NCBI GenBank assembly: GCA_016840065.1
Contig: JAEOTB010000010.1
Span: 12,342 to 76,341, forward strand
Direction of reading: 5' to 3'
DNA length: 64,000 nucleotides
DNA from: Candidatus Hermodarchaeota archaeon
GTDB lineage: Archaea > Asgardarchaeota > Hermodarchaeia > Hermodarchaeales > Hermodarchaeaceae
Shown piece by piece: positions 1 through 64,000 of the stretch. How positions within the stretch are numbered: the first letter of the stretch is position 1; every line of letters begins with the position of its first letter. Below the pieces are notes generated by a model, which ran no database searches, had not been told where the DNA came from, and worked only from the letters and a program-made list of their open reading frames with translations. The position numbers and the translations under genes are program-made.

Positions 1-188
1 ATTTCTACCAAAATCACATGGATGAAGTATGTCACAAAATATTCGCATTTCTTGTTGACAATACCTGATTTCCAAGCAAGAGTATCACATTCCCGCTGAT
101 TTATGTAATTTGCACGTAAAGTCGAACAATAATCCTTATTAGTAAAGGGTTCTGGCTATGGTCAAAGCATCAAGGCGAGGATCAAACC

Positions 189-1529
189 GTGGTCAAAGTA
201 TATGGTCGTCCAGCAGAGGAAGTGACGAATCTTCTGCGCCAATCTAAGGTAACGATTGATGTCGTGGGCATTGGCAATATGGGGCTTCCTGTAGCTGTAT
301 CCTTTGCCAAAGAGGGAGCAAAGGTAATCGGGGTCCGTACAAGACAGGATGTTGTTGACCGAATTAACCAAGGTGAATGCCCCTTCATCGGCGAACCTCA
401 AATACCAGAACTACTTCAAAAAATGGTTAAAGCTGGGAAACTCCGGGCGACGACCGACGGTGTAGAGGCTGCACGTGAATCTGATGTGGTCATTATACTA
501 GTCCCTCTTCTCGTAGATGAATTGGGCAAAGAAGATTATAGCATAATTCGCAGTGCTGCAAGACAAGTTGGGAAAGGATTAGAAAAGGGTCATCTTGTAA
601 TCACTTCCACAACAATGCCGCCTGGTGCGACCGAAAAAATAGTACGACCAATTCTAGAGGAGGAGAGTGGTCTTGTGGCTGGGAAGGACTTTGGGTTAGC
701 TCATAGCCCAGAAAGGTTGATGGTTGGTCGTGTGGTTCGTAACCTCTACAGGTTTCCAAAGGTTGTAGGTGGTCTTGATAAGGCTAGCTGTGAAGCTGCA
801 GCGGGTGTATATGGGGTGTTTGGTGAGGTTCTACAAACATCCTCACTACTAGCAGCTGAATTGGCCAAAGTATTCGAAGGTACTTTTCGCGACGTTAACA
901 TTGCCTATGCAAATTTCTTGGCAAAGCTTTGCGAACCCTTGGGAGTAGATGCATGGGAGGTCATACACGCCGCAAACAAGGATACCGGAGAGCATTGCAT
1001 GATTCATCGCCCAAGCAGCGGAGTAGGGGGACACTGCATACCAGTGTATCCGTGGTTTCTCATTAACAAGGCGAAAGAACTTGGAGTTGACGCAACTCTT
1101 CTTCGTCAAGCTAGACATATCAACGATACCATGCCCCAACACACGGTAGACCTTGTCATTCGATGCCTGAATGCTCAAGGAAAACCTGTGAAGGGCTCCC
1201 GCATTGGTCTTCTCGGTCTATCCTTCCGTTCTGATGTAAAGGAAACTCGGTTTGCGTCTAGTCTAATAATTAGGGAAATTCTCAGTGAATATCAACCAGA
1301 AGCAATCCTAGCCCATGATCCTCATTTCTCTAAGGACGAAATTCGTAAACTAGGTTTCACTCCAGCCACTCTCGCTGAAATACTAGATGCTGAATGTGTA
1401 ATTCTCATAGCCGCACACAAAACCTATCGCGAATCCTTAGCTAAACTGAAAAAGATAAAGAATCGCCTTGTGGATACCACGAATCTGCTCTCAGATGCTC
1501 TATGGAAAGTAGGAAAGATACAACTGTAA
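189..1529 (+). CDS. NAD-dependent nucleotide-sugar dehydrogenase (UDP-glucose/GDP-mannose dehydrogenase family, WecC/Ugd-like)
   Basis: 446-aa ORF with an N-terminal Rossmann motif (VVGIGNMGLPVAVSFAKEG). The catalytic-Cys motif GGHCIPVYP and overall length are typical of this family. GTG start. Confidence 0.8.
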   Translation: MVKVYGRPAEEVTNLLRQSKVTIDVVGIGNMGLPVAVSFAKEGAKVIGVRTRQDVVDRINQGECPFIGEPQIPELLQKMVKAGKLRATTDGVEAARESDVVIILVPLLVDELGKEDYSIIRSAARQVGKGLEKGHLVITSTTMPPGATEKIVRPILEEESGLVAGKDFGLAHSPERLMVGRVVRNLYRFPKVVGGLDKASCEAAAGVYGVFGEVLQTSSLLAAELAKVFEGTFRDVNIAYANFLAKLCEPLGVDAWEVIHAANKDTGEHCMIHRPSSGVGGHCIPVYPWFLINKAKELGVDATLLRQARHINDTMPQHTVDLVIRCLNAQGKPVKGSRIGLLGLSFRSDVKETRFASSLIIREILSEYQPEAILAHDPHFSKDEIRKLGFTPATLAEILDAECVILIAAHKTYRESLAKLKKIKNRLVDTTNLLSDALWKVGKIQL

Positions 1530-1716
1530 CAGCTTTTCCTGTGTCAATGCGGAACAGGGTACGATTTCTCTATATTTTACCAGTTGATGCAGACATTTTT
1601 CGCTAAAGATACATAAATAGTTGTGCTTTTTAAGAAAAAACTGATGTTTCTATTGCTATTGTGGCGGTGCTATAAAAAGCCATGAAGCACACCTTTCTAG
1701 TGAGGTTATAATACCT

Positions 1717-2646
1717 TTGACATATGAAGTCGAAGATGCTCCAAATGGAGCTATCACAAAGCACGCAAATGTCGCAAAGTGCCCCGATTGCAGTTCGCAA
1801 GATATTGTCCATGACCCGCAACGAGGAGAACTCATCTGCTCGGGTTGTGGAGTTGTGCTCTCTGAAAGTCTAATTGATCATCGTCCAGGAATGCGTGCTT
1901 TCACCCCAGAAGAAAAAGCGCGGAGAACCTCTAATGGGCTTCCTCTGACTCAGATGCTACCTGATTTCGGTCTCTCTACTACTGTGTCTCACAGAGTGAA
2001 TGGGTCTGGTATATCTGCTGAACGCCATAGTCGACTAGAACGTATTATGCGATGGAATTCTCGTTCGTCTTGGCGACGGCGAAACTTCACCATCGCATTT
2101 ACTGAAGTCAGGCGGCTTGCAGAAAAGCTTAGTCTCCCAGGTCACATCCGGGAAACCTCTGCAATTTACTACAGGAAAGCCTACAAAAACGACCTTCTCC
2201 GTGGCCACAGCATCAAAGCAATGGTCGCTGCTTGTATATTTGCAGCCTGTAAGACCTGTGGCTTCCCAGTTACCTTAGATAGTGTTCTGAACTCGTCAGA
2301 AGAGGAGGAACGAGTTATCAAACGATGCTATGTTCTCCTTGTAAAGACGCTTGATTTGAAGCCGAAAAGACAAAATCTCGCAGAGATTGTACCCCGCTTT
2401 ACTAGCATCCTAGGGCTTTCCATTCAAGTCGAACAAAAGGCAAAGAAAATCCTTGCCATAGCAGCAGAGAAACTCCGATTATCAGGAAAAGATCCAAAGG
2501 GATATGTTGCAGCAGCCATCTATCTCGCAGCGAAACTTCTTGGAGAACAACGCTCACAACAAACTGTTGCATCAGCTCTCGGTATTACCGAAGTGACCTT
2601 ACGATCTCGCTTCAGGGAAATCGCCAAATTTGTAGAAAGCCACTAG
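1717..2646 (+). CDS. tfb: Transcription initiation factor IIB (TFB)
   Basis: N-terminal zinc ribbon CPDCSSQDIVHDPQRGELICSGCG, followed by two cyclin-like repeats. TTG is the only in-frame start near the N-terminus. TATAAAAA at 1671-1678 lies about 40 nt upstream. Confidence 0.9.
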   Translation: MTYEVEDAPNGAITKHANVAKCPDCSSQDIVHDPQRGELICSGCGVVLSESLIDHRPGMRAFTPEEKARRTSNGLPLTQMLPDFGLSTTVSHRVNGSGISAERHSRLERIMRWNSRSSWRRRNFTIAFTEVRRLAEKLSLPGHIRETSAIYYRKAYKNDLLRGHSIKAMVAACIFAACKTCGFPVTLDSVLNSSEEEERVIKRCYVLLVKTLDLKPKRQNLAEIVPRFTSILGLSIQVEQKAKKILAIAAEKLRLSGKDPKGYVAAAIYLAAKLLGEQRSQQTVASALGITEVTLRSRFREIAKFVESH

Positions 2647-2722
2647 TACAAGTCGATTACTCTACTCTTGGAGCAAGCCTTATAGGCGTCTTGAAGACTC
2701 CGATGACACCATAAGCCATGTT

Positions 2723-4141
2723 TTGGCTGGTGATGAATTGGAGCCTTCAGAGTCATCGTTGTCTCAGCTAGATAATCTTCTCAATCCAAAATCAGTAGCA
2801 GTGATTGGTGCTTCAGACAAGACTGGCAGAATCGGGTTTGTAGTTGTAAACAGTTTGATTCAAGGAGGTTTCTCTGGACCAATTTATCCAGTGAATCCTC
2901 GCCTAACTCGCTTGCTAGATATACCAGCTTTTCCATCTATCGGATCTGTTCCTGGTGAAGTAGACTTAGCAATAATTGTACTTCGAAAGGAGCTTGTATT
3001 GAAGGCTATGGAGGATTGTGGGCGAAAGGGTGTCCGGGCAGTAATAGTGATGAGTTCGGGCTTTAGTGAACTAGGAGATGACGAGGCTGAAGAGGCGCTG
3101 ACTTCCAAAGCTCGACAATATGGAATGCGATTCTTGGGACCAAATTGTGCTGGGTATGCAGCACCTTGGGAAAGTGTTTACGCTAGCTTCGAAAACCGAG
3201 TACAAACAGGAAATCTCGGTTTCATATCGCAGAGTGGAGCAATGTGTGCAGTATTTCTAGCCCTTGCACGTGCTGAAGGTTTAGGTCTGAGTATATTCGT
3301 CAGCTACGGTAACGCCGCTGATGTTGGCCCAGATGAATTACTCAAATATCTCAGCAAGCACGAGCCCAGCCACCTAATTGTTGGTTATCTTGAGGGGCTT
3401 GTTCAGCGTCAGGCTCGAAAGTTCCTCTCTGCAGCTCGATCAATTACTCCTCACAAACCAGTTCTAGTACTAAAGCCTGGAACCACTGGAGCCGGAACTC
3501 GTGCGATAGCTAGTCATACGGGGGCTTTAGCAGGCGAACAAGCAATTTATTCTGGGGCGTTTCGTCAAGCTGGTATCCTTCAAGCAAACACATTGTACGA
3601 GTTCATTGACGCATGTAAGACGTTGACTACACTACCTTTACCTTCTGGCAACAGAGTAGCTATCATGACAAATAGTGGGGGACCAGGCGTACTAGCTGTT
3701 GATGCATGTGCTCGCGTTGGGCTATCAGTTCCACGCTTTGAATCTAGCTTCATGCAACATCTCAATGAAATCCTACCGCCCTCCTGTTCAGTAGATAATC
3801 CAGTAGATGTTGGACCTGAAGGCAATGAAGGAACCTATCAGCAGATTGTACAGCTGCTTCTTGCCAATAATGAAGTCGACATTGTGCTTGTAGTCTGTGT
3901 TCCTCCGGCCTTTAGTGACATCCGAGCAATCACAAAGGCAGTAATAGCAGCAAAAAGAACATGTACCTCAAAGCCCCTTGTCACCTGCTGGATGGCAGGG
4001 GATATTGTAGCGGAGAGCTTACCACTGCTTGAGAGAGCAACGATTCCCAACTTTCCCACACCGCAACGTGCAGCTACAGCTCTATCCTTCCTAGTTCGGC
4101 GAGCAAGATGGCTCAGTAACCTACCTAAAACCGAATCGTAG
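2723..4141 (+). CDS. ADP-forming acetyl-CoA synthetase alpha-type protein (CoA-binding plus succinyl-CoA-ligase-like domains)
   Basis: PKSVAVIGASDKTGRIGF CoA-binding N-terminus, with GPNCAGY, SQSGA and ASHTGALAG motifs. No ATP-grasp beta domain in this ORF. Start is uncertain (TTG at 2723 or the in-frame TTG 12 codons downstream). Confidence 0.75.
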   Translation: MAGDELEPSESSLSQLDNLLNPKSVAVIGASDKTGRIGFVVVNSLIQGGFSGPIYPVNPRLTRLLDIPAFPSIGSVPGEVDLAIIVLRKELVLKAMEDCGRKGVRAVIVMSSGFSELGDDEAEEALTSKARQYGMRFLGPNCAGYAAPWESVYASFENRVQTGNLGFISQSGAMCAVFLALARAEGLGLSIFVSYGNAADVGPDELLKYLSKHEPSHLIVGYLEGLVQRQARKFLSAARSITPHKPVLVLKPGTTGAGTRAIASHTGALAGEQAIYSGAFRQAGILQANTLYEFIDACKTLTTLPLPSGNRVAIMTNSGGPGVLAVDACARVGLSVPRFESSFMQHLNEILPPSCSVDNPVDVGPEGNEGTYQQIVQLLLANNEVDIVLVVCVPPAFSDIRAITKAVIAAKRTCTSKPLVTCWMAGDIVAESLPLLERATIPNFPTPQRAATALSFLVRRARWLSNLPKTES

Positions 4142-4216
4142 ACAATTGAGTGGTATTTGAGAAGCCCACAAGACTAAAGAAGTGTATAACAGTCGAAAAA
4201 ATGGAGAGATGTTGCC

Positions 4217-6001
4217 ATGCGCGTGGCTGTACTAGATCCAAAATCCTGTAACCCACCAAAATGTACTAAAGAGTGCCGCCGCTTTTGCCCGGCTGTTCGA
4301 ATGGGAGAAGATGCAGTGGTCTTTGAGAAAGAGGACAGCCAACCACGTATTGTTGAGATACTGTGCTCAGGTTGTGGTATATGCACGCGTAAATGTCCCT
4401 TTAAGGCAATCAGCATTGTAAATATTGCAGACGAACTGGAGAAGGATACCTCGCATCGTTACGGACCCAATAGCTTTCAATTATTCAGGCTGCCAATTCC
4501 AGCTCCAGGTGCAGTAACTGGACTTGTTGGTGCCAATGGCACGGGCAAATCTACTGCCCTCAAAATACTCGCCTTACAGTTGAAGCCAAATCTAGGAGAG
4601 TTCGAGCAGCCTCCAGAATGGCCAGAAATTATACGTTATTACCGTGGCTCAGGTCTTCAGCCTTACTTCGAGAAGGCAGCCCGAGGTGAACTGAAGATAG
4701 CCTATAAACCCCAGACTATCTCAGCAATTCCAGAAACCTACAAGGGTACGGTGGAACAACTACTCGCCGCTACTGATGAAAGGGAAATCCTTCCAGAGAT
4801 TGTGAAGCAGTTAGAGCTGAAAGGTGTGCTGCAGCGAGATATCAAAGTCCTCAGCGGAGGCGAGCTTCAACGTGTAGCTATCGCTGCTGTTATGACTCGT
4901 GATGCGGACGTCTATCTAATTGATGAACCCACCTCATATCTAGACGTTTATCAAAGAGTCAGAACAGCAAGGGCCATACGCTCCTTGGCAGCCGAAGGAA
5001 AGACCGTTATCAGCGTAGTTCACGACTTAGCTGTAGCCGATTATATATCCGATTACGTCTGTATATTCTATGGAAAGGCCGGGACTTACGGTATCGTATC
5101 ACACCCGCATGGAGTTCGCGAAGGCATCAACATATACCTTAATGGATACCTACCGGACAGCAACGTTCGATTCCGCGAAGAGGAAATACGCTTCTCGACA
5201 CGACCGCCAACAGCAGAGTATTGGGATTCTGTGGAAGTCCTTCTAGAATATGAGGCGATGACTAAAAGTTTTGAAGACTTCAAACTTATCGTTGAACCAG
5301 GTCAAATACACCGAGGCGAAGTAATTGGAATCCTAGGCGCAAATGGCATTGGAAAGACAACCTTCGTTAGGCTACTAGCAAAGGAGGTTGAACCTGACAT
5401 TGGTGCCTTACCAGAAACCGAAATCAAAGTCAGCTACAAACCCCAATACATCAAGGCAGAAGAGGACATCACTGTGATTGAAGGACTCCAAGCTGCAGGT
5501 GGAGCCGTAGTACTCACAAGCGTCTTCAAATCGGATGTATTACGCCCTCTGGAACTAACGGAAATGGAGGATCGCCTACTCACCGAACTTAGCGGCGGCG
5601 AACTCCAACGTGTAGCAATCGCAGCTTGCCTTGCCAGAAAAGCTGACCTCTATCTTATTGATGAGCCCTCAGCGTTTCTAGATATTGAGCAGCGTCTCGC
5701 CACAGCAAAAGTCATACGTCATCTCGTTCATGAACAGGGCAAAGCCGCCCTAGTAGTAGAACATGATATGGTCTCAATTTCTGCATTCGCAGATACAATA
5801 GCAGTCTTTAGTGGACAACCTGGGGTTGAGGGAATAAGCCACTCCCCAGTTGACATAAGAACTGGCATGAATTCCTTTCTAAAAGAGATGAACGTGACCT
5901 TCCGTCGCGATCACGCCACTGGAAGGCCAAGAGTCAACAAACAAGACAGCAGACTAGATAGAGAACAGAAACAACGGGGAGAATACTACTACGTCGCATG
6001 A
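4217..6001 (+). CDS. ABCE1: ABCE1 / RNase L inhibitor-type ribosome recycling ATPase
   Basis: MRVAVLDPKSCNPPKC N-terminus with two 4Fe-4S ferredoxin Cys clusters. Two ABC cassettes follow (GANGTGKST / GANGIGKTT Walker A; LSGGELQRV signature twice). Confidence 0.95.
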   Translation: MRVAVLDPKSCNPPKCTKECRRFCPAVRMGEDAVVFEKEDSQPRIVEILCSGCGICTRKCPFKAISIVNIADELEKDTSHRYGPNSFQLFRLPIPAPGAVTGLVGANGTGKSTALKILALQLKPNLGEFEQPPEWPEIIRYYRGSGLQPYFEKAARGELKIAYKPQTISAIPETYKGTVEQLLAATDEREILPEIVKQLELKGVLQRDIKVLSGGELQRVAIAAVMTRDADVYLIDEPTSYLDVYQRVRTARAIRSLAAEGKTVISVVHDLAVADYISDYVCIFYGKAGTYGIVSHPHGVREGINIYLNGYLPDSNVRFREEEIRFSTRPPTAEYWDSVEVLLEYEAMTKSFEDFKLIVEPGQIHRGEVIGILGANGIGKTTFVRLLAKEVEPDIGALPETEIKVSYKPQYIKAEEDITVIEGLQAAGGAVVLTSVFKSDVLRPLELTEMEDRLLTELSGGELQRVAIAACLARKADLYLIDEPSAFLDIEQRLATAKVIRHLVHEQGKAALVVEHDMVSISAFADTIAVFSGQPGVEGISHSPVDIRTGMNSFLKEMNVTFRRDHATGRPRVNKQDSRLDREQKQRGEYYYVA

Positions 6002-6059
6002 AGAGGAAAACGCTGATAATCGTTAGGCATCCATTCCAAAATCAATCAAATGTCACTTA

Positions 6060-6983
6060 TTATACGGTAAGTGGTCCGAAGCGGCCTTTATGTGGTCTCA
6101 GGATTTTCACAATATTTCTTCCTTTCGTGACACCCAGGGATCGAGCGACAGGTTCACATTTTGTACGAAGCAGGTGTGCAGTTGGCTTAGGAACTGAAAA
6201 CTCAGGTAAGGTCTCCCAATGTCCCATTCCCTTTGCCACAACAAGGTCAACTTCATCGAATCGACTAAGGAATTCCCTGGAACACCATTTAGGAATAACA
6301 CCAACAGCGCCACCGCCAGTAGTAATTACCTCTGCAAATTCCTCCAATCGTGCAGCTGATGCATCTTCTAGGGTTGCGTCATTCAAAACCGGTGCGCCCT
6401 TCACAGCTACAGTGACTTTAATCCCTAGCTCAGATAATATCTTCAAAAGGGGGCGATCAAATACGACTTCACCAGCGTTATCAGTTAAGAAGAGAATTGA
6501 CCCAGTATTTCGAAGCTTACGCCAAATTTGGTCGGTTTCATCAATTGCCATCTCCCCTTGAGCACAAGATACCATCCCATCAAGTGAATCCCAAGGTACC
6601 TCGTGACCTGAAACACCATATTCAATAACATTCCCTAGCGAGGCTGCAATGCATGCTCGTTGGAATCTGTTTTCTGGGGTCTTCGCGGCCTCGACGAAGT
6701 CTTCTAGCCTTGGAAGCAAACGTAACGCAGTTTCATTAGACTGACGCTTAAGTGCCGCATAGGGATCTGCGCAACCAGTCATTTTCTGCACTGTTTGGTC
6801 TCTTGCAGTTCCAATATAGGCAGGTATTTTCTCTACACCTTTACCCTTTGTCAGCGAATAGTGCATACCCTTCACTAACTCGGTCATCACGCGAAGCTGT
6901 AGTGCCCTATCTGTAGTTGCCAGTTGTGCTTCCTCTAAGCCACGGTGGAGAAGACAACTCACGCACTGACTATCCATTTGCAC
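6060..6983 (-). CDS. DUF89 (ARMT1-like) damage-control phosphatase family protein
   Basis: N-terminal CVSCLL motif, DNAGEVVFD and AKGMGHWE motifs characteristic of DUF89. Confidence 0.7.
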   Translation of the reverse strand: MQMDSQCVSCLLHRGLEEAQLATTDRALQLRVMTELVKGMHYSLTKGKGVEKIPAYIGTARDQTVQKMTGCADPYAALKRQSNETALRLLPRLEDFVEAAKTPENRFQRACIAASLGNVIEYGVSGHEVPWDSLDGMVSCAQGEMAIDETDQIWRKLRNTGSILFLTDNAGEVVFDRPLLKILSELGIKVTVAVKGAPVLNDATLEDASAARLEEFAEVITTGGGAVGVIPKWCSREFLSRFDEVDLVVAKGMGHWETLPEFSVPKPTAHLLRTKCEPVARSLGVTKGRNIVKILRPHKGRFGPLTV

Positions 6984-7087
6984 AATCTACAACCTCTGAA
7001 ATGATTAGGAGAATCACAATCGAACCCCTAAAAACCTTTTAGTTTGACTATCCAAGATAAAAGCCGTTCACAGACAAAAAAAGGAAA

Positions 7088-7163
7088 TGGCGGGCCCTCG
7101 GGGATTTGAACCCCGGATCTCTAATTCCGCAAACTAGCGCCTTAACCACTAGGCCAAGGGCCC
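7088..7163 (-). tRNA. tRNA-Arg (anticodon GCG), CCA encoded
   Basis: The reverse complement folds by hand into a canonical 76-nt cloverleaf: GGGCCCT acceptor, GCCT/AGGC D stem, CTAGT/ATTAG anticodon stem. The anticodon loop is TTGCGGA, the T arm is CGGGG-TTCAAAT-CCCCG, and the discriminator is G followed by CCA. Confidence 0.9.
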
Positions 7164-7331
7164 GTATTTGTTGGTGTGCGATGAGTTTGAGTGGAACGCA
7201 TTTAAAGGCTTTTCTTCAAGCCTTGAAAAATTCAGCAATTCCTAAAATCCTTACTCTTCAGTTAGCTGATGCGGCAAGATATCTGATATTATGCGAGCCA
7301 ACGCAGGATTAACCCAGCTATTGTCTCGCAG

Positions 7332-7838
7332 TTATGCTTCCTGAGCCAGGATACCACGCCAGTTATCAATCTCGGAGAGCAATCCTTCTCGATGCTTATC
7401 GGAAATGTTTTGATTAATCTTATACTGCTCAAGAGTACGGATCCAACGCGCCCAGGGTCCCATAAGACGAGGATCGAATCCGACTAGTCTGTGAGACAAC
7501 TCTCTCCTCTTGCGCATTGCCTGCAACACATCTACCGCTCTAGTCAGTCGTTCGATTTCACTGCGCATAGCGTCCACCTCATCTAGAATCGGGTTTGTTC
7601 CATATTGAGCTGAACGAACAGCTTGCTTCTCTAGTATCGCTTCAACTTGGGGGAGGGGCAATTGAGCAGCTCGAAGTGCCTCGTCACACATCCTTGAGGC
7701 TTTCTCGATTATTGCAGAAAGAACTACAATCTTATTTTGCGCAACAACATTTGGGGGCTGCTCCAAGGTAGATTTACAATCTGTAAGGAGGGTCTCCAAG
7801 ACCTGTTTATGTGCTCTAACTTGCTTCTCAAATGACAT
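7332..7838 (-). CDS. Hypothetical alpha-helical/coiled-coil protein
   Basis: 168-aa ORF with heptad-like helical sequence and no recognisable catalytic motif. Confidence 0.4.
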   Translation of the reverse strand: MSFEKQVRAHKQVLETLLTDCKSTLEQPPNVVAQNKIVVLSAIIEKASRMCDEALRAAQLPLPQVEAILEKQAVRSAQYGTNPILDEVDAMRSEIERLTRAVDVLQAMRKRRELSHRLVGFDPRLMGPWARWIRTLEQYKINQNISDKHREGLLSEIDNWRGILAQEA

Positions 7839-7961
7839 CTATCGCTTAACCTTCCTGTGAAAAGACAGACTAGGTATAAGAAAATATAGTCAGGTTGGAG
7901 TAAAAATGTTTTCTCAGCCCCTAGACGAGAGGGGAATCTGTTCATTGAAGGCTTCTCAGGC

Positions 7962-9071
7962 TTAAACGGTGGTTAGCGGGACCTCATTGAGCAGTGTAAA
8001 GGTTTCATCTTTTTGGTGTACTATCATATCACATAGATATACACCACCCAATTTGGGGCGATGAAGACCTGTTTCAATACAAAATACCTGACCTGGGATA
8101 ATTGGTGTGTCATTGTCGAAGTTAAACAAGGGCTGTTCTCTTGGTTGGAGTCCGATGCTGTGGCCCATGGTTCCAAAGAGGTTTTCAGCATAACCTTGCT
8201 CTTCTGCAACACTGTATACTAAGAGGGCAATGTCGCGACAGCTAATCCCTGGAGTCAATTGCTCAATTGCTACCTCTAAGCTGCTGCGCGCGCATTCAAA
8301 GAGGTGTTTTTGACTTTTGTTTGGTTTCCTGGTGATTACTGTGCGAGCCACATCAGAACAGTATTCTTGGTAAACAGCTGAAATTGCGATAACTACGAAC
8401 TCGGAATCACGGATTTCACGGTTGCTTGCCCTAGCATAGGGGCATCTAGTATTCGGACCTGAAGCAATGACCGTGGGATAACCTGTTCCGGTGGCTCCTG
8501 CTTTTCGTAATGTATGCTCAACTTCAGCAGCCACTTCGATTTCAGTAATTCCTGGTTGAATCACTTCGATGGCTGTACGAACACCACACTCGGCAATTTT
8601 AAGGGATGCCTTTAGATGTTCGATCTCTGCTTCGTCCTTCGCCATACGAAGCTCTATCAGAATCGAAGAGATATCCTTGAAACCTGCTTCAGGGAAAAGG
8701 TGCTTCAGTTTCTCAAACCACCGTGCTGTAACGAAGTCAAGCTCGACACCTATGATTCGCGAAGTAAGGTTAAGACTTTCAACAACCTCTTTGATACAAT
8801 TCTCTAAAGCAACCGATTCGGTGGCACTAGATGGGAGAGGATTGGACTGATAGGGTCGGATATTCTTAATCCAAGACGATTTAGCTAGCTCTAAATCGAG
8901 CTGTGGAACGATAAGCCAGGGAGCCCCATCCTTTGTCAGAATCAAAGCTGAGGGGCCAAGTCCTTCCGTTGGTTTGTGTCCCGTCAAATACCTAATGTTG
9001 AAGGGATTGAAGAGGAGAAAACCGTCAACCTCTTCACGGGTCATGGTACGCTTAACTCGATTCAGACGCAT
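7962..9071 (-). CDS. M24 family metallopeptidase (Xaa-Pro aminopeptidase/prolidase-like)
   Basis: Creatinase/prolidase-type N-domain plus a pita-bread domain with HSIGLQPREQP and a CIETG-type metal-ligand context. Confidence 0.8.
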   Translation of the reverse strand: MRLNRVKRTMTREEVDGFLLFNPFNIRYLTGHKPTEGLGPSALILTKDGAPWLIVPQLDLELAKSSWIKNIRPYQSNPLPSSATESVALENCIKEVVESLNLTSRIIGVELDFVTARWFEKLKHLFPEAGFKDISSILIELRMAKDEAEIEHLKASLKIAECGVRTAIEVIQPGITEIEVAAEVEHTLRKAGATGTGYPTVIASGPNTRCPYARASNREIRDSEFVVIAISAVYQEYCSDVARTVITRKPNKSQKHLFECARSSLEVAIEQLTPGISCRDIALLVYSVAEEQGYAENLFGTMGHSIGLQPREQPLFNFDNDTPIIPGQVFCIETGLHRPKLGGVYLCDMIVHQKDETFTLLNEVPLTTV

Positions 9072-9187
9072 CGCAGAATCTCCATTCCATCAATTCCTAG
9101 AGGCATTAAAATTTCTATCTACCATGCTAGCTTCGTGCCTGAAGTCCTTAAATGAGTGACTCATCAAAGCTCGTACTTCAACCCCCT

Positions 9188-9257
9188 GGGCCCATGGCCA
9201 AGTGGTTACGGCGCCGGATTCCGGATATCCCGCGTTCAATTCGCGGTGGGACCGCCA
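9188..9257 (+). pseudogene. tRNA-like element: tRNA-Arg paralog with the anticodon loop reduced to 1-3 nt; CCA encoded
   Basis: 70 nt. The acceptor (GGGCCCA/TGGGACC, with a G3:A70 mismatch), D arm (GCC-AAGTGGTTAC-GGC), 5-nt variable region (ATATC), T arm (CCGCG-TTCAATT-CGCGG), discriminator G and CCA are all present. The anticodon stem CCGGA/TCCGG is separated by a single T, so 6 nt of the loop are missing. Confidence 0.55.
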
Positions 9258-9283
9258 TCTTATTATCTATATCTCAGGGCGGG

Positions 9284-10489
9284 TTACTTTGCCTTAGGTT
9301 TTATACAGATGAGTTCTTGTTGGGGGGTTGAAAGGAATCGACAGCCGTTCTTAGTAACTACAATATTCTCTTCAAGGCTGACTTGCCCAAAATTCCTAGT
9401 CGTAACGTACAGTTCGAGTGTAAAGACATTACCCTTTTCAACGGTACCCATCGGGCTATCCCCGTAGCGGTCCCAGAGGGGGGCTAAGAGTGTGCCGCCA
9501 TCGTGAACATTCCTTCCAACTTGATGACCTAGTGCATGTTGGTATTCGTCATAACCTCGATCTTGGATGAAGCTGCGGGCAACAGCGTCAACTTCGTGAC
9601 CTTTTCTGCCAGCCTTGACGAATCGGGCGGCAGCTCTGATGGTGTCGCGGACAGTTTCAAAAGCGGTCTGAACCTCCTCAGGAATTCCCTTTTCTTCACC
9701 AAAAAAGAACATTCGCTGAATGTCAGAGCAGAATCCTTGATAGGCGACACCAAAATCGAAATGTAAAAGGTGCCCTACCTTTGTTTTATTCTCGGTGGGT
9801 CCTGCGTGTCCGAACTGCTTATCTGGGCCAGCATCAACTGCAGGGTTCCTCTCAGCTTCCCAAGCTGAGGTGACACCGTATTCCCTCATTCTCTCGTGGA
9901 AGAATCTGTGTATCTGTTGTTCTGTAAACCCCACTCGTAAATACTCTGCAGCATCAGTGAAGATTTGCTCAGTTATTTCAATAGCTTTCTGAATGCGAGA
10001 AATTTCAGTTGGGGTTTTACGTCCGCGGAGTCGACTGATAAGGGACTCTGCACTTACAAATCTCTCCAGAAAGGGGGTACCCTTGAGGTAATCTAGAAGT
10101 AGTTCATGCATCCCTACAGTGAGACCATCAGCTGCAACATCGTTTCGGCTGTAATTTAGAGCAATTTGACTAGGATTGATTCGGTCAAGCTCCATGCGGA
10201 GTTTTTCCCTGATACTTTGAGTATAAGGAATCACCTGGTCGAAGAGTCTAAGATCTTCTATTCCATCGGAATCAAAATTACCAACGATAGCAATTTTTTC
10301 GCCGCTCTTTGTGAAGATGAGGGCTGACTGCCAAACAAGGTCGCTACCAAGAACTAACTTGAGAACCGGATCTGCCATCTGAGCCGTCTCTCGAACCCAA
10401 ATCATCCAAACATCTAGGTCTAATTCTTGGAGTATTTCACATGTTTGTTTACATTTTTGCCGTTCCAATTGTCGTGTCATTCTAAACAA
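9284..10489 (-). CDS. M24 family metallopeptidase (Xaa-Pro aminopeptidase-like), second paralog
   Basis: 401-aa ORF with the HALGHQVGRNVHDGG metal-ligand motif and a creatinase-like N-domain. Confidence 0.8.
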   Translation of the reverse strand: MFRMTRQLERQKCKQTCEILQELDLDVWMIWVRETAQMADPVLKLVLGSDLVWQSALIFTKSGEKIAIVGNFDSDGIEDLRLFDQVIPYTQSIREKLRMELDRINPSQIALNYSRNDVAADGLTVGMHELLLDYLKGTPFLERFVSAESLISRLRGRKTPTEISRIQKAIEITEQIFTDAAEYLRVGFTEQQIHRFFHERMREYGVTSAWEAERNPAVDAGPDKQFGHAGPTENKTKVGHLLHFDFGVAYQGFCSDIQRMFFFGEEKGIPEEVQTAFETVRDTIRAAARFVKAGRKGHEVDAVARSFIQDRGYDEYQHALGHQVGRNVHDGGTLLAPLWDRYGDSPMGTVEKGNVFTLELYVTTRNFGQVSLEENIVVTKNGCRFLSTPQQELICIKPKAK

Positions 10490-10573
10490 TCCTGCTTAGG
10501 TGTCGATGGAAACTTTTATCCTTTGGGGCGCAGGGAACTGAAAGTTAACACGCAAATACAGTTGGCGCATGCA

Positions 10574-11983
10574 ATGGCAAAATATTTGGTTATCGACTCA
10601 CAAGGTAGAGAGCATCCCCTCGACTTAGATAATATTGACAGTTGTGAACCTTTAGTGGGTGAATTACGCACATTCGTCGAAGTCGAGGAGCTAGGTCGAG
10701 GTGCTCGGGGGGAGCCTCCCCATATTAAGGTGATGCGTCAGCTAGAGCTAATAGACTACGAGCCCGCATCAGATGTTGGGCACTTTCGGTTCTACCCCAA
10801 AGGTGCCTTGGTCAAAGAGCTGCTAGAGGAGTTTTGCCACCAAGTAGCGGTAGATTTGATTGGCGCTATGCGAATCGAGACGCCACTGATGTATCGGCTC
10901 AGTCAAAAGGATATCGCTGAGCAAGCCGCGAAATTCCTCGAAAAGGACTACAGGATTAAACTAAGTAAAGACAAAGAACTCCTCCTCAGGTTTGCTGGTG
11001 ACTTTGGTCTATTCTCTATCATGAAGAATGTGCAGATGTCCCATCGCCAGCTTCCTATTCGCGTTTTCGAATTATCCCCCTCCTTCCGGCTAGAGAAACG
11101 AGGAGAGTGTGTAGGGCTTCGCCGACTCCGCGCCTTCACAATGCCAGATATCCACTGCTTCTGTCGCGACTATGAACAGGGGAAGGAGGAGTTTGCCATG
11201 ATAACGGAACACTATGACAAGCTAGTTCGGGCCTTGGGCATCGACTATGTTCTCGTGTTTCGTATAGTAGAGGAATATTACGAACAAACGAAAGATTTGC
11301 TTTTCCTACTAGCCAAGAATCTTAAGCGCCCAATATTAATCGAGTTCCTCCCTGAGATGGCACATTATTGGAATGTGAAAAACGAATTCCAGTTTGTAGA
11401 TGCTGCTGAGGGAACTGGTCAACTTAGTACAGTTCAACTTGATGTTACCGACGCTGAAAGATACGGAATTACCTATATCAACGAGGGAGGTGAAGAAACT
11501 GGGTGCATAATAGTGCACACTAGTATTAGCAGCATTGAACGGCTTATTTACGGGCTCCTAGAAAGCGCTGTAAAGCGTCAACAGGAGGGGCAACTGCCTT
11601 CACTTCCAACTTGGCTTTCTCCAGTACAAGTTACTGTGATTCCTGTAACTGAAAAACATCAGAAATATGCAGAAGGAGTGGTCTCGAAGTTACGTAACAA
11701 ACATGTACGCGCTGTGCTTGATGACAGGGGTAAGACGGTTGGCTGGAAGATTCGTAACGCTGGTAAGCATTGGATACCTTTCGTTGCTGTAATTGGTGAC
11801 AAAGAGTTGAAGGACAAGACCTTGGCTGTAACCATTAGGGAAAAATCAACGTTAAAACAACCTAAAACTGAGGCTATGAAGATGTCTTTATTAGTGAAAC
11901 TAGTTCACTCAGCTTGTGACGGTAAACCGTTTCAACAATTATCAATGCCAGTACGAATGTCTCTCTGGCCGATCTTCATATGA
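10574..11983 (+). CDS. thrS: Threonyl-tRNA synthetase, catalytic core plus anticodon-binding domain only
   Basis: Class II core (FRFYPKGALV, RAFTMPDIHCFC). The C-terminal block LPTWLSPVQVTVIPV...GWKIRNAGKHWIPFVAVIGDKEL closely resembles the ThrRS HGTP anticodon domain. I moved the start to ATG 10574 (MAKYLVID) because the longer ORF from 10427 overlaps the divergent gene. Confidence 0.85.
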   Translation: MAKYLVIDSQGREHPLDLDNIDSCEPLVGELRTFVEVEELGRGARGEPPHIKVMRQLELIDYEPASDVGHFRFYPKGALVKELLEEFCHQVAVDLIGAMRIETPLMYRLSQKDIAEQAAKFLEKDYRIKLSKDKELLLRFAGDFGLFSIMKNVQMSHRQLPIRVFELSPSFRLEKRGECVGLRRLRAFTMPDIHCFCRDYEQGKEEFAMITEHYDKLVRALGIDYVLVFRIVEEYYEQTKDLLFLLAKNLKRPILIEFLPEMAHYWNVKNEFQFVDAAEGTGQLSTVQLDVTDAERYGITYINEGGEETGCIIVHTSISSIERLIYGLLESAVKRQQEGQLPSLPTWLSPVQVTVIPVTEKHQKYAEGVVSKLRNKHVRAVLDDRGKTVGWKIRNAGKHWIPFVAVIGDKELKDKTLAVTIREKSTLKQPKTEAMKMSLLVKLVHSACDGKPFQQLSMPVRMSLWPIFI

Positions 11984-12004
11984 CAGACGTTCTAGGAGTC
12001 AACT

Positions 12005-13378
12005 CTACTTGCCCGAAGATGCTTGTTTTCGAATCATCTTTGCTATGAAGAATCCCTCAGTCTCATTTCGGTGAGGGAATAGGCGTTGGCAATTCGTGAG
12101 CCCCTCAAAGGCTGGACTTCCAATCCAGGGCTCAGTCGGTACAGTCTCAAACTCTGGGTTGTTCGCAAGGAATTTCCTGATTACATCTTCATTCTCTTCT
12201 TTGGTTATAGAGCAGGTAGAGTAAACTATGTGTCCATCAGATGCGACGAGTTTACTACCTTGCTTAAATAGTGCGAGCTGAATCTTGCTCATTCTTGAAA
12301 CGATTTCAAGGGTAAGACCCCATTTGACTTCTGGTCGAGTTTGTAATACTCCAGTACTGCTGCAGGGGGGATCGACCAATACACAATCAGCACGGAATTC
12401 CTCTTTGAAGGGTAGGCTCATTCCATCAGCAAGGATAATATGTGTATTCCGCACGCTTTGCCTAGTCAGGACTTTCTCAAACTCGCGTAAGCGCAGCGTT
12501 GACCAATCCAAAGAAATGATATTTCCCTTATTTCCCATCAGTTGAGCTAGATGGGATGTTTTACTTCCAGGGGCTGCACAGAGATCTACAAGAATAGTCT
12601 GTGGAAATGGATTTACTACGCGCCCCACAATTACACTAGCCAAATTCTGTAAGTAAATGGCACTTCGCTGGTATGTCGAAGTCTTTGTGACAGGTCTGCT
12701 CCCTTTCTTAAGCCTGAATATTTCTGGAATTTTTGGGATAGATAAACATTCAAAGCCCTCCTTTTCCAGTTCCTGTTTCACTTCAGCAATCGAACCAATC
12801 AATGTATTAACCCGAACATACACTGGAGGATTTTCAAGTCCTGAGGAAAGGAATGCATGTGCTTCTTCCTTTCCCAACAGGCGCTCTGTATACTCTACCA
12901 ACCACTCAGGAACACTGAATTTCAGAGCCGTGCTCTGTGTTTCTGGCAGTGACCTGAGTAACTTTTCAAAGTCAAAGAGCTGTACTTTTCGGAGTACTGC
13001 ATTTATGAAACCACCCAACTTCCTGCTTCTTCGACGCTTGATAATCGTCACGGCTTCATTTGTAGCTAGTGCTGCTACGCCTTTACCAGAAAATATCAGA
13101 TAAGTGGCAACTCTAAGCAGATTTCGAGTGAAAACATCTAGATTCAATAACTTACTTCTACTAAGCACTTGGTCGAGAACCCAATCGATAGTATTTAGGC
13201 GCCGCATTGTTTCGAAGACAAGTGAATGAATCGCCGTACGAACTTTCCAGTCAGTAATATCCTGATTTTTTGAGAATCGATTAAGTGCCTTTCGGAGAGA
13301 GAGATACTCCTCCTCCCAGAGAACAAGTACATCTGCTGCGGCTTCCTCACGACTCAAAGACGCTACCAAATAAGACAC
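12005..13378 (-). CDS. NOL1/NOP2/Sun-family RNA cytosine-C5 methyltransferase (RsmB/Nop2-like)
   Basis: NusB-like N-domain, SAM motif DLCAAPGSKTSHLAQLM, catalytic DPPCSSTGV and YSTCS motifs. Confidence 0.85.
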   Translation of the reverse strand: MSYLVASLSREEAAADVLVLWEEEYLSLRKALNRFSKNQDITDWKVRTAIHSLVFETMRRLNTIDWVLDQVLSRSKLLNLDVFTRNLLRVATYLIFSGKGVAALATNEAVTIIKRRRSRKLGGFINAVLRKVQLFDFEKLLRSLPETQSTALKFSVPEWLVEYTERLLGKEEAHAFLSSGLENPPVYVRVNTLIGSIAEVKQELEKEGFECLSIPKIPEIFRLKKGSRPVTKTSTYQRSAIYLQNLASVIVGRVVNPFPQTILVDLCAAPGSKTSHLAQLMGNKGNIISLDWSTLRLREFEKVLTRQSVRNTHIILADGMSLPFKEEFRADCVLVDPPCSSTGVLQTRPEVKWGLTLEIVSRMSKIQLALFKQGSKLVASDGHIVYSTCSITKEENEDVIRKFLANNPEFETVPTEPWIGSPAFEGLTNCQRLFPHRNETEGFFIAKMIRKQASSGK

Positions 13379-13552
13379 ATCTACTCGAAATTCCTATCGT
13401 ACAATACAAGAAATTATCTAGACTCCTATGTATTCGATGATTCTAGCCACAAACAAAAGGATTTTTGATACCCCATTCATATCTCTCGACCACAAAAATC
13501 TAAAGTGGATATTTCCCTTCTCTTAACTAATGTTCTTAAGGAGTGTTTCTAT

Positions 13553-14362
13553 TTGACAACTCTTTGGTCCATACTTGCCACTCTCTCTAAACTGGCCCCA
13601 GATACCTTTAGACCACCAGGTGATGCCTACGGAATCCAGTGTGGTGTTGGGGATGAAGCCGGACAGAAACGACTTAAGATTTCAGCGGCAGCTGTGTGTC
13701 TGGACGTAACAATTCCAGTAATTATCAAAGCTGGTGAATTAGGTGCAACTCTCCTTATTGCTCATCGGTCTCCTATTAATCAACCAATAGCAAAACTAAC
13801 AGGATACCCGTATCTTCTGTTTCAACAAATAGTAAAAAGAAAAGTCAATATTAGCGCACTTCACTACAGTTGGGCAGCTGTAGAAGGGGGGCTAAATGAC
13901 ACGCTGGCAGAGGTTTTAGGCTTCAATGTTTCAGGTATCTTTGAAACTGAAATCAATGGGAAAATCATACCTTTGGGTCGTATCTGCCAAGTACCTAAAG
14001 AAACTACTCTAAAGGCTTTCAGTCAATATGTAGCAAAACGACTGGATGTGCCTGCCCTAACATATACTGGGAATCCAAATGATGAAGTCGAAAATCTTGT
14101 AATGGTTGCTGGAGATGGTTTAACTCCAGAGAGACTAAATAACGCTTGGGAAAAGGGATATGACACCTACCTAACAGGAATGCTGACACACGAGTTGGCT
14201 ACACAAGCTAGACAGCTCAAAGTGAAAATCGTCGCAGTCCCACAGGCTGCTACTGAGGCTCCAGGGATGAGGCGCCTTACTCAAATCCTTCGTGTGAAGC
14301 ACCCTAGAATTAACTTCACCTTCATCGAGCCTTTGATTCCATATTCGACTTTCATAACCTAG
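13553..14362 (+). CDS. NIF3 (DUF34) family dinuclear-metal protein
   Basis: N-terminus has the typical NIF3 pattern, with LIAHRSPI (HHP-like) and C-terminal H..E..G motifs. TTG 13553 is preceded by AAGGAG at 13538-13543, so I prefer it to the GTG at 13505. Confidence 0.7.
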   Translation: MTTLWSILATLSKLAPDTFRPPGDAYGIQCGVGDEAGQKRLKISAAAVCLDVTIPVIIKAGELGATLLIAHRSPINQPIAKLTGYPYLLFQQIVKRKVNISALHYSWAAVEGGLNDTLAEVLGFNVSGIFETEINGKIIPLGRICQVPKETTLKAFSQYVAKRLDVPALTYTGNPNDEVENLVMVAGDGLTPERLNNAWEKGYDTYLTGMLTHELATQARQLKVKIVAVPQAATEAPGMRRLTQILRVKHPRINFTFIEPLIPYSTFIT

Positions 14363-14416
14363 CATATGTTCTGTCAAATGAACACACTGAGATTAGTTAG
14401 TAATTGAGGAAAGTAA

Positions 14417-15448
14417 ATGGCTTTACCACCAACTTTAATCATTGACTTAGGCAGCGGCTATTTGAAGTATGGTTATGTTGATCAGTCTTCACCGAGAGTT
14501 CTGCCTGCATGTTATGCAGCGCCTGAGGGTGAGGCGGAATCCTCCTCTTTACTCACCTTTGATCCTGGAAGGGAGGGGTGGGTCTTCCCTTTGGAAAATG
14601 GAATTGTAACCGACTGCAACAAAATCGCCCCACTCCTTGAACTTGTTTTTGATGAGATTGGAATGAAAGCGTCTCAGTTCGGTAAAACCGATTTCGAACT
14701 ACTGGTCTTCGCCTCATGTGACGCTAAAAGGGTCGATGGAATTTGCAATGAACTTGAAGAAATTCTAGCATTTCGCAATGTGACCGCCTCACTGCAGCAA
14801 GTAACAACACTGATGGATCTCGACCGAGCTACAGGAATCATAGTTGACATCGGCTACTCAGTTTCCATCGTAGCACCAATCTTTCAAGGCTTTCTGCTCC
14901 ATGATAGGGTTATGACCTCTGCAACTGGCTCCTTTTTTGTATCTGCTGTTCTCTCTCATCTGCTTCTGTTAATGGCTGAAGCCGAGCCTAAACCGGAAGC
15001 GATACTCTACGAAAAACTCTCCAAGAACTTAGACGCGATAGAGTTCATTAAGAGAAATTTGTGTCGAGTTGCTATTAAACCAGCAGAAAGAGAGACAATA
15101 TCAAGCGGGATAAAATACCAGCAGGAAGGGTTAGATCTACCACTGGGTAAAATGGTATGGATGGCTCCTGAAGTCTTGTTTGACCCAGGTCTAATCGATA
15201 TACGCGACATTGGAATCAGTAATTTGGTTTCTGAGGTCCTGCAGCGAGTAGATTTGTCAATGAGACCTGAATTAGCGCAGAACGTATTTTTAACTGGTGG
15301 AGGCTCGATTTTTCCTGGTCTTGGAGAGCGGTTTCATGCAGAATTAAGAGGGAAGTTTCCGAATCTTCCGATGAATGTCCATGTCCTCGATGACCCATTT
15401 GAACGCGTCTGGTCTAGTGCAGTTCATTTGGCGCGAATGAGGATTTAA
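14417..15448 (+). CDS. Actin-family (actin/Arp-like) protein, short form (343 aa)
   Basis: Phosphate-1 motif LIIDLGSGYLKYGY, phosphate-2-like IVDIGYSVSIVAPIFQG, and adenosine motif FLTGGGSIFPGLGERFHAEL. These align with the actin motifs DNGSG / DSGDG / GGTTMFPG. Confidence 0.8.
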   Translation: MALPPTLIIDLGSGYLKYGYVDQSSPRVLPACYAAPEGEAESSSLLTFDPGREGWVFPLENGIVTDCNKIAPLLELVFDEIGMKASQFGKTDFELLVFASCDAKRVDGICNELEEILAFRNVTASLQQVTTLMDLDRATGIIVDIGYSVSIVAPIFQGFLLHDRVMTSATGSFFVSAVLSHLLLLMAEAEPKPEAILYEKLSKNLDAIEFIKRNLCRVAIKPAERETISSGIKYQQEGLDLPLGKMVWMAPEVLFDPGLIDIRDIGISNLVSEVLQRVDLSMRPELAQNVFLTGGGSIFPGLGERFHAELRGKFPNLPMNVHVLDDPFERVWSSAVHLARMRI

Positions 15449-15460
15449 TAAACAACACAA

Positions 15461-15640
15461 GGGTCTCTGAGCCGCTGGCTCAACACAGAACCAGGCAGGT
15501 TCATTTGAGCTCTATCTAGACCCTAAACGCCTGGCTGAGGCGGGAGGTCGCAACCCCGGCTGGGGTGGTGCCCGCCTATGATGCAGGAACCAAACACCAA
15601 CCTTGGTCCAGCGTCAGGATTGGATAAGATTTGGACAACG
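15461..15640 (+). ncRNA. Candidate structured ncRNA or structured 3' UTR containing a K-turn motif
   Basis: GC-rich island in an otherwise AT-rich spacer. Domain 1 is closed by GGGTCT(15461-66)/AGACCC(15518-23) and holds two 5-bp hairpins. Domain 2 is a long hairpin (15530-15587) with CUGA (15535-38) opposite UAU-GAUG (15577-83), next to a 6-bp GGCGGG/CCCGCC stem. That arrangement is a canonical K-turn on the + strand only. Confidence 0.3.
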
Positions 15641-15727
15641 GTATAGATTAGCAACTGTTTTCAGGCAGAAAAAACTATTATATTGTGTGTTTGCGTTCTG
15701 TAATTATTAGTTCTTGGGGAATATAGC

Positions 15728-16126
15728 GTGTCAGTTGCTGCCAGCGTAAAAGAGATTGTTGAAAAAATTGGGCACCGCCTTGACTCATTATCTGAAGAAA
15801 TGAAGGAACTCCGTGTGGCTGTGGAGAAGCTAGCTGAAGAATCTGAAAAAAGAATGAAAAAGGTCCTTGAGCAGGCTAATACGTTGATTCAGTTACTTCA
15901 GCAAGAGGTTTCAACCTTCGAAGAACAACGTCATCTACTAGAGTCACAAATCACAGCTGAACTGGATAGAGTGAAAAGAATAACTCAACTTAGTGACCTA
16001 GAAGATGCAGTCCACACCGTTTCAGAAATCGTAGATGAATTTGTAAACAACATTGACCTGGATAAAGTGCTTGAGGCTGTCCAGCAGCTTGAAGCAAAGC
16101 ATGGTACTGATTCAGAAGGCGGGTGA
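15728..16126 (+). CDS. Hypothetical small coiled-coil protein
   Basis: 132-aa highly charged helical ORF with a GTG start. It overlaps the next gene by 4 nt, suggesting operon coupling. Confidence 0.5.
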   Translation: MSVAASVKEIVEKIGHRLDSLSEEMKELRVAVEKLAEESEKRMKKVLEQANTLIQLLQQEVSTFEEQRHLLESQITAELDRVKRITQLSDLEDAVHTVSEIVDEFVNNIDLDKVLEAVQQLEAKHGTDSEGG

Positions 16127-16596
16127 GTATGTTGACAGAGAAGCCAAAACCCGATAAATCCGCATCCTCTCAGCAATCAGACGATTCCACGCTGATTCCC
16201 TTTCTCACTCAGGCTTTTTCTAATCTTTTCAGCCGAGTTACTGCGGTATCTGACGAGCTAGCAAAATTGAAGGCAACAGTTGGTAAGATTGACGAGTTGA
16301 ACAAGTCAGCCTTAGCAAGCGTGGTGCCAAAATTCGAGGAGATCCTACTGAATCTCCAGAAGCAGCGAAGAAGCAGCGTGACTCATCTTTCTCGGCTTGC
16401 TGAAACAATTACTCAGGAGTTTGAAGCACTTAATGAAACCCGCTCCGCAAGCGTGGACCAAAGAGTTCTATCACTTCTTGCGAAGACACTCCACGCGACC
16501 CAACAAGCCCTCTATTGCCTTCGCTTAGAAGGCTTCATCAGGAGAATCATGGAACTTAAGCAGGAATTGAAACCTGCTAAAGAGAAGCCCAAATAG
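16123..16596 (+). CDS. Hypothetical small coiled-coil protein
   Basis: 157-aa helical ORF whose start overlaps the stop of the previous gene. Confidence 0.5.
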   Translation: MSMLTEKPKPDKSASSQQSDDSTLIPFLTQAFSNLFSRVTAVSDELAKLKATVGKIDELNKSALASVVPKFEEILLNLQKQRRSSVTHLSRLAETITQEFEALNETRSASVDQRVLSLLAKTLHATQQALYCLRLEGFIRRIMELKQELKPAKEKPK

Positions 16597-16604
16597 TGAC
16601 GAGT

Positions 16605-17204
16605 TCATTCTAGGAGGCTTCCTGGTTCTTCTTTCAGACCGTACTTTCGCTTCATTTTTTCTCGCCAGTCCCCTCCAACTTGATCCCCTGTGACTACCTC
16701 AGGCTCACCTGTTGTCTCCTCTGCTGCGGGTGCTTCCTCAGATTCGCTGCCTGTAGATGTGCTAGCTTTAGATTTTGCTGCACGGGCTGCAGGCGCTCCG
16801 GTCGAGGATAGGCGTCTTGGTGCAACGACAACCCTTGAAGGTGCTGCTGTCGCCGCGACGGGTGCGGTACTACGCTCTAGCTGCGTCAGCATCTCAGTTA
16901 TCGTAAACATTGATACCCGCTGATCGATTTGAGTGATAGCACGGGATAGCCGCTGGGTCATTTCTTGTAATGCTTTAGGGCTTGACTCAGATTTGCTCTG
17001 GCTAAGTCTTTTTACTTGTTTTGTGAGGTCAGCGATCTGAATTGTTAGCTTCTCTTCCAGTTCCGTCATCTTGGCTAGAGTTTGTTTCAGGATATCTGTA
17101 AGTTGCCGAAAGGCCTCGGCGATATCTTGTTGTTGTGGTTGCGACATTACTCTCAATGTAATGTGTCTAGACGAAGACTTATCAAGATTACGATATCCGT
17201 GCAA
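16605..17204 (-). CDS. Hypothetical coiled-coil protein with an Ala/Ser-rich disordered tail
   Basis: 199-aa ORF convergent with the two preceding genes. It has an N-terminal coiled coil, then an APSRVVVAPRRLSSTGAPAARAAKSKASTS low-complexity region. The real start may be the internal MSQPQQQ. Confidence 0.45.
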   Translation of the reverse strand: MHGYRNLDKSSSRHITLRVMSQPQQQDIAEAFRQLTDILKQTLAKMTELEEKLTIQIADLTKQVKRLSQSKSESSPKALQEMTQRLSRAITQIDQRVSMFTITEMLTQLERSTAPVAATAAPSRVVVAPRRLSSTGAPAARAAKSKASTSTGSESEEAPAAEETTGEPEVVTGDQVGGDWREKMKRKYGLKEEPGSLLE

Positions 17205-17219
17205 GGAAAGGTTTTTCCA

Positions 17220-18245
17220 ATGGATTTCTCAGCTAATATTTCTTCTGAAAAGGCGCGAAGGATAGGGCTCCATTTTAGAAAACTCAAACCAGAAGCTGAA
17301 GATTTCTTAGATGATCGATTCTTCCCTAGCGCCGAGGAGGATTCAGAAAATGTGGCGCGGTTTTTCTTCTTCATCACTGGAATCGATCACCGCACCAGTC
17401 CGCCAGGGAAAAGCTTTGAAGGGTTCGTAGATGACGAATATTTCCAAGGTGCTGACCTGCTATGGCATCTTGCATTAAGGAAGTACCGCGAAAACCCGGG
17501 CTTCTTTGAACCACTACAAATGGCTCGAATTACTACAAAGGATGTTGAGAATTGGTTAACCGTATATCAACCTGTTCGGGTCACAATACGTAATCCAAGC
17601 CAGCGTGCTGATCTGCTTAGTGATTGTGGACAGAAACTAGCAAGCCTCTATGGTGGTTCAGTGCTCACTCTTCTTAATCAAACCAAAAATAGAATATCAG
17701 CGCCCTCAAGTAATGTACTTGGGCTTCTAGACCGCCTCGCTGGGTTCAAGGCTTATGAGGATCCCGTCCGGAAGAAGAGTTTTCTTCTACTCAAGTTCAT
17801 CATACGTCGGCGGCTCTGGACTCCTGAGGATCCAGAGAATCTCCGTATTCCTGTTGACAACCACTTGATTCGGATAGCTTTACGCACAGGTATAGTCAAA
17901 GTTTCTTATGGTTTTGAAGAGACATTACGTGATGGACACGCAATAACAGCTGCCAATGATGTGGTTCTACGCCAAGTTGTATCTGATGCATTTTCAGAGG
18001 TAGCCCATTATGCGAAACAACCAGTTCTTGAGCTAGACGATTTCCTATGGCATTTTGGTAGGCTCTGCTGCACTGCAGCTTCGCCGGTATGCAATCAAGG
18101 TTGTTCAACTCGTTGTTTTGTCGCAACTGAATTACTTCCTTCTTCTTGTGAACTTCAATGTCCTCTAGCTGAAGCGTGTACTGCGAATACTGAAATCTTA
18201 TACCGCGAGATAAAGGAGCCAAAACTCGATACTTGGTACTACTAG
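17220..18245 (+). CDS. QNG1/DUF2419-like protein (queuosine-salvage N-glycosylase family) with a C-terminal Cys-rich tail
   Basis: Blocks FFFFITGIDHRT, RADLLSDCGQKLASLYGGSVLTLL, KKSFLLLKFIIRRRLW, IPVDNHLIRIALRTGIV and LDDFLWHFG parallel conserved blocks of eukaryotic QNG1 (C9orf64) as I recall them. There is an extra tail, CCTAASPVCNQGCSTRCF...CELQCPLAEAC. Start set at ATG 17220 to avoid overlap with the convergent gene. Confidence 0.5.
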   Translation: MDFSANISSEKARRIGLHFRKLKPEAEDFLDDRFFPSAEEDSENVARFFFFITGIDHRTSPPGKSFEGFVDDEYFQGADLLWHLALRKYRENPGFFEPLQMARITTKDVENWLTVYQPVRVTIRNPSQRADLLSDCGQKLASLYGGSVLTLLNQTKNRISAPSSNVLGLLDRLAGFKAYEDPVRKKSFLLLKFIIRRRLWTPEDPENLRIPVDNHLIRIALRTGIVKVSYGFEETLRDGHAITAANDVVLRQVVSDAFSEVAHYAKQPVLELDDFLWHFGRLCCTAASPVCNQGCSTRCFVATELLPSSCELQCPLAEACTANTEILYREIKEPKLDTWYY

Positions 18246-20008
18246 CTACCAGAAGGGGGAGTGTCGGATTTATGTCTGTAAATGTATTTTCCGATAAACC
18301 GTTCCTGGCTTTTCAAGATTGGAGGAGACCAAGAGACTATAATGCCATTTTCTGCTTCTCTGATATTTGGTTCTGGAATTTCCTCGGGAACTGCAACATA
18401 TTCGAAACTCGGTGGAATGAGATCCCAAAGCTTGGGACGAGCGAGGCTAGACTCGCTCATATTGATAAATGTCAGAGTAACAGTTAATTCGCCCTTATTG
18501 GGGCCTGGTGATACAGTACGAGTTTTATGAAGTTTACGAAACGCTTTTTCTACTTTTAATGTCGGCGCAGTCAGTGCCAACAAAGTAGCACTAGCTGCAG
18601 GACCTGGGGGGAAGGTATTCGCCTCTACCGTCAGGGGAAGGATGTGTTCCTGTTCAGGTTCTGGTGTTCGAGCAATCGTTGTATACTTCACTATCATCTG
18701 CTCTCCAGGCTCGACAGCGACTTGTCTTTCAAACAAGTCAGTAACGTGGATAGTAACGACACGCTCTGTGGGTGAATCTCTCTTCTTAGGGCGAACAGTG
18801 ACTTTGATTTTCTGTGTAATCGGCTTCTCTTCTATCCAGACTTGAACCTGGACCTTATCTGGTGCATCAAAGCCAGCAGGAATCGTATCAAAGAAGGTAA
18901 CCTCGTTAAAGTTAGAGGTTCCGATGTTCTTTGCTTCAAGTGAAATAGCTACTGGGCTAGGCTCCCAAGCAGGCAATTCCGAAGGCCTAACGGTTTTATT
19001 ACATTCTATCCGTAAAACTGGGACACTGGCTTCTTCTTTCTCAACTGTCCCTACTAAACTCTGAACGATGGATGCCTCTACTCGATAGAAGGCGACAATA
19101 TCAAATTCGGGGTTCTCTTCCTTTGTATCAAACTCGTAACCCCAAAACTCTCCAGGTTCTAGCTTGTGATCCAGTGTTCCTTCAAAGAGTACCCTGCTGT
19201 CTGGGGCAGTCATGACCACTTGTATTCGTTCAATCCGGATAGGAAAATCACTAGTGTTCTTGAGTGTAGCATTGCAGCGCCAAATTCCTCGCCTAGTTGA
19301 ATCCTCTGTTTTCTCAATGTTTACCTCACACTCTGTAACTCCTCGCATTATTGGCATCAGTCGACTGCGACTTAGATTAGGAATATTGTAGGTAACATTG
19401 AGTTTTCCTGTTTGGACTGGTGTCGAGTCATCAGCGGTAAGGGTGGCCCGAACCAGCAGAATGGCTACACGCTCAGGTTCCAATTCCTTGATTGTCCATA
19501 CGACCTTTCCAGCTTGTTGATCGTACTCCATCATTCCAATAGGAATGTTCTGTGGTTCAACTCCCTTGAAAGCAGGGGGAATTGTTTTGGTTACCACGAT
19601 ATCCGAGATTTTCCCACCTGAACGGTTTCGAAGGGTGATGGTGAACTCGACAGGCATTGAATGCCCAAACACAAACGCTTTGTTTATCCCAGATCGCTCA
19701 TAACATGTGTCAACAACCTCGGACACGGAAAGCATCGGCACATCCAAATCCTTAATGATGAATTCCTTTTCCCATTCTCCGAGTGGATCAAGTTGACCGA
19801 TTTGAAATGAGTCAGTTCCAAGAGTGGACCTATTCGGGCTATTAGGTTCCATTTCAGCATCCCAAATTGATACCCGTCGCGACATATTGCGAACTGTCAC
19901 TCTCCCTCGTGGATCAAATCTAGAAATCGAATTGTCAGCATTTAAGACAGTATGTTCAAATTCTCTTATCTTAATAGTAAGCCCAATCGGTTCGTCCGCC
20001 ACGCCCAA
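18242..20008 (-). CDS. Large cytoplasmic protein built of repeated beta-sandwich (DUF11/CARDB-like) modules
   Basis: 588 aa with no signal peptide or TM segment. A signature recurs along the protein: x-N-x-S/G...V...D/K-x-I-P-x-x-F (ITLRNRSGGKISDIVVTKTIPPAF; LEAKNIGTSNFNEVTFFDTIPAGF; LTFINMSESSLARPKLWDLIPPSF). Confidence 0.5.
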   Translation of the reverse strand: MGVADEPIGLTIKIREFEHTVLNADNSISRFDPRGRVTVRNMSRRVSIWDAEMEPNSPNRSTLGTDSFQIGQLDPLGEWEKEFIIKDLDVPMLSVSEVVDTCYERSGINKAFVFGHSMPVEFTITLRNRSGGKISDIVVTKTIPPAFKGVEPQNIPIGMMEYDQQAGKVVWTIKELEPERVAILLVRATLTADDSTPVQTGKLNVTYNIPNLSRSRLMPIMRGVTECEVNIEKTEDSTRRGIWRCNATLKNTSDFPIRIERIQVVMTAPDSRVLFEGTLDHKLEPGEFWGYEFDTKEENPEFDIVAFYRVEASIVQSLVGTVEKEEASVPVLRIECNKTVRPSELPAWEPSPVAISLEAKNIGTSNFNEVTFFDTIPAGFDAPDKVQVQVWIEEKPITQKIKVTVRPKKRDSPTERVVTIHVTDLFERQVAVEPGEQMIVKYTTIARTPEPEQEHILPLTVEANTFPPGPAASATLLALTAPTLKVEKAFRKLHKTRTVSPGPNKGELTVTLTFINMSESSLARPKLWDLIPPSFEYVAVPEEIPEPNIREAENGIIVSWSPPILKSQERFIGKYIYRHKSDTPPSGS

Positions 20009-20086
20009 CGCTAATCACCCACTCACTACTAGTAGTTTTCTGACAGATTAATGTCTTTCTGGCATGGTAAATTATCCCTAAATTAA

Positions 20087-20503
20087 TTAAAAATGAAGGA
20101 GTGCGAGGTTGAAGGCGTTGTCTTGTAGTCTTCTCAGAGTCCCTGAGGCTTTTAGGAGGGTTAGCTCAGCCGTAGGATACACTAAACACCCCTCTAGAAG
20201 GTGTCCCCCTTGGGTGTTTCTCTGATAGCCTTTCAAGACGATGTGACCATGAACCACTACCTCTTCTTCACGTTGGGCAATATTACCTACACAAGAGAGT
20301 ATTTCTAAGGCGCGTACATCACCGAAACCGGGTTTGAATTTAACTAAGCGGTAAGTTCGCTTTGCAGGGTCATAGAACCCAACCTTTGCGGATTCAAGAG
20401 CGCCAATCAGGTTAAACATGCCTGCAGTTACGTTATATTCTTCTGCTAATGCTTTGATGCTAAGTAATACATCTTCACCAACATCAAGTCGTGCAACTAT
20501 CAT
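20087..20503 (-). CDS. PPC/DUF296 domain protein (PD1-like putative DNA-binding)
   Basis: MIVARLDVGEDVLLSIKALAEEYNV...GHIVL matches the DUF296 pattern. Start set at ATG 20503; the ORF extension to 20581 encodes an implausible hydrophobic leader. Confidence 0.65.
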   Translation of the reverse strand: MIVARLDVGEDVLLSIKALAEEYNVTAGMFNLIGALESAKVGFYDPAKRTYRLVKFKPGFGDVRALEILSCVGNIAQREEEVVVHGHIVLKGYQRNTQGGHLLEGCLVYPTAELTLLKASGTLRRLQDNAFNLALLHF

Positions 20504-20628
20504 TTCAGTTATAGGAAAACTAGAGCTTCGCAGATTAATCACCTGCACCAGGATTAGAATCAGATTTAGAAGAGAGCCCAAAGGCTAAAAACATAGGCGT
20601 TATATTTCGAATGTGGAAGCGATAGTCT

Positions 20629-23307
20629 GTGAGTGAAGATCTCACGTCCTGGATTCAGGGCACTAAACCTGAAGAGGAAAAACCTGCTAGTAACGAGTCT
20701 GGGCCTACCCCTGCTAGCAGACGCTCTTTATTACAGACTATCATGGAAAGTTTTTCAACTGAATCAATACGTCCTGACTGGTATCCTCGGGTCCCAAAAT
20801 CTGCGCTCCCTGGGGTTCTACTCAATATTGAATACGATGGTCAGACTGGCTTAGCAAAACTCAAACTGTATAACCCTAGCTCCATGAAAATTTATGAATG
20901 GCTTGACAACTCGGGGCATCATCCCTACTGTCTAACAGATTACAGCCGTAGTGAAATCGAAAAAATCAAGGATGTTATTGAACACAAGGGTTTCCTGAAA
21001 ATGGAGGAAACGACAAAAGTCATTCTTCTTCACGATAAAGAACAGAAACTCGTCTCTATTGTAGTAAGAGACCCACTTGCGATTGGCGGAAGGCGTGACT
21101 CTATCAGAGAGCATCTGGGGAGAGAGCACAGTTGGGAGGCAGATATCCGATACACAAAGTGTTATACCTATGACAGAGCGCTGACACCTGGTCTCTATTA
21201 TAAGATTAAAGAAGGCAACCTCCTTCCAGTTCCTCAGAAGTTTTCCGTACAAGACGCTAAAAGAATCAGAGGACTATTCGAAACAGGCTCTGAGGAATCC
21301 AAGCTAGTAGAAGAATACTTGCCTCTCTTCTTGTCTCCTGCCGCTTATTTGCCCCGACTTTCTCTTGACATTGAAGTTGAGTCTCCTATAGCTGATAGAA
21401 TTCCTGACCCCGTGGCAGCGGAGAATCCAGTCATCACGGTGGCTCTGTCAGATGACACTGGTACAGGTGTAGTGTTTCTACTCCTCCGAAGCAATGAACA
21501 AGATGCCAAAGAACCAAATTTGCCTGAAGGAGTCTCCCACAAATATTTCACTGAAGAGCGCCAGCTCCTTGAGGCGGTTTTCCACATTCTCTGGCGGACT
21601 CCCATTCTAGCTACATTTAACGGAGATAATTTCGATCTTCGATATCTAGTAAACCGCGCGAAAAGGTTTGGAATCCCTACATCCGATATTCCAATTCGTT
21701 TGCGCCAAGGATTGGGTAGTAATTTCGAAGCCCACCTGAAATATGGCGTTCATATTGACCTTTATCGGTTCTTCAATAATAGATCAATCCAGATCTACGC
21801 TTTCCGTAATCGCTATCGTGAATTTCGTTTAGAGGATATCAGCCAGGCCCTTCTGGGTGAAGGAAAACGCGAGCTTCCCGACTTGATTAGCCGCCTCCCC
21901 CCCGATATTCTCGCAGATTACTGCTGGCAGGACACGCATCTTACTATGAAACTCACCCAATTCGACAATAATCTAGTCCTCAGCCTTATTTTGCTTCTAA
22001 TGCGAGTATCACACCAAGGGTTGCATGATCTCACACGTTCAGCAGTATCCAATTGGATTCGCAGCCTCCTTTACTACTCCCACCGACAGCGGGGTTACCT
22101 CATCCCACGAAAAGAGGAAATCGAAGCTCTGAAAGGAAAAGCTACCACCGAGGCGGTAATCAAGGGTAGAAAATACCTAGGAGCTATCGTCGTCGAACCT
22201 GTGGCAGGACTCCACTTCGATGTCACAGTCGTAGATTTCGCATCCTTGTATCCCAGTATTATGAAGGCATATAACATAAGTTACGAAACAGTGCGATGTA
22301 CTCATCCTGAATGTCGTAGCAACGAGGTGCCGGGCACTTCTCACTGGATATGTACCAAACGAAAGGGTCTCACAAGTCTCATCATAGGAATTATCCGCGA
22401 TGTACGCGTTGAACACTTCAAACCCCGCTCGAAAGACAAAACTATGACAGAAACACAACGAAGCTGGTACAGCGTCGTAGAACAAGCCCTAAAGGTCTTT
22501 CTCAACGCGTCCTATGGTGTCATTGGGGCCGCCCACTTTCCTCTCTATTGCGCTCCTGCAGCTGAATCTATTACTGCGTACGGCCGGTATGCCATTACGG
22601 AGACTATCAAACAGGCTGAGTCACTCGGAGTTACCGTTCTGTACGGAGATACGGACAGCCTGTTCTTGGCGAAGCCGACAAAGGAGCAGCTGCGTAAGCT
22701 CATAGACTATAGCGAGCAGGCATTACGAGTAGAGTTGGATGTCGAGAAGGAATATCGATATCTCGCTCTTTCGAGCCGGAAGAAGAACTATCTCGGAGTG
22801 ACTAAGTCTGGTCACGTGGATATCAAGGGTTTAACTGGTAAGAAGCGGAACACGCCGCTCTTCCTTCAGAAGGCGTTTATGCAGATGGTTGATATTCTCC
22901 GCCAGGTTCAAACACCAAGAGATTTCTCAACTGCGAAAGATAGGATTCTACGACTTGCACGCGAACACCTAGCCAGACTAGAACGCCGGGAGTATCCTAT
23001 TGAGGAACTGGCTATTCGAATGCAGATAACCAAACCCCTTGAAAGCTACGTAAAGACAACTCCCCAGCATGTCAAAGCTGCTCGCCAACTCCAGGATGCT
23101 GGACGAGACGTATCCGCCGGTGACATTATCGCTTTCGTCAAGACCGTTGGTGGTGTCAAACCAGTAGAACAGGCATCCATTCAAGATGTCGATATTGCGA
23201 AATACAAGGATTTAGTGAAAAGCACCTTCGAGCAGGTACTAGATGCTCTTGGAATCGAGTGGGTTGAAACCATCGGAATCCGTACGCTCGATACGTTCTT
23301 CGGATAA
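20629..23307 (+). CDS. polB: Family B DNA polymerase
   Basis: Exo I LSLDIEVES, motif A DFASLYPSI, motif B KVFLNASYG, motif C YGDTDSLF. No intein-sized insertion. Confidence 0.95.
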   Translation: MSEDLTSWIQGTKPEEEKPASNESGPTPASRRSLLQTIMESFSTESIRPDWYPRVPKSALPGVLLNIEYDGQTGLAKLKLYNPSSMKIYEWLDNSGHHPYCLTDYSRSEIEKIKDVIEHKGFLKMEETTKVILLHDKEQKLVSIVVRDPLAIGGRRDSIREHLGREHSWEADIRYTKCYTYDRALTPGLYYKIKEGNLLPVPQKFSVQDAKRIRGLFETGSEESKLVEEYLPLFLSPAAYLPRLSLDIEVESPIADRIPDPVAAENPVITVALSDDTGTGVVFLLLRSNEQDAKEPNLPEGVSHKYFTEERQLLEAVFHILWRTPILATFNGDNFDLRYLVNRAKRFGIPTSDIPIRLRQGLGSNFEAHLKYGVHIDLYRFFNNRSIQIYAFRNRYREFRLEDISQALLGEGKRELPDLISRLPPDILADYCWQDTHLTMKLTQFDNNLVLSLILLLMRVSHQGLHDLTRSAVSNWIRSLLYYSHRQRGYLIPRKEEIEALKGKATTEAVIKGRKYLGAIVVEPVAGLHFDVTVVDFASLYPSIMKAYNISYETVRCTHPECRSNEVPGTSHWICTKRKGLTSLIIGIIRDVRVEHFKPRSKDKTMTETQRSWYSVVEQALKVFLNASYGVIGAAHFPLYCAPAAESITAYGRYAITETIKQAESLGVTVLYGDTDSLFLAKPTKEQLRKLIDYSEQALRVELDVEKEYRYLALSSRKKNYLGVTKSGHVDIKGLTGKKRNTPLFLQKAFMQMVDILRQVQTPRDFSTAKDRILRLAREHLARLERREYPIEELAIRMQITKPLESYVKTTPQHVKAARQLQDAGRDVSAGDIIAFVKTVGGVKPVEQASIQDVDIAKYKDLVKSTFEQVLDALGIEWVETIGIRTLDTFFG

Positions 23308-23413
23308 TCTGTGATAACTTTGAAAGTGCTTTCGCACTAATCTATTGATAGGTAACTTTATCATTAATCTTGTACACTTCTTTCTAGGAGATTCTATAGG
23401 AGTTGATGTTTAA

Positions 23414-24421
23414 TTGGAGCTCCGAGATTTATTGGTACGCGGCATAAACCCAATCTTAAATCCCCATGGATTGAACTCTAGTCTTGATGAGTTTCTTTCT
23501 GTTTATGGCGGTGGATACCTAAAAAACATCACATCAGTTGTCAAAGATGTAACTGGCCGCACTTATTACTTGAGTAAAATGGCGCCGGCTGACGAGAAGT
23601 ATCCCTCTTTCTTCACCGACCTTCTAGATGCAGCCGAATCAATTGGGTTTGTAGTTAGTGCCTACGTCAACGTTTTCGCTGATACGTTCTATGCTACAGA
23701 TACAAGGTTTGCAGCTCATCGTGGTAATGGTCAAGGTCTCGAAGTGTTTGTATGTCCGAACAAACCCGAATTTCACAAACACATGATTACAGTCGTGAAA
23801 GAAGTAGCAAAATACCCAATTCCAAGGCTTTTCCTAGGGAATCTGGGTTATGCTAGAAAAGACTGTTGTGTATGCGAGGATTGTCGCGCTGAATTTTCTA
23901 AGTATCTTGGTATTCGATATGAATTAGAAGGACCAAGTGCAATGGACCAAGAACAATATCAGAAGTGGGTTTTCTGGCGTCTGATGAAGATTAATGATAT
24001 TGTACAACGTCTTGTAGAGGCAGCGAAGGAAGTGAATCGCGATTTGGACGTTATTCCTACTTTTCCCGTTGACTCTGAACTAGGTTTCTTGGAGAATTTC
24101 AAGACAGGGTTTGGCATAGACATTCAAACTATAGCAAGAACCGCCAATCATTTGGCTCTTGAAATAAGCCCCTACACACCTATTCTACCCGATCCTGATG
24201 GTCCTGAATTCACTAAATTTGTAGATAATCTAAGTTTCATTTCAGACCTTCGCAGTGAAGGAGTTGACATCCATATTATTCATGGGGTCCTAGAGAATGA
24301 GGAGGAATATAGCCACGCAAAAGCACTCGCTGAAGCAGTTGGACTTAGGCAATTCTATACTCAGATGACTTATCCTCCTAGGTTTCGAACACTCCGTGAG
24401 GAAAGGCTAGGGCTCCGCTAA
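23414..24421 (+). CDS. Hypothetical TIM-barrel glycoside-hydrolase-like (GHL10-type) protein
   Basis: VCPNKPEFHKHMITVVKEVAKY...CCVCEDCRAEFSKYLG resembles the GHL10/DUF187 signature (CP..P.....E..C.C..C...F). No signal peptide. Confidence 0.4.
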   Translation: MELRDLLVRGINPILNPHGLNSSLDEFLSVYGGGYLKNITSVVKDVTGRTYYLSKMAPADEKYPSFFTDLLDAAESIGFVVSAYVNVFADTFYATDTRFAAHRGNGQGLEVFVCPNKPEFHKHMITVVKEVAKYPIPRLFLGNLGYARKDCCVCEDCRAEFSKYLGIRYELEGPSAMDQEQYQKWVFWRLMKINDIVQRLVEAAKEVNRDLDVIPTFPVDSELGFLENFKTGFGIDIQTIARTANHLALEISPYTPILPDPDGPEFTKFVDNLSFISDLRSEGVDIHIIHGVLENEEEYSHAKALAEAVGLRQFYTQMTYPPRFRTLREERLGLR

Positions 24422-24437
24422 ATCGGGGCGAAAGATT

Positions 24438-25076
24438 ATGACAGAAGCAATTTCTCGACTCGAAGAACTTTACCGTTGGCTAATAAGTGCAGAAGTAACT
24501 ACGAAACAAGAAATGGCAGCAAAAGCTGAAATTCTCTCCCTTCTTCCTCAAGTCAAAGCTGCGATACATTCAGAAGATTCACCTGAAGCAAGACAACTAG
24601 CTGAGAAGTTTGAGAAACTCCATGAACATATCACCCGATGGAATCCACTAACAGCTTGGTTCCGCGATGATGAAGTCATTGGGGAAATCTTCTTTGAACT
24701 CCTCTCAAAAGTTCGGCTCATGTTGATTAGGCAGCAAGGTTCATCCTCTGGCCAATCAGCTTTAGTTACTGAGAGTCTGGAGTCAATACGCCAGACTGTC
24801 ACTCAGCTTGCGGCTCGCGTTGATGAGCTTCAGAGTACGATGAAGATTATTCGTGAAATCATATCTCCAACCGAGGAGCAATGGCAGTTATACCAACGCA
24901 TCGTAGGGTTATCTAACCGAGCCAATGAGCTAGAGCGCCGCATTGCAGAATTTGAATCCGGTGATGCTCCAAAAACCGAAGCTGATAGAGCAAGGATTGT
25001 AAAATGGAAAGAGGGTTTCCAAAAGCTGAATAAGCAAATTATCGCACTACGTAAACTGGCACTTCAAAGCAGATAA
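24438..25076 (+). CDS. Hypothetical coiled-coil protein
   Basis: 212-aa helical ORF, 16 nt downstream of the preceding gene. Confidence 0.45.
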   Translation: MTEAISRLEELYRWLISAEVTTKQEMAAKAEILSLLPQVKAAIHSEDSPEARQLAEKFEKLHEHITRWNPLTAWFRDDEVIGEIFFELLSKVRLMLIRQQGSSSGQSALVTESLESIRQTVTQLAARVDELQSTMKIIREIISPTEEQWQLYQRIVGLSNRANELERRIAEFESGDAPKTEADRARIVKWKEGFQKLNKQIIALRKLALQSR

Positions 25077-25111
25077 GCCTACTAAACGCCTTCTCATTCT
25101 CGGGAAATCTG

Positions 25112-25918
25112 TTATTTCTGACTCCTTCTACAACGAGTGCAGAAATCAACTCCCACTCGCAAATCCTGTCCACAATGAACACAAAAACGGTGGAAAGTAC
25201 CAGTGGTTGAGCTAGGTGCAGTTGAATGTGTAGGGTGTTCGTGTCTTTGTTCCTCTTTGGCATATCTTCGCTTTGGGGTAAATGGTGCCTGTGGGGTGGT
25301 TCTATCACGAGAGGCGCTAGCAGTTCCGGAATGATGCTTATAACCACCGGAGCTGCTCTCAAAAAGACCACCAATATCGATTATAGTGTCTGAAGTTTTT
25401 GAGTGATGGGGTGCCGTGTGAGTGCTACCTCTTTCGTGATGAGTAGCTTGTGCTGACCAACCTCGTCTAGTTTCAAGGCTTCTCTCACCCGTTGCTACTG
25501 CTGCAGAATGAGGAGTTGGTTGAGGTGCTGGTTGAATTAGTATTTCGTGGGGCCATCTCCGCTCCGCTGAATGTAAGAAGCGCTGATGACACTCTTGTTG
25601 AATCGAACTGTATTCATCCTTACTCATTCCTAACAGCTGGAGTGCATCATCTCTAAGGCGACATTCTCGGGAAAGATCGCAACAAAAAGCAAGACTCCCG
25701 AAACAGGTGACTGACATGGCCTGAGCAGCTGATATCTTTGTGAGAGGGCGAATACGATGATTCCCGATGAAAAGCACGCCACCAACATCGCGTACTTGTG
25801 TCATTGCCTGCTCTTCTAGAGCACTTATGACCTCTCTAGCAGAATAGGCTTGTCCATTAATGATAACAAGTCCTCGCCGCTGATACTGACCCATAATTAT
25901 CTGAACCTCCGCTCCCAA
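25112..25918 (-). CDS. Hypothetical protein with a His/Ser/Thr-rich disordered region and a C-terminal zinc ribbon
   Basis: C-terminal CVHCGQDLRVGVDFCTRC. The N-terminal roughly 120 aa is globular and of unknown family. Confidence 0.45.
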   Translation of the reverse strand: MGAEVQIIMGQYQRRGLVIINGQAYSAREVISALEEQAMTQVRDVGGVLFIGNHRIRPLTKISAAQAMSVTCFGSLAFCCDLSRECRLRDDALQLLGMSKDEYSSIQQECHQRFLHSAERRWPHEILIQPAPQPTPHSAAVATGERSLETRRGWSAQATHHERGSTHTAPHHSKTSDTIIDIGGLFESSSGGYKHHSGTASASRDRTTPQAPFTPKRRYAKEEQRHEHPTHSTAPSSTTGTFHRFCVHCGQDLRVGVDFCTRCRRSQK

Positions 25919-26089
25919 AGAAGGCGACTTAATTCTTTAATTTTACCTATCGTTGAAATAGGTGTAGAGCCTCTGAAACATCGTTTTAAGAATGCAAAAA
26001 CTGGGAATATCACTGTTTATTAGGTTTGTGCGCCCTTTCATCACAGAAAACCTTTAAGCTAAAGGGGAAAAACTCGCGTTGAGAAAGAA

Positions 26090-26278
26090 ATGACTATTGT
26101 CACGTGCCCGAAATGCCAATTCCGATTTGATACAACGTACGGTCGTGCTATGGCCTGTGGGGGTTGTCCATCAGCCACATTGGGCAATTGTGGGCATGCT
26201 AAATGTCCAAAATGCCAGCACGAATTCTCACTAGATACACAATCAGAAGGAACAACATATGGACGCCGCGTCACATGA
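26090..26278 (+). CDS. Small zinc-ribbon protein
   Basis: 62 aa with CPKC...CGGC...CGHAKCPKC. The antisense ORF 26059-26307 looks spurious. Confidence 0.4.
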   Translation: MTIVTCPKCQFRFDTTYGRAMACGGCPSATLGNCGHAKCPKCQHEFSLDTQSEGTTYGRRVT

Positions 26279-26299
26279 TATACTTTCTCTATTCTCTGC

Positions 26300-29194
26300 T
26301 TAAACAAGATAAAGGGCTGGACGTCCAGGCAGTGCCTTAGATGCGCGGTTCTCAGGATCTTCCGATGGATTATCCGAATCTTGGATAATTACAGTAAGTC
26401 CAGTTTCGGATTGGATGAGGTCAATGCTATCGGAAAGTGCCTGTAGCTCAGTAGCTTTGTCCGCGAAAGTCCAGAAGCCACCAGCTTTAGCGACAGCTTT
26501 AACAAGTTCGCCAATATCCTTTCCTCTCTCACGATGGTCTGGATCTGACATCAATACTGGCATTAGGTCCTTGATAGTTAGAGGTTTTTGTGAGGCATGA
26601 AGTTTTGAAAGGGCATCAAACTTCCAACTTGGACTAGTGTAGATGTGTACAGTTTTTGGTTGTTTGCTTTTGAGTAAACCCTTGACTTCCTTAATGTCAG
26701 CGATTGTCTGTAAAACTACCTCAATAGCTTTCTCCACTTTTTCGTCTTGGAATTGTTTTTCAACACCTGGCCATGACTCAAGTGAAATGAATGAGATGTT
26801 ACCCATTCTCTCCCAAATCTCTTCGCAAAGATGAGGAATGACTGGTGATAGAAGCTTCACCCATCTTTCAGCTACATAGCGTAGAACTTTGTTTCGCTCA
26901 GGTTCATTGTTCTTCATTCTACGTTGGTAATACTCAACATGATTTTGGAGCTTGAAGAAAGCTTCTAGAATGTAGGTTCGGAATCGATACTGTTCTAAGG
27001 CTTCTGTGGCTATATCGATTATTGTATTGACCTTAGATAGAAGCCATCGACTCGTGAGATTCAAACTTGCTGGCTCTAACGAAGCGAGTTCAATCTTAGT
27101 ACTTGAGACAAGTGTGCGAACTAGCCGGTTCAGCCTTCGACGAATAGTAACTACTTCTTTGTCGCGCCAATCAATCAAGGTCGCTAAATCGCCTATCTGA
27201 CTGATGTATAGTCGGAAAAGATCAGCAGAATAACGCTTGGGAATCTCGGCCATCGGTATTACATTGCCCTTGCTCTTACTCATCTTCCTGCCTTCTAGAA
27301 TTACAAATTCGTTCAACGTTATTGTCTTTGGCCAGTGGCGTTCAGGGAAAATGGCTGTATGATGATAGATGAAGAAGGAAAGATGATTCGGTATGTGGTC
27401 ATATGCGGTGTGGCGGTGCTCGTTTGGATACCAGTACTCAACTTCATTTCGCATAGTTTCAAGTAACGAGGGAGGTATTTTTGTTTGCTTTGCTACTTTG
27501 TCGATTTCTCCTTCTCCTAGCAATACAAAATCGAAGAATCCTTGGGTTAACTGGTCTGCCTTGATTCTATGCTCGCGTAAGTGATGGATGATAAGGTAGA
27601 AGCTCATATAGATTGTTGAGTCTGAGAGGGATTCGATTATCCAGCGCTTATCGAAGGGAAATGGTGTGCCTAGTCCGCGTCTACGGGCACAAGGTCGTTC
27701 CCCAAGCCAATCGAATGTTGTCTCAAAAAGGCGCCTATAGCTTTCAGGAAATATTACCATCTGTTCTAAGGCTGAAGTCGCTTGTTCCTTCCATTCGGGG
27801 TCGCCGTAATTTATGAACCATTGATCTTGTAGTACTGCGACAATCGCATCAGTGCCGCAGCGGCAGATTACAGGTTTTCGATCAGGCTGGTAGAATCGAA
27901 AGGCTCGATTCTGCTCCTCTAAATATGCGATGACATCATCCTTGATTTCATTAACGCGGCGTCCGGCGAATGGTCCACAGTTGTCTTTCATGGTGCCTCC
28001 GTAATATTCAGCTTTGTATAGGATTTCGGTGGCTTCCTCTAATTTATCTGCCTCTTCTTGGCTAGTGATTTTCATCTTCTCTACAATCTCTACTGCAGGG
28101 TGTTCGCCATACCCTTCAACAGTAATTATCGAGATTGGCTGAATTGACCTAGTTGCATAGGTACCAAGCTTGAAACTTCGTATCCTCTTGACATCTGCTT
28201 GAAGGTCACGAAGCGCCGCCCAATCAAAAGGCGCATGTGAAGGGACACTGTAGACGACGCCTGTTGCATTCTCAGGGTCTACAAAATCGGCAGGAAGAAT
28301 CGGAATATCTCGGTCTTCAACCGGAGATGAGCAGGATTTTCCAATGAACTTCTGTCCTAAATGTTCGGATACGTGTACTACTTTATGGCCTTGTTTGCGT
28401 AGCTTGTTTATTGCGGGTTTGGCTATATACCAATACTCCTCTCCAACTTTGATTTTTACAATAATGCTTTTCGGGTTCACCCAGATGTTGGTCAACCCAT
28501 AAACAGTTTCAGGGCGAAGAGTAGCAGCCACTAGAAAACCATCATTAAAAGGAAATTTGATGGCTACGAACTCTGATATCTTGGCATGCTCGCCTTCTAA
28601 AAGATCATCCTCGCCTACTGCATTGTTACAGGATGGGCAATAGAGAATTGGGTAAGCACCTTTGGTGATATATCCTCGCTTCTTCAACTTGTTGAACTGC
28701 CAAGTAACGAAGGCATGATACTCTGGGTCGTTTGTTGTGAATTTCCTCCGCCAATCAACCGAATATCCCACCTTACGGAAGTCTCTTTCAATGTTTCCAC
28801 TGAAAAACCGTGCTATGGACATGGGGTCAGTGAAAGAACCAAGAATCGTCTCAACTTCTTTCTTAGGGCGATAAAGCCTGATGTGCCCACGATACTCCTT
28901 CAAGATAGTGGGGTCCTTGTCCTGGATACGTCTAGCGACACCGAAAACTGGAGTACCAGTTACATGTGCAGCCATTGGCCAAAGGACATTGAAGCCACGC
29001 ATGCGTTTGTAACGTGCAATGATATCACCAATAGTATATGGGCGACCATGACCCACATGTAGTGGTGCGTTAGCATATGGATAAGGCACCGTTATGTAAA
29101 ACTTAGGTCGTTGTGGGTCTGGATCTGCTAGGAATGCCTCAGCTTCACGCCAACGCATCTGCCACTTCGGTTCAATATCCTTAAAGTCAATCAA
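26300..29194 (-). CDS. leuS: Leucyl-tRNA synthetase (archaeal/eukaryotic type)
   Basis: 964 aa with the class I HVGH motif (NAPLHVGHGRPY), KMSKS, and a CP1 editing insertion. Confidence 0.95.
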   Translation of the reverse strand: MIDFKDIEPKWQMRWREAEAFLADPDPQRPKFYITVPYPYANAPLHVGHGRPYTIGDIIARYKRMRGFNVLWPMAAHVTGTPVFGVARRIQDKDPTILKEYRGHIRLYRPKKEVETILGSFTDPMSIARFFSGNIERDFRKVGYSVDWRRKFTTNDPEYHAFVTWQFNKLKKRGYITKGAYPILYCPSCNNAVGEDDLLEGEHAKISEFVAIKFPFNDGFLVAATLRPETVYGLTNIWVNPKSIIVKIKVGEEYWYIAKPAINKLRKQGHKVVHVSEHLGQKFIGKSCSSPVEDRDIPILPADFVDPENATGVVYSVPSHAPFDWAALRDLQADVKRIRSFKLGTYATRSIQPISIITVEGYGEHPAVEIVEKMKITSQEEADKLEEATEILYKAEYYGGTMKDNCGPFAGRRVNEIKDDVIAYLEEQNRAFRFYQPDRKPVICRCGTDAIVAVLQDQWFINYGDPEWKEQATSALEQMVIFPESYRRLFETTFDWLGERPCARRRGLGTPFPFDKRWIIESLSDSTIYMSFYLIIHHLREHRIKADQLTQGFFDFVLLGEGEIDKVAKQTKIPPSLLETMRNEVEYWYPNEHRHTAYDHIPNHLSFFIYHHTAIFPERHWPKTITLNEFVILEGRKMSKSKGNVIPMAEIPKRYSADLFRLYISQIGDLATLIDWRDKEVVTIRRRLNRLVRTLVSSTKIELASLEPASLNLTSRWLLSKVNTIIDIATEALEQYRFRTYILEAFFKLQNHVEYYQRRMKNNEPERNKVLRYVAERWVKLLSPVIPHLCEEIWERMGNISFISLESWPGVEKQFQDEKVEKAIEVVLQTIADIKEVKGLLKSKQPKTVHIYTSPSWKFDALSKLHASQKPLTIKDLMPVLMSDPDHRERGKDIGELVKAVAKAGGFWTFADKATELQALSDSIDLIQSETGLTVIIQDSDNPSEDPENRASKALPGRPALYLV

Positions 29195-29449
29195 TTGTAT
29201 GGACCTCCATTGGCTTTCGAATATGTAATTTGAATAATCTTCTGCTGCAAGTCTTTACAATCGCAGAGGGATTTGGCATAATATCTACAAAAGAAACACG
29301 GTGTTGATTGTGAGAACGCTATCCCTCATTTCATAACACCAAGAAAAACAATAGCCACCTCTTACAAAAACCTTTCCCATTAGGTTGCTATTATTCTTAC
29401 TGAGAAACACAAAAGAAGAAAAGCCTAATCCGCTTTAACCCTAGACAGA

Positions 29450-30208
29450 ATGTCTACTCTTCGATGCCCTCAATGCCACCATAGAGTCCATCCACAGGAT
29501 CCGACTTGTGGGTTCTGTGGCTTTAGGTTTAGATATGATCGGTTTGAGCGGGTTCTTCCCTTTATGCGGAGACCAGAACGTCGCTGGCAGGGACGGCTTT
29601 CACTAAGGCAACGTTTGTGGTCGACACTAACTGTTCCAAGCATCGCTTTCTGGGACATCGCCCGGGACCCTGACAGAGCCGGACCGTTTCTAATATTCCT
29701 TGGAAACATTCTCTCCATATCTCTCTTTTACCTCCTGATAATAATGAAGACCACTAGTACTGCGAGTCTTCTCTATGGCTTTTTAGGGGTCTTCCTGATA
29801 TATTCTCTTCTTCATCTGGTCTACAATCTACTCTTCTACGGTATAATACACATCATTATCCGTCTTTCAGGAAGGAAGGGGCCGTTCGGGGACACATTCA
29901 TCCTTGGTCAATACTCTGCATTGCCTCTGCTGCTCGCTAATCTACTATCACTAGTAGTTCTGGCAATGTTTCTACCTTCTGTTCCAGTTTCAGAATTAAT
30001 GTTCATAGTCTATCCTTACCAGTCTATCTGGCTTGTTTTCTGGATTCTCACAGCCATAGCCTCACTGTGGGGAGCAGTTCTCCTGGCATTGGGAATTCGT
30101 GAGCGCTATCATATGTCAACCAGTTTAGCATTCATGGCTACATTCACGGTAACGGTGATAGTTGTAATGCTAGGAATATTTGCCAGACTTTCATTGCCGA
30201 TTATTTAA
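29450..30208 (+). CDS. Multi-pass membrane protein with an N-terminal zinc ribbon (Yip1-domain-like)
   Basis: CPQCHHRVHPQDPTCGFCG, followed by about five hydrophobic helices. The topology and N-terminal cytosolic segment resemble the Yip1 family. Confidence 0.5.
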   Translation: MSTLRCPQCHHRVHPQDPTCGFCGFRFRYDRFERVLPFMRRPERRWQGRLSLRQRLWSTLTVPSIAFWDIARDPDRAGPFLIFLGNILSISLFYLLIIMKTTSTASLLYGFLGVFLIYSLLHLVYNLLFYGIIHIIIRLSGRKGPFGDTFILGQYSALPLLLANLLSLVVLAMFLPSVPVSELMFIVYPYQSIWLVFWILTAIASLWGAVLLALGIRERYHMSTSLAFMATFTVTVIVVMLGIFARLSLPII

Positions 30209-31280
30209 TGAGAACAAGAAGCTTTAGGGGTTGAGCGAGGCTCTTATCATTAATGAAAATTGGCTCCTTCTTCTTCACGCGCATTCGCCCGAGAATCTGG
30301 TCGTCGGATAATATTCGTCCCCGGAACATAATCTTGGGGGCTAATAGCCCAAAGGTCATGATGAGCCTGTTCTTCAACTCGGTTACGGATTCACCTCGAC
30401 CAACCGTGAATATCTCACCTTTTATCCGGAACCGATCACTGCAAAGAAAACAATTTGGATTCAAAGCTAACTTGAGAGTGGTGAATCTCTGGTAGAGGCC
30501 ATCATAGAAAAGGAAATTATCAAGGGCTTTACCAATACCCAGCAAATGCTTAAGCGCTTCTTGAAACTGAATACCAGCGATGACAGTAGCCACACTCAAT
30601 AACGCAGGAAACTTGGGAGGCGGCTCCTCAGTCTTACGACGCTGACCTGGTGGAGTGCAAGCCTTCTGTAAACGCTCTTGAGGGATGAGGGGCTGACATT
30701 CTAAGCAGGGAGTCTGAAACGGAATAACCCGTTGCACATTTCCCCACCACCCAAACATACCTCCATGGATTAGTGGTTTCTTTTTTTGTACGCAGAGGGA
30801 GTTGAGCCAGCGGCGTGCTTCGAAGTTGTCAAGCCCATCTACAATGAGGTCTACTTCGTCCCAGATGGTGTGGGGGACCTGCTGGATGGCTCTGTTTAGT
30901 GAGAGGACTTGGACATCAGGGTTTGCTGCTCGGAGTCTTTGGCCTGCTATAACCGCCTTTGGTTCTCCAATATCTTGGTCAGTGTAAAGGAATTGTCGGC
31001 TCAGATTAGACATTTCAATTGTATCGTAGTCAACAACTACTACTTTTCCTATCCCTGTAAGAACAAGATCAAGTGCAGTTATGGTACCTAGTGCGCCAAC
31101 ACCAGCCACGAGCACAGAGGAACGTGCCAGTTTTTCCTGATCCCAACCATCCATCAAGAGTTGCCTTGCATATCGATCAAATGTATGATAGATAGGTGGG
31201 CGCTTTTCCTCTGGCTTTGCTTGTTCTACCACAGCTAAGACCTCTGTATTTGGTCCCATCCAGCATGACGGCGTATCCAT
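30201..31280 (-). CDS. Ubiquitin-activating enzyme E1-like (ThiF/MoeB fold) with a C-terminal extension
   Basis: VLVAGVGALGTITALDLVLTGIGKVVVVDYDTIEMSNLSRQ nucleotide-binding motif, two CxxC pairs (CLEC, CFLC), and a roughly 85-aa tail. The start overlaps the 3' end of the E2 gene. Confidence 0.85.
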   Translation of the reverse strand: MDTPSCWMGPNTEVLAVVEQAKPEEKRPPIYHTFDRYARQLLMDGWDQEKLARSSVLVAGVGALGTITALDLVLTGIGKVVVVDYDTIEMSNLSRQFLYTDQDIGEPKAVIAGQRLRAANPDVQVLSLNRAIQQVPHTIWDEVDLIVDGLDNFEARRWLNSLCVQKKKPLIHGGMFGWWGNVQRVIPFQTPCLECQPLIPQERLQKACTPPGQRRKTEEPPPKFPALLSVATVIAGIQFQEALKHLLGIGKALDNFLFYDGLYQRFTTLKLALNPNCFLCSDRFRIKGEIFTVGRGESVTELKNRLIMTFGLLAPKIMFRGRILSDDQILGRMRVKKKEPIFINDKSLAQPLKLLVLIK

Positions 31281-31696
31281 TCACGGACGGTTCGTTCAAA
31301 CTGCGCTGGGTTCTGTTTGACTTGGCGTGCAGCACTCTGATTTAGCGGGTCATCGGGGTTAGGGAAGTTCAAGAGATTACGCAAGGTTTCAACGAGACCA
31401 GTTAGTGAAGTGCTAGGTAACCAATCCTTTCCTATAATCCCAACACACACTCGTCCCCTATGAATGTTAGGGTGCCATATCTTGGTTACGAATCGAACCT
31501 TTGGCGGCTCATATGGGAACGCTCGAGGAACTATAATCTGAATTACAAAGACTCCTCCGTCGTAAACCCCAGTACCAAGGATGAAGCCCTGCCAGCGTCT
31601 AAGATCGCCATTGATTGGCTGGAATGAGGGCTCCTCAGTTTCCATGCTCTTCGCTTCTAGGGCAAGCCTTGCCCAAAAGTCCTCTTCTGATAGCAT
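31235..31696 (-). CDS. Ubiquitin-conjugating enzyme E2 (UBC fold)
   Basis: IWHPNIHRGRVCVGIIGKDWLPS matches the HPN...C active-site block of UBC enzymes. Confidence 0.85.
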   Translation of the reverse strand: MLSEEDFWARLALEAKSMETEEPSFQPINGDLRRWQGFILGTGVYDGGVFVIQIIVPRAFPYEPPKVRFVTKIWHPNIHRGRVCVGIIGKDWLPSTSLTGLVETLRNLLNFPNPDDPLNQSAARQVKQNPAQFERTVREWIRRHAGWDQIQRS

Positions 31697-31892
31697 ATAT
31701 GATACGCCTCGGTGGGAAAAACGTTCCCTGACTCAGAGATTTGTCATCTGCCTTGAATATTTTTTCGGTATAAAAATATATATTTCGGACGAAATTGCCC
31801 TCGTCTATCATAAATTTAGCATAACTTCTCGATAGAGTTGCATAATAAAGGGAGGGAGTGGCGCCCGTGAGGTGCACCATTCCTAAAGAACC

Positions 31893-32129
31893 TCAGCCAC
31901 CTTCAGTTCGAGTGATGAGGTACAAAACATCCGAGTGTGTTATTCCTTCTCCCTTTATGGTCTGTTCATCGTTCATCTGATGACCACGGTAGCTTAGAAC
32001 GACGATGTTCGGAGGGATGCGTCGCATCTGAGCAACCTTCCGTCGGATTTCGCCGATCGTAGTGTTCGGTTCAACCTCTAGGAAGACTGAATCGCCACCA
32101 CCGATTGCAGGTCGGATTTCAATACGCAT
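31893..32129 (-). CDS. Ubiquitin-like beta-grasp modifier ending in Gly-Gly
   Basis: 78 aa. LEVEPNTTIGEIRRKV..IPP...L.Y.G.Q..DEQT...LYLITRTEGG-stop aligns by eye with the ubiquitin blocks LEVEPSDTI / IPP / LRLRGG. Confidence 0.85.
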   Translation of the reverse strand: MRIEIRPAIGGGDSVFLEVEPNTTIGEIRRKVAQMRRIPPNIVVLSYRGHQMNDEQTIKGEGITHSDVLYLITRTEGG

Positions 32130-32138
32130 TTTAACTAC

Positions 32139-32384
32139 TCACCTTTTGACGGGTTTCAATTTTCTCAATGGGATGCGCGAACGACAAATCGGGCAGACTC
32201 CTTTGACCTTCACCCATTCAGCGAGGTGGCCGTAATGGGCGGGGTTTCCGCATTTCGGACAGAACACTTTGGTCTGTCCTTCGCGAATCGGTAATCCACA
32301 GACGCTGCATTGTTGCTGAGGAGTGGTCCAATCCCACGTCCCAATTTCTTTGATACGTGTGATTACGAATCTATCCTCAGTCAT
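32139..32384 (-). CDS. RING/PHD-like cross-brace zinc-finger protein (putative E3)
   Basis: 81 aa with ligand pattern C-x2-C-x12-C-x2-C-x4-H-x2-H-x10-C-x2-C. Its stop lies 9 nt upstream of the ubiquitin-like gene start. Confidence 0.7.
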   Translation of the reverse strand: MTEDRFVITRIKEIGTWDWTTPQQQCSVCGLPIREGQTKVFCPKCGNPAHYGHLAEWVKVKGVCPICRSRIPLRKLKPVKR

Positions 32385-32548
32385 TGTAGCATTCCTTGTC
32401 GTTTTCGCTTGGCTCCTCTACTAAGCGCGTTAATAAAAATCTATGCAACTAGAGCTGATTAATTGTAGATACTTGTGGAGTGATTAATCAAAGCTTTTAA
32501 GGCTGGTGTGAGTTACCTTGAACGTGCGCTTCAGGGGCGGATAATGCT

Positions 32549-33076
32549 TTGTCAGAGGCACCAAAGTTTAAAATTGAGATTGAAGCAATTAAGACACCCA
32601 AAGGATTAGTGCCTACTGTTGAATCTCTGAGGCGAATAGTCAAAGCGCTCAATGTACTTGACGCAGATTTTAATCGGATGAATCTTAAAATGGAGGCAAA
32701 TATTCGTGCGCTCCTTCGGGAGGTAAAAACACTACAGAAGCTAGTGGCTGACGACACAATAGCCTCCGAGTCATCTGTGGAGAGACTTGGCATCCTTGTT
32801 GAAAGAATGGATTCGCTAGAGAAGAACTTGAGAAAACGAAAGGCAGCACCTGCTGACGACTCTACAGCCGCATCTTTGAAGGCACTAAAGCGGGAGATCA
32901 CTCCTACTCTTACAAAGGCTGCTAAGCGTTTGGAGGAAACAATGGCGCTCTTTGAACGACGTCTTGACGAGTTTCTCCGCGAACTTAAGAGTAGTATACT
33001 TCTTGCAGTTCGCCAAGCCACTTCTACATCTTCTTCTCCAAAGTCTACTTCAAGAAGGCGCTCTGGAAGGAGCTAA
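32549..33076 (+). CDS. Hypothetical coiled-coil protein at the head of the ESCRT-I-like operon
   Basis: 175-aa helical ORF with a TTG start and an S/T/R-rich tail. It is co-oriented with the UEV gene 75 nt downstream. The antisense 174-aa ORF looks like a shadow. Confidence 0.45.
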   Translation: MSEAPKFKIEIEAIKTPKGLVPTVESLRRIVKALNVLDADFNRMNLKMEANIRALLREVKTLQKLVADDTIASESSVERLGILVERMDSLEKNLRKRKAAPADDSTAASLKALKREITPTLTKAAKRLEETMALFERRLDEFLRELKSSILLAVRQATSTSSSPKSTSRRRSGRS

Positions 33077-33150
33077 ACTCGAATTGTTGCATCCCTTGCT
33101 AAAGATTAAATTCCCGCTCTCCCTAACATGATTCGAACACAAACGTCACG

Positions 33151-33918
33151 GTGAGTTTTATGGCACAAGCAGTGCGAAGGAAAACAGAAATGGCGATTGC
33201 TCGCGAAGCCCAGTTGATGTTCCGCAGGGCCCCAACATTCGCTCCTGTAGGCAACAATCTGCGTCGATGGCGCGGAAAAATTAAGGGTGGTCCACGTGGT
33301 AGAAAGGAATTCCTCGTTGAAATCATTGTGCCACCCAACTTCCCGGCTCAGCCGCCAGTTGCTCGCATGTTGACGCCAACGAAACATCCTCGAGTAGATA
33401 GTGAATCTGGTGCTATTCATTTACGAATCGTAACTCAATGGCAGCCTCATTATCACATCTACCAAGTTGTAAACAGTATCAAGGGCCTCTTTGCTAGAGA
33501 ACCTCCAAAAGTGGATGAAACCCAAGAACCTCCAGAGGTTGAGATGCCTGAAAGCGAAGAACTTCTGCAACGACGGTATCAAAGACTGGAACGAGAAGTC
33601 TCTCAACTCACTAGGAAGATTCAGGAACGTGATGAGCAGATTGCTCGGTTGTCTGCTCAAAGAGACACACATCGAATTCCAGTGAGTGAAGCATCAGGTG
33701 AAGAAGAAATCGATGCACTAATCCTACCAAGTGATCCAATGGAACGTCAAAAACTTGAGCTAGAGAGTGAAAGGCTAGCCATTGAAGATTTGCTACAAAA
33801 CTTAGAGGAGAAGTTTGAAAACGCTGAAATTACAGCCACAGAGTATACCAAGCTCTACAAGCGGTACAAGCGTCGTCTCTACCAAATCGAGAAAGCTCTT
33901 CAGGAGCTAGGTAAATAG
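33151..33918 (+). CDS. UEV-domain protein (Vps23/Tsg101-like ESCRT-I subunit) with a coiled-coil stalk
   Basis: UBC-like fold (RRWRGKIKGGPRGRKEFLVEIIVPPNFPAQPP...KHPRV) but no catalytic Cys after the HP motif. The C-terminal half is coiled coil. ATG 33160, preceded by GGTGA, may be the true start. Confidence 0.75.
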   Translation: MSFMAQAVRRKTEMAIAREAQLMFRRAPTFAPVGNNLRRWRGKIKGGPRGRKEFLVEIIVPPNFPAQPPVARMLTPTKHPRVDSESGAIHLRIVTQWQPHYHIYQVVNSIKGLFAREPPKVDETQEPPEVEMPESEELLQRRYQRLEREVSQLTRKIQERDEQIARLSAQRDTHRIPVSEASGEEEIDALILPSDPMERQKLELESERLAIEDLLQNLEEKFENAEITATEYTKLYKRYKRRLYQIEKALQELGK

Positions 33919-33941
33919 AATAAAGGCTGAGGCGAGATTCC

Positions 33942-34583
33942 ATGGCTGTACGAGAACGGCGGCGCGAGCGAAGGCGGGTCCAAGAACTAAAAGCAGATTT
34001 GTACGGGAGCATTGCAACCCTCGATAGCATCGTGAGGAAGTTCGAAGAGGGTGATCTGAACCCCACACTCTACAAGCGTCAACTCCGCTCTTTGGTTCGA
34101 GACACAATAACAGCACGGCAGCTGCTTGAGGCAGAGGGCTCCAGTTGGGAAGAGTTTCTACTCGAGGAACACATTACGGAAAGATTTCCCGAAGCCTCTG
34201 GAAAACTTCAGATTGCAGAACAGGCTCCTCAAGGAGAAACGCCTGAAGAATTTACGGGTCAAACTTCTGCCAAAATGGCAGCAAAAGCAGCGGACATTGT
34301 CTCTGACATAATAACCCTAATTGATATCGCCAAGCTTGGTGATGTCGCTAGGATGGATCTAATAGTTCCCTTACTTGATGATGCGATTATTCTACTCACG
34401 AAATACCCGAATTTTCCTCCTGATTACTGGATTCTCGTTGCAATAAAAGAGTGGAGGGATAGGCTTCAACAGCGAGACCCGCGTGACAAACTCTCACCTG
34501 AAGAGGCGAAACATCTAGAATTCCAGTCGATACGCTGGTTGAATGATTTCAAAAGACGTCTCCGGGAGATGGCTACCGAGTAA
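33942..34583 (+). CDS. Vps28-like ESCRT-I subunit
   Basis: N-terminal LYGSIATLDSIVRKFEEGDL..YKRQLRSL resembles the Vps28 core. C-terminal IITLIDIAKLGDVARMDLIVPLLDD...EWRDRL...LSPEEAKHLEFQ resembles the Vps28 CTD blocks (FITLMDALKL / DQLHPLL / ..L.E.Q.R.LLFD). Confidence 0.8.
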   Translation: MAVRERRRERRRVQELKADLYGSIATLDSIVRKFEEGDLNPTLYKRQLRSLVRDTITARQLLEAEGSSWEEFLLEEHITERFPEASGKLQIAEQAPQGETPEEFTGQTSAKMAAKAADIVSDIITLIDIAKLGDVARMDLIVPLLDDAIILLTKYPNFPPDYWILVAIKEWRDRLQQRDPRDKLSPEEAKHLEFQSIRWLNDFKRRLREMATE

Positions 34584-34601
34584 TCATGTCGAGGCCGATA
34601 G

Positions 34602-34898
34602 TTGATGAAGGGTTCGGCGTGGTCATATGCAGAGATGCGGGAGCGGCTGGTGAACGTTATAAACAAAGCCAACCTACAAATCAATGCCGAGTATGTCCTT
34701 GAGGACCTCGATGTCGTTGTTGCCTTCGCTCAAGCGATGCTAGGTGAAAATCACCACATTACAAACGAGGCACAAGAATGGTATGCGTATTTCTGGGATA
34801 AGTATCGATACAACCTAGAACAACATGTAGAGGAAAATGAGGCGCGGCGTTTTGCAATGTGCGCAGAGATGTGGCTGAATCATATTCGTCGAATTTAG
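34602..34898 (+). CDS. Hypothetical 98-aa helical protein inside the ESCRT-I/II operon
   Basis: ORF between Vps28 and Vps22. Its stop overlaps the AGGAGG ribosome-binding site of the next gene. No recognisable motif. Confidence 0.4.
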   Translation: MMKGSAWSYAEMRERLVNVINKANLQINAEYVLEDLDVVVAFAQAMLGENHHITNEAQEWYAYFWDKYRYNLEQHVEENEARRFAMCAEMWLNHIRRI

Positions 34899-34910
34899 GA
34901 GGAATTAGGT

Positions 34911-35648
34911 GTGTGTGGGCTTCATGAAATAGAAAAACGGGTGGAGATGGATGCCGCTTACCGGCGGAAACGTGCAAAGCTTATGCTCAAAGAACTGGAA
35001 CATATGCTCCAAACCGTAGCAGAACTCGGTAGCCAAGCAGAAAACTTCGAAAAATCTTACGGAGAAATCCTGGAAGATATGCCAGAACTTGGCGAAAAGG
35101 TTGCAGCAATTGCCCGGGAACTTGGGATAGCTCTACCTAGTGTTTCTACACCCACTGAAGTTGAAGATAAGCCAGGGCTGTTTGAGCGCATCACAGGACG
35201 TGGGCGTTTTTACGAACAGCTAGGATTACAGATACTTGATTTAGCTAAAAGGCGGAGGAGCGAAACAGGCGGAATTATGACTCTGGCTGAAGTCGTAATT
35301 CTAGTGAATAAACGTCGCCGTCACAACGTTTCACAAGTTGATGTAGCACGTGCTATCCACCATCTTACCAGTGCTAAACTGATTCCTGGGCTTCACAAAC
35401 TCAAGTCCGGTATAAAAATCGTCGAGTTTGTACCCCGTGAATTTACTGAAGACCAAGTCATCGTGCTTTCCCTTGCCAGCCGAACTGGCTTTACAACACT
35501 TGAAGATGTTATGACTCAAACCCGATGGAACAGAGAACGTGCACTCGCAGCACTTCAAAGCCTCAAAGAATCTGGCGCTGCGAAACTTGACGAATCATAT
35601 GCTCATGGAACGCGGTACTTCTTCCCTGGGCTAACTCCTTCGGCATAA
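34911..35648 (+). CDS. Vps22/Snf8-like ESCRT-II subunit (EAP30 domain)
   Basis: FYEQLGLQILDLAKRRRSETGGIMTLAEVV...VSQVDVARAIHHL parallels the EAP30 block FY.ELGVQI.E.C......NGG...L.EL.....DD..RAI..L. GTG start 8 nt after AGGAGG. Confidence 0.8.
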   Translation: MCGLHEIEKRVEMDAAYRRKRAKLMLKELEHMLQTVAELGSQAENFEKSYGEILEDMPELGEKVAAIARELGIALPSVSTPTEVEDKPGLFERITGRGRFYEQLGLQILDLAKRRRSETGGIMTLAEVVILVNKRRRHNVSQVDVARAIHHLTSAKLIPGLHKLKSGIKIVEFVPREFTEDQVIVLSLASRTGFTTLEDVMTQTRWNRERALAALQSLKESGAAKLDESYAHGTRYFFPGLTPSA

Positions 35649-35697
35649 AAAAGACTCTACTAGAGAGTTTTATCCAACACCAAATTCATTAAGCGTT

Positions 35698-36435
35698 CTA
35701 AATTTTTATTTCGAGAACTTCCTGTTCCTTGTCTAGCCAGCGGGCCCTCTTCTGTTTCACAAGAATGTCAAGGATTTCGCGTAGTTCAGACTTTGGAAGG
35801 CTTTCTAGATCATCACGGTGCTCTTTTAGCTTGAATAACGTAAATGTTGTACGTCCAGTCTCTAATGCCCAACGGTGAATCTCGTCTGCCCACTCCTCGT
35901 CTGTCTTCCAGAAAACACGGATTATTCCCTCCGCTTCATCAATCCAGCGACCTAATTCCTGTTTCACAAGACTCCCAAGTATGAATCTGACGGCACGCTG
36001 ACGGTCAGAACGAATATCATTGAAGGGGCTAAGCATTACTAGCCTACGAGTGGAGACAATATGTAGGAGGACTTCCCTGCAGAAATCAAGTGTGAATCCT
36101 GCCCATTCAGCGCTCCACTGTTCAATGTCTCCTTCTGAACTGGGAATCGCGAACATGAAAGCATAGCGACCTCGCTTTGCAATCCAGACATATCTTGATT
36201 TGAGTTGTTTTACTGCTAGTCTCGCAAGCTCCTCAACACTTCTCTCTTCTTCCTCTTCAACAGGGAGTACAAGAACCGCAGCCTCTTCCTCTGGTTCATC
36301 CTCTTCTTCAGTTGAACGGCTAGTCTCTTGTTCTGCCTTTTCAAGGACCTGGATGTACTCCTCCTCGCTGAGGTGTACTGGTTTGGGTTTATCCTCCTTC
36401 TCCCTTGAACGCCTTCTTGGCTTCTCCTTGACCAA
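35698..36435 (-). CDS. Vps25-like ESCRT-II subunit with an acidic N-terminal extension
   Basis: RVFWKTDEEWADEIHRWALETGRTTFTLFKL matches the Vps25 C-terminal block (WR.PEEW...I..W....G....V.TLYEL). Starts 14 nt downstream of the Vps4 stop on the same strand. Confidence 0.7.
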   Translation of the reverse strand: MVKEKPRRRSREKEDKPKPVHLSEEEYIQVLEKAEQETSRSTEEEDEPEEEAAVLVLPVEEEEERSVEELARLAVKQLKSRYVWIAKRGRYAFMFAIPSSEGDIEQWSAEWAGFTLDFCREVLLHIVSTRRLVMLSPFNDIRSDRQRAVRFILGSLVKQELGRWIDEAEGIIRVFWKTDEEWADEIHRWALETGRTTFTLFKLKEHRDDLESLPKSELREILDILVKQKRARWLDKEQEVLEIKI

Positions 36436-36449
36436 TATTCATCCCCTTT

Positions 36450-37613
36450 CTATGAGCCGTGCTTCTCTTCCCATTCTTTATACTTCTGTAATTCTTCCGG
36501 TGTTATTGTAGTATGAATGTGGCTCAAACTCTCAACAAAATCCTTCTGAGTGACAGGTCTAACTGGTTTCTCCTTATCTCGGATGTCTCCTGTGAGATCC
36601 AGTTCACGAATCGGTTCAAGAGAAGCCTCCCGGCAAATATGGGCAATATCTGAACCGGCATAACCCTCAGTCATATTTCCTAACTGTTCAAAATCCACAT
36701 CACTATCTAACTCGATGCCCCTCGTGTGTATCTCAAAAATCCGTACACGAGCATCTTGCTCGGGTGTGGGAACATAAATACGCCGCTCAAAACGACGACG
36801 AAAAGCAGGATCGATATCCCAGGGCCGGTTTGTTGCGCCTAATACAACTACTCTGTCTCCCTTCCGGCTCTTCATACCATCAATTTCAACAAGGAATTGA
36901 GTCTTCAGACGCCGCTCTCCACCCACTTGATCACTACCCCGCTCAGCTGTTAAAGCATCAACTTCATCTAGAAAAACAATAGATGGCTGAGAATTCCTTG
37001 CAGCAGTAAAAAGCTGCTTAACCAGCCTTTCCGATTCTCCCAACCACTTAGAAACAAGCGACCCGGCGTCCGCGTTGAAGAAGGTGGCCTCTGTTTCATT
37101 AGCTACGGCTTTAGCAATCAAGGTTTTTCCGCAGCCTGGAGGTCCGAAGAGCAATACTCCTCTCCAAGGTCGGCGCGCTCCAGTGAATAAATCCGGACGG
37201 AGGATTGGTAGAATAATGGCTTCGCGTAAAGCTTGCTTTGCTTCTTCTAGATTCGCCACATCATCCCATTTCACACTGGGTTTCTCTCGAACAACCAAGC
37301 TCGCAATATCATCCTGCAACTCCGAATCTGGACCCTCAACCTCTGTATCCCCAATATCGGGGCCAGAACCCCCTACTCTAACACGCCCACTCCTTAGTAA
37401 TTTCGCCCGGGCAATATACTGCTCTGCCCTCTCCAAGGCAATAATACGCATCTTAGGCATCCTAGAAATCCTTGCTGCCTTGGCAAGAATATCAGCAGCT
37501 TCGATGTAAATGGAAGCAGCCTCTGATCGCTTCCCCGCTCTATCGTATTCAGCTGCCTTCCCCGCTTTTTCTTCAGCGATTCTCATAAGGTATTGTGCAC
37601 TGCTCAACTCCAA
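36450..37613 (-). CDS. vps4: Vps4-type AAA+ ATPase with an N-terminal MIT domain
   Basis: MIT-like helices (AGKAAEYDRAGKRSEAASIYIEAADILAKA), Walker A GPPGCGKT, Walker B IVFLDEVD, and the C-terminal helix typical of Vps4. Start is TTG 37613 or ATG at codon 10. Confidence 0.95.
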   Translation of the reverse strand: MELSSAQYLMRIAEEKAGKAAEYDRAGKRSEAASIYIEAADILAKAARISRMPKMRIIALERAEQYIARAKLLRSGRVRVGGSGPDIGDTEVEGPDSELQDDIASLVVREKPSVKWDDVANLEEAKQALREAIILPILRPDLFTGARRPWRGVLLFGPPGCGKTLIAKAVANETEATFFNADAGSLVSKWLGESERLVKQLFTAARNSQPSIVFLDEVDALTAERGSDQVGGERRLKTQFLVEIDGMKSRKGDRVVVLGATNRPWDIDPAFRRRFERRIYVPTPEQDARVRIFEIHTRGIELDSDVDFEQLGNMTEGYAGSDIAHICREASLEPIRELDLTGDIRDKEKPVRPVTQKDFVESLSHIHTTITPEELQKYKEWEEKHGS

Positions 37614-37684
37614 TCAACCTACCAGACAGGTCACAAGCCACTAGTAATAAAACGCCTTCTTTAAGATATTGTGCGCTGCTCAAC
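37587..37684. repeat. 22-nt direct repeat (2 mismatches) at the Vps4 start and 76 nt upstream
   Basis: aaggtattgtgcactgctcaac (37587-37608) versus aagatattgtgcgctgctcaac (37663-37684). Both lie in or next to the divergent Vps4 / ESCRT-III spacer. Confidence 0.6.
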
Positions 37685-37846
37685 ATAGAGTCTATGCGGA
37701 ACGTAAGGGAGTAGAACCTCTCGTGCGTGTTACACGTCCCAGCAATGACAGCCATTTACAAAGACTTAATTTGTTGTATTCTAATTAACTTATGTCGAAA
37801 AGATAATAAGCCTCTCTTTAGCTGGAGGAAACTGGAAGCTAATAAA

Positions 37847-38458
37847 ATGTCAGCAATAAGACGATTTAAGCAATGGCTCGGAGGCAAGCCTTCACTCAAA
37901 CAACTTATCTTTAGACTTGATGTTTTCTGTCGGAAATTAGATTTGCAGCGGAAGATGTTAGAGAAGGAGGCTAGTAAGAGTCGTCAGAAGGCGAAGAGGT
38001 ATCGGCTTCAGGGTAACATGGATGCTGTTCGTCTTTATCTACAGCATCATTTGCGTTTTCAGAAATGGGCTCTTTCTGTTGACGCATATCGCTTACGTAT
38101 TGAAGGGTTACAAACCCAGTTACGACAGAGCGAGGCAATGGGAGACCTTGCGAAGATTCTTGGCCAGCTAAACGCTGCTTTGGGTGGATTGAAAACCCAG
38201 GTCAAGGTGCCCGAAGTTGCCCAATTGGTGGATCAGATTGAAGGGAACCTTCGACACTTTGAAATGACCCAAGAGATTGCTGATACGGGTATGGAACGTA
38301 TGTCGGTTTCAACTGAAGTTACTGATGGTGAAGTTAGCCAGGCATTAACTGATCTTGACCAAGAAATCGAAGTAGAAACTGGTACAGCACTTCCACAGCC
38401 AGAACAGCGAGTTTCACAATTAGAAGAAGAGATTAGGAGACTAAAGGAGGAAAGCTAG
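37847..38458 (+). CDS. ESCRT-III (Snf7 family) protein, tentatively Vps2/24/46-like
   Basis: Basic N-terminal helical hairpin (RKLDLQRKMLEKEASKSRQKAKRYRLQGNMDAVRLYLQ) and an acidic C-terminus ending in the amphipathic helix QLEEEIRRLKEE. Start set at ATG 37847. Confidence 0.8.
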   Translation: MSAIRRFKQWLGGKPSLKQLIFRLDVFCRKLDLQRKMLEKEASKSRQKAKRYRLQGNMDAVRLYLQHHLRFQKWALSVDAYRLRIEGLQTQLRQSEAMGDLAKILGQLNAALGGLKTQVKVPEVAQLVDQIEGNLRHFEMTQEIADTGMERMSVSTEVTDGEVSQALTDLDQEIEVETGTALPQPEQRVSQLEEEIRRLKEES

Positions 38459-39115
38459 ATGGCAAAAGGAAGATTTAGCTCTCTCTGGGAGAGACTTTTC
38501 CCAAGGAAGCCTGAGCCAAAGGAAGACACTGTAGCTCGTATTCATCGTGTCGTCGATTTACTTGAGGTTCGCGGTCGGCAATACGAGACAAAAGCAAAGG
38601 ATTCTCGGGTCAAGGCGATTCGTTATGTGAAACGCGGAGACCGGAAAGCGGCAAAGCTTCAGCTTAGGAGGCGTTCAAGATACCTCCGAAAAGCTAGACT
38701 GGTTGAACAAGAAATCGACCTAATGGAGCGAGGAGTCGAAGCAATCGAGCAAGCCAAAGGCGAAGCAGAAGTCATGGGAGCGCTTCGCGGTATCGGAGCC
38801 ACCCTCGAACAGCTACGTGAAACTGCGTCACCTGAATCTGCCCGGGAAACCATCCTAGAAACCCAAGCACTGATTGAGGAAGCAGAGTCAACAGAAGAAA
38901 TTCTTGGTCTTGGCTTAGACGACGAAGAGTTGGATGCAGATGTCGAAGCAGAGCTGGAAGACATCGAGACATTAGTCGCTCTTGAAGAAGCAGGACAACT
39001 ACCTACAGTTCCTGTAGGCGAGTCAGAGACTACAACAGGAGAACTAACGTCAGAGGAACGACGTGAGCGTACCCGCAAAGAACTTGATCGCCTTAGGAAG
39101 GAATTAGAAGAATAA
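38459..39115 (+). CDS. ESCRT-III (Snf7 family) protein, tentatively Vps20/32/60-like
   Basis: The ATG directly abuts the preceding stop. Basic hairpin (KAIRYVKRGDRKAAKLQLRRRSRYLRKA), acidic DDEELDADVEAELEDIE block, and a C-terminal RKELDRLRKELEE MIM-like helix. Confidence 0.85.
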   Translation: MAKGRFSSLWERLFPRKPEPKEDTVARIHRVVDLLEVRGRQYETKAKDSRVKAIRYVKRGDRKAAKLQLRRRSRYLRKARLVEQEIDLMERGVEAIEQAKGEAEVMGALRGIGATLEQLRETASPESARETILETQALIEEAESTEEILGLGLDDEELDADVEAELEDIETLVALEEAGQLPTVPVGESETTTGELTSEERRERTRKELDRLRKELEE

Positions 39116-39162
39116 TCGGTCGGAGCCAACCTGAATCGTCAGTCTTGTTGCCTGAGCCTTCA

Positions 39163-40659
39163 TTAAAGGAAGGATTCATCAGTTACAGAGTGTTCTCCAG
39201 TGGCTTCACTTATTCTAGTTTCAACAAGATAAAGCTCCCGGCTCAATGAACGATATTGCTTGAAGAAACTTTCGTTAGAGATTTTTCCTTCATCGAATTG
39301 CCGCTTCAATAACTTCAACGTAGCTTGGAGGCTATACTTCTGTTGCCGTAACTGAAAGATATGGTCGTGGGTGAGCGGACCCACCTTGCTTCTAGAAGGG
39401 GGGTAGAGTGTAGGTGTATGGCTTTGCGGTGAAGTAGGATGAGGGCGCCGAATCGAGGGAACTGAGGGGAGATCATTGGTAACTGCCTGATCTATTAGTT
39501 TATCTAGCGCATTGCGTAGCGCCATAATATCCACTTTCAGTTCTGTCACTCGTATAGATCCCTTTATAGTAACAAGACTGTGTTCGCTGAAATTCTGGGC
39601 TAAAGTAATGGTCTTTGAAATCTCCTGGAGTGTTTCAGAAGACCCCCGAAGCCTTAATTCCTCATCATCAGTAATGACAATAAGTCTTCGGCGGAGGCGC
39701 CCCTCCTCTCTTATACCAGTAATCGCTGGCAGAGGTAGAGAACGAATCACAGATGTGTCACGCTTAATCAAACCGGTTTGACCTAGAAACAGGAGTCGTC
39801 GGGTTGTCACGAAAAGAGTGCCTTGGCTCATCCTTTTTCCTGTCTCTGTTTTACCCAGACTGATAGAGGGAATTGCAGCAACAGCCTTTTCCTCTTCACC
39901 GATGTCAAGGTGATCAGAGTATTTAGTAAATATCGTGTGCCAGCGCTGCAGAGGTTGTAGGTCTTGTTCGATTGTCTCTAACACATCTTTTAATTCCTTA
40001 ACTAGCTCTATGCAATACGTTTCGTAATCGTCGATGTCCTCTTGGATGCCCTCTATTAGTCCTGCTAGAAGTGGAAAATCTGAAACCTGCCATTTTTCTG
40101 GATGGATGAATCTTGCTTTGCTTGCTCTGTGTCGTTCAACTATCTTTTGAGCTCGAAATAATATTCGTTCATTTACTGCTGGAATAGCTTTCGTGATAAG
40201 TTCCAGTAAATTCTTCTCTATCTCAGGATTGTGGAGAAAACCGCCTGTACGAAGCTCTCTAATCTGCCACCGTACTGTTCTCAAGCGGGTAGCAAACCCT
40301 GTTAGTAATTCATGTCCCACTCGAAGCTCATAGTAAGCTGTGCGAAATCGGCTAACTAGGTTCTGCCGCATGTTGTGTATTGGTGTCACGTTGTCTGAAT
40401 TGCAGTTAACACATAGGTTCTCACGGCGGGTTGCAAGTTGTGCTGGCTCTCCGCATTCTCTGCAAACTGTCCCCTCATCAGTTTGCTCAATGGCACTAGG
40501 ACCACACCGACTACAGGTATCGAATTCACTTACTTTGTGTCGAGAACATTTAACGCAGAAAACATAACCACAATCCATGCAGCACCGCTCAACTACACGG
40601 ATGCGGCACACGGGACACAACGAATTGTTACTTTGTGGTCCTTGTTTTGGTAGGGACAT
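39163..40659 (-). CDS. Multi-zinc-ribbon protein with a PH/GRAM-like domain and a SHOCT-like C-terminus
   Basis: The first 90 aa carry seven CxxC pairs. The central block GTLFVTTRRLLFLGQTG...LPLPAITGIREEG...LIVITDDEE resembles GRAM/GLUE/bacterial-PH beta-sandwich signatures. The C-terminal LKRQFDEGKISNESFFKQYRSL is SHOCT-like. Confidence 0.5.
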   Translation of the reverse strand: MSLPKQGPQSNNSLCPVCRIRVVERCCMDCGYVFCVKCSRHKVSEFDTCSRCGPSAIEQTDEGTVCRECGEPAQLATRRENLCVNCNSDNVTPIHNMRQNLVSRFRTAYYELRVGHELLTGFATRLRTVRWQIRELRTGGFLHNPEIEKNLLELITKAIPAVNERILFRAQKIVERHRASKARFIHPEKWQVSDFPLLAGLIEGIQEDIDDYETYCIELVKELKDVLETIEQDLQPLQRWHTIFTKYSDHLDIGEEEKAVAAIPSISLGKTETGKRMSQGTLFVTTRRLLFLGQTGLIKRDTSVIRSLPLPAITGIREEGRLRRRLIVITDDEELRLRGSSETLQEISKTITLAQNFSEHSLVTIKGSIRVTELKVDIMALRNALDKLIDQAVTNDLPSVPSIRRPHPTSPQSHTPTLYPPSRSKVGPLTHDHIFQLRQQKYSLQATLKLLKRQFDEGKISNESFFKQYRSLSRELYLVETRISEATGEHSVTDESFL

Positions 40660-40729
40660 GGTTCAACGTCAATGGAGTTGTAGAAATAGTTTTCGTGAGA
40701 CTACGAGACGCCTACAGAATGCAAAGAGG

Positions 40730-41479
40730 TCAGGTCTCGGGGCGACGAGAAGAAGATTGAGGGCGCCTAATAAGGAAGCTCTCTAACCCGCGGGGAGATG
40801 GAAAATCAATTAATAAAATCCTCTTGCGAAGAGGTAAAGCTACATTGAAGATAGGTGTTGTTCCCACTAGACCTTGTTTTAACCCTTGGTGAGCGTGACC
40901 ATGAACAGCCAAGGTTGGATTGTGCTTCTTGAGTAGTGCTTCAACGCGGCGGGACCCCATCTGGGGAAGTGCACGTCTCATTTCACCACTGAGAGTCTTG
41001 AAAGATGGAGAATAATGCGAGAGAAGAATAGTGTGTTCAGCTTCGGAACTTGCTTTAGCGAGGAGTGTATCCAATGTTTTTACACGTCTAGTGTAACGAT
41101 TACGGATTCCTTTCACATATCTAGACTGCCAGAAGGTCGGCTGATCAAGAACACCTCTCGTGCCCACAATCGCTACCCGCTCCGCGTTTAATGAGGTGAT
41201 TCTCATCTCGTCATCTAGAAAGGTGATGACATCTTTAGTTCTCCTCCGTAATTCATCTTTTATTGTATCGTACTCGTCATTACCAAAAACTGCAAATATT
41301 GGGCAGTTTAGCTCTGCCAGAAGTTCTGTTAAAGGGTTTATGGCATCGACGTTACCACGATTTACCAAATCGCCTGCCAGTAATAACAATGATGGACTAC
41401 TAGATAGTTGGTTCAGGGACTTAACAAAGGATTCCCTGAATCGGGGCCAGTGTATGTCGCTTGTTGCGGCGAGATGCAA
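40730..41479 (-). CDS. Calcineurin-like metallophosphoesterase
   Basis: Motifs SDIH, LLLAGDLVNRG, VFGNDEY and GHAHQG. Confidence 0.8.
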   Translation of the reverse strand: MHLAATSDIHWPRFRESFVKSLNQLSSSPSLLLLAGDLVNRGNVDAINPLTELLAELNCPIFAVFGNDEYDTIKDELRRRTKDVITFLDDEMRITSLNAERVAIVGTRGVLDQPTFWQSRYVKGIRNRYTRRVKTLDTLLAKASSEAEHTILLSHYSPSFKTLSGEMRRALPQMGSRRVEALLKKHNPTLAVHGHAHQGLKQGLVGTTPIFNVALPLRKRILLIDFPSPRGLESFLIRRPQSSSRRPET

Positions 41480-41503
41480 GTGTTTTTCCTCTTTAATTAA
41501 GTG

Positions 41504-42430
41504 TTAAAGGGCAGCAAAGATGAAATTTATTAGACCTAGGAAAGCACCGAGTTTATCAGCTAGGCTAGCGCGGGAGGCATTTTTCCTCGGATTTCGCAAG
41601 ATTAGGATGGCAGAGGCAGCAACACAAATGGTTCCTGGGACGAGTAGAATTATGTAAAGGGGACCGGTCCAAGGTAAACCAAACCACGTCCACCCAACCC
41701 AATTCACGAGATATGGCAATAGGAAGCCTGAAACACCAATTACATTGAATACAGCAGCAATTCTTGCAGCTGTACGTACCCCATATTTCCGCGCAAGAGT
41801 TTGTACATCGCGTAGCTCATCACCCTCAATGTCTTCTATCCCCTTTATCGCTTCTCGACCTTGAAGGACACTGGCAGCAGTAATGAAGTAAATCCAAATG
41901 ACTGGAGGTATTAAAGGAGAAGTGATAAGTGCGCCATAGAATAAGCCAAAGGCGAAGCTAACAGAAACAGCGAAATTACCCAAGAGACCCATTACCTTTC
42001 CCTTTGCGGCATAGAGTAGGCCAACAAGGCAGAAGAGGGCGGCAATTGCTAATGTCCAAACCTCAACAGCGGACAGAGATATTGTAAAGAAGGAAAAAAG
42101 AAGACCAAAGAAGACAAGAATAACTGTCCATACTTTGGCTTGCCGAATCGACATTTCCCCACTTGGGAGTGGGCGGGTGGGTCGGTTTACCTTGTCAATT
42201 TCAAGATCGTAAATGTCGTTTACGACATTCCCTGCAGCGGCAATGCACAGATAGGTTATCGAGGCTAGAAGTAAAATCCACCCTAATGGTGTTGTAAATA
42301 AGTGGGTCAGGTCAAAATAACCGGTGCCAGTTGTAAATCTGTAGCTTGTCAGAACTCCAATTATAACGGTAAGGGCTCCGACGAAAGTGTTTCCTGGACG
42401 TGTGATGGTGATGAATGCCTTCAGAGACAT
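41504..42430 (-). CDS. UbiA-family prenyltransferase (digeranylgeranylglyceryl phosphate synthase-like)
   Basis: NVVNDIYDLEIDKVNRPTRPLPSG motif, about 8 TM helices, and a second Asp-rich region. Confidence 0.8.
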   Translation of the reverse strand: MSLKAFITITRPGNTFVGALTVIIGVLTSYRFTTGTGYFDLTHLFTTPLGWILLLASITYLCIAAAGNVVNDIYDLEIDKVNRPTRPLPSGEMSIRQAKVWTVILVFFGLLFSFFTISLSAVEVWTLAIAALFCLVGLLYAAKGKVMGLLGNFAVSVSFAFGLFYGALITSPLIPPVIWIYFITAASVLQGREAIKGIEDIEGDELRDVQTLARKYGVRTAARIAAVFNVIGVSGFLLPYLVNWVGWTWFGLPWTGPLYIILLVPGTICVAASAILILRNPRKNASRASLADKLGAFLGLINFIFAAL

Positions 42431-42606
42431 GGAATATTGCCTCGGTTACTGTTTCTGTTGTGTCTCTTGTTATAAATAGACATTACGTTTAGTACAAGGT
42501 CAAGGAATAGTTTCGATGAACACCCCTTTCGTTGTCTGTCTACCATAATTTCTTGTCATGAATACCCAATTAAAGGTAGTCTAACCTGGAAAAGACTGGG
42601 TTTTGC

Positions 42607-43584
42607 ATGGAGTCCGATGGAGCACCTCACATTATTCGGGAGCTCCCTAGTTTAAAGAGCCAGATAAAACTCGGTTATACGATAAAAGGGAGCGAGGCAC
42701 ACCCTTTCAATCTCATGCTGAAGGATTTCCGTAACCTAGTAATTTTGGGTGAACATGCTAAGGATATCTACTACCTTTTCTTAAGTCAGCTCTGTGACCA
42801 ACTTCAGTTACCAATTGTAGTTCTCAAAGAAAAAAATGAAGATGACCTTGAGAGCTTGATTTGTGAGATTCCAATCTGGCATCTAGACACTGAAGTCAGT
42901 CAGTTAATCCTAAATCCATTAGATTTAGGAGACAAGGCCACACCTATTCACGCCCACATCCTAGCCAGCATACTCTCGCATACTTACAAATTATCCCTTA
43001 AAGCACAGAAGCTTCTCCAAGTTGCGATATGGAGTACCATCAAAACTAGTCCAAAGCCGTCACTCCAAGAACTTCGCCAAAGCCTTCAATATTTTGAAGA
43101 ACATGAAGCTACTCACAACGAACTACATTACTTGCTAGAGGCTCTTGACAAAGCCAACATCTTTGGTTCCTTCGACAATGTATCACTCGGTCGGTTTCAC
43201 TCTGTACCAACAATCCTCTCAGTGCCAAGAAATAGTAGAGGCCGCCTCGTAGCAAATCTACTTCTATTGAAGCTCCTTGCGGGTCAAGTTTTAGCTCTGC
43301 CCCCTCTGGTAATCTTCGATCTTCCCCTTGATACTCTTCTTATCGAATTACTCTTCAGGAGTTATGCGACTAGCGGTGATTTTCTCCTCTTTCTTGATTC
43401 AAAGGGGAGGTTCCCTCAACTAGAATCACAGATTCCCTATAATTTAATTTTCTCAGCTTTGAGTGAATCCTCCACTTTTTGCAGGCAATTATCAACAAAA
43501 GAACGTGACATTCTCCAAAGCCATCATGATTTAGTCGCTGTGAAACTATTCAACAAACCCCTACAGCTAGTAAATGTATTCTAA
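42607..43584 (+). CDS. Hypothetical protein, possibly a degenerate HerA/VirB4-like ATPase fold
   Basis: 325 aa. FRNLVILGEHAKDIYYL occupies the position where HerA-like proteins carry the Walker A loop, but no GxxGxGK[ST] is present. This is a weak, inference-only call. Confidence 0.35.
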   Translation: MESDGAPHIIRELPSLKSQIKLGYTIKGSEAHPFNLMLKDFRNLVILGEHAKDIYYLFLSQLCDQLQLPIVVLKEKNEDDLESLICEIPIWHLDTEVSQLILNPLDLGDKATPIHAHILASILSHTYKLSLKAQKLLQVAIWSTIKTSPKPSLQELRQSLQYFEEHEATHNELHYLLEALDKANIFGSFDNVSLGRFHSVPTILSVPRNSRGRLVANLLLLKLLAGQVLALPPLVIFDLPLDTLLIELLFRSYATSGDFLLFLDSKGRFPQLESQIPYNLIFSALSESSTFCRQLSTKERDILQSHHDLVAVKLFNKPLQLVNVF

Positions 43585-43640
43585 GCTGGATTTGGGCGAA
43601 TATTTATCTAGTAATCCTATCTTGGAAAATAACGGTTGCA

Positions 43641-43841
43641 TTAGACGAGTTTCTGTAATTTCTCATCAACTCGAGCTATTTGATCCTTATCACCGAGGCG
43701 CACATACATATCTCTTGCCTGTGTATAGAGCTCCTTCGCCTTTTCTATCTCACCAATGCTCGCGTGATGATCTGCTAGCTCCTCAAGGTATGCAGCCTTT
43801 TTCTGGAAATATCCGCTAATCTGATCACTTGGCTTCGACAT
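43641..43841 (-). CDS. Small helical-hairpin (TPR/MIT-like) protein
   Basis: 66-aa ORF with two amphipathic helices (AAYLEELADHHASIGEIEKAKELYTQARDMYVRLGD). Confidence 0.35.
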   Translation of the reverse strand: MSKPSDQISGYFQKKAAYLEELADHHASIGEIEKAKELYTQARDMYVRLGDKDQIARVDEKLQKLV

Positions 43842-43901
43842 AGGTTTTCAATAATCACTTTCGCAGAATTGCATATTAAGCTAGTGATGCATCTACTCAG
43901 T

Positions 43902-45263
43902 CTAAGGAACAAGACGTGTACGATCACGAGGGAAGAGACAGGTTTCTCGGATATTCTTGTAACCGAGCATCTGCATCGTTAGACGTTCCACACCAACAGC
44001 AAGCCCCCCGTGCGGCGGGGCACCATATTTGAAAGGCTCGATATAGAAAGCAAAGGTTTTGGGGTCAAGACCAGCTTCCTTCAGTTTATCTACAAGCATA
44101 TCATATTGGTGAATTCGTTGACCGCCAGTTGTAATCTCCATTCCTCGATAGACGAGATCAAATCCTCGAGTAAGGGTGGGATCAGAATCTAGCGGCATCG
44201 TATAGAAGGGACGAATTGAAGCAGGATAGCGGGTTAGGAAATAGAAATCCTCTCCAGTCTCTCGTTTTACATATTGATGCAGCATCTCTTCGCCTTCACT
44301 GGAAATATCAATATCAGAGAGTATTTTCAGCCCCTCACTCCTCAAAATTTTCACAGCCTCTTCTATTTCGATTCGTCGAATCGGGAGGCGTGGTGTCTGA
44401 ATGTCTACGCCAAGTTCTTTCAGCTCTTCTGAACAATACTTCTGTACGGCTGTAAAGGTTGATTTCAGCATTTTTTCTTCCATTTGCATGACGTCTTCTT
44501 CGTTACGAATCCAAGCCATTTCGAAATCAAAGCTAGTGTACTCGTTCAGATGGCGTGGAGTATTGTGTTTCTCTGCACGATACACCGGTGCTACTTCATA
44601 GACCCTGTCGAAGCCACCTACAAGGCATAGCTGTTTATAGAATTGAGGGCTTTGGGCTAGGAAGGCCTCTCTTTCAAAGTATTTAACGGAGAACAGGTCG
44701 GCTCCTCCTTCAGTCGCTGTTGCAACAATTTTCGGTGTATGAATCTCTCGAAACCCCTTGGTTTCTAGGAAGCGTCGCATCCGCGAGATTGTAAAATGTT
44801 GGATCTTGAAGAGCAATTGGTTTTCATGGCGGCGCAGATCAATAACTCGGTGGTCAAGTCTGGTGTCTATATCCGCCTTGGTCTTTCCTGATATATCTAG
44901 AGGCAGAGTAGCAGGTGCGTGGTTTATGATAACTATGCGTTCAGGTACAATTTCGACACCCCGTCGTGCTTGTTCCTCTCTTTTTACCCGTCCTACAATT
45001 GCTACAGCATATTCGTTGTCTAGTTTCTCCAAGATTTCCAGTAATTGTGGGTCTGTCCGTTTGTGATGTAAGATACACTGGGTGAGTCCTTCCCGGTCTC
45101 GTATAATTAAGAAGCTAAGCTTCCCGAGTGGTCGGATACGCTGAACGTGTCCCATTATTGTTACACGTCGACCTTCCATTTCAGGCTTCAATTGAGAGGA
45201 GTAGTGGGTTCGGTTAAGCCTACCGAGGGGATTAGCAGGGCTAATAGTTCGTGAAGGGGTCAT
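43902..45263 (-). CDS. aspS: Aspartyl-tRNA synthetase (archaeal type)
   Basis: N-terminal OB fold, [40 protein letters not shown] and GLAVGVERL motifs. Confidence 0.9.
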
Positions 45264-45312
45264 CGAGAAACGCCTCGCCCTTTCCTAAGCTAATGGCGAC
45301 TTAAACTTTTAG

Positions 45313-45891
45313 CTAAAGACCAATTAAGCGGCGCAGTTCCTTCATAATTTTATCAATCGCTGGAGTATTCAGGGCTGCAACCGCTTTCTCGGCAGGCTCG
45401 ATGAAGTCTTTGAATAGGGATTTAGGAGAACGACCTGCTTGAACCAACTGAAGAGCATGAAGAACATTGGCCAGCCGATCAGCCGCCTCAACTATGAGGG
45501 CTTCTCGACTCGACTGCCCCTGATAATCTTTCCACGCCTCTTCAAGGGGAGGACGAAGCTTTGAGGGGAGTTCACCAATAAGAGAAGACATTACTTGGTT
45601 TTCTGCTTCCCTTTTCACATCAAAAAATTCTTGGAGTTCCTCTGTTGGGTCACGCGGAATATCTCCTAGACGAGATTCTGGTAGGTCATGGAACATCGCC
45701 ATCAAGAATATCCTTTCGATATCTACCTTTTCACCAGTTAATCTGGCTAGAAGATAGGCAATGACTGTTACTGAATGAGAGTGAGCAGCTACATTTTCCG
45801 CAGTAGCTGATGGAATACCACGTAGCAACCAGCCAACTCTTAGAACCCATTTTAGATTATCAGCAGCCTGTAAGAAATCAAGTATACCCAT
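45313..45891 (-). CDS. HD-domain phosphohydrolase (YfbR-like 5'-nucleotidase family)
   Basis: ENVAAHSHSV and FHDLPESRLGDI metal-ligand motifs. Confidence 0.8.
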   Translation of the reverse strand: MGILDFLQAADNLKWVLRVGWLLRGIPSATAENVAAHSHSVTVIAYLLARLTGEKVDIERIFLMAMFHDLPESRLGDIPRDPTEELQEFFDVKREAENQVMSSLIGELPSKLRPPLEEAWKDYQGQSSREALIVEAADRLANVLHALQLVQAGRSPKSLFKDFIEPAEKAVAALNTPAIDKIMKELRRLIGL

Positions 45892-45914
45892 TTGAAAACA
45901 CCAACTAGTTACGA

Positions 45915-46307
45915 TTATTTAAAGAGCTTTGATATTTCTCTACCAAAATGCCTAAACACTGAAACAGTATGTCCAAGTGCTTCAATTTTAACCCCTGCGC
46001 CAATCAGAACAAGTGGCCCAGCGTCAGTAACAATGATATAGCCCTTTTCTCCCCGAACAATGAGTTCGTATAATGGATCAAATTTCAACTTGGTAGCTGC
46101 TTCGACTCCAGTCTGTAATAAGACTGCTGAAATTGCCGACATCAAGTCTGGGTCGATATCCACTCCTTTTGTTGCGCTATAGGCAACACGCCGTCCACCT
46201 TTCGTGACTGCAGCTAGGGTCTCTAACTCGGTGAATTGGGTAATCTCCCGCAGCATCAATACTAGTTGCTGTGCTTCGTTCTCGCCCATCACAAACGGTT
46301 GCAACAA
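45915..46307 (-). CDS. Roadblock/LC7 (MglB-like) domain protein
   Basis: About 125-130 aa with an alpha-beta-alpha pattern (LETLAAVTKGGRRVAYS...YIIVTDAGPLVLIGAG) typical of the Roadblock/LC7 family. Start is uncertain (TTG 46307 or ATG 46289). Confidence 0.65.
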   Translation of the reverse strand: MLQPFVMGENEAQQLVLMLREITQFTELETLAAVTKGGRRVAYSATKGVDIDPDLMSAISAVLLQTGVEAATKLKFDPLYELIVRGEKGYIIVTDAGPLVLIGAGVKIEALGHTVSVFRHFGREISKLFK

Positions 46308-46343
46308 TTTTCCCTCTTTGATGTTAATCTATACCTGCAAGCC

Positions 46344-47162
46344 TTACCTACTAGCCTCCGTTCCAGAAGATCGCACCAGTTCTGCTAGATGACGTTTTTC
46401 AACTTGATACTCCTGTTCTTTGACCTGTTTCAGGAATTCCACAGCTAGTACTTGTCCATTCTGAATCACTATTCTAGGAGTGTAACCCTGCGCGAAGAGG
46501 ACACCTTCAGGTAAGCTATCTATCCGTTGTAGTCGATGGGTTACTGTTCTCTTTCCTAAAACAGATGTTGCTTCTTCTGTAATAGCAAAGGCGTCAAATC
46601 CTACTAGTACAAATTCCCTCCGAAAGCCAGGAACGGGCTCTAGCTGTTTTACTTGTTCGATGATTTCCTCACTTGTATGAGGAACCTGAACCGTTTTTTG
46701 TCTTGAAGTTTGTGTTGCTGTCCTAGCTGCTACAACGCTACTATAATCAGGACTAGGCTTTGGAGTCGCAGCTGGTTTCGGTTTTGCTACTGGCTTCGGA
46801 GTTGTATCTGACGGCGGTGTGAAGGGAGTTTCTGAGGGTTTTGAGGCCGCATCGTCGGGACGTGAGGTAGGCGCTTGACCCATGGCTTGAAGAAACTCCT
46901 CATCCTCTTCTCCCGCATCTTCTGACACAATCTTATAAGCCAGCCCTCTACCACCACGAATACCCTGTGCAGACCGGGCGGCAATGAATTTCTTCCGGAC
47001 AGGCGCATCAGCACCTTTCCAAATCCAGATACGCTTCAGCTCATCATCAATGACGATAAGGACTTGATCTACTTTCATATGAGAGCTAGCAGGTTCATCA
47101 CCAGTAATCTGATCGACTTCGCCCGTATCTCTAACACTAAGCAATACCAAATTGTCGGCCAA
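46344..47162 (-). CDS. Gelsolin-domain protein with a Pro/Thr/Lys-rich linker and an unknown C-terminal domain
   Basis: VLIVIDDELKRIWIWKGADAPVRKKFIAARSAQGIRGGRGLAYKIVSEDAGEEDEEFLQAMG fits the gelsolin-repeat pattern (D.FILD.g..IyvW.G..s...Ek.kA...A..i.........v.eg.Ep.eF...f). TTG start. Confidence 0.7.
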   Translation of the reverse strand: MADNLVLLSVRDTGEVDQITGDEPASSHMKVDQVLIVIDDELKRIWIWKGADAPVRKKFIAARSAQGIRGGRGLAYKIVSEDAGEEDEEFLQAMGQAPTSRPDDAASKPSETPFTPPSDTTPKPVAKPKPAATPKPSPDYSSVVAARTATQTSRQKTVQVPHTSEEIIEQVKQLEPVPGFRREFVLVGFDAFAITEEATSVLGKRTVTHRLQRIDSLPEGVLFAQGYTPRIVIQNGQVLAVEFLKQVKEQEYQVEKRHLAELVRSSGTEASR

Positions 47163-47341
47163 CAGAAGTTCAGCTCCAGCTCAATAGTTTACCTTTTGTA
47201 TTAATAATATAAAGCGTTTATCTACCAACAGCCAAGATATTACAGTAACCAATAACTCGTACAAAGAAAACTTTTTGTGTTCACACCTCTTAGAAGGCGT
47301 AGCGAATTTAAACATCTATCTATTGATTAGGAGAGCATAAT

Positions 47342-47977
47342 ATGCGTCTAATTCTTCTTGGTGGAATGACTACGGGCATCGCCCTAACTTTACTTGGGAT
47401 AGCGATATTTCTTGACCCAAGTATCGCCTTTCTTGCCTATCTCGGTTGCGTGGTTTGCACAGGGATAGTTGTTGCTTGTGCAGTGGTGAATAGCTTAACG
47501 ACCTGGCCTGGGTTTGTACACCCTGATGACAGGCTCTGGTCAAACATCCTAGCCTACCTCCTCACCCTCTTTTCAATTCTTACTCTTGGCCGCTTCCTTA
47601 AAGAAGACATACGTGCTGATTGGTGGTTCACTTTACTGTTCAACATTGGTACATTACTCCTGTTGGCTCTGATTTTAGTCCTAAGCCTTATTGGTTTAAG
47701 TGGCAGATTTCGACCGAAGGGTCTCACAGAGAAAGAAAAAGCCAAGGACCGTTCCAAGGAGGTTGCGTCTCGTCTAATCCTCTTTGCACTACTCGTCGGT
47801 GCAGTTATGGCAGCTGGCCAAACAGGCCTAATACTTCTATGGGATTACTTCTATACAACGTACGGTTCGCCCCTTAGTTACTACTATATCTCAGTCACTA
47901 TTGGAAGTCTAACGACTCTAATCCTGTTCAGTCTAGGGATTGTACTACGCGCAAAATACGAAGCGGTTCGAACATAG
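47342..47977 (+). CDS. Hypothetical integral membrane protein (about 6 TM helices)
   Basis: 211-aa ORF dominated by hydrophobic helices, with an ATG start. Confidence 0.5.
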   Translation: MRLILLGGMTTGIALTLLGIAIFLDPSIAFLAYLGCVVCTGIVVACAVVNSLTTWPGFVHPDDRLWSNILAYLLTLFSILTLGRFLKEDIRADWWFTLLFNIGTLLLLALILVLSLIGLSGRFRPKGLTEKEKAKDRSKEVASRLILFALLVGAVMAAGQTGLILLWDYFYTTYGSPLSYYYISVTIGSLTTLILFSLGIVLRAKYEAVRT

Positions 47978-48047
47978 TAATCACTGAATAATTTAGCTCT
48001 GTACAAAGAATGAAGTGGGTTAGCATACAGCAAACTCGCTTCACTTT

Positions 48048-50387
48048 CTAATATCGGAGGAACGGTTTACCTTTGACAATACGGCTAATAATCGAGTTAA
48101 TTTTCGCTCGCTTTACAAGGTCTTCAAAGCGCCGTTTAATATGTAGCATATTCACCTTCTCAGGTTTCACACGAAGTTTCTTGGCTAGTGCTATGAAGAG
48201 GCGCTCGAAATCATAGATTAGAAGCCTCTTCTCCTCCTCACCTTCACCGACGGCGAGTCCCTGCTCAATGGCAACACGCAGCTCGTTTATGTAGTACACC
48301 TTCGCCTTTTCAAAGCTCATTTCCTTTTCTTTTATTAGCTCCTGTAAGAAGGGGAGGCCAAATTTTGACCGGGCTATCTTCTCAAGACGCGCTAAGAGGG
48401 CGTTTAGAACGTCATCATGCGACAACTGATCGTAGTCTTCAAGCTTGGTCGGAATCTGTCTGACAAGTTCCTGATCTTCAGTCAATGAACCAGAAAGTGG
48501 TACAGGCTCTGTAGTTATCGTGGTCTGTGTCTTCGGTTTTGGTGTAGTTCTTGTTTTTGGTTTGGTCCTAGTTCTTGTTTTTGGTTTGGTCCTAGTTCTT
48601 GTTCTAGTTCTGGTCTTTGGTGTGGTTTCGGTCTCTACTGTTGGCTCTGGAACTGTAATCTTTACTGTCGGCTTTGGCGTAGTGATTTCTACCGTTTTTT
48701 GTGGTAGGATTTCTACTGTTGGTTCTTGTGTTGTAATCCTTATTGTCGGCTTTGGCGTAGTGATTTCTGTAGTTGTTGGCTCGATAGCCGCATGGCTTGG
48801 TCTTGGTGCTGCCGGTTCTTGAGTTGGCTTTGGTACACCAGCATCACGGGCCCCTCTTGGTTTTGGCTCGATAGTTTCATGTGCAACATCAGGTACAGGG
48901 GCATCAGTAACTGTCGTCGGTGGGGGAGTTACAGGGTCTTGTTTTGGTATCGCTTTTGGAGTCTTGAACTGTCGCTTAGCGGTAACCTTTGGAATCTTGG
49001 TCTTTGGTTGTTGTTCAGTTGCTGAAGGAGTTTTAGGCACTTGCTCCGTTTTTCCTTTCAACTGTGGTCTAGGTGTAGGATCCATATCGAAGCTCAGAAT
49101 TTTCTTACCTTGTGCAAGTCGTTGGACATCATCTTCAGTCAAGGTAAGATGCTGAGTAAGGAGCCACCGGGTTCTGACGCGAATCATGTTATTCGGTAAA
49201 GTAGGATTAACAACAAGGAACCTAGCGAGCGTTAAACGAGAAATCTCGTCGATGAGAGGTGTTTGGTTCTGCTCACCAATAGATTGGTCCAGCAGATGCT
49301 GAATCGTCTTTTGTGATTGCGGCGAAATAATGCGACCTAGTCCTAGAGTATTGAATTGATCAAAAGCCTTGTAATCGAGATCCCTAGGAGACTGAGTGGC
49401 CACCATACAGATAATACCATACTTTCGGGCTTGACGGAAAAGCATCAGAAATGTATCCTTAGGACCTGGCTTAAGGGTACCTGCTGGCACAAAAGGCGCA
49501 ATCTCGTCTGTGAAGAAGATTAGCCTCGGTGTTTTCGATGATCCTTGCTGAAGCATCCAAGAATACATCTGACTTAGGAGGATGGAAATGAAGAACATCT
49601 TCTCCTCCTCGCTCCTTAGTGTTTTCAAGAAGAAGATGTTTAGCGGAGTTTTTCCATCTACTTTCTCAATAACTCTTGAGAAGTCGATGGGTTCACCAGT
49701 GCTGAAGAGGAGTTGAGAGGTTCCTATCGTTAAGCTGCGTATCGCATGGCTCAAGCGCACCCGCTCAGCTGGTTTCATGTACTTATCTAAAGGGATTCCC
49801 AGCTCCTCTGGTGTGAGGGCAACCAAATCAGCTAGCTCGGATAAGTTGCTTATTTCACGCTTTCTGTCCCAGAAGAACTTCAATATCTCAAAGATAACCG
49901 CAAAGGCTCGGCTCTCATGAGTTCCTGGCAGTCCTGCGGTTTTAATTAACACTCGAACGAGTGTACGTGACGAGTTATCTATAATCCGAATTACGTCCTC
50001 TGGGTCAGCCTTGCGACTGGGCAAGACAAGTGGGTTAACTGAGATGCGAGAGCCCTTTGAGCTAGCTGGGGTGAAAATTCGAACCGCGACTTTCTCCTTG
50101 AATTCCTCTTGCAGCTCCCGGCTTATACCATTTCTTTCTAGCTCCTCGGGATTACCTGGCATGGCTAGACTCGCAAGGTCTCCCTGTGGATCAAGAGCAA
50201 TAATAGGGATTCCATGACGCGCCGCCTCCTCGAGAATAATCTTACAGAAGACGGTTTTACCTGAACCTGTCGTTCCAAACGTTCCAAGATGACGCCTAAG
50301 CATATTAGCATCGAGATGGACAAGTTTGTCAGTGATTTCCCCGTCTGCAGTAAATTCATAGCCAATCCAGAACTTCATCATACACAC
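48048..50387 (-). CDS. HerA/DUF853 (YjgR)-like P-loop ATPase with a long low-complexity linker and a helical C-terminal domain
   Basis: Walker A GTFGTTGSGKT followed by IIALDPQGDL, Walker B-like LIFFTDE. Next comes a roughly 200-aa Thr/Pro/Lys-rich segment, then a roughly 150-aa helical domain. Confidence 0.75.
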   Translation of the reverse strand: MCMMKFWIGYEFTADGEITDKLVHLDANMLRRHLGTFGTTGSGKTVFCKIILEEAARHGIPIIALDPQGDLASLAMPGNPEELERNGISRELQEEFKEKVAVRIFTPASSKGSRISVNPLVLPSRKADPEDVIRIIDNSSRTLVRVLIKTAGLPGTHESRAFAVIFEILKFFWDRKREISNLSELADLVALTPEELGIPLDKYMKPAERVRLSHAIRSLTIGTSQLLFSTGEPIDFSRVIEKVDGKTPLNIFFLKTLRSEEEKMFFISILLSQMYSWMLQQGSSKTPRLIFFTDEIAPFVPAGTLKPGPKDTFLMLFRQARKYGIICMVATQSPRDLDYKAFDQFNTLGLGRIISPQSQKTIQHLLDQSIGEQNQTPLIDEISRLTLARFLVVNPTLPNNMIRVRTRWLLTQHLTLTEDDVQRLAQGKKILSFDMDPTPRPQLKGKTEQVPKTPSATEQQPKTKIPKVTAKRQFKTPKAIPKQDPVTPPPTTVTDAPVPDVAHETIEPKPRGARDAGVPKPTQEPAAPRPSHAAIEPTTTEITTPKPTIRITTQEPTVEILPQKTVEITTPKPTVKITVPEPTVETETTPKTRTRTRTRTKPKTRTRTKPKTRTTPKPKTQTTITTEPVPLSGSLTEDQELVRQIPTKLEDYDQLSHDDVLNALLARLEKIARSKFGLPFLQELIKEKEMSFEKAKVYYINELRVAIEQGLAVGEGEEEKRLLIYDFERLFIALAKKLRVKPEKVNMLHIKRRFEDLVKRAKINSIISRIVKGKPFLRY
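48520..48830. repeat. In-frame tandem repeats encoding TRTKPK and TTPKPT(I/V)(R/K)IT units
   Basis: An identical 24-nt unit occurs at 48545-48568 and 48569-48592. The 25-nt block tgtcggctttggcgtagtgatttct recurs at 48666-48690 and 48744-48768, a 78-nt period. Confidence 0.85.
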
Positions 50388-50539
50388 TTCAATGCCTTGA
50401 GGAATTCCTCTCGATTAGTTACGTCCTCTTTTGTGATAATTCTATTCAAAGGCTTTAAACTATCGGTTTGCAAGAGCTAGCAATTATCGAAGTTCATCTA
50501 TTTCGCAGATACCATTTTTCTTTTAGAATTGGTGTTCTG

Positions 50540-51928
50540 CTAACTTTTTCGCATATGAAGTGGCGTGATAAACTTGAGTGGGGCTGCCTCTATGGGCTTC
50601 AAGTATTTCTGCAGAACCTTTGGAATAAGGATTCGACCATCAGGCTGAAGATTATTCTCAAGCACTGCTGTAATAGCACGAGTAGTCGCAATCACGGTTG
50701 AATTCAATGTGTGTACGAAGCCCTTTGTGGGGTGTCCACGCTTTTCTGCATACCTGATATCGAGCCGTGCGGACTGATAGTCAGTGCAGTTACTACAAGA
50801 AACCATCTCCCGATACTTGCCCTGGGATGGCATCCACACTTCCATATCATAGGTCTTTGCAGATACTTGTCCAAGGTCGCCACCACACATGTTCACAATC
50901 CTAAAAGGAAGACCAAGAGGCTCCCAAACCTCTTCAACAACCTGGATCATTTTTTCAATCCATTCCCAAGAATCATCAGGATGACAGAACACAAACTGCT
51001 CAACCTTGGAAAATTGGTGAACACGAAAGATTCCTTTTGTATCCTTACCATGAGCTCCAGCTTCCTTTCTATAGCAGGGGCTATATCCTGCAAGAAGTAG
51101 GGGCAGCTCATCAATCTCAAGGACTTCGCGCATGTATCGTGCAGCAATTGGGTGCTCAGAGGTCGCAATCAGGTATAAATCGCGGTCTTCTAGTTTGTAA
51201 AGAGCATCTTCAAAGGCACCTATGTCTGTAACTCCGCTGTATGCATCATGATTCAATAAGTGAGGAGGTAAAACAGGAGTGAAACCTCGGCGCGTGATTT
51301 CGTCTAGTGCATATAGGCCAAGAGCTTGATTCAACCAAAATATATGATCAAGTAAGAAGTAGTACCTCGCACCTGTTGTCTTTGCAGCTCGTTCAGTGTC
51401 AATAAGACCGGTCTGCTCAGAGATATCATAGTGGCTCAACGGCTGCTCTTCTGTAACGATACACTTCACTGAGAGTCCTTGAGCATCAGCTAGAAATTGA
51501 TCGTGGTGTTCTCGCCAAACCAGTGGTTTACCGATATACTTGACTGGGCGGTTCTCTGTATCATCCTTTCCCTCAGGAACACTTTCATGTGCAATGTTTG
51601 GGATACTACGAAGTACAGCTGTTCTCTGCTTGTCAATCTTCTCGACCCGTCGTTCTTCTTTAGAAACCTTCTCAGAAAGAAGTTTAGTCTCTCGGATTAA
51701 TCGTTGTTTTTCCTTGGGATCCTTAGTCTTTGCTATCTGTCTTGAAATCTCGTTTCGCTGCCGTTGGAGTTCACTGACTTTGACCCGAGTTTTACGCCAT
51801 TTAGCGTCAAGTCTAATCGCCTTGTCGACAACGCCTGGATCCAATCTCCGCAAGCGTTGAGACCAGCGAAGTCTCTCAGGGTCATTTCGAACTGCATCGA
51901 GAATGCTCCACATGCTCATTATCTTCAC
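50540..51928 (-). CDS. serS: Seryl-tRNA synthetase
   Basis: N-terminal coiled-coil arm and class II motifs (GYSPCYRKEAG, FRVHQFSKVEQF, TLNSTVIATTR). Confidence 0.95.
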   Translation of the reverse strand: MKIMSMWSILDAVRNDPERLRWSQRLRRLDPGVVDKAIRLDAKWRKTRVKVSELQRQRNEISRQIAKTKDPKEKQRLIRETKLLSEKVSKEERRVEKIDKQRTAVLRSIPNIAHESVPEGKDDTENRPVKYIGKPLVWREHHDQFLADAQGLSVKCIVTEEQPLSHYDISEQTGLIDTERAAKTTGARYYFLLDHIFWLNQALGLYALDEITRRGFTPVLPPHLLNHDAYSGVTDIGAFEDALYKLEDRDLYLIATSEHPIAARYMREVLEIDELPLLLAGYSPCYRKEAGAHGKDTKGIFRVHQFSKVEQFVFCHPDDSWEWIEKMIQVVEEVWEPLGLPFRIVNMCGGDLGQVSAKTYDMEVWMPSQGKYREMVSCSNCTDYQSARLDIRYAEKRGHPTKGFVHTLNSTVIATTRAITAVLENNLQPDGRILIPKVLQKYLKPIEAAPLKFITPLHMRKS

Positions 51929-52117
51929 CTTAAAGCACTCAAATCCCTTGACCCTAAAAGCATTCCTTTATGCTTCGTGCCTTCCCTCTTTTTGAGGGTA
52001 CAAGAATATCACATCTTTTCGGAATGCCAACTTGTCAAATGTCAGAGCCGTTATCTATCCAGTATCTAGTGTTTCTACACGAATACGGGTTTTGGCGATG
52101 GCAGCATAACTATAACG

Positions 52118-53344
52118 CTAAAACCATTTCTTTCGGCGCCCTATGACCACAAAGATAACAAGGAAAGCTACAACCACGACTCCACCAACGATTAGCCACG
52201 GGAATGGGGGTGGTTCAATGAAGATTATCTCTTCCAGCAGGTTCATTCGATTCAGCAGAGCAAGAGTGCTAACAGCCCAATGGGTTTGCAGAGCAAGACC
52301 GCTTCCTTCTGCCGAGTCAGCGAAACCGCCACCAACAGTCTGCTTGTTGATAATCCATGCGGCAGTGTCATCTACTTGAATCTGGTTTGTAGCACCAAGG
52401 ATTAGTAGTGTGCGAATGGCGTAGTACGTGGCAAGATGGGTTGAAACCATATCATCTGGGGTAGCACTATAGCCCCCAAGATAATCTGGGTAATTTGTAT
52501 TGTTTTGGTAAAGGGACGAGACAAACTGGATTGCTGCTGTTTGATTTATCGAGCCGAGTCCATCAACGATTTCTAAACTGCGAACGGCCATAAACGTGGA
52601 TTGAATGTCTGATACAGTGCCATTCGGGCTGTTTAAGAAACCGCCATAGCTTGGCGAGTTGGTGGGTGATAGCACCTGACAAGAGTTCAGCCAAGGAACG
52701 ACTAAGCTCGCATTGATTTCGCCAATGTAAGGTGCATAGATAGTATCATTACCGAAGAGTTCCAGAGCGTAATAGGTTGCTGCTACGGTAGCGTTTCCGT
52801 CAATTGTGTCAGCAAACCCACCATAGGTTATTGGGTATTCGGTTTCGTTCAGCCTCTGATGACGTGCGGTGAAGTTGACGACAATATTGTAGTCAACGGC
52901 AAAGGTTTCATCGAGCTGGTGCAATATCAGGATGGCATAATGGGTTGCAGTCAAGGAGGCATTCTCGGCTCCTTCAGTCAGATAGAACCCGCCATAATCA
53001 GTATTATTCGCCACATTAGTGTCGTTCCAGAAATCCTGCACCCAACTACTCATGTTTGCTGGTATGTTCCAGTCAGGGTGAGTGTCGTTTGCGGTAGCCC
53101 AACCATCAAGTGTTTCAAGAATACTTACTACTGCATAAGTAGCGGAAAAGGTCGGAGATTCCGCATCAGGATAGAGTAGTGCACCACCAGACTCGTGTAA
53201 ACAAGAAGCTGTGAATGAAACTACACGAGTCTGTCGTGTCTCTGCTCCTGCCACTGTTGCAGGACTTAGGCATATCAGAAAGATGAGGCTAAAGAAAAGG
53301 ACTCCAAAGATCTGTTTACGCAACCGGCTTTTCCTCCGTTTCAT
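52118..53344 (-). CDS. Secreted, C-terminally membrane-anchored protein with prenyltransferase/terpene-cyclase-like alpha-alpha repeats
   Basis: Signal peptide (KQIFGVLFFSLIFLICLSPATVAGA) and C-terminal TM plus RRKKWF. Repeated YGGF/GGY motifs (GGFYLTEG, GGFADTIDG, GGFLNSPNG, GGYSATPDD, GGFADSAEG). More than ten N-x-S/T sequons by eye. Confidence 0.6.
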   Translation of the reverse strand: MKRRKSRLRKQIFGVLFFSLIFLICLSPATVAGAETRQTRVVSFTASCLHESGGALLYPDAESPTFSATYAVVSILETLDGWATANDTHPDWNIPANMSSWVQDFWNDTNVANNTDYGGFYLTEGAENASLTATHYAILILHQLDETFAVDYNIVVNFTARHQRLNETEYPITYGGFADTIDGNATVAATYYALELFGNDTIYAPYIGEINASLVVPWLNSCQVLSPTNSPSYGGFLNSPNGTVSDIQSTFMAVRSLEIVDGLGSINQTAAIQFVSSLYQNNTNYPDYLGGYSATPDDMVSTHLATYYAIRTLLILGATNQIQVDDTAAWIINKQTVGGGFADSAEGSGLALQTHWAVSTLALLNRMNLLEEIIFIEPPPFPWLIVGGVVVVAFLVIFVVIGRRKKWF

Positions 53345-53408
53345 TACGGGCTTCCCGTTACTGGGCGAATTCCCTTAAAAGATTTCGTTCCAGTCAGTTC
53401 AAGGCACT

Positions 53409-54332
53409 TCAATCGGGCTTTACCGATAACCAATGAGTAACTGCAACCACAGCATCTCCACAGGCTGTGACAATCTGGCGAGGGCTGTCCGAGCGAACAT
53501 CGCCGACCGCGTATAACGCTGGAATATTGGTTCTTTGTTTTTGGTCGATTATAATGTGCCCCTTTTCGTCTGTTTTGACGCCAGCAGAGGAGGCAATATC
53601 GCTGTTGGGGCGAACACCCACTGCAATGAAGACACCATGGACTGGCTGGGTCCATTCCTTTCCTGTTCTTTTATTTCGAAGCTTGACCTCTGCGACCACT
53701 TTTTCTCCTAATACCTCGGTCATTATGGTGTCCCAGAGAATCTCTATCTTCTCGTGTTTCTTTAAGCGCTCAGCGTAAGTGTGTTCAGCGCGAAGCTTGT
53801 CCCTTCGGTGTACGAGATAAACCCTTTCTACGATGTTTGCTAGAAAGAGAGCTTCCATCGCAGCAGTATTCCCCCCACCAACAACTAGCACGGTTCTTCC
53901 TCTAAAGAGAGGACCATCACAAGTAGCACAGAAGCTTACGCCACGTCCATCCAATCGGTCCTCGCCAGGTACTCCGAGTCTCGCATGATGAGCTCCCATT
54001 GCTAGGACCATAGCTGGTGCGTGATATTCTTCACCATCAGCAGTGATAGCAACTTTGAGTTCTTCACTGAGGCGTAGCTTCTCGACTGCTGTTAATTCTT
54101 TAATTTCTGCTCCAGCTTTCAAAGTCTGTTCTTTCATTTTAGTAGCAAGGTCTGCGCCCATAATCGACTCGTAGCTAGGATAATTCTCTAACACCCACGC
54201 GTTTATCATCTGCCCGCCACAAATCCCTGATTCAATAATCGTTGTTCTGAGTCCCATGCGCGCAGCGTAGAGACCCGCAGTAAGTCCTCCAGGTCCTCCA
54301 CCAATTATGATGATATCCCTTTTGTGAGCCAT
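53409..54332 (-). CDS. trxB: Thioredoxin reductase
   Basis: IIIGGGPGGLTAG FAD motif, redox-active CATCDG, and VVGGGNTAMEA NADPH motif. Confidence 0.9.
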   Translation of the reverse strand: MAHKRDIIIIGGGPGGLTAGLYAARMGLRTTIIESGICGGQMINAWVLENYPSYESIMGADLATKMKEQTLKAGAEIKELTAVEKLRLSEELKVAITADGEEYHAPAMVLAMGAHHARLGVPGEDRLDGRGVSFCATCDGPLFRGRTVLVVGGGNTAAMEALFLANIVERVYLVHRRDKLRAEHTYAERLKKHEKIEILWDTIMTEVLGEKVVAEVKLRNKRTGKEWTQPVHGVFIAVGVRPNSDIASSAGVKTDEKGHIIIDQKQRTNIPALYAVGDVRSDSPRQIVTACGDAVVAVTHWLSVKPD

Positions 54333-54424
54333 TGTTCAATCACTGCTGGAAAGTGTCTTCTAAAGGCTTTTTCAGCGTTTTGCTTCTCTGTATACACACC
54401 AAACCCGAAAACTAGTGCTAGTAT

Positions 54425-55042
54425 CTACTTGAACTCGAATAACTCTCCGCGTGCTAGAGCTTCGAGTCTCTCTGCTCCCTCTCGGTAGCCCCCTGCGTAG
54501 ATGATGTCACCTGGCTGAAGCTCAAATTGGTCCTCAGGATAATAGATCCAGCGGTCCTTTCGCTTTACTGCCAATATTCGCGCGCCATGATTTTCTAGTC
54601 GGAGTTGTGATAGCCGTTTATGCGCTAGCTCCGACTTCGCCGAAACCACTTCTCGGCTAACGCGTTCATCAGCTTCCTTCAAAGCTATTTGCATTACTGG
54701 GTGAACATCTACTCCGCGAAGCACAATTTCAGCTATTTGAGCGGCGGCATCCGCAAGATTCTCCGATGCCACACCTAAACGGATTAATCCTAGGCGTCCC
54801 TTCTCTTCCCCCTTACCTAGCTTCATCCGTAAAACCTCTAGCTCGAATTCTGTGTGGAAAGCATCGAATGCTTCCTCCAATTCGAAGATATCTTGAGCCA
54901 TATCCTTGTTATTTGTCAGGAGTGCCGTGTAAGCTAGATTGATTAGGAGTTCTGAAGTGTCCTTCATCTGAATCAGCATATCGAGGATACGCTGCTCCGC
55001 CTTCGGCTGTTTACTCGGTTTAAGCAATCTCTTCAAGCTCAC
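54425..55042 (-). CDS. PhoU-like plus TrkA-C (RCK_C) domain protein
   Basis: N-terminal PhoU-like helical repeats and a C-terminal TrkA-C pattern (LSQLRLENHGARILAVKRKDRWIYYPEDQFELQPGDIIYAGG). Confidence 0.7.
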   Translation of the reverse strand: MSLKRLLKPSKQPKAEQRILDMLIQMKDTSELLINLAYTALLTNNKDMAQDIFELEEAFDAFHTEFELEVLRMKLGKGEEKGRLGLIRLGVASENLADAAAQIAEIVLRGVDVHPVMQIALKEADERVSREVVSAKSELAHKRLSQLRLENHGARILAVKRKDRWIYYPEDQFELQPGDIIYAGGYREGAERLEALARGELFEFK

Positions 55043-55631
55043 CGGTAGCTAACCTCTGTAATTTTTCTATACTTTCACTAGCTCCTCGGACTATGACTCG
55101 GTCTCCTTTTTGAAGCTGCCATGAGTCGGGAGGGTTTATCGTCCACTTGACCTTGCGCTTGATTGCGATGATGTCACAACCAATCTCTTCTTCGAGGTTA
55201 ATCTCAGCTAGTGTCTTGGCAACTAGTATGGATTTACTTCGAATTACCGCGCGTCCAACTATTTCCTCTGCTTGATTGATAGCCTGTTGAAGAATTTTGG
55301 GAATACCAATATTCCGAACGACGAGTCCCGCTATATCTGCAGCTGCATCACTAATCTTGTTTGCAGAAGAGGCGGCTTTCATAATTCCAGCTATCTGTTC
55401 AGCGTCATCCTTGTCACGAACCGCTAGAGATGCATTCATTAGAAGTAAATAGCTCAGATAATCTACCCGCTTCTCTAGCCCCATAACTTCCTCAGCCAGG
55501 TCCCCGTCATTAAACAAGACACACGAATAAGCGAGATCTATCATCAACTCGCTCAGATTCTTCATTTCAATGATTAGGTTTCTAACCGGGATGGGTTGAT
55601 ATTCAATTTCTCGAAGTTCGTCCTCTAGCAT
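55020..55631 (-). CDS. PhoU-like plus TrkA-C (RCK_C) domain protein, tandem paralog
   Basis: Same architecture as the downstream gene (LAEINLEEEIGCDIIAIKRKVKWTINPPDSWQLQKGDRVIVRG). It overlaps that gene by 23 nt. Confidence 0.7.
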   Translation of the reverse strand: MLEDELREIEYQPIPVRNLIIEMKNLSELMIDLAYSCVLFNDGDLAEEVMGLEKRVDYLSYLLLMNASLAVRDKDDAEQIAGIMKAASSANKISDAAADIAGLVVRNIGIPKILQQAINQAEEIVGRAVIRSKSILVAKTLAEINLEEEIGCDIIAIKRKVKWTINPPDSWQLQKGDRVIVRGASESIEKLQRLATGELEEIA

Positions 55632-55784
55632 TAAGGCCCACAGACTCCAAACATTGCGGAAACTGGGTTCGTGTCACAACTTTTCCACTCTTATTTACTT
55701 GTATCTAGTTTTTCAATTTTTCTGGTAAGGCAATTATTTTTGTAGAGTAGTGAAACATGCTACCACAAATTGGTGAGCCGCTGA

Positions 55785-56462
55785 TTGATAGGTCGAATAA
55801 AGGAGAAATTTAAGAAAGCGTTTGGACCAGTCGGTCGAGCTCTTGGGCGTACTGGAGTTCCGCCCAACCTACTCACGATTTTGGGACCAATAATCGCAGT
55901 ATTTGCTGCCCTCTTCTATTTCTGGCAAGACTTACTGGCAGCACTCTTATTACTACTGTTATCGAGCTTCATTGACGCGCTGGACGGAGCCGTTGCCCGC
56001 GCCCAGAAAAGGACAACTGCCTTTGGAGGAGTCCTTGATAGTGTTTGTGATCGATACAGCGATGCCATCGTGATTTTCGGGATAATTCTTGGTGGATGGT
56101 TATCGTCTTCTTGGGGATTAATTTGGGGGATACTTGCCTTAGTGGGGAGCCTGATGGTTAGCTACACTCGGGCTCGTGCCGAAGCGGCTGGAGTATCACA
56201 GCTTGGAGTAGGAATCGCCGAACGTCCTGAACGCCTCATCATTTTGATGATCGTAACATTGCTTGATTATCTAACTATCAACGGGTTACTATTTACTCCC
56301 CCAGTTCTCTTCGGTGTTTCCCTCTGGATAGAGTATGGGATAATCCTCATCGTGATACTGGCGCATATTACAGTAGTTCAACGAACAGTCGCCGCTTACC
56401 GGGCTTTATCTAAGCAGTCGAAGGAGCAAGAGCAGCAGCCAAAATCTGAAGATACCTCCTAG
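55785..56462 (+). CDS. CDP-alcohol phosphatidyltransferase
   Basis: DALDGAVARAQKRTTAFGGVLDSVCDRYSD satisfies D-G-x2-A-R-x8-G-x3-D-x3-D. Multi-pass membrane protein. Confidence 0.85.
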   Translation: MIGRIKEKFKKAFGPVGRALGRTGVPPNLLTILGPIIAVFAALFYFWQDLLAALLLLLLSSFIDALDGAVARAQKRTTAFGGVLDSVCDRYSDAIVIFGIILGGWLSSSWGLIWGILALVGSLMVSYTRARAEAAGVSQLGVGIAERPERLIILMIVTLLDYLTINGLLFTPPVLFGVSLWIEYGIILIVILAHITVVQRTVAAYRALSKQSKEQEQQPKSEDTS

Positions 56463-56805
56463 CCTCTGACAAGGCACTCCGCCCCTTCTCTGTTATAGCA
56501 TAATACTTCCTTGCAGGACGACGACCCTCTTGCCTCTCCCCGCTCCGCTCAACCAGCCCTTCACGTTGAAGCTTGTAAAGAAGAACATAGGCAGTTACAG
56601 GAGCTATCTCTACACCGAATTGCTCCTGAACGGTTGCTCGAACCTCATACGCGAAGTATTCTCTCTGCTCAAGCAGGGTTAGGACAAAAAGCCAGAGATT
56701 TTCCTTTGTCGTTCTTGTTATAAGGCGTCGCATTGCCTTGGTTCCGTGCTGGGAATAATTCTGGACCGCCTCACTTAACTCCCGTCTATCTGACAATATT
56801 TTCAT
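56410..56805 (-). CDS. PadR-family transcriptional regulator
   Basis: Winged-helix block FAYEVRATVQEQFGVEIAPVTAYVLLYKLQREGLVE. Its 3' end overlaps the convergent gene by 53 nt. Confidence 0.75.
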   Translation of the reverse strand: MKILSDRRELSEAVQNYSQHGTKAMRRLITRTTKENLWLFVLTLLEQREYFAYEVRATVQEQFGVEIAPVTAYVLLYKLQREGLVERSGERQEGRRPARKYYAITEKGRSALSEARRYLQILAAALAPSTA

Positions 56806-56836
56806 TCTCCTAAGGACTAATACTCTGCTTTTTTCA

Positions 56837-57451
56837 CTAATCTATACCTGTTCTACGTGCTAACTCGAGAAGTAATAATGTGATTATTTGGCTCCCCAAA
56901 AGACTTTTTTCTCCTACACCAATTTTCCAGGCGTTCTGTTGCATCAACAGGGTTTCATGCTCGGGTGGTACGCCTTGATGATCACCCAGAACGAAAACAA
57001 GAGGTACCGAAGGGTTAATTTCGGTCTTCGCTAGGGGTTCACCCCCCTCAACTAGATAGAATAATTGCCCTTGTTCTCCTACTATGTCTTCAAGTGACTC
57101 TGCAAATCCTTTTCTTGTAACTGAGAAATGAGGCCAAACTTCAACTTGGGCTGGGTTTTGAGTCTGGGCACGTGCAAGCAAATCTTTCAGTAAAAGAGCA
57201 CACGCAAGCCCGCTCTCAGGAACCATTCCCGCCAATACCTCCCTTACCTGGAGGAGGAGTGGCGGGTTTGGAGGACCACCAAGTACAGAGAGAAACCGTA
57301 TGCTAGGACACAATTCAGGTACGCTTCGAAAGGTGGCTACTAACACTCGGCACAAAACGTCTAGTCGTCCACTCGTACCAGCAACGTCACGTATGAGAAA
57401 GTCTCCTGAAGTACGACAGTGAATTGCATCAAAGAGAACAGTTAGACGCAA
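56837..57451 (-). CDS. trmY: tRNA (pseudouridine54-N1)-methyltransferase TrmY-like (DUF358, SPOUT)
   Basis: GTSGRLDVLCR and GGPPNPP blocks match the TrmY signature (G..GR.DL.CR / G.PNPP). Confidence 0.65.
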   Translation of the reverse strand: MRLTVLFDAIHCRTSGDFLIRDVAGTSGRLDVLCRVLVATFRSVPELCPSIRFLSVLGGPPNPPLLLQVREVLAGMVPESGLACALLLKDLLARAQTQNPAQVEVWPHFSVTRKGFAESLEDIVGEQGQLFYLVEGGEPLAKTEINPSVPLVFVLGDHQGVPPEHETLLMQQNAWKIGVGEKSLLGSQIITLLLLELARRTGID

Positions 57452-57512
57452 AGGATTCCCTCAAACATATACCCAAAAATAGAGTGCCTCGAAACACTCC
57501 GTTGAATGAGGA

Positions 57513-57797
57513 TTATTGTCTAGACTTAGATTTCCTGGAGTCTCGGCTTCGGATAGTCACGACTCCTCGATGAACGGCACATGAAATGCAATACCATTTT
57601 GAAATTTCACGGCGGGGCATAACGGTACCCGCTCGTCGAAGCTCTCTTGCCATCTGCGGGTCCACAAAAGAGGCTCTTGTTGTACGGCGCTTCGCCTTAT
57701 CGCGGGGCACTAATTTCCCGCATTGAGTGCATTGAACTGAGCTTCCTCGGCCTTGTGAGCCTTTTCTTCGACCTTGACTCTTTCTTTTTGATGGCAA
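57513..57797 (-). CDS. rps26e: Ribosomal protein eS26
   Basis: PSKRKSQGRRKG...VQCTQCGKLVPRDKA...YCISCAVHRGVV matches the eS26 zinc-binding pattern. Start set at the in-frame TTG giving MPSKRK. Confidence 0.85.
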   Translation of the reverse strand: MPSKRKSQGRRKGSQGRGSSVQCTQCGKLVPRDKAKRRTTRASFVDPQMARELRRAGTVMPRREISKWYCISCAVHRGVVTIRSRDSRKSKSRQ

Positions 57798-57927
57798 TGT
57801 CTTTTCATCTCGTAATATCCTATGCAAGTCGCTATCCTTGTGATCGGACTATCAGCCTGCAGTTTCAAGGGAGCATACAAAAGCCCCTTTCATAAACTTT
57901 GTGTTGAGAACGCTCTTTATCTTCGTT

Positions 57928-58356
57928 TCAATCGATTGTTCGACCTGATTCTGCTAAGGGGTGTCCTAAGCATTCCAGTCGAAAGGCTTTGTACCAACCA
58001 AAGGGTGCAATGTGTACAGTAAAACCTAGCTTTCCAAGTTCTTCAGCAAGAGTTTGTAACATACGTACTGCATACTTTGGTTTGGCGAGTTTTCGTGCGA
58101 AGATATGTGCGTGGGGGTAAACTACAATCTCTTTCACTTTCACGCGCTCTGCGACTATCTGAAGTTCCAAGGCTGCCTTCCCAGCTATCGAAGACAGTCT
58201 GCCTTCATCACTGGTTTCGACAGCGCAGAAGGCAGTAAGACAGTTCTCAAATTCTTTCCACACGCCCTCTTCAGCGTCGTCACGTACACTAATTTTAACT
58301 GGCTCTGTTGCCTTGTAGGCGAGTTTTCCGTGAAAGATAAGCAATCGCAAAATCAT
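57928..58356 (-). CDS. Free-standing archaeal ThrRS-type editing domain (DTD-like fold)
   Basis: 142 aa. VVYPHAHIFARKLAKPKYAVRMLQTL...GFTVHIAPFGWYKAFRLECLGHPLAESGRTI parallels the Pyrococcus ThrRS N-terminal editing domain blocks (VYPFAHLS..LAKP / APFGYYKAF.I.CKGHPLSELSRTI), as I recall them. Confidence 0.8.
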   Translation of the reverse strand: MILRLLIFHGKLAYKATEPVKISVRDDAEEGVWKEFENCLTAFCAVETSDEGRLSSIAGKAALELQIVAERVKVKEIVVYPHAHIFARKLAKPKYAVRMLQTLAEELGKLGFTVHIAPFGWYKAFRLECLGHPLAESGRTID

Positions 58357-58373
58357 TCATCTCCTTTTTTCGG

Positions 58374-59753
58374 TCATATTTTGATTTCTTCTCTTGTTTT
58401 CTGAAGATACCTCAAGCCTTGTTTAGCGAGTTCTTCTGCCCGGGCGTGGGTCTTTGCTTCGGCGAATATCCGGAACTTAGGCTCGGTTCCTGAAGGTCGG
58501 AGGAGAACCCAACCATCTGAGTATCGGAGTTTTATTCCGTCTAGTTTGTCACACTTGATATCTGTTGGTATCTGTTCAGCCACTCTCTCTAATAGGATTG
58601 CTTTTTCATCGTCGGTACAGGGCAATCCCGTTTTTACCTGTGAATATGATGGAAAACGTTTGTCTAGCTCGTTTAGCGATGCTTCTTCATGGGCTAGGAG
58701 ACCCAGGATTGTTAATGTAGTAAGCAGTCCCTCTCGGGTCCAAGACCAACCATTGTAGATTACTCCCCCATTCTCTTCTCCTCCTATCTGGGCATCCACC
58801 TCCTTCATTTTCGCAACGATGTTTGGTTCACCGACCTTCGTGAGAACCACTTCCGCGTCTATGGTTTCTGCAACGTCTCGAATAACATCGCTCGTTGCCA
58901 CTTGAGTGACTATTTTCTTATGTTTAACAGGGCTATCTCGTAACCGATAGTAGGCGGCAAGAGCAAAGCTACGATCGCCCATAATGAAGCGCCCCTTATG
59001 ATCGATGAAAACTACACGGTCTGCATCGCCATCCCAAGCCATACCAACGTCTGCTCCAGTCTTTACTACTTGGTCCTTAAGCTTTCCAAGGTTTTCTTCC
59101 TTAGGCTCAGGATGTCGTCCTTGGAAGAGACCATCAGGGACACAAAATTGTGTTTCCACCTGACAGCCTGCCTGCTTCAGAAGTCGGGGGATCATTACCG
59201 ATGCGGCTCCTCCGCCACAATCAGCTACAACGCGTAATCTCTGCTTCCGAATCCTACTACAATCTACCTGCTGAAGTAATTCCTGAGTGTAGAGGGGACG
59301 GAAATCTTCTGTTATGAGAGGCTTCCCGAAGAGTTTCCAAGAAACTCTGCGTTTTGACTCAGGTTGAGCAAATAATTGCTCTATCAGACGTTCTGGCTTC
59401 GAGGTGTAAGATGCTCCGTCTTTACCCCATAATTTGATGCCATTGAATTCAGGAGGGTTATGGCTAGCGGTCACCATAACGCCTGCAGTGCTGTTTAACC
59501 TTGGAATGGCAAAAGACAACAGGGGAGTAGGAACAAGACCTAGATAATAGACATCGCAGCCTCCAGTCATCAAGCCTGCGCTAACAGCGTGGTTGAGCAT
59601 TTCATTTGATGTGCGTGTATCCCAAGCGGTCACGACTGGCCCCTTACCATTCAAGGAGTTTGCTAAAGCTAGACCTACACCATATGCCATTGCTGGTGTA
59701 AGAGTCTCATTAACTATAGCACGCAAACCCTGCGTTCCAAAAAGCCGACTCAT
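58374..59753 (-). CDS. Phosphohexomutase (phosphoglucosamine/phosphomanno/phosphoglucomutase family), paralog 1
   Basis: Active-site TASHNPPEFNGIKL, metal loop WDGDADR, GEENGG sugar loop, and C-terminal RPSGTEPK. Confidence 0.9.
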   Translation of the reverse strand: MSRLFGTQGLRAIVNETLTPAMAYGVGLALANSLNGKGPVVTAWDTRTSNEMLNHAVSAGLMTGGCDVYYLGLVPTPLLSFAIPRLNSTAGVMVTASHNPPEFNGIKLWGKDGASYTSKPERLIEQLFAQPESKRRVSWKLFGKPLITEDFRPLYTQELLQQVDCSRIRKQRLRVVADCGGGAASVMIPRLLKQAGCQVETQFCVPDGLFQGRHPEPKEENLGKLKDQVVKTGADVGMAWDGDADRVVFIDHKGRFIMGDRSFALAAYYRLRDSPVKHKKIVTQVATSDVIRDVAETIDAEVVLTKVGEPNIVAKMKEVDAQIGGEENGGVIYNGWSWTREGLLTTLTILGLLAHEEASLNELDKRFPSYSQVKTGLPCTDDEKAILLERVAEQIPTDIKCDKLDGIKLRYSDGWVLLRPSGTEPKFRIFAEAKTHARAEELAKQGLRYLQKTREEIKI

Positions 59754-59856
59754 AATAGGGACCTCTGAACATCAATACTACTCCATCCCCTCTTGAAAAA
59801 GCGTTATTCCTACATCAACTAGGCGACAAATCTAGAGAAATTCAGGGATGTTCTTC

Positions 59857-60654
59857 CTAGAATACGTTTAGAGGCCTACTCCTAGTAGATGTCGAGACAA
59901 GTGCTCTTGTGGTTTCTATATGCGTTCCTATCTCCTTTCGGATTGTCTCGATTCGCTCTGACTCAAGGTAGGGTTCCAATGTCCAAAGAAGTAGATGGGT
60001 GTACAATTCCTTAGGATCGATTATCTCTTCGATGTTACCAATTACCTTCATCCGGAACAGATACTCGTCCTCGTACATACTCACAATAGTGCGTAGTTTC
60101 TGTGCAAGAGACTCGACATTGTCTACTAGCTGTCTTAACTTACGGTCTGGTTTCTCAGTACTTTGCAGCAATTCGGCTGCCCTGCGCTGTAAACCGCTCA
60201 CCTGCTCGGTCATTAACCGCATCTTCCGGATTACTCCCTCGAAATCAGGAGCCAGAGCAAGGAGCTTTGGCAGAAGCTTATCAAGTTCCTCGAGGTTCTT
60301 AACCACCGCTTTGTCTACAATCCCTTCAAATGAAGCGAGCTTCCCAAGATCCTCGAGGTTCTTAAGGAAGTTAATCTTAGAGAGCGCTCCAAGGATTACT
60401 CGAATAGGACGAAGAGAGTTACGATGTGTCGACTCCCAGCGTGACATAGCGTCGTCTAGCCCACTCGTTACTTCCCGCATGGTGCGGCCAAACTCTCGGA
60501 TTATTGCTGCCAAACTTCCATCGTCCACGGCGATTGTCTCCATAAGGTCTTTTTCTTGCCTTACTCGGAACTGATTCTTGTCTGTCATTCTATGAATAAC
60601 CAACGTATTGCAGGGATTTAAACAATGCGCTTCAGGAAACGAATAAACGAACAC
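59857..60654 (-). CDS. Hypothetical helical protein
   Basis: 265-aa ORF (the start may be the internal MTDKNQF) with helical, coiled-coil-like sequence. The antisense 191-aa ORF is Ser/Arg-rich and looks spurious. Confidence 0.4.
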   Translation of the reverse strand: MFVYSFPEAHCLNPCNTLVIHRMTDKNQFRVRQEKDLMETIAVDDGSLAAIIREFGRTMREVTSGLDDAMSRWESTHRNSLRPIRVILGALSKINFLKNLEDLGKLASFEGIVDKAVVKNLEELDKLLPKLLALAPDFEGVIRKMRLMTEQVSGLQRRAAELLQSTEKPDRKLRQLVDNVESLAQKLRTIVSMYEDEYLFRMKVIGNIEEIIDPKELYTHLLLWTLEPYLESERIETIRKEIGTHIETTRALVSTSTRSRPLNVF

Positions 60655-60694
60655 TGTTAAGTATTCCTAACATCATTTTTTATCAGGTGAAAAC

Positions 60695-62080
60695 ATGGAC
60701 GGAGAGTGGCGCCCGCGCTTTGGAAGTAGTGGAATTCGAGGCTGTGTTGCTGAGGAATTGGCGCCAAATGAAGCTTGGTTTCTAGGTAATAGCATCGCTA
60801 CGGTCTTTAAGAGAGGTTCGATTCTGGTCTGCAGCGATCATCGTACCAGTAGCCCGCTCCTAGTCCACTCTCTTGCCAGTGGCCTCATGTCAGGTGGTGC
60901 CCGGGTTGTCCTTGGGGGGCAAGTAATTACTCCAGCTGTGAGTCTATATGTCAAGCACCATCAGCTATCAGCAGCTGTTCTCGTTACTGGCAGCCATAAT
61001 TCCCCAAAAATTAATGGAATTGAAGTCCTAGCAGACGACGGGGCTCCTGTGGACCGCGCCACTGAGCAGCGAATTGAAGAGCTTACTGTGAGCCCACCTG
61101 CTCCTCTTCCTTGGGATCAACAAGGTGAAACCACCTCAGTCGACGATGTCGGTCAATACTGGGTAACAAAGATAACTCGTCTTGTGAACACATCTCTTAT
61201 CCAAAAACAAAATTTTCGCGTGGCAGTAGATGTGTGCAATGGTTCAGCAATCCCTTGGCTCCTAAATGTAATTGAAGAGTTAGGTTGTCAACTAGTAGGT
61301 GTTAATACTAAACAAGACCCTCTCTTTCCCGGTAGGTCTCCTAACCTAACCGTTGATTTACTCACTGAGGTCTCAAATACAGTACTGGAGAATGGTTGCC
61401 ACCTAGGTGTGGCCGTTGATGGAGACGGTGACCGAGTGTTCCTAATTGACGAAAAGGGTCGAACATTACAAGGCGACATAAGTGGAACAATCTTTGCCCG
61501 TCTAGAGCTAGAACGCCAGAGTGGAGGCACGATTGTTACCCCAATTAATACTAGCAATGTTGTCTATGATATGGCTCGGGAATTCAAAGGAGAAGTAGTG
61601 AATAGTCGAATTGGACCACCAGCTATTGTAGCCAAAATAAAAAGCCACCAGGCTATATTCGGGTTCGAGGAATCTGGGAAGGCAATCTATCCGCATATAA
61701 ATTATCTTTCAGATAGTGGGTTAGCAACAAGTCAGATTCTTGAATACCTCGCCAAAAACAACATCAAACTTAGTGTCTTAGTAGACAGCCTCCCCAAGTA
61801 TCATCAGATAAAGCGCTCTCTAGATTGTCCTAATTCAATGAAAGGAAAAGTGATGAAAGGGCTAATTAAGGTGCTGAAAACCCAATTCGTCAACGCGGAC
61901 TTCGTAACAATAGATGGGTTGAAGGTAATATTTGACGACGGGTGGCTACTACTAAGACCCAGTGGGACTGAGCCAAAATTTAAAGTCTTTTCAGAGTCAC
62001 AATATGCGCCTCGCGCTGAAGAACTATTTCAAATAGGCTTGAGTTATCTACAAAAGGAAATGAGTCGCTACCCAAAATGA
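60695..62080 (+). CDS. Phosphohexomutase family, paralog 2 (divergent active-site loop)
   Basis: TGSHNSPKINGIEV, VDGDGDR, FEESGK and RPSGTEPK motifs. The ATG is preceded by AGGTGA. Confidence 0.85.
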   Translation: MDGEWRPRFGSSGIRGCVAEELAPNEAWFLGNSIATVFKRGSILVCSDHRTSSPLLVHSLASGLMSGGARVVLGGQVITPAVSLYVKHHQLSAAVLVTGSHNSPKINGIEVLADDGAPVDRATEQRIEELTVSPPAPLPWDQQGETTSVDDVGQYWVTKITRLVNTSLIQKQNFRVAVDVCNGSAIPWLLNVIEELGCQLVGVNTKQDPLFPGRSPNLTVDLLTEVSNTVLENGCHLGVAVDGDGDRVFLIDEKGRTLQGDISGTIFARLELERQSGGTIVTPINTSNVVYDMAREFKGEVVNSRIGPPAIVAKIKSHQAIFGFEESGKAIYPHINYLSDSGLATSQILEYLAKNNIKLSVLVDSLPKYHQIKRSLDCPNSMKGKVMKGLIKVLKTQFVNADFVTIDGLKVIFDDGWLLLRPSGTEPKFKVFSESQYAPRAEELFQIGLSYLQKEMSRYPK

Positions 62081-62102
62081 AAAATTAATTAGGTGACAGA
62101 AT

Positions 62103-63515
62103 GTGGTTCCTTCATCTTCCCTTTTCGGGAGTTCAGGTATTCGAGGACTTGTGAATGAATTCATCACAGGTCCTTTAGCTATCCGTATTGGGCTAGCTGT
62201 CGCACAACTTTACCGTGAAAAACACAGCAAACCCTCTATCATTGTAGGTCACGATCATAGGACAACCGGTCCCATGCTCACTTCTGCGCTGATTTCAGGG
62301 CTCCTAACCGGTGGGAGTCAAGTTGTCAAGGCAGGAATGGCGCCAACACCAGCAATTGCATATGCTGGGGGAAAGAGGGGAACGGTGGCTGCCGTAATCG
62401 TAACAGCAAGTCACAATCCTCCAGAATACAACGGCTTCAAGTTCCACAATCCTGATGGTGCAGGTTTTTCCACAAACCAGCAAGAAAGAATTGAACACCT
62501 CATCGACTCTAGTGAACCAGTAGCCTGGGAGGATTTTGGATCAACCACCGGTTTTGAACCAATTCCGATGTATATGGAAGCATTAGAGAGTGCTTGTACA
62601 GTTACTAAACAACACCGCGTAGTACTTGATGCTGCTCTAGGCGCAGGTGGGCTCGTCACACCACTAGTACTCGACAATCTGGGTGCTAAAGTTACCGCTA
62701 TTGGTGTGCCTCCAAATGGGAGGGAATATGCACAGAATATTCCCCACTCAAAGATTCAAAGCGCAGCTGCTGCGGAATGGCAGCATTTTGTCAACCTCGA
62801 TAAGCTTAGTGCCCTTGTGCAAACAAAAAAAGCCGAAGTCGGCTTTGCACATGACGGCGATGCAGATCGGCTCCTCGCCGTTGATGACAAGGGACGCATC
62901 TTAGCAGGAGATACACTACTTGCATTAGTGGCTGACTATTATTTAGCAACTCGGGGGGGAAAGGTAATCGCTACAACAGTTTCGAGTTCCAGCGTCGTTG
63001 ATATTGTGGCTAGGAAACACGGTGCAAGTGTTGTTCGTTGCCGTGTAGGCGATGTCTTTGTATCCAATCTTGTCAAGGAGCACAACGCGGTCCTCGGAGC
63101 CGAGCCCTCAGGTCCCTTCATTTTCCCCGAGGTCCATTACTGTCCAGATGGTCCATTGGCGGCCTGTAAGGTTCTAGAACTTCTAGATTGGGCTAAACGC
63201 CCACTAAGCGCCCTAGTTGATGAGCTACCAGAAATGCATCTCCTACGCGCCTCAGTAAAATGCTCAAATGATGTAAAACCTGTTGTCATGAAGGCTGTTG
63301 CTAACACTCTTGAAGACTTGTCTGATGTTGAGGAAGTCAGCAAGTTAGATGGGGTGAGAGCTAGTTTTAGTGACAATAGCTGGATACTAATTCGCCCATC
63401 CGGTACTGAACCCGTGATTCGGATTACTGTCGAGGCTCAATCAGCATCAAGGGCAAAAGACCTCCTCAACAGAGGGAAAAACGCTATTAGTTTGGTACTG
63501 AAACAAATTTCCTAA
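62103..63515 (+). CDS. Phosphohexomutase family, paralog 3
   Basis: TASHNPPEYNGFKF, HDGDADR and RPSGTEPV motifs. GTG start 7 nt after AGGTGA. Confidence 0.9.
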   Translation: MVPSSSLFGSSGIRGLVNEFITGPLAIRIGLAVAQLYREKHSKPSIIVGHDHRTTGPMLTSALISGLLTGGSQVVKAGMAPTPAIAYAGGKRGTVAAVIVTASHNPPEYNGFKFHNPDGAGFSTNQQERIEHLIDSSEPVAWEDFGSTTGFEPIPMYMEALESACTVTKQHRVVLDAALGAGGLVTPLVLDNLGAKVTAIGVPPNGREYAQNIPHSKIQSAAAAEWQHFVNLDKLSALVQTKKAEVGFAHDGDADRLLAVDDKGRILAGDTLLALVADYYLATRGGKVIATTVSSSSVVDIVARKHGASVVRCRVGDVFVSNLVKEHNAVLGAEPSGPFIFPEVHYCPDGPLAACKVLELLDWAKRPLSALVDELPEMHLLRASVKCSNDVKPVVMKAVANTLEDLSDVEEVSKLDGVRASFSDNSWILIRPSGTEPVIRITVEAQSASRAKDLLNRGKNAISLVLKQIS

Positions 63516-64000
63516 GACCGCCGTTTCTCCTCCACACAGCTCTGCTTGAGCCGAAGATGAATATTGTCTGGAACATCTTTTTCCACTACAATTCCTGGGT
63601 CAATCCAGCTGTCGAATCCTATTGTACGGCCAGGTAATACAACAGCATTGCATCCGATTTTTGACTTTCCCCCGACAACAGCTCCGAACTTGTCTGTGTG
63701 AGTTGAAACTAACTCCCCTCTGAGCATTACCTTGACGGTCTCACCGTCAAAGCGGTAGTTCGAAAGGACAACACCTGCTCCGATGTCTGCTTCATGACCC
63801 AGTATACTGTCACCTATGAAAGCGAGATGACCAATACTGCTGCCTGGCATCAACACAGAATTACGAACCTCACAGGCGAAGCCCACACTAACGCCTTGTT
63901 CTAAAACGGTGTGATCTCGCAAGAGCGCATTATTCCCTACCACAACATTTTCGCCAACGTAGACTGGACCAACTAGGCTAGCTCCTGGAAATACTCGTGC
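63512..64000 (-). CDS. Left-handed beta-helix (hexapeptide-repeat) C-terminal part of a sugar-1-phosphate nucleotidyl/acetyltransferase-like protein; partial, runs off the window
   Basis: Hexapeptide repeats (IGHLAFIGDSILGHEADIGAGVVLSN...). I checked by hand that the reading frame stays open from 63943 to 64000, so the N-terminus lies outside the window. Confidence 0.7.
   Translation of the reverse strand, partial: ARVFPGASLVGPVYVGENVVVGNNALLRDHTVLEQGVSVGFACEVRNSVLMPGSSIGHLAFIGDSILGHEADIGAGVVLSNYRFDGETVKVMLRGELVSTHTDKFGAVVGGKSKIGCNAVVLPGRTIGFDSWIDPGIVVEKDVPDNIHLRLKQSCVEEKRRS

Follow-up and report, generated by a model that had tools for sequence, protein, structure and literature searches.

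Results

A four-gene ubiquitylation cassette

In the analysed stretch of Hermodarchaeota DNA (64,000 nt; hereafter the window), four minus-strand ORFs encode, in order of reading, a small RING ligase (32139-32384), ubiquitin (31893-32129), an E2 (31235-31696) and an E1 (30201-31280 by the longest-ORF rule). This four-gene ubiquitin-tagging set is real; the ORF listing places all four genes where an earlier note on this DNA had put them, and the HMM check proposed there (ThiF, UQ_con, ubiquitin, zf-RING) led to a Pfam assignment for each. The Hermodarchaeota gene order, i.e., ESCRT genes, RING, Ub, E2, E1, Yip1 and LeuRS, recurs in every Hermodarchaeota locus examined, and a looser form of it was found across Asgard classes, E2 and RING sharing one block with E1 and the ubiquitin-like modifier (Ubl) in every lineage compared. 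Identities to E1, E2, Ub, RING and UEV-Vps23 of the Helarchaeota cluster Hel_GB_B amount to 45–61%.

The RING finger E3 (81 aa; 32139..32384, minus strand) matches Pfam zf-RING_2 marginally, at 27.9 bits for a cut-off of 27.3, and scores 26.7 with Prok-RING_1. Its eight conserved ligands (C27, C30, C42, C45, H50, H53, C64, C67) follow the order C4H2C2 as opposed to the C3H(C/H)C3 of the cross-brace, a pattern kept in 20 Asgard homologues including the biochemically tested Hel_GB_B E3; the N-terminal segment RF[VI]I..G.W.W and the E2-contact Trp are also conserved. The family profile matches the RING-H2 finger of EL5 (1.3e-6), and RING-H2 domains are the top structural matches (E = 0.01–0.05) of a low-confidence AF2 model (pLDDT 58.7). 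The protein had earlier been called a RING/PHD-like finger; the RING part of this label stands and the PHD part does not, since it aligns with RING-H2 domains and not with PHD fingers. Pfam support only at threshold and the poor AF2 model count against the cassette reading.

The ubiquitin-like modifier (78 aa; 31893..32129, minus strand) matches PF00240 at 45.2 bits (cut-off 25.4, E = 8e-12) and has 25 of 76 residues in common with human ubiquitin. Its C-terminus reads RTEGG-stop, exactly the Gly-Gly-stop described before, and the same end occurs in every Hermodarchaeota locus where the Ubl gene was found and in 38 of 59 loci with Ubl. Its Pfam matches are ubiquitin and Rad60-SLD; neither ThiS nor MoaD is among them. 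Covalent attachment to target-protein lysines has been shown only for the homologues of Helarchaeota (Lu et al., 2023) and Caldiarchaeum (PMC5654768).

The E2 ubiquitin-conjugating enzyme (153 aa; 31235..31696, minus strand), featuring an HPN motif and catalytic Cys84, matches UQ_con at 117.2 bits (cut-off 27, 5.5e-34) and is 97% identical to the E2 of Hermodarchaeota MAG YT_063. All 23 homologues compared retain H75, P76, N77 and C84, and the E2 profile matches UBE2K at 2e-47 with Cys84 aligned to the active-site Cys of UBE2K; the residue whose loss the earlier note had considered as an argument against a cassette is thus present.

The E1-like activating enzyme (343 aa from a proposed GTG; 30201..31232, minus strand; start set by comparison with relatives) matches ThiF (PF00899) at 215.8 bits (6e-64). 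It combines a ThiF adenylation domain with a C-terminal ubiquitin-fold domain (UFD) and has two zinc CxxC pairs and a conserved Cys in its crossover loop. Across 64 sequences, C192, C195, C208, C277 and C280 are 100% conserved and the GxGxxG glycines are conserved in 98%; G60, G62 and G65 of the nucleotide-binding loop and the D, NL..Q and K residues are kept as well. From its position and conservation, the loop Cys (C208 in the 359-aa ORF, C192 from the proposed start) is predicted to be catalytic. The C-terminal domain gives a weak Pfam match to PF00240 (residues 291–338), columns 263–321 of the family profile match ubiquitin, and the domain is predicted to recruit E2.

The best single-domain sequence scores of the E1 are those to MoeB/ThiF (108 bits full-length in PDB), and its family profile scores on eukaryotic Uba1 and Uba3 as high as on ThiF. 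It is not a MoeB, ThiF or UbaA equivalog, as its scores fall far short of the cut-off with every NCBIfam model (MoeB 157.5 vs. 449, ThiF 151.1 vs. 275, UbaA 129 vs. 450); TIGR01408 Ube1 reaches 91.6 for a cut-off of 750. For the full-length AF2 model (mean pLDDT 83.9), the top Foldseek match is UBA3 (TMq 0.76 over ~405 columns, UFD included), and ThiF and MoeB match the adenylation domain only. Neither the alignment nor the AF2 model contains a separate domain for the catalytic cysteine within the adenylation domain; the first CxxC is separated from the next helix by a loop of only ~35 residues. The missing Cys domain and HMM scores that place this protein between MoeB/ThiF and canonical E1s speak against the cassette reading. 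The earlier note had considered a MoeB/ThiF-type E1 with a MoaD/ThiS partner as the contrary case; what we found is a PF00240 ubiquitin as neighbour and an E1 with a UFD.

Start of the E1 gene

The longest E1 ORF (359 aa) starts at 31280 and the database annotation at 31259. An alignment of 17 Hermodarchaeota junctions revealed one conserved (A/G)TG just after the E2 stop, which is the sole start position available to all 17 loci, the upstream reading frame being broken by stops or a frameshift in some relatives. In the window this position is the GTG at 31232, 2 nt beyond the E2 stop. An overlap of 25–46 nt between E2 and E1, as described before, exists only under the longest-ORF rule and is probably an artefact of it, as the start shared by 17 loci gives a 2-nt gap. 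Translational coupling of the two genes is still likely because of this 2-nt gap and a GAGGT 7 nt upstream of the E1 start, although the overlap size given as evidence for it is probably incorrect.

Spacers and transcription units

The spacer from the RING stop to the Ubl ATG is 9 nt long, as noted before, and AGGTGA overlaps the RING stop codon. The Ubl-E2 spacer (31697..31892, minus strand) had been described as a promoter-sized AT-rich gap; its length of 196 nt is correct, but its AT-richness is only mild (GC 41.3% vs. a mean of 45.8%, the 13th percentile of 196-nt windows). The spacer measures 183–201 nt, with the same blocks conserved, in each of the 16 Hermodarchaeota loci where both flanking genes were found. 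One block lies right after the Ubl stop (~31855–31883) and is followed by a short T-rich stretch (31841–31850); T-rich tracts come after the Ubl stop in most relatives. A conserved CCGAAAA..TATT motif is located at 31751–31768, with an additional window-specific copy at 31769–31788, and a search of the window for this motif gave one occurrence. The CCGAAAA..TATTyA block stands ~60 nt upstream of the E2 ATG, in the same geometry as the TATA-like block before RING, and GAGGCG is found ~10 nt ahead of this ATG. The spacer has no Rfam match, and its hairpin shows no compensatory changes or covariation. On the other side of the cassette, the 164-nt divergent spacer between RING and a 175-aa gene (32385..32548) contains the TATA-like CATAGATTTTTATTAACG on the minus strand (32428–32445, ~55 nt before the RING ATG) and AAGCTTTTAAGG on the plus strand (32491–32502, ~47 nt before the 175-aa gene), both blocks being conserved across 14 Hermodarchaeota loci.

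The conserved promoter-like and terminator-like blocks of the Ubl-E2 gap make two transcription units plausible and lend comparative support to the two mini-operons of the earlier note. Judged from these blocks, the cassette is most likely expressed as RING-Ub and E2-E1: RING and Ub would be read from the TATA-like promoter in the divergent spacer and E2 and E1 from the conserved promoter-like motif in the 196-nt gap, with translation tightly coupled within each pair across gaps of 9 and 2 nt, respectively. Possible, if rather unlikely, is a single operon, in which all four genes are read from the divergent promoter and the gap is an internal untranslated or processing region. Such an arrangement would fit the co-directional genes, the only mild AT-richness of the gap, the putative nature of a terminator whose hairpin shows no covariation, and the Ubl-E2 distance of only 2–23 nt in other lineages (Baldr, Caldiarchaeum-like), whereas the gap length conserved in 16 loci, the promoter-like geometry of CCGAAAA..TATTyA and the T-rich tracts argue for two units.

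ESCRT neighbourhood and flanking genes

Beyond the divergent spacer, the ESCRT-I, -II, -III and Vps4 genes begin. The 175-aa helical protein (32549..33076, plus strand), encoded always divergently from the RING gene, has no significant Pfam or NCBIfam match and probably represents the asCOG005522 family; its gene is found next to RING across Asgard classes, and Lu et al. (2023, bioRxiv 10.1101/2023.07.25.550441) count an asCOG005522-like protein among the members of the cluster. UEV-Vps23 (ESCRT-I; 33151..33918, plus strand; UQ_con 2.4e-15, Vps23_core 2.1e-7, UEV 7e-4) is a pseudo-E2 with HPR for HPN and His for the catalytic Cys, followed by a steadiness box, and is 48% identical to its Hel_GB_B counterpart. 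On the same strand lie Vps28 (ESCRT-I; 33942..34583; PF03997, 1.3e-12), a conserved 98-aa protein within the ESCRT operon (34602..34898) that has no Pfam or NCBIfam family match and is syntenic in Hermodarchaeota and Baldrarchaeota loci, and a Vps22/36-like protein (ESCRT-II, EAP30; 34911..35648; PF04157, 2.5e-25). Vps25 (ESCRT-II; 35698..36435, minus strand; PF05871, 2.8e-12) and the AAA ATPase Vps4 (36450..37613, minus strand; MIT and Vps4_C domains) are followed by two tandem ESCRT-III (Snf7) genes (37727–38458 and 38459–39115, together 37727..39115, plus strand; PF03357, 1e-16 and 3e-17) and a 498-aa protein with a C-terminal Vps23_core, i.e., a steadiness box (39163..40659, minus strand; PF09454 at 26.8 bits, equal to the cut-off). 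With its UEV-Vps23, ubiquitin, RING and asCOG005522-like genes gathered beside those of ESCRT-II, ESCRT-III and Vps4, the region has the Asgard ubiquitin-ESCRT neighbourhood of the Hermod/Odin/Baldr/Hel type, and the link of the cassette to ESCRT genes across the divergent spacer, which the earlier note had drawn, agrees with the literature.

At its other end, the cassette meets a membrane protein that has a Yip1 domain and, N-terminally, a zinc ribbon (29450..30208, plus strand; PF04893, 7e-14), whose gene converges on the E1 gene with an 8-nt overlap. The two genes are likewise neighbours in 36 of 67 loci, and the tail-to-tail overlap occurs in Hermod, Baldr, Odin and Hod/Heimdall-type genomes.

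As the earlier note had observed, no JAMM/MPN or other deubiquitinase was found in the window: Pfam and NCBIfam detected no JAB/MPN or other DUB domain in its ~60 ORFs of at least 90 aa, the HxH..S..D motif occurs in no long window ORF, and a JAB HMM derived from five archaeal proteins had no match in the window. Among the compared loci, L079-81 and the Atabeyarchaeia loci L041 and L050 were the only ones to yield a JAB protein, the others giving none within flanks of up to 10 kb on each side. That no deubiquitinase was found nearby to account for reversal of the modification is a further point against the cassette reading.

Discussion

Taken as a whole, the Hermodarchaeota region very probably represents a working eukaryote-type ubiquitylation cassette within an ESCRT gene neighbourhood, its activity being predicted from homology and gene content. 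The earlier interpretation as a ubiquitylation cassette is supported, as neither an E2 devoid of its Cys nor an E1 of the MoeB/ThiF type was found. The following course is proposed by analogy with tested systems. The 78-aa ubiquitin would be made with a free Gly-Gly end and therefore need no maturation. The E1 would adenylate Gly78 by means of its ThiF-type domain with GxGxxG loop, structural two-CxxC zinc site and short crossover loop, and accept ubiquitin in thioester linkage to the invariant Cys of this loop (C208, or C192 from the proposed start), while its UFD would bring in E2 for transfer to Cys84. The RING-H2-like finger could then bind the E2~Ub conjugate and, via its conserved N-terminal segment, the UEV domain of the neighbouring UEV-Vps23, promoting transfer to lysines, including those of UEV-Vps23 itself. 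Finally, the UEV domain would read ubiquitin and pass cargo to ESCRT-II, ESCRT-III and Vps4.

An additional specialization of the Hermodarchaeota system appears unlikely: in such a streamlined version, the ~190-nt Ub-E2 spacer would be a regulatory element and Yip1 a dedicated membrane partner or substrate of ubiquitylation. If true, a terminator or attenuator plus an internal promoter in the spacer would allow modifier and E3 to be dosed independently of E1 and E2, and Yip1 would provide an archaeal link from ubiquitylation to a Rab/Yip-type trafficking factor.

It is also quite improbable that the cassette is active but owes its position to inherited synteny with no functional link to ESCRT, its main targets lying elsewhere, e.g., among proteasome substrates. 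Ubiquitin and UEV-Vps23 genes are indeed unclustered in the Heimdall, Kari, Gerd and Jord lineages (Lu et al., 2023), and the functionally unrelated LeuRS is equally syntenic. However, RING is always divergent from the asCOG005522-like/UEV-Vps23 operon, Asgard UEV domains are ubiquitin binders and the Hel RING both attaches to UEV and targets UEV-Vps23 for ubiquitylation (Lu et al., 2023), and co-location of Ub and ESCRT genes was reported in several phyla (Hatano, 2022). Scarcely credible is a sulphur-carrier or SAMP-type pair of E1-like protein and Ubl (MoeB-MoaD, ThiF-ThiS, UbaA-SAMP) for cofactor or tRNA thiolation, which would fit the highest single-domain scores (108 bits in PDB; 157 and 151 with NCBIfam), the MoeB/ThiF-type zinc CxxC pairs and the short crossover loop, but is contradicted by the missed cut-offs of all three models, the ubiquitin/Rad60-SLD matches of the modifier, a bona fide E2 and RING in the same block in every lineage, a UFD as in UBA3 and SAE2, window ORFs in which no molybdopterin, thiamine, MoaD, ThiS or SAMP genes were found, and homologous cascades that conjugate proteins in vitro.

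A ubiquitylation cassette tied to ESCRT is among the clearest archaeal forerunners of eukaryotic ubiquitin-dependent sorting, and it is already known to the field. Archaeal ubiquitin gene clusters have been reported since 2015–2017, and the cassette, its ESCRT link and its occurrence in Hermodarchaeia have all been published (Hennell James et al., 2017; Hatano, 2022; Lu et al., 2023), in line with the earlier view that the module is not new. Our additions, at annotation level only, are a better-supported E1 start codon, conserved candidate promoter and terminator blocks as a guide for expression constructs, a sorting of E1 features into canonical (UFD) and MoeB-like (no Cys domain), and a Yip1 adjacency wider than reported.

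With bacterial MoeB/ThiF (~30% identity, TMt 0.86), the E1 shares a single adenylation domain of ~250 aa, the two-CxxC zinc site and the crossover-loop Cys, whereas these enzymes have no UFD, no E2/E3 partner and no ubiquitin-family substrate. The succession of adenylation domain and C-terminal UFD is common to UBA3 and SAE2/UBA2, subunits of the NEDD8 and SUMO E1s (21–24% sequence identity). In contrast to these, the window E1 lacks a gene for a partner subunit, presumably forms homodimers as MoeB/ThiF do, and carries its Cys in a short, low-confidence crossover loop instead of an inserted catalytic-Cys domain. The best sequence and structure matches of the RING are RING-H2 E3s (EL5, Arkadia, RNF12, RNF38), with which it has eight zinc ligands, their RING-like spacing and a conserved Trp ahead of the final Cys pair in common. 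It differs in the ligand order C-C-C-C-H-H-C-C, with a CPxC knuckle instead of the usual Cys3-x-His4 and His in place of Cys6, and in its size of only 81 aa with a short, predicted substrate-binding N-terminal segment.

Hermodarchaeia ubiquitin-ESCRT clusters were reported together with the in vitro reconstitution of the Hel_GB_B cascade, in which UEV-Vps23 was mono-ubiquitylated (Lu et al., 2023). The Hel_GB_B cluster has E1, E2, Ub, small RING, asCOG005522-like protein and UEV-Vps23 as well as Vps28, Vps22/36, Vps25, Vps4 and ESCRT-III in common with the window, and its RING agrees in ligand pattern and in the N-terminal segment; the E1 and E2 genes are ordered and oriented differently in the Helarchaeota cluster, with E1 ~3 kb off on the other strand in locus L029, and Yip1 is not adjacent. 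The Caldiarchaeum subterraneum operon (PMC5654768; Fuchs et al., 2018, PMC6043591), whose cascade was likewise reconstituted (Hennell James et al., 2017, PMC5654768), shares the compact Ub-E2-E1 arrangement, the C-terminal ubiquitin-like domain of E1 and a small RING whose third and fourth ligands are displaced. Unlike the window, it has an adjacent Rpn11/JAMM gene, whose product processes a pro-ubiquitin with 9 extra residues, its E1 carries a large insertion after the loop Cys, and it is without an ESCRT-I or ESCRT-II link, whereas the window cassette is embedded in a full ESCRT neighbourhood.

The ubiquitylation cassette and its ESCRT neighbours

Four genes run in the same direction on the minus strand, as the ORF listing and the sequence itself show, and HMM searches matched all four families of the ubiquitylation cassette proposed in the earlier note: an 81-aa RING-type zinc finger (32384-32139; zf-RING_2 at 27.9 bits with a cut-off of 27.3, and Prok-RING_1), a 78-aa ubiquitin-like protein (Ubl; 32129-31893; ubiquitin at 8e-12, and Rad60-SLD), a 153-aa E2 (31696-31235; UQ_con at 5.5e-34) and a long E1-like ORF ending at 30201 (ThiF at 6e-64, with a weak ubiquitin-family match in the last 70 residues; all Pfam). 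The 9-nt spacing between RING and Ubl is confirmed by the stop and start coordinates (32139 and 32129), and the modifier does end in Thr-Glu-Gly-Gly-stop. Across a divergent spacer of 164 nt, Pfam matches likewise bear out the proposed neighbourhood of ESCRT-I/II/III genes: on the plus strand, a 175-aa helical protein is followed by UEV-Vps23, Vps28, a 98-aa protein of unknown function and EAP30 (Vps22/36); farther on lie Vps25, Vps4, two Snf7-type ESCRT-III genes and a 498-aa steadiness-box protein.

The E2 carries the catalytic cysteine, whose lack would have spoken against the cassette: H75, P76, N77 and C84 do not vary among 23 aligned homologues, and in the match of the family profile to UBE2K (E = 2e-47) C84 falls on the active-site Cys. 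UEV-Vps23 is a pseudo-E2, since HPR and His stand at the positions of HPN and the catalytic Cys. Identities of the E2 reach 97% with a gene of ‘Candidatus Hermodarchaeota archaeon YT_063’ and 95% with one of ‘H02S_Hermod_124’, and the YT_063 contig encodes the same ubiquitin sequence; the window accordingly comes from a Hermodarchaeota (Asgard) genome.

The 175-aa helical protein (32549-33076, plus strand) has no significant family match, and throughout the Asgard classes its gene is always divergent from that of the RING protein. It probably belongs to asCOG005522, a family likened by Lu et al. to a Vip insecticidal protein. The 98-aa ORF (34602-34898, plus strand), lacking a Pfam or NCBIfam match, has its place between the Vps28 and Vps22/36 genes in loci of both Hermodarchaeota and Baldrarchaeota and may encode an unrecognised ESCRT subunit. 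For the 498-aa protein (39163-40659, minus strand), the one match is to Vps23_core (steadiness box) at the C-terminus, with a score just equal to the Pfam cut-off; the protein may be a member of the Znr_PH_CC_SB family, which Makarova et al. described as specific to Asgard archaea.

The E2/E1 junction and the question of two transcription units

The earlier note had read an overlap of 25-46 nt between E2 and E1, which is most likely a longest-ORF artefact. In an alignment of the junction from 17 Hermodarchaeota loci, the sole start-codon column common to all (17/17) is an ATG or GTG just downstream of the E2 stop, whereas the first ATG codons of the window’s E1 ORF (31280 and 31259, giving 359 and 352 aa) fall within the E2 gene. 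Upstream of the shared start, in-frame stops interrupt four relatives (loci L006, L007, L010 and L012 of the comparative set) and a frameshift interrupts L004, and conserved Gly-Trp-Asp codons of E2 account for the window’s upstream ATG. The shared start in the window is GTG 31232-31230, 2 nt past the E2 stop (31237-31235) and with GAGGT 7 nt upstream; the resulting 343 aa is the length of many database E1 homologues, whereas the database entry for the window protein (P0046) is the 352-aa form. Tight E2/E1 coupling is still expected.

Between Ubl and E2 lies a non-coding gap of 196 nt (31892-31697), and its coordinates in the earlier note were correct; its description as AT-rich is overstated, as a GC content of 41.3% corresponds to the 13th percentile of same-size windows. 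All 16 Hermodarchaeota loci with both flanking genes identified keep the gap at 183-201 nt, and two blocks are conserved within it. The first comes immediately after the Ubl stop and leads into a T-rich run; the second, ACCGAAAA-nn-TATTyA, stands about 60 nt before the E2 ATG and has GAGGCG downstream of it, about 10 nt from the ATG. In the divergent spacer, CATAG-TTTTTAWKAAYG is conserved at about 55 nt ahead of the RING ATG and AAGCTTTTAAGG at about 47 nt ahead of the 175-aa gene. This geometry, common to the gap and spacer blocks, supports a putative second promoter and, to that extent, the proposed division into two mini-operons; a terminator past the Ubl stop would be a guess.

Several further features of these non-coding regions were observed. 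An extra copy (31769-31788, minus strand) of the CCGAAA-TATA-like motif of the second block lies directly upstream of the conserved copy and is missing from the closest relatives, L003, L004 and L013. The sequence past the Ubl stop (31855-31883, minus strand, and equivalents in L003-L018) comes in two versions, one in each of two Hermodarchaeota subgroups, and each version is strongly conserved. For a possible hairpin at this place, RNAalifold and single-sequence folding gave no covariation or compensatory changes, an unremarkable folding energy and weak z-scores, and a structured RNA is consequently not claimed; an Rfam scan of 29-34 kb of the window found no family for the gap, its sole match being a chance snoRNA. 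A small ORF in the gap (31635-31880) was rejected, as it overlaps the E2 start and the spacer indels of relatives are not multiples of three. In L012, an insertion of about 1.6 kb separates the 175-aa gene from RING within the divergent promoter region, and its ORF, judged on the translated sequence alone, looks like a TnpB/IS605-type gene.

A minimal E1 and a probable variant RING finger

An alternative reading of the E1/Ubl pair is a sulphur-carrier system of the MoeB/ThiF type with a MoaD/ThiS partner. Raw sequence scores of the E1 are intermediate (Uba1 at 125 bits in two stretches; MoeB/ThiF at 108 bits in one full-length stretch), and a profile of 38 homologues matched ThiF at 160 bits over about 250 columns and, as highly, Uba1 (158-186 bits) and Uba3 (about 154 bits) over about 160 columns, its C-terminal columns matching ubiquitin. 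Scores to the NCBIfam MoeB, ThiF, UbaA and Ube1 models all lie far under the cut-offs. The AlphaFold2 model (mean pLDDT 83.9) has its best structural match in the NEDD8 E1 subunit UBA3 over about 405 columns (TMq 0.76), including the C-terminal ubiquitin-fold domain (UFD), whereas ThiF, MoeB and Uba5 structures cover only the adenylation domain of about 250 residues. Moreover, no cofactor-biosynthesis genes lie near the cassette, and the partner of the E1 is a ubiquitin-family protein rather than ThiS/MoaD. On these grounds the sulphur-carrier reading was rejected, and the protein is best described as a minimal E1 with a MoeB-like core plus UFD. Two CxxC zinc pairs (C192/C195 and C277/C280 in 359-aa numbering) and a loop cysteine (C208) are 100% conserved in 64 E1-like sequences from all lineages. 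The E1 has no inserted catalytic-Cys domain, and the alignment of the loop Cys in a fragment search against known catalytic cysteines is untrustworthy.

The earlier note had left the finger as RING/PHD-like, of which the RING part is favoured. Twenty Asgard homologues, including the tested E3 of the Helarchaeota genome Hel_GB_B, have C27, C30, C42, C45, H50, H53, C64 and C67 in common, together with Trp57 and an N-terminal RF[VI]I..G.W.W segment. The family profile matches the RING-H2 ligases EL5 (1.3e-6), Arkadia and RNF24; in the alignment, a CPxC knuckle takes the place of Cys3-x-His4 and His that of Cys6. Since the homologue search for modelling returned only 4 sequences, the AF2 model is poor (pLDDT 58.7) and its best fold matches, to RING-H2 domains rather than PHD fingers, are only suggestive. 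The finger is probably a variant RING-H2, its eight ligands standing in the order C4H2C2 in place of C3H(C/H)C3.

Deubiquitinases and other genes in the window

In agreement with the earlier note, no deubiquitinase was found in the 64-kb window: Pfam/NCBIfam scans of about 60 ORFs gave no JAB/MPN, UCH, USP, OTU or Ulp domain, and a JAMM motif regex found nothing in the long ORFs. An HMM built from the JAB protein beside a Caldiarchaeum-like cassette and its relatives matched three Caldiarchaeum-like and two Atabeyarchaeia loci; neither the window nor the flanks of the remaining loci, taken to at most 10 kb on either side, gave a match. Eleven window ORFs are without family assignment, so the negative result covers recognised domains in the window and does not extend to the organism. 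In two Atabeyarchaeia loci (L041 and L050), a JAB/MPN gene lies within the ESCRT-ubiquitin neighbourhood about 2 kb upstream of E2, and the ubiquitins feature short extensions past Gly-Gly (EGGND and TEGGR), which fits processing by the adjacent protease.

Elsewhere in the window, at 14417-16596 on the plus strand, lie an actin-family gene (PF00022, 1.7e-33) and, behind it, two small helical ORFs whose only matches, to FlgK and Syntaxin, are weak. A Roadblock/LC7 protein (45915-46307, minus strand) and a 588-aa DUF11 protein (18242-20008, minus strand), the latter weakly matching adaptor-complex medium-subunit domains, may be further eukaryote-signature candidates.

Conservation and comparison with known systems

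Comparison of HMMs from the window proteins with 80 species-level loci showed the order [Vps4 Vps25][EAP30, 98-aa, Vps28, UEV-Vps23, 175-aa] <-> [RING Ub][E2 E1] -> <- Yip1, then LeuRS, in every Hermodarchaeota locus as far as the contig reaches, with looser versions in Baldr, Odin, Jord/Freya, Hel, Atabey and Hod/Heimdall-type genomes. Of the ubiquitins in the 59 loci that have a Ubl, 38 end at Gly-Gly and 20 are extended. The Yip1-domain membrane protein, which has an N-terminal zinc ribbon (29450-30208, plus strand), converges on E1 and overlaps its 3′ end by 8 nt. Such tail-to-tail adjacency (<150 nt) occurs in 36 of 67 loci with E1, being present in Hermod, Baldr, Odin and Hod/Heimdall-type genomes and absent from the Hel, Jord/Freya, Atabey, Borr and Caldiarchaeum-like ones; in the literature found, Yip1 is mentioned only for Hodarchaeia. 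Asgard-type RING-Ub-E2-E1 blocks also occur in L036 (DATKTP010000243.1, labelled as the bacterium ‘Candidatus Deferrimicrobium sp.’), there with ESCRT genes, and in L038 (JAPDJY010000025.1, labelled ‘Thermoproteota archaeon’); both labels probably reflect mis-binning or mislabelling.

The cassette is real and was rightly interpreted, and it is already known, as the earlier note conceded for several Asgard lineages, for this Asgard class as well. The Asgard ubiquitin-ESCRT neighbourhood was described by Liu et al. and Makarova et al., and the co-location was quantified by Hatano et al. (2022). The proposed functional link to ESCRT agrees with Lu et al. (bioRxiv 10.1101/2023.07.25.550441), who reported tight clustering of ESCRT and ubiquitin genes in Hermod- and Helarchaeia, reconstituted the Hel_GB_B E1/E2/RING cascade with mono-ubiquitylation of UEV-Vps23, and found the RING N-terminal loop to bind the UEV domain. 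Added here are the corrected E1 start, candidate regulatory blocks, the distinction of canonical from non-canonical E1 and RING features, and the wide conservation of the E1-Yip1 pairing. The window proteins share 45-61% identity with the tested Helarchaeota set. For the reconstituted Caldiarchaeum system, in which a C-terminal UBL domain of E1 was noted, the E1 was described likewise as minimal, with a MoeB-like core and UFD (Hennell James et al., 2017; PMC5654768).

Follow-up and report, generated by a model that had tools for sequence, protein, structure and literature searches.

The interval 30201-40659 very probably represents the core of a ubiquitin-ESCRT supercluster from Hermodarchaeia, an Asgard archaeal lineage, which would act along the pathway proposed below; all positions refer to the window, i.e. 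the whole 64-kb stretch of DNA analysed. The cluster is real, intact and canonical for Asgards, as documented by the presence and order of its genes, their conserved synteny, their family and domain identity, the intact catalytic motifs and signs of purifying selection. All protein-protein and protein-membrane steps, in turn, are extrapolated from what has been published for eukaryotes and for other Asgards and would apply here by analogy. The architecture, the accessory families and a Hermod cluster were already known (Hatano 2022; Lu 2023 preprint; Makarova 2024), and the finding itself is of low surprise.

Table 1. Genes of the supercluster, with window positions and the evidence for each product
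Product	Position	Strand	Evidence
E1-like ubiquitin-activating enzyme (ThiF fold)	30201..31280	-	Pfam ThiF 6.2e-64
E2 ubiquitin-conjugating enzyme, active type	31235..31696	-	Pfam UQ_con 5.5e-34
Ubiquitin-like protein, 78 aa	31893..32129	-	Pfam ubiquitin 8.2e-12
Small RING-type E3 candidate, 81 aa	32139..32384	-	zf-RING_2 2.9e-6 (27.9 vs 27.3 bits)
Conserved coiled-coil protein, 175 aa	32549..33076	+	Homologues, position, selection
UEV-Vps23 (ESCRT-I)	33151..33918	+	Pfam UQ_con 2.4e-15; Vps23_core 2.1e-7 (31.2 vs 26.8 bits)
Full-length Vps28 (ESCRT-I)	33942..34583	+	Pfam VPS28 1.3e-12 (48.3 vs 24.5 bits)
Putative stand-alone Vps28 C-terminal-domain-like protein (Vps28-CTD), 97 aa	34605..34898	+	Fold match; ORF opens with TTG at 34602
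Vps22/EAP30 (ESCRT-II), single Vps22/36-like gene	34911..35648	+	Pfam EAP30 2.5e-25 (90 vs 26.8 bits)
Vps25 (ESCRT-II)	35698..36435	-	Pfam ESCRT-II 2.8e-12 (47.4 vs 27 bits)
Vps4 AAA+ ATPase	36450..37613	-	Pfam AAA 3.9e-42, Vps4_C 3.7e-8, MIT 2.1e-6
ESCRT-IIIA (Vps2/24/46-type Snf7 family), 203 aa	37847..38458	+	Pfam Snf7 1.1e-16
ESCRT-IIIB (Vps20/32/60-type Snf7 family), 218 aa	38459..39115	+	Pfam Snf7 2.6e-17
Znr_CC_PH_SB protein, 498 aa	39163..40659	-	CxxC pairs, AF2 model, Pfam Vps23_core

Gene order and archaeal context

The 14 genes span ~10.5 kb in alternating divergent and convergent units. A minus-strand unit (E1, E2, Ub, RING) is followed by a plus-strand unit (coiled-coil protein, UEV-Vps23, Vps28, Vps28-CTD, Vps22), then by Vps4 and Vps25 on the minus strand, ESCRT-IIIA and ESCRT-IIIB on the plus strand and, last, Znr_CC_PH_SB alone on the minus strand. 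A first-pass annotation had described seven ESCRT genes at 33151-39115, and all seven ORFs are present on the strands it gave. The families it named (UEV-Vps23, Vps28, Vps22/EAP30, Vps25, Vps4 and two Snf7 proteins) all scored above the curated Pfam gathering cut-offs, with which bit scores were compared, including VPS28, EAP30 and ESCRT-II for the Vps28, Vps22 and Vps25 genes, and so did the families of the ubiquitin cassette; matches to solved ESCRT structures further back the ESCRT assignments. The directly adjacent ubiquitin cassette with E1 (ThiF), E2, GG-ended Ub and a RING protein, the 14-nt gap between the Vps4 stop (36450) and the Vps25 start (36435), and the abutting Snf7 genes (first stop at 38458, second ATG at 38459) were likewise read correctly. 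The block as delimited holds all the genes listed for it, but the system runs past both ends, and the Vps28-CTD, Znr_CC_PH_SB and coiled-coil genes had been missed. That every ESCRT subcomplex lies within 6 kb is true of ESCRT-I, -II, -III and Vps4, with ESCRT-0, Vps37 and Mvb12 excluded.

The Asgard-type architecture proposed earlier was also recovered in relatives. The nearest genomes are Hermodarchaeota MAGs (Vps4 identity 91-95%) with the same gene order, which is identical on three MAG contigs whose proteins are 86-99% identical; an equivalent architecture occurs in an Odinarchaeia contig and, according to the supplement of Makarova 2024, in Heimdall AB_125. Outside Asgards, several proteins find their best matches in eukaryotes (SNF8, VPS4B, CHMP2A/1B, E2s), which might hint that the genes are eukaryotic contaminants or were acquired from a eukaryote very recently, rather than being native to the archaeon. 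However, identity to eukaryotic proteins is low, and the genes form dense, intron-free operons with spacers of 0-23 nt and some TTG/GTG starts. Moreover, GC content is uniform (44-48% across the window), the cluster is flanked by housekeeping genes of archaeal type (LeuRS, UbiA-family prenyltransferase, family-B DNA polymerase, AspRS/SerRS), the order is shared by three independent Hermodarchaeota MAGs, and the Znr_CC_PH_SB and stand-alone Vps28-CTD families are Asgard-specific and absent from eukaryotes (Makarova 2024, PMC10936438). Operon structure, GC, flanks, MAG synteny and Asgard-only families effectively refute a eukaryotic source, to which we assign a negligible probability.

Subunits and accessory proteins

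In the ubiquitin cassette, the E1-like protein, kept at 90-92% identity in Hermod loci L003/L004, carries a weak C-terminal ubiquitin-fold match (Pfam ubiquitin 0.0057, residues 291-338). The E2 has HPN at 75 and a single Cys at 84, the ubiquitin-like protein ends in TEGG directly before the stop codon, and the RING E3 candidate has a second Pfam match (Prok-RING_1, 5.3e-6). The coiled-coil gene lies between the RING and UEV genes, divergent from RING/Ub and first in the ESCRT-I/II operon, and adjoins RING-Ub likewise in Odin L016 and Frey L010. A Pfam search gave no family for its product, which has 17 relatives in 1.8 billion representatives (those named come from Freyarchaeota/Sigynarchaeota, Odinarchaeia and Njordarchaeum), and has a conserved IKTPxGxVPT motif at its N-terminus with helices after it. 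It is probably the 'uncharacterized protein asCOG005522', matched by cluster description, as Ub, RING, asCOG005522 and UEV-Vps23 cluster in Hermod, Odin and others (Lu 2023, bioRxiv 10.1101/2023.07.25.550441).

Among the ESCRT-I genes, UEV-Vps23 consists of an E2-variant domain (~23-119), a helical stalk, PSDP at 193 and a steadiness box (191-239), and is 34% identical to the neighbouring E2. As noted in the first-pass annotation, it lacks the catalytic Cys: HPN...GxxC is altered to HPR...GAIH, His90 takes the place of the catalytic residue, and the protein contains no Cys. The Vps28 match spans profile positions 2-176 of 188, covering the N-terminal core and the C-terminal four-helix domain, and residues 116-207 match the Xenopus Vps28 CTD (2j9w, 5.6e-5). 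The gap left empty between Vps28 and Vps22 is filled by a 97-aa gene with 17 conserved homologues, all of ~97 aa. A Pfam search assigned its product to no family and the sequence link to Vps28 is weak (hhalign E 0.13, collinear EW...EA..F....WLN), while the AF2 model (pLDDT 88) has four helices and its best PDB folds are all Vps28 CTDs (2j9w, TM 0.83, rmsd 1.9 A; 2j9v, 0.75; 2g3k, 0.74), with a Foldseek E-value of only 0.018 and other helical bundles at TM <0.5. This predicted fold points to a stand-alone Vps28-CTD, and a separate Vps28_C gene (cog.004115) is known in Asgards (Makarova 2024, PMC10936438).

ESCRT-II is represented by Vps22, matched by the EAP30 profile over its full length and closer to human SNF8 (2.5e-18) than to human Vps36 (6.5e-6), and by Vps25. 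A second EAP30 or Vps25 paralogue was found nowhere in the 64-kb window, in line with the earlier remark that a separate Vps36 gene is missing. This remark and the one on the lack of a Vps20-specific gene fit Asgards generally, which have one Vps22/36-like gene nearer Vps22 and one Vps20/32/60-type ESCRT-III (Hatano 2022, PMC9192718). Residues 81-238 of Vps25 match Odin Vps25 (7pb9, 1.5e-29), human Vps25 is matched at 3.7e-9, and the tandem winged-helix domains begin at ~residue 81. Judged against these two proteins, the N-terminal extension, previously given as ~60 aa and acidic, is real and contains an acidic stretch but is ~80 aa long and basic before it turns acidic (9 K/R in residues 1-20, 21 D/E in 21-70). 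With pN/pS values of 0.13 in the extension and 0.05 in the core, the extension is under purifying selection.

Vps4 comprises MIT, a single AAA cassette and Vps4_C, the MIT match being slightly under the Pfam cut-off (28.2 vs 30 bits), and aligns collinearly over its full length with human VPS4B (1.8e-85, residues 12-343). Walker A (GPPGCGKT, 157), pore loop (KWLGE, 189) and Walker B (FLDEVD, 214) are intact, and RRRFERR is found at 272. The start codon of ESCRT-IIIA is most likely ATG 37847 rather than GTG 37727, its relatives being 203 aa long with an ATG start. Its best PDB matches are CHMP2A (7.4e-8), CHMP1B (8.4e-8) and CHMP1A, and a C-terminal helix read from the sequence (QLEEEIRRLKE) seems, by eye, to be MIM1-like. 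ESCRT-IIIB, only 24% identical to ESCRT-IIIA, has an aromatic N-terminus (MAKGRFSSLWERLF) and a possible MIM2-like motif, again assigned by eye (LPTVP at 181); it best matches an Asgard 'Vps20/32/60-like' protein (9fn1, 9.9e-13) and Heimdall ESCRT-IIIB (9ftl, 2.4e-9), with 0.06 for yeast Snf7.

The Znr_CC_PH_SB protein (family cog.011556; Makarova 2024, PMC10936438) combines three Zn ribbons, a long coiled coil, a PH/GLUE-like domain and a steadiness box. Six CxxC pairs lie in residues 15 to 86, and the AF2 model (pLDDT 81) shows strands at 24-93, helices at 94-251, a beta-sandwich at 259-355 and a helical hairpin at 429-487. The PH domain resembles human Vps36 GLUE (2hth, TMt 0.60, E 5e-4) and bacterial PH domains (0.63), while Vps23_core matches residues 433-479 (5.3e-6) at 26.8 bits, exactly the cut-off. 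With 34 homologues in Hermod- and Thor-labelled MAGs, it is a putative Asgard-specific ESCRT-I-associated subunit. It may not be obligatory, because it is absent beside ESCRT-IIIB in the close relative L003.

Some of these features could be taken as signs of a decaying remnant in which UEV, Vps25 or the small ORFs are partly non-functional or mis-called: the missing UEV Cys, the low-complexity Vps25 N-terminus, several TTG/GTG starts and two ORFs (97 and 175 aa) lacking a Pfam family. Yet UEV domains are by definition without this Cys, and its loss is expected. Furthermore, the Vps25 extension and both small genes have pN/pS values of 0.05-0.15 (0.07-0.13 for the 97-aa gene; 0.13-0.15 against Hermod MAGs for the 175-aa gene), the latter keep their lengths over at least 17 clusters, the AF2 models of Vps28-CTD and Znr_CC_PH_SB are confident, and the Vps4 motifs are preserved. 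Decay thus appears highly improbable.

Proposed pathway

In the favoured ubiquitin-directed pathway, the E1/E2/RING cascade would tag targets with GG-ended ubiquitin, which the catalytically dead UEV of Vps23 would bind; its steadiness box together with Vps28 would form ESCRT-I. Znr_CC_PH_SB possibly joins via its own steadiness box, with the PH domain as membrane anchor. The Vps28 C-terminal four-helix domain, on Vps28 or as the free copy, would contact an ESCRT-II made of a Vps22 homodimer in place of Vps22/Vps36, plus Vps25. Vps25 would then nucleate Vps20/32/60-type ESCRT-IIIB on the membrane with ESCRT-IIIA co-assembling, and Vps4, its MIT binding the putative C-terminal MIMs of ESCRT-IIIA/B, would disassemble and remodel the polymer so that the membrane is deformed or cut. 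Sorting, vesicle release, division and repair are the candidate membrane processes in Asgards. The Vps22 homodimer, the Vps23-Vps28 complex and the link of Vps25 to ESCRT-III/Vps4 have been described (Hatano 2022, PMC9192718), as have ubiquitin binding by Asgard UEV in vitro and ubiquitination of the steadiness box by an Asgard E1/E2/RING cascade (Lu 2023, 10.1101/2023.07.25.550441) and the operon logic and accessory families (Makarova 2024, PMC10936438).

It seems unlikely, though conceivable, that the locus mainly encodes a Cdv-like cell-division apparatus as in TACK archaea instead of ubiquitin-directed cargo sorting or vesicle budding, the ubiquitin linkage then being regulatory, e.g. for timed ESCRT-III degradation. 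ESCRT-III and Vps4 are the established division machine of Sulfolobales (summarised in Makarova 2024, PMC10936438), the tightest sub-cluster here is Vps4, Vps25 and ESCRT-III (also Hatano 2022, PMC9192718), and the window shows neither endomembranes nor cargo. On the other hand, no protein of the block has a CdvA match in Pfam, and the block contains Vps28, Vps22/25 and a ubiquitin-binding UEV-Vps23, which are absent from Cdv systems, and is joined to an E1/E2/RING/Ub cassette; the in vitro binding of ubiquitin by Asgard UEV (Lu 2023, 10.1101/2023.07.25.550441) also argues for the ubiquitin-directed role. Both roles could coexist.

Comparison with known ESCRT and Cdv systems

The supercluster shares the ESCRT-III (CdvB) and Vps4 (CdvC) core and the predicted MIM-MIT coupling with TACK CdvA/CdvB/CdvC, whereas ESCRT-I, ESCRT-II and the ubiquitin cassette are all absent from Cdv loci (Makarova 2024, PMC10936438). 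Homologous to yeast and human ESCRT are UEV-Vps23/TSG101, Vps28, Vps22/SNF8, Vps25, the MIT-AAA Vps4 and both Vps2/24/46-type and Vps20/32/60-type ESCRT-III, and the PxxP before the steadiness box is PSDP here and PTAP in TSG101 (Lu 2023, 10.1101/2023.07.25.550441). In contrast to the eukaryotic systems, ESCRT-0, Vps37, Mvb12 and Vps36 are lacking, there are only two ESCRT-III paralogues, Vps25 bears its charged extension, the genes are arranged in operons, and the Asgard-only Znr_CC_PH_SB, the putative free Vps28-CTD and the coiled-coil protein are added.

A close likeness also exists to the published Asgard clusters of Odinarchaeum LCB_4, Heimdall AB_125 and Hel/Hermod (PMC9192718; 10.1101/2023.07.25.550441; PMC10936438), which share the same families, co-directed UEV-Vps23, Vps28 and Vps22, Vps25 right after Vps4, a Vps24-type ESCRT-III gene with a Vps20-type one after it, only one Vps22/36-like gene, the adjacent Ub/E1/E2/RING cassette and a triple-Zn-ribbon-PH protein nearby. 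Hermod and Odin also have a coiled-coil gene of uncharacterised type lying between RING and UEV-Vps23 (Lu 2023; Odin L016 here). In Heimdall AB_125, too, Vps23/28 and Vps22 are separated by a stand-alone Vps28_C gene; only the CTD gene occupies that place there, while full-length Vps28 and the putative Vps28-CTD stand side by side here. The ESCRT-III pair and Vps4 run in divergent directions, unlike the co-directed order typical in Makarova 2024, and the Odin relative differs in a Vps28-N/steadiness-box-like segment fused to Vps22 and a Vps4 of 550 aa. These differences from other Asgard clusters are minor lineage variations.

Gene content, surroundings and origin of the cluster

That the eukaryotic machinery for membrane remodelling and ubiquitin sorting is older than eukaryotes is a view for which Asgard ESCRT/ubiquitin clusters supply central evidence. 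The window contains one such cluster in clean, intact and exceptionally compact form, with 14 genes in ~10.5 kb that cover all ESCRT subcomplexes, the ubiquitin cascade and three Asgard-specific accessories. A six-frame ORF list returned all seven ESCRT ORFs of the first-pass annotation at the coordinates claimed, along with the 14-nt spacer between Vps4 and Vps25 and the contiguous junction of the two Snf7 genes at 38458/38459. When judged against curated gathering scores, the Pfam matches of the block genes were all above the cut-off except the MIT domain of Vps4, which scored slightly below it, and the three families on which the annotation had staked its reading (Vps28, EAP30 and Vps25) were all recovered. 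Three further genes had been overlooked: a small gene in the supposed gap at 34584-34910, a coiled-coil gene upstream of UEV-Vps23 and a gene downstream of ESCRT-IIIB.

ESCRT and accessory genes of the cluster with their positions in the window
Feature	Position	Strand	Pfam matches and remarks
Coiled-coil protein, 175 aa	32549-33076	+	Conserved N-terminal IKTPxGxVPT
UEV-Vps23	33151-33918	+	UQ_con 2.4e-15, Vps23_core 2.1e-7
Vps28	33942-34583	+	VPS28 1.3e-12
Stand-alone Vps28-CTD-like protein, 97 aa	34605-34898	+	
Vps22/EAP30	34911-35648	+	EAP30 2.5e-25
Vps25	35698-36435	-	ESCRT-II/Vps25 2.8e-12
Vps4	36450-37613	-	AAA 3.9e-42, Vps4_C 3.7e-8, MIT 2.1e-6
ESCRT-IIIA (ORF as called)	37727-38458	+	Snf7 1.1e-16
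ESCRT-IIIB	38459-39115	+	Snf7 2.6e-17
Znr_CC_PH_SB, 498 aa	39163-40659	-	Immediately outside the range of the first-pass annotation

The ubiquitin cassette said to adjoin the block is indeed present, so that ESCRT-I (UEV-Vps23 and Vps28) and ESCRT-II (a single Vps22/36-like subunit and Vps25) are clustered with a ThiF-type E1, an E2 that has the HPN motif and only one Cys, a ubiquitin of 78 aa whose last residues are GG, and a RING protein of 81 aa. Transcription units of the cluster are predicted from two divergent intergenic regions, 32385-32548 and 37614-37846. The E1 (30201-31280, minus strand) has a weak ubiquitin-family match at residues 291-338 that may correspond to a C-terminal ubiquitin-fold domain as in eukaryotic E1s. 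The E1 ORF shares 46 nt with the end of the E2 gene, and its true start possibly lies downstream for this reason.

In a scan with one genome for each GTDB species, Vps4 reached 95%, 91% and 93% identity in three MAG contigs of “Candidatus Hermodarchaeota”; a Jordarchaeales contig came next at 53%. Synteny was confirmed by tblastn, with E1 to ESCRT-IIIB in identical order and orientation in the Hermodarchaeota MAGs at 86-99% identity. Eukaryotic contamination as the source of the ESCRT genes is excluded, given the archaeal housekeeping genes flanking the block and the uniform GC content, and the cluster can serve as a reliable Asgard (Hermodarchaeia) marker for the contig.

Several neighbouring genes deserve mention. 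A Yip1-domain membrane protein with an N-terminal zinc ribbon (29450-30208, plus strand; Pfam 7.1e-14) adjoins the E1 gene and may be a trafficking-related neighbour, because a Yip1 protein also occurs in the Hodarchaeia UEV-Vps23 cluster (Lu 2023, bioRxiv 10.1101/2023.07.25.550441). Further away, a Roadblock/LC7 protein (2.5e-6; 45915-46307, minus strand) lies beside a 272-aa protein without a Pfam family (46344-47162, minus strand), and the pair may belong to an Asgard operon of the Roadblock/longin-GTPase kind that Liu et al. mention. Genes for a DUF11/CLIPPER-like protein, a PCC-domain protein and a family-B DNA polymerase are located ~10 kb upstream (18242-23307), and the same three directly adjoin the trio of RING, ubiquitin and coiled-coil genes in two Freyarchaeota contigs, which suggests an older common neighbourhood that ESCRT genes moved into or out of. 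A 779-aa HerA-like ATPase (DUF87/HerA_C; 48048-50387, minus strand) and a 325-aa protein without a family (42607-43584, plus strand) seem unrelated to the cluster.

ESCRT-I, ESCRT-II and their accessory genes

The UEV domain of UEV-Vps23 shares 34% identity with the E2 encoded beside it and can be aligned with canonical E2s, whose GAIC it replaces by GAIH; there is no Cys in the whole protein, so the lack of the catalytic residue was read correctly. A steadiness box at residues 191-239 (PF09454, Vps23_core, 31.2 bits with the cut-off at 26.8) is immediately preceded by a PSDP motif, the position at which a conserved PxxP has been described (Lu 2023). Ubiquitin binding by other Asgard UEVs has been demonstrated via SPR in the same work. 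Vps28 matches PF03997 with 48.3 bits (cut-off 24.5) over profile positions 2-176 of 188, a stretch that takes in the four-helix domain at the C-terminus, and its C-terminal half matches the Xenopus Vps28 CTD (2j9w) at 5.6e-5.

The 97-aa gene that fills the supposed gap between Vps28 and Vps22 is conserved, with 17 protein clusters of which almost all are 97 aa long, and has a pN/pS of 0.07-0.13. No Pfam family was found in a scan of the protein; its AF2 model, however, is a four-helix bundle (pLDDT 88) that superposes on the Vps28 CTD 2j9w with a TM score of 0.83 and an rmsd of 1.9 A over 99 columns, and a PDB fold search ranked Vps28 CTDs highest, with 2j9v and 2g3k at ~0.75 and unrelated bundles below 0.5. 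BLASTP of the 97/98-aa ORF against Vps28 is not significant (E 0.25), and the link to Vps28 comes solely through the predicted fold; hhalign against the CTD of the window's Vps28 gave a weak match (E 0.13), collinear over helices 3-4. The modelled protein resembles a stand-alone Vps28 C-terminal domain of the cog.004115 type, and a separate Vps28_C gene beside Vps22 is a known Asgard feature (Makarova 2024, PMC10936438).

Vps22 (245 aa) matches PF04157 (EAP30) over its full length with 90 bits, is collinear with human SNF8 and far closer to it (2.5e-18) than to Vps36 (6.5e-6). An exact-sequence look-up of this protein retrieved a single 1.6-kb Logan contig without gene context. The reported absence of Vps36 holds for the 64-kb window, where a second EAP30 paralogue was sought and none, with or without the N-terminal GLUE domain of Vps36, was found. 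The Odinarchaeial Vps22 at 7309-8220 of contig L016 (303 aa) starts with a segment matching residues 9-85 of the window's Vps28 (8.9e-8), which fits the published architecture of Vps22 fused to a steadiness box.

Vps25, a tandem winged-helix ESCRT-II subunit (PF05871, 47.4 bits against 27), matches the Odinarchaeal crystal structure 7pb9 (1.5e-29, residues 81-238) and human Vps25 (3.7e-9). The N-terminal extension ascribed to it exists and is acidic, but measures ~80 residues relative to Odin and human Vps25 instead of ~60 aa, and it opens with a basic segment: K/R make up 9 of the first 20 residues, and D/E then make up 21 of residues 21-70. Judging from the sequence data, the extension is translated and under constraint, with a pN/pS of 0.13 compared to 0.05 in the winged-helix core. 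N-terminal subdomains have been noted on Asgard Vps25 before (Makarova 2024).

In the 498-aa protein encoded downstream of ESCRT-IIIB, six CxxC pairs make up three Zn ribbons. The AF2 model continues with long helices and a beta-sandwich of the PH type, and a hairpin of helices forms its C-terminus. This succession of ribbons, coiled coil, PH domain and terminal steadiness box is the one published for Znr_CC_PH_SB, and the protein is a member of that family (cog.011556; Makarova 2024). The hairpin reaches 26.8 bits against Pfam Vps23_core, exactly the cut-off, and the PH domain is similar in fold to its bacterial counterparts and to the GLUE domain of human Vps36. GLUE-like and Zn-finger modules are placed beside a system without Vps36, on a separate protein that lacks EAP30. 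By tblastn, the gene was found in two of the three Hermodarchaeota assemblies at 77-78% identity, compared to 86-99% for the other block genes, and there was no match in the third (L003), where a different 455-aa ORF adjoins ESCRT-IIIB; tblastn ruled this ORF out as the missing gene. Znr_CC_PH_SB appears to be faster-evolving and dispensable at this position.

The 175-aa coiled-coil protein (pN/pS 0.13-0.15) has homologues in Frey/Sigyn-, Odin- and Njordarchaeia. Its gene lies between the RING-ubiquitin pair and UEV-Vps23 in all Hermodarchaeota and Odinarchaeia loci examined and adjoins RING-ubiquitin in the Freyarchaeota locus. It probably corresponds to the uncharacterised asCOG005522 (WEU39992.1), which in Hermod, Odin and further lineages is described from precisely this setting alongside Ub, RING and UEV-Vps23 (Lu 2023). 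A shared steadiness box was sought by hhalign of this family against the Znr_CC_PH_SB family, which gave no signal (probability 0.4%), and a profile search of the PDB together with Pfam scans of all members yielded nothing beyond helical matches of a compositional kind (apolipoproteins, designed bundles, DUF1664), which were rejected as homology. A 265-aa protein elsewhere in the window (59857-60654, minus strand), with a C1orf109-like ribosome-biogenesis match of 26.7 bits against a Pfam cut-off of 27, is weakly similar to the coiled-coil protein (phmmer 8e-4), probably through coiled-coil composition only.

The roles of the coiled-coil protein and the duplicated Vps28 CTD are the remaining new angle of this locus. 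That the former genuinely belongs to the Asgard pathway, as a hitherto unassigned subunit or as an adaptor, or, as a second option, that the free Vps28 CTD is a separate, competing bridge to ESCRT-II, seems to us rather unlikely. As an example, the coiled-coil protein could act as an amphipathic partner that binds membranes in the manner of an apolipoprotein and links the RING E3 with ESCRT-I, and such a partner could fill an ESCRT-0 or Vps37/Mvb12 role.

Vps4, the Snf7 paralogues and the putative pathway

Vps4, encoded next to Vps25, combines MIT, a single AAA cassette and Vps4_C, is collinear with human VPS4B from residue 12 with the MIT domain included (1.8e-85), and has kept Walker A, pore loop and Walker B. 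VCP/Cdc48 ranks above Vps4 in whole-protein phmmer searches, an artefact of its two AAA cassettes; what identifies the protein as Vps4 is its single cassette in combination with MIT and Vps4_C. The Odinarchaeial homologue (L016, 9842-11494; 550 aa) gives a split tblastn match (9-165 and 164-387, ~500 nt between), which suggests a large insertion near the Walker A region, possibly an intein.

The two Snf7 paralogues are 24% identical. ESCRT-IIIA finds its best PDB matches in CHMP2A, CHMP1B (~1e-7) and CHMP1A, and ESCRT-IIIB in the Asgard “Vps20/32/60-like” 9fn1 (9.9e-13), Heimdall ESCRT-IIIB 9ftl and yeast Snf7. By reciprocal best matches to solved structures, used in place of a full phylogeny, ESCRT-IIIA is assigned to the Vps2/24/46 type and ESCRT-IIIB to the Vps20/32/60 type. 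The order is the same as the Vps24-then-Vps20 order of Heimdall AB_125. A Vps20-specific gene is missing, as had been stated, with ESCRT-IIIB as the only Vps20/32/60-type gene of the block; this is to be expected since Asgards have one gene for the entire Vps20/32/60 group (Makarova 2024). The start of ESCRT-IIIA is likely ATG 37847, which would give 203 aa as in its relatives. Read off the sequence, ESCRT-IIIB has an aromatic N-terminus and a MIM2-like LPTVP motif at residue 181, and ESCRT-IIIA ends in a MIM1-like helix; LPTVP and this helix are putative MIMs.

In the pathway that these genes probably form, targets would be ubiquitinated via E1, E2 and RING and recognised by UEV-Vps23 through their ubiquitin. 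The steadiness boxes would build the ESCRT-I headpiece with Vps28, possibly with Znr_CC_PH_SB as membrane anchor, and the Vps28 CTD would bridge to ESCRT-II, a Vps22 homodimer plus Vps25. Vps25 would then nucleate ESCRT-IIIB, ESCRT-IIIA would co-assemble, and Vps4 would remodel the assembly through MIT-MIM contacts. The inventory of genes, their intact domains, selection and synteny were seen directly, while we infer every interaction from homology and published Asgard biochemistry; the Vps23-Vps28, Vps22-Vps25, Vps25-ESCRT-III and ESCRT-III-Vps4 contacts come from other Asgards only (Hatano 2022, PMC9192718; Lu 2023). The block may also have a division-type (Cdv-like) role, which would be compatible with the ubiquitin pathway. 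However, CdvA is absent, with no match to its family in a Pfam scan that covered 18 proteins of the block and its surroundings, and the block is tied to ubiquitin.

Comparison with published Asgard clusters

The locus is a Hermodarchaeial Asgard Ub-ESCRT cluster as defined by Hatano 2022 and Makarova 2024; the finding is correct and not new, since architecture, accessories and Hermodarchaeial clustering are already in print. The statement “Hermodarchaeia ... have none” in Makarova 2024 might be taken to mean that ESCRT was unreported in this class. This is contradicted by the tree of the same paper, which includes Hermod Vps4 sequences, and by the tight Hermod Ub-ESCRT cluster explicitly shown in Lu 2023. 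Across Hatano 2022, Lu 2023 and Makarova 2024, the overall architecture, the missing Vps36 and the Vps25-Vps4 pairing have all been published, and likewise the free Vps28_C gene, the Znr_CC_PH_SB family and the uncharacterised coiled-coil neighbour. The cluster could be a convenient single-locus source for reconstitution, and the picture drawn by these three studies is left unchanged by it.
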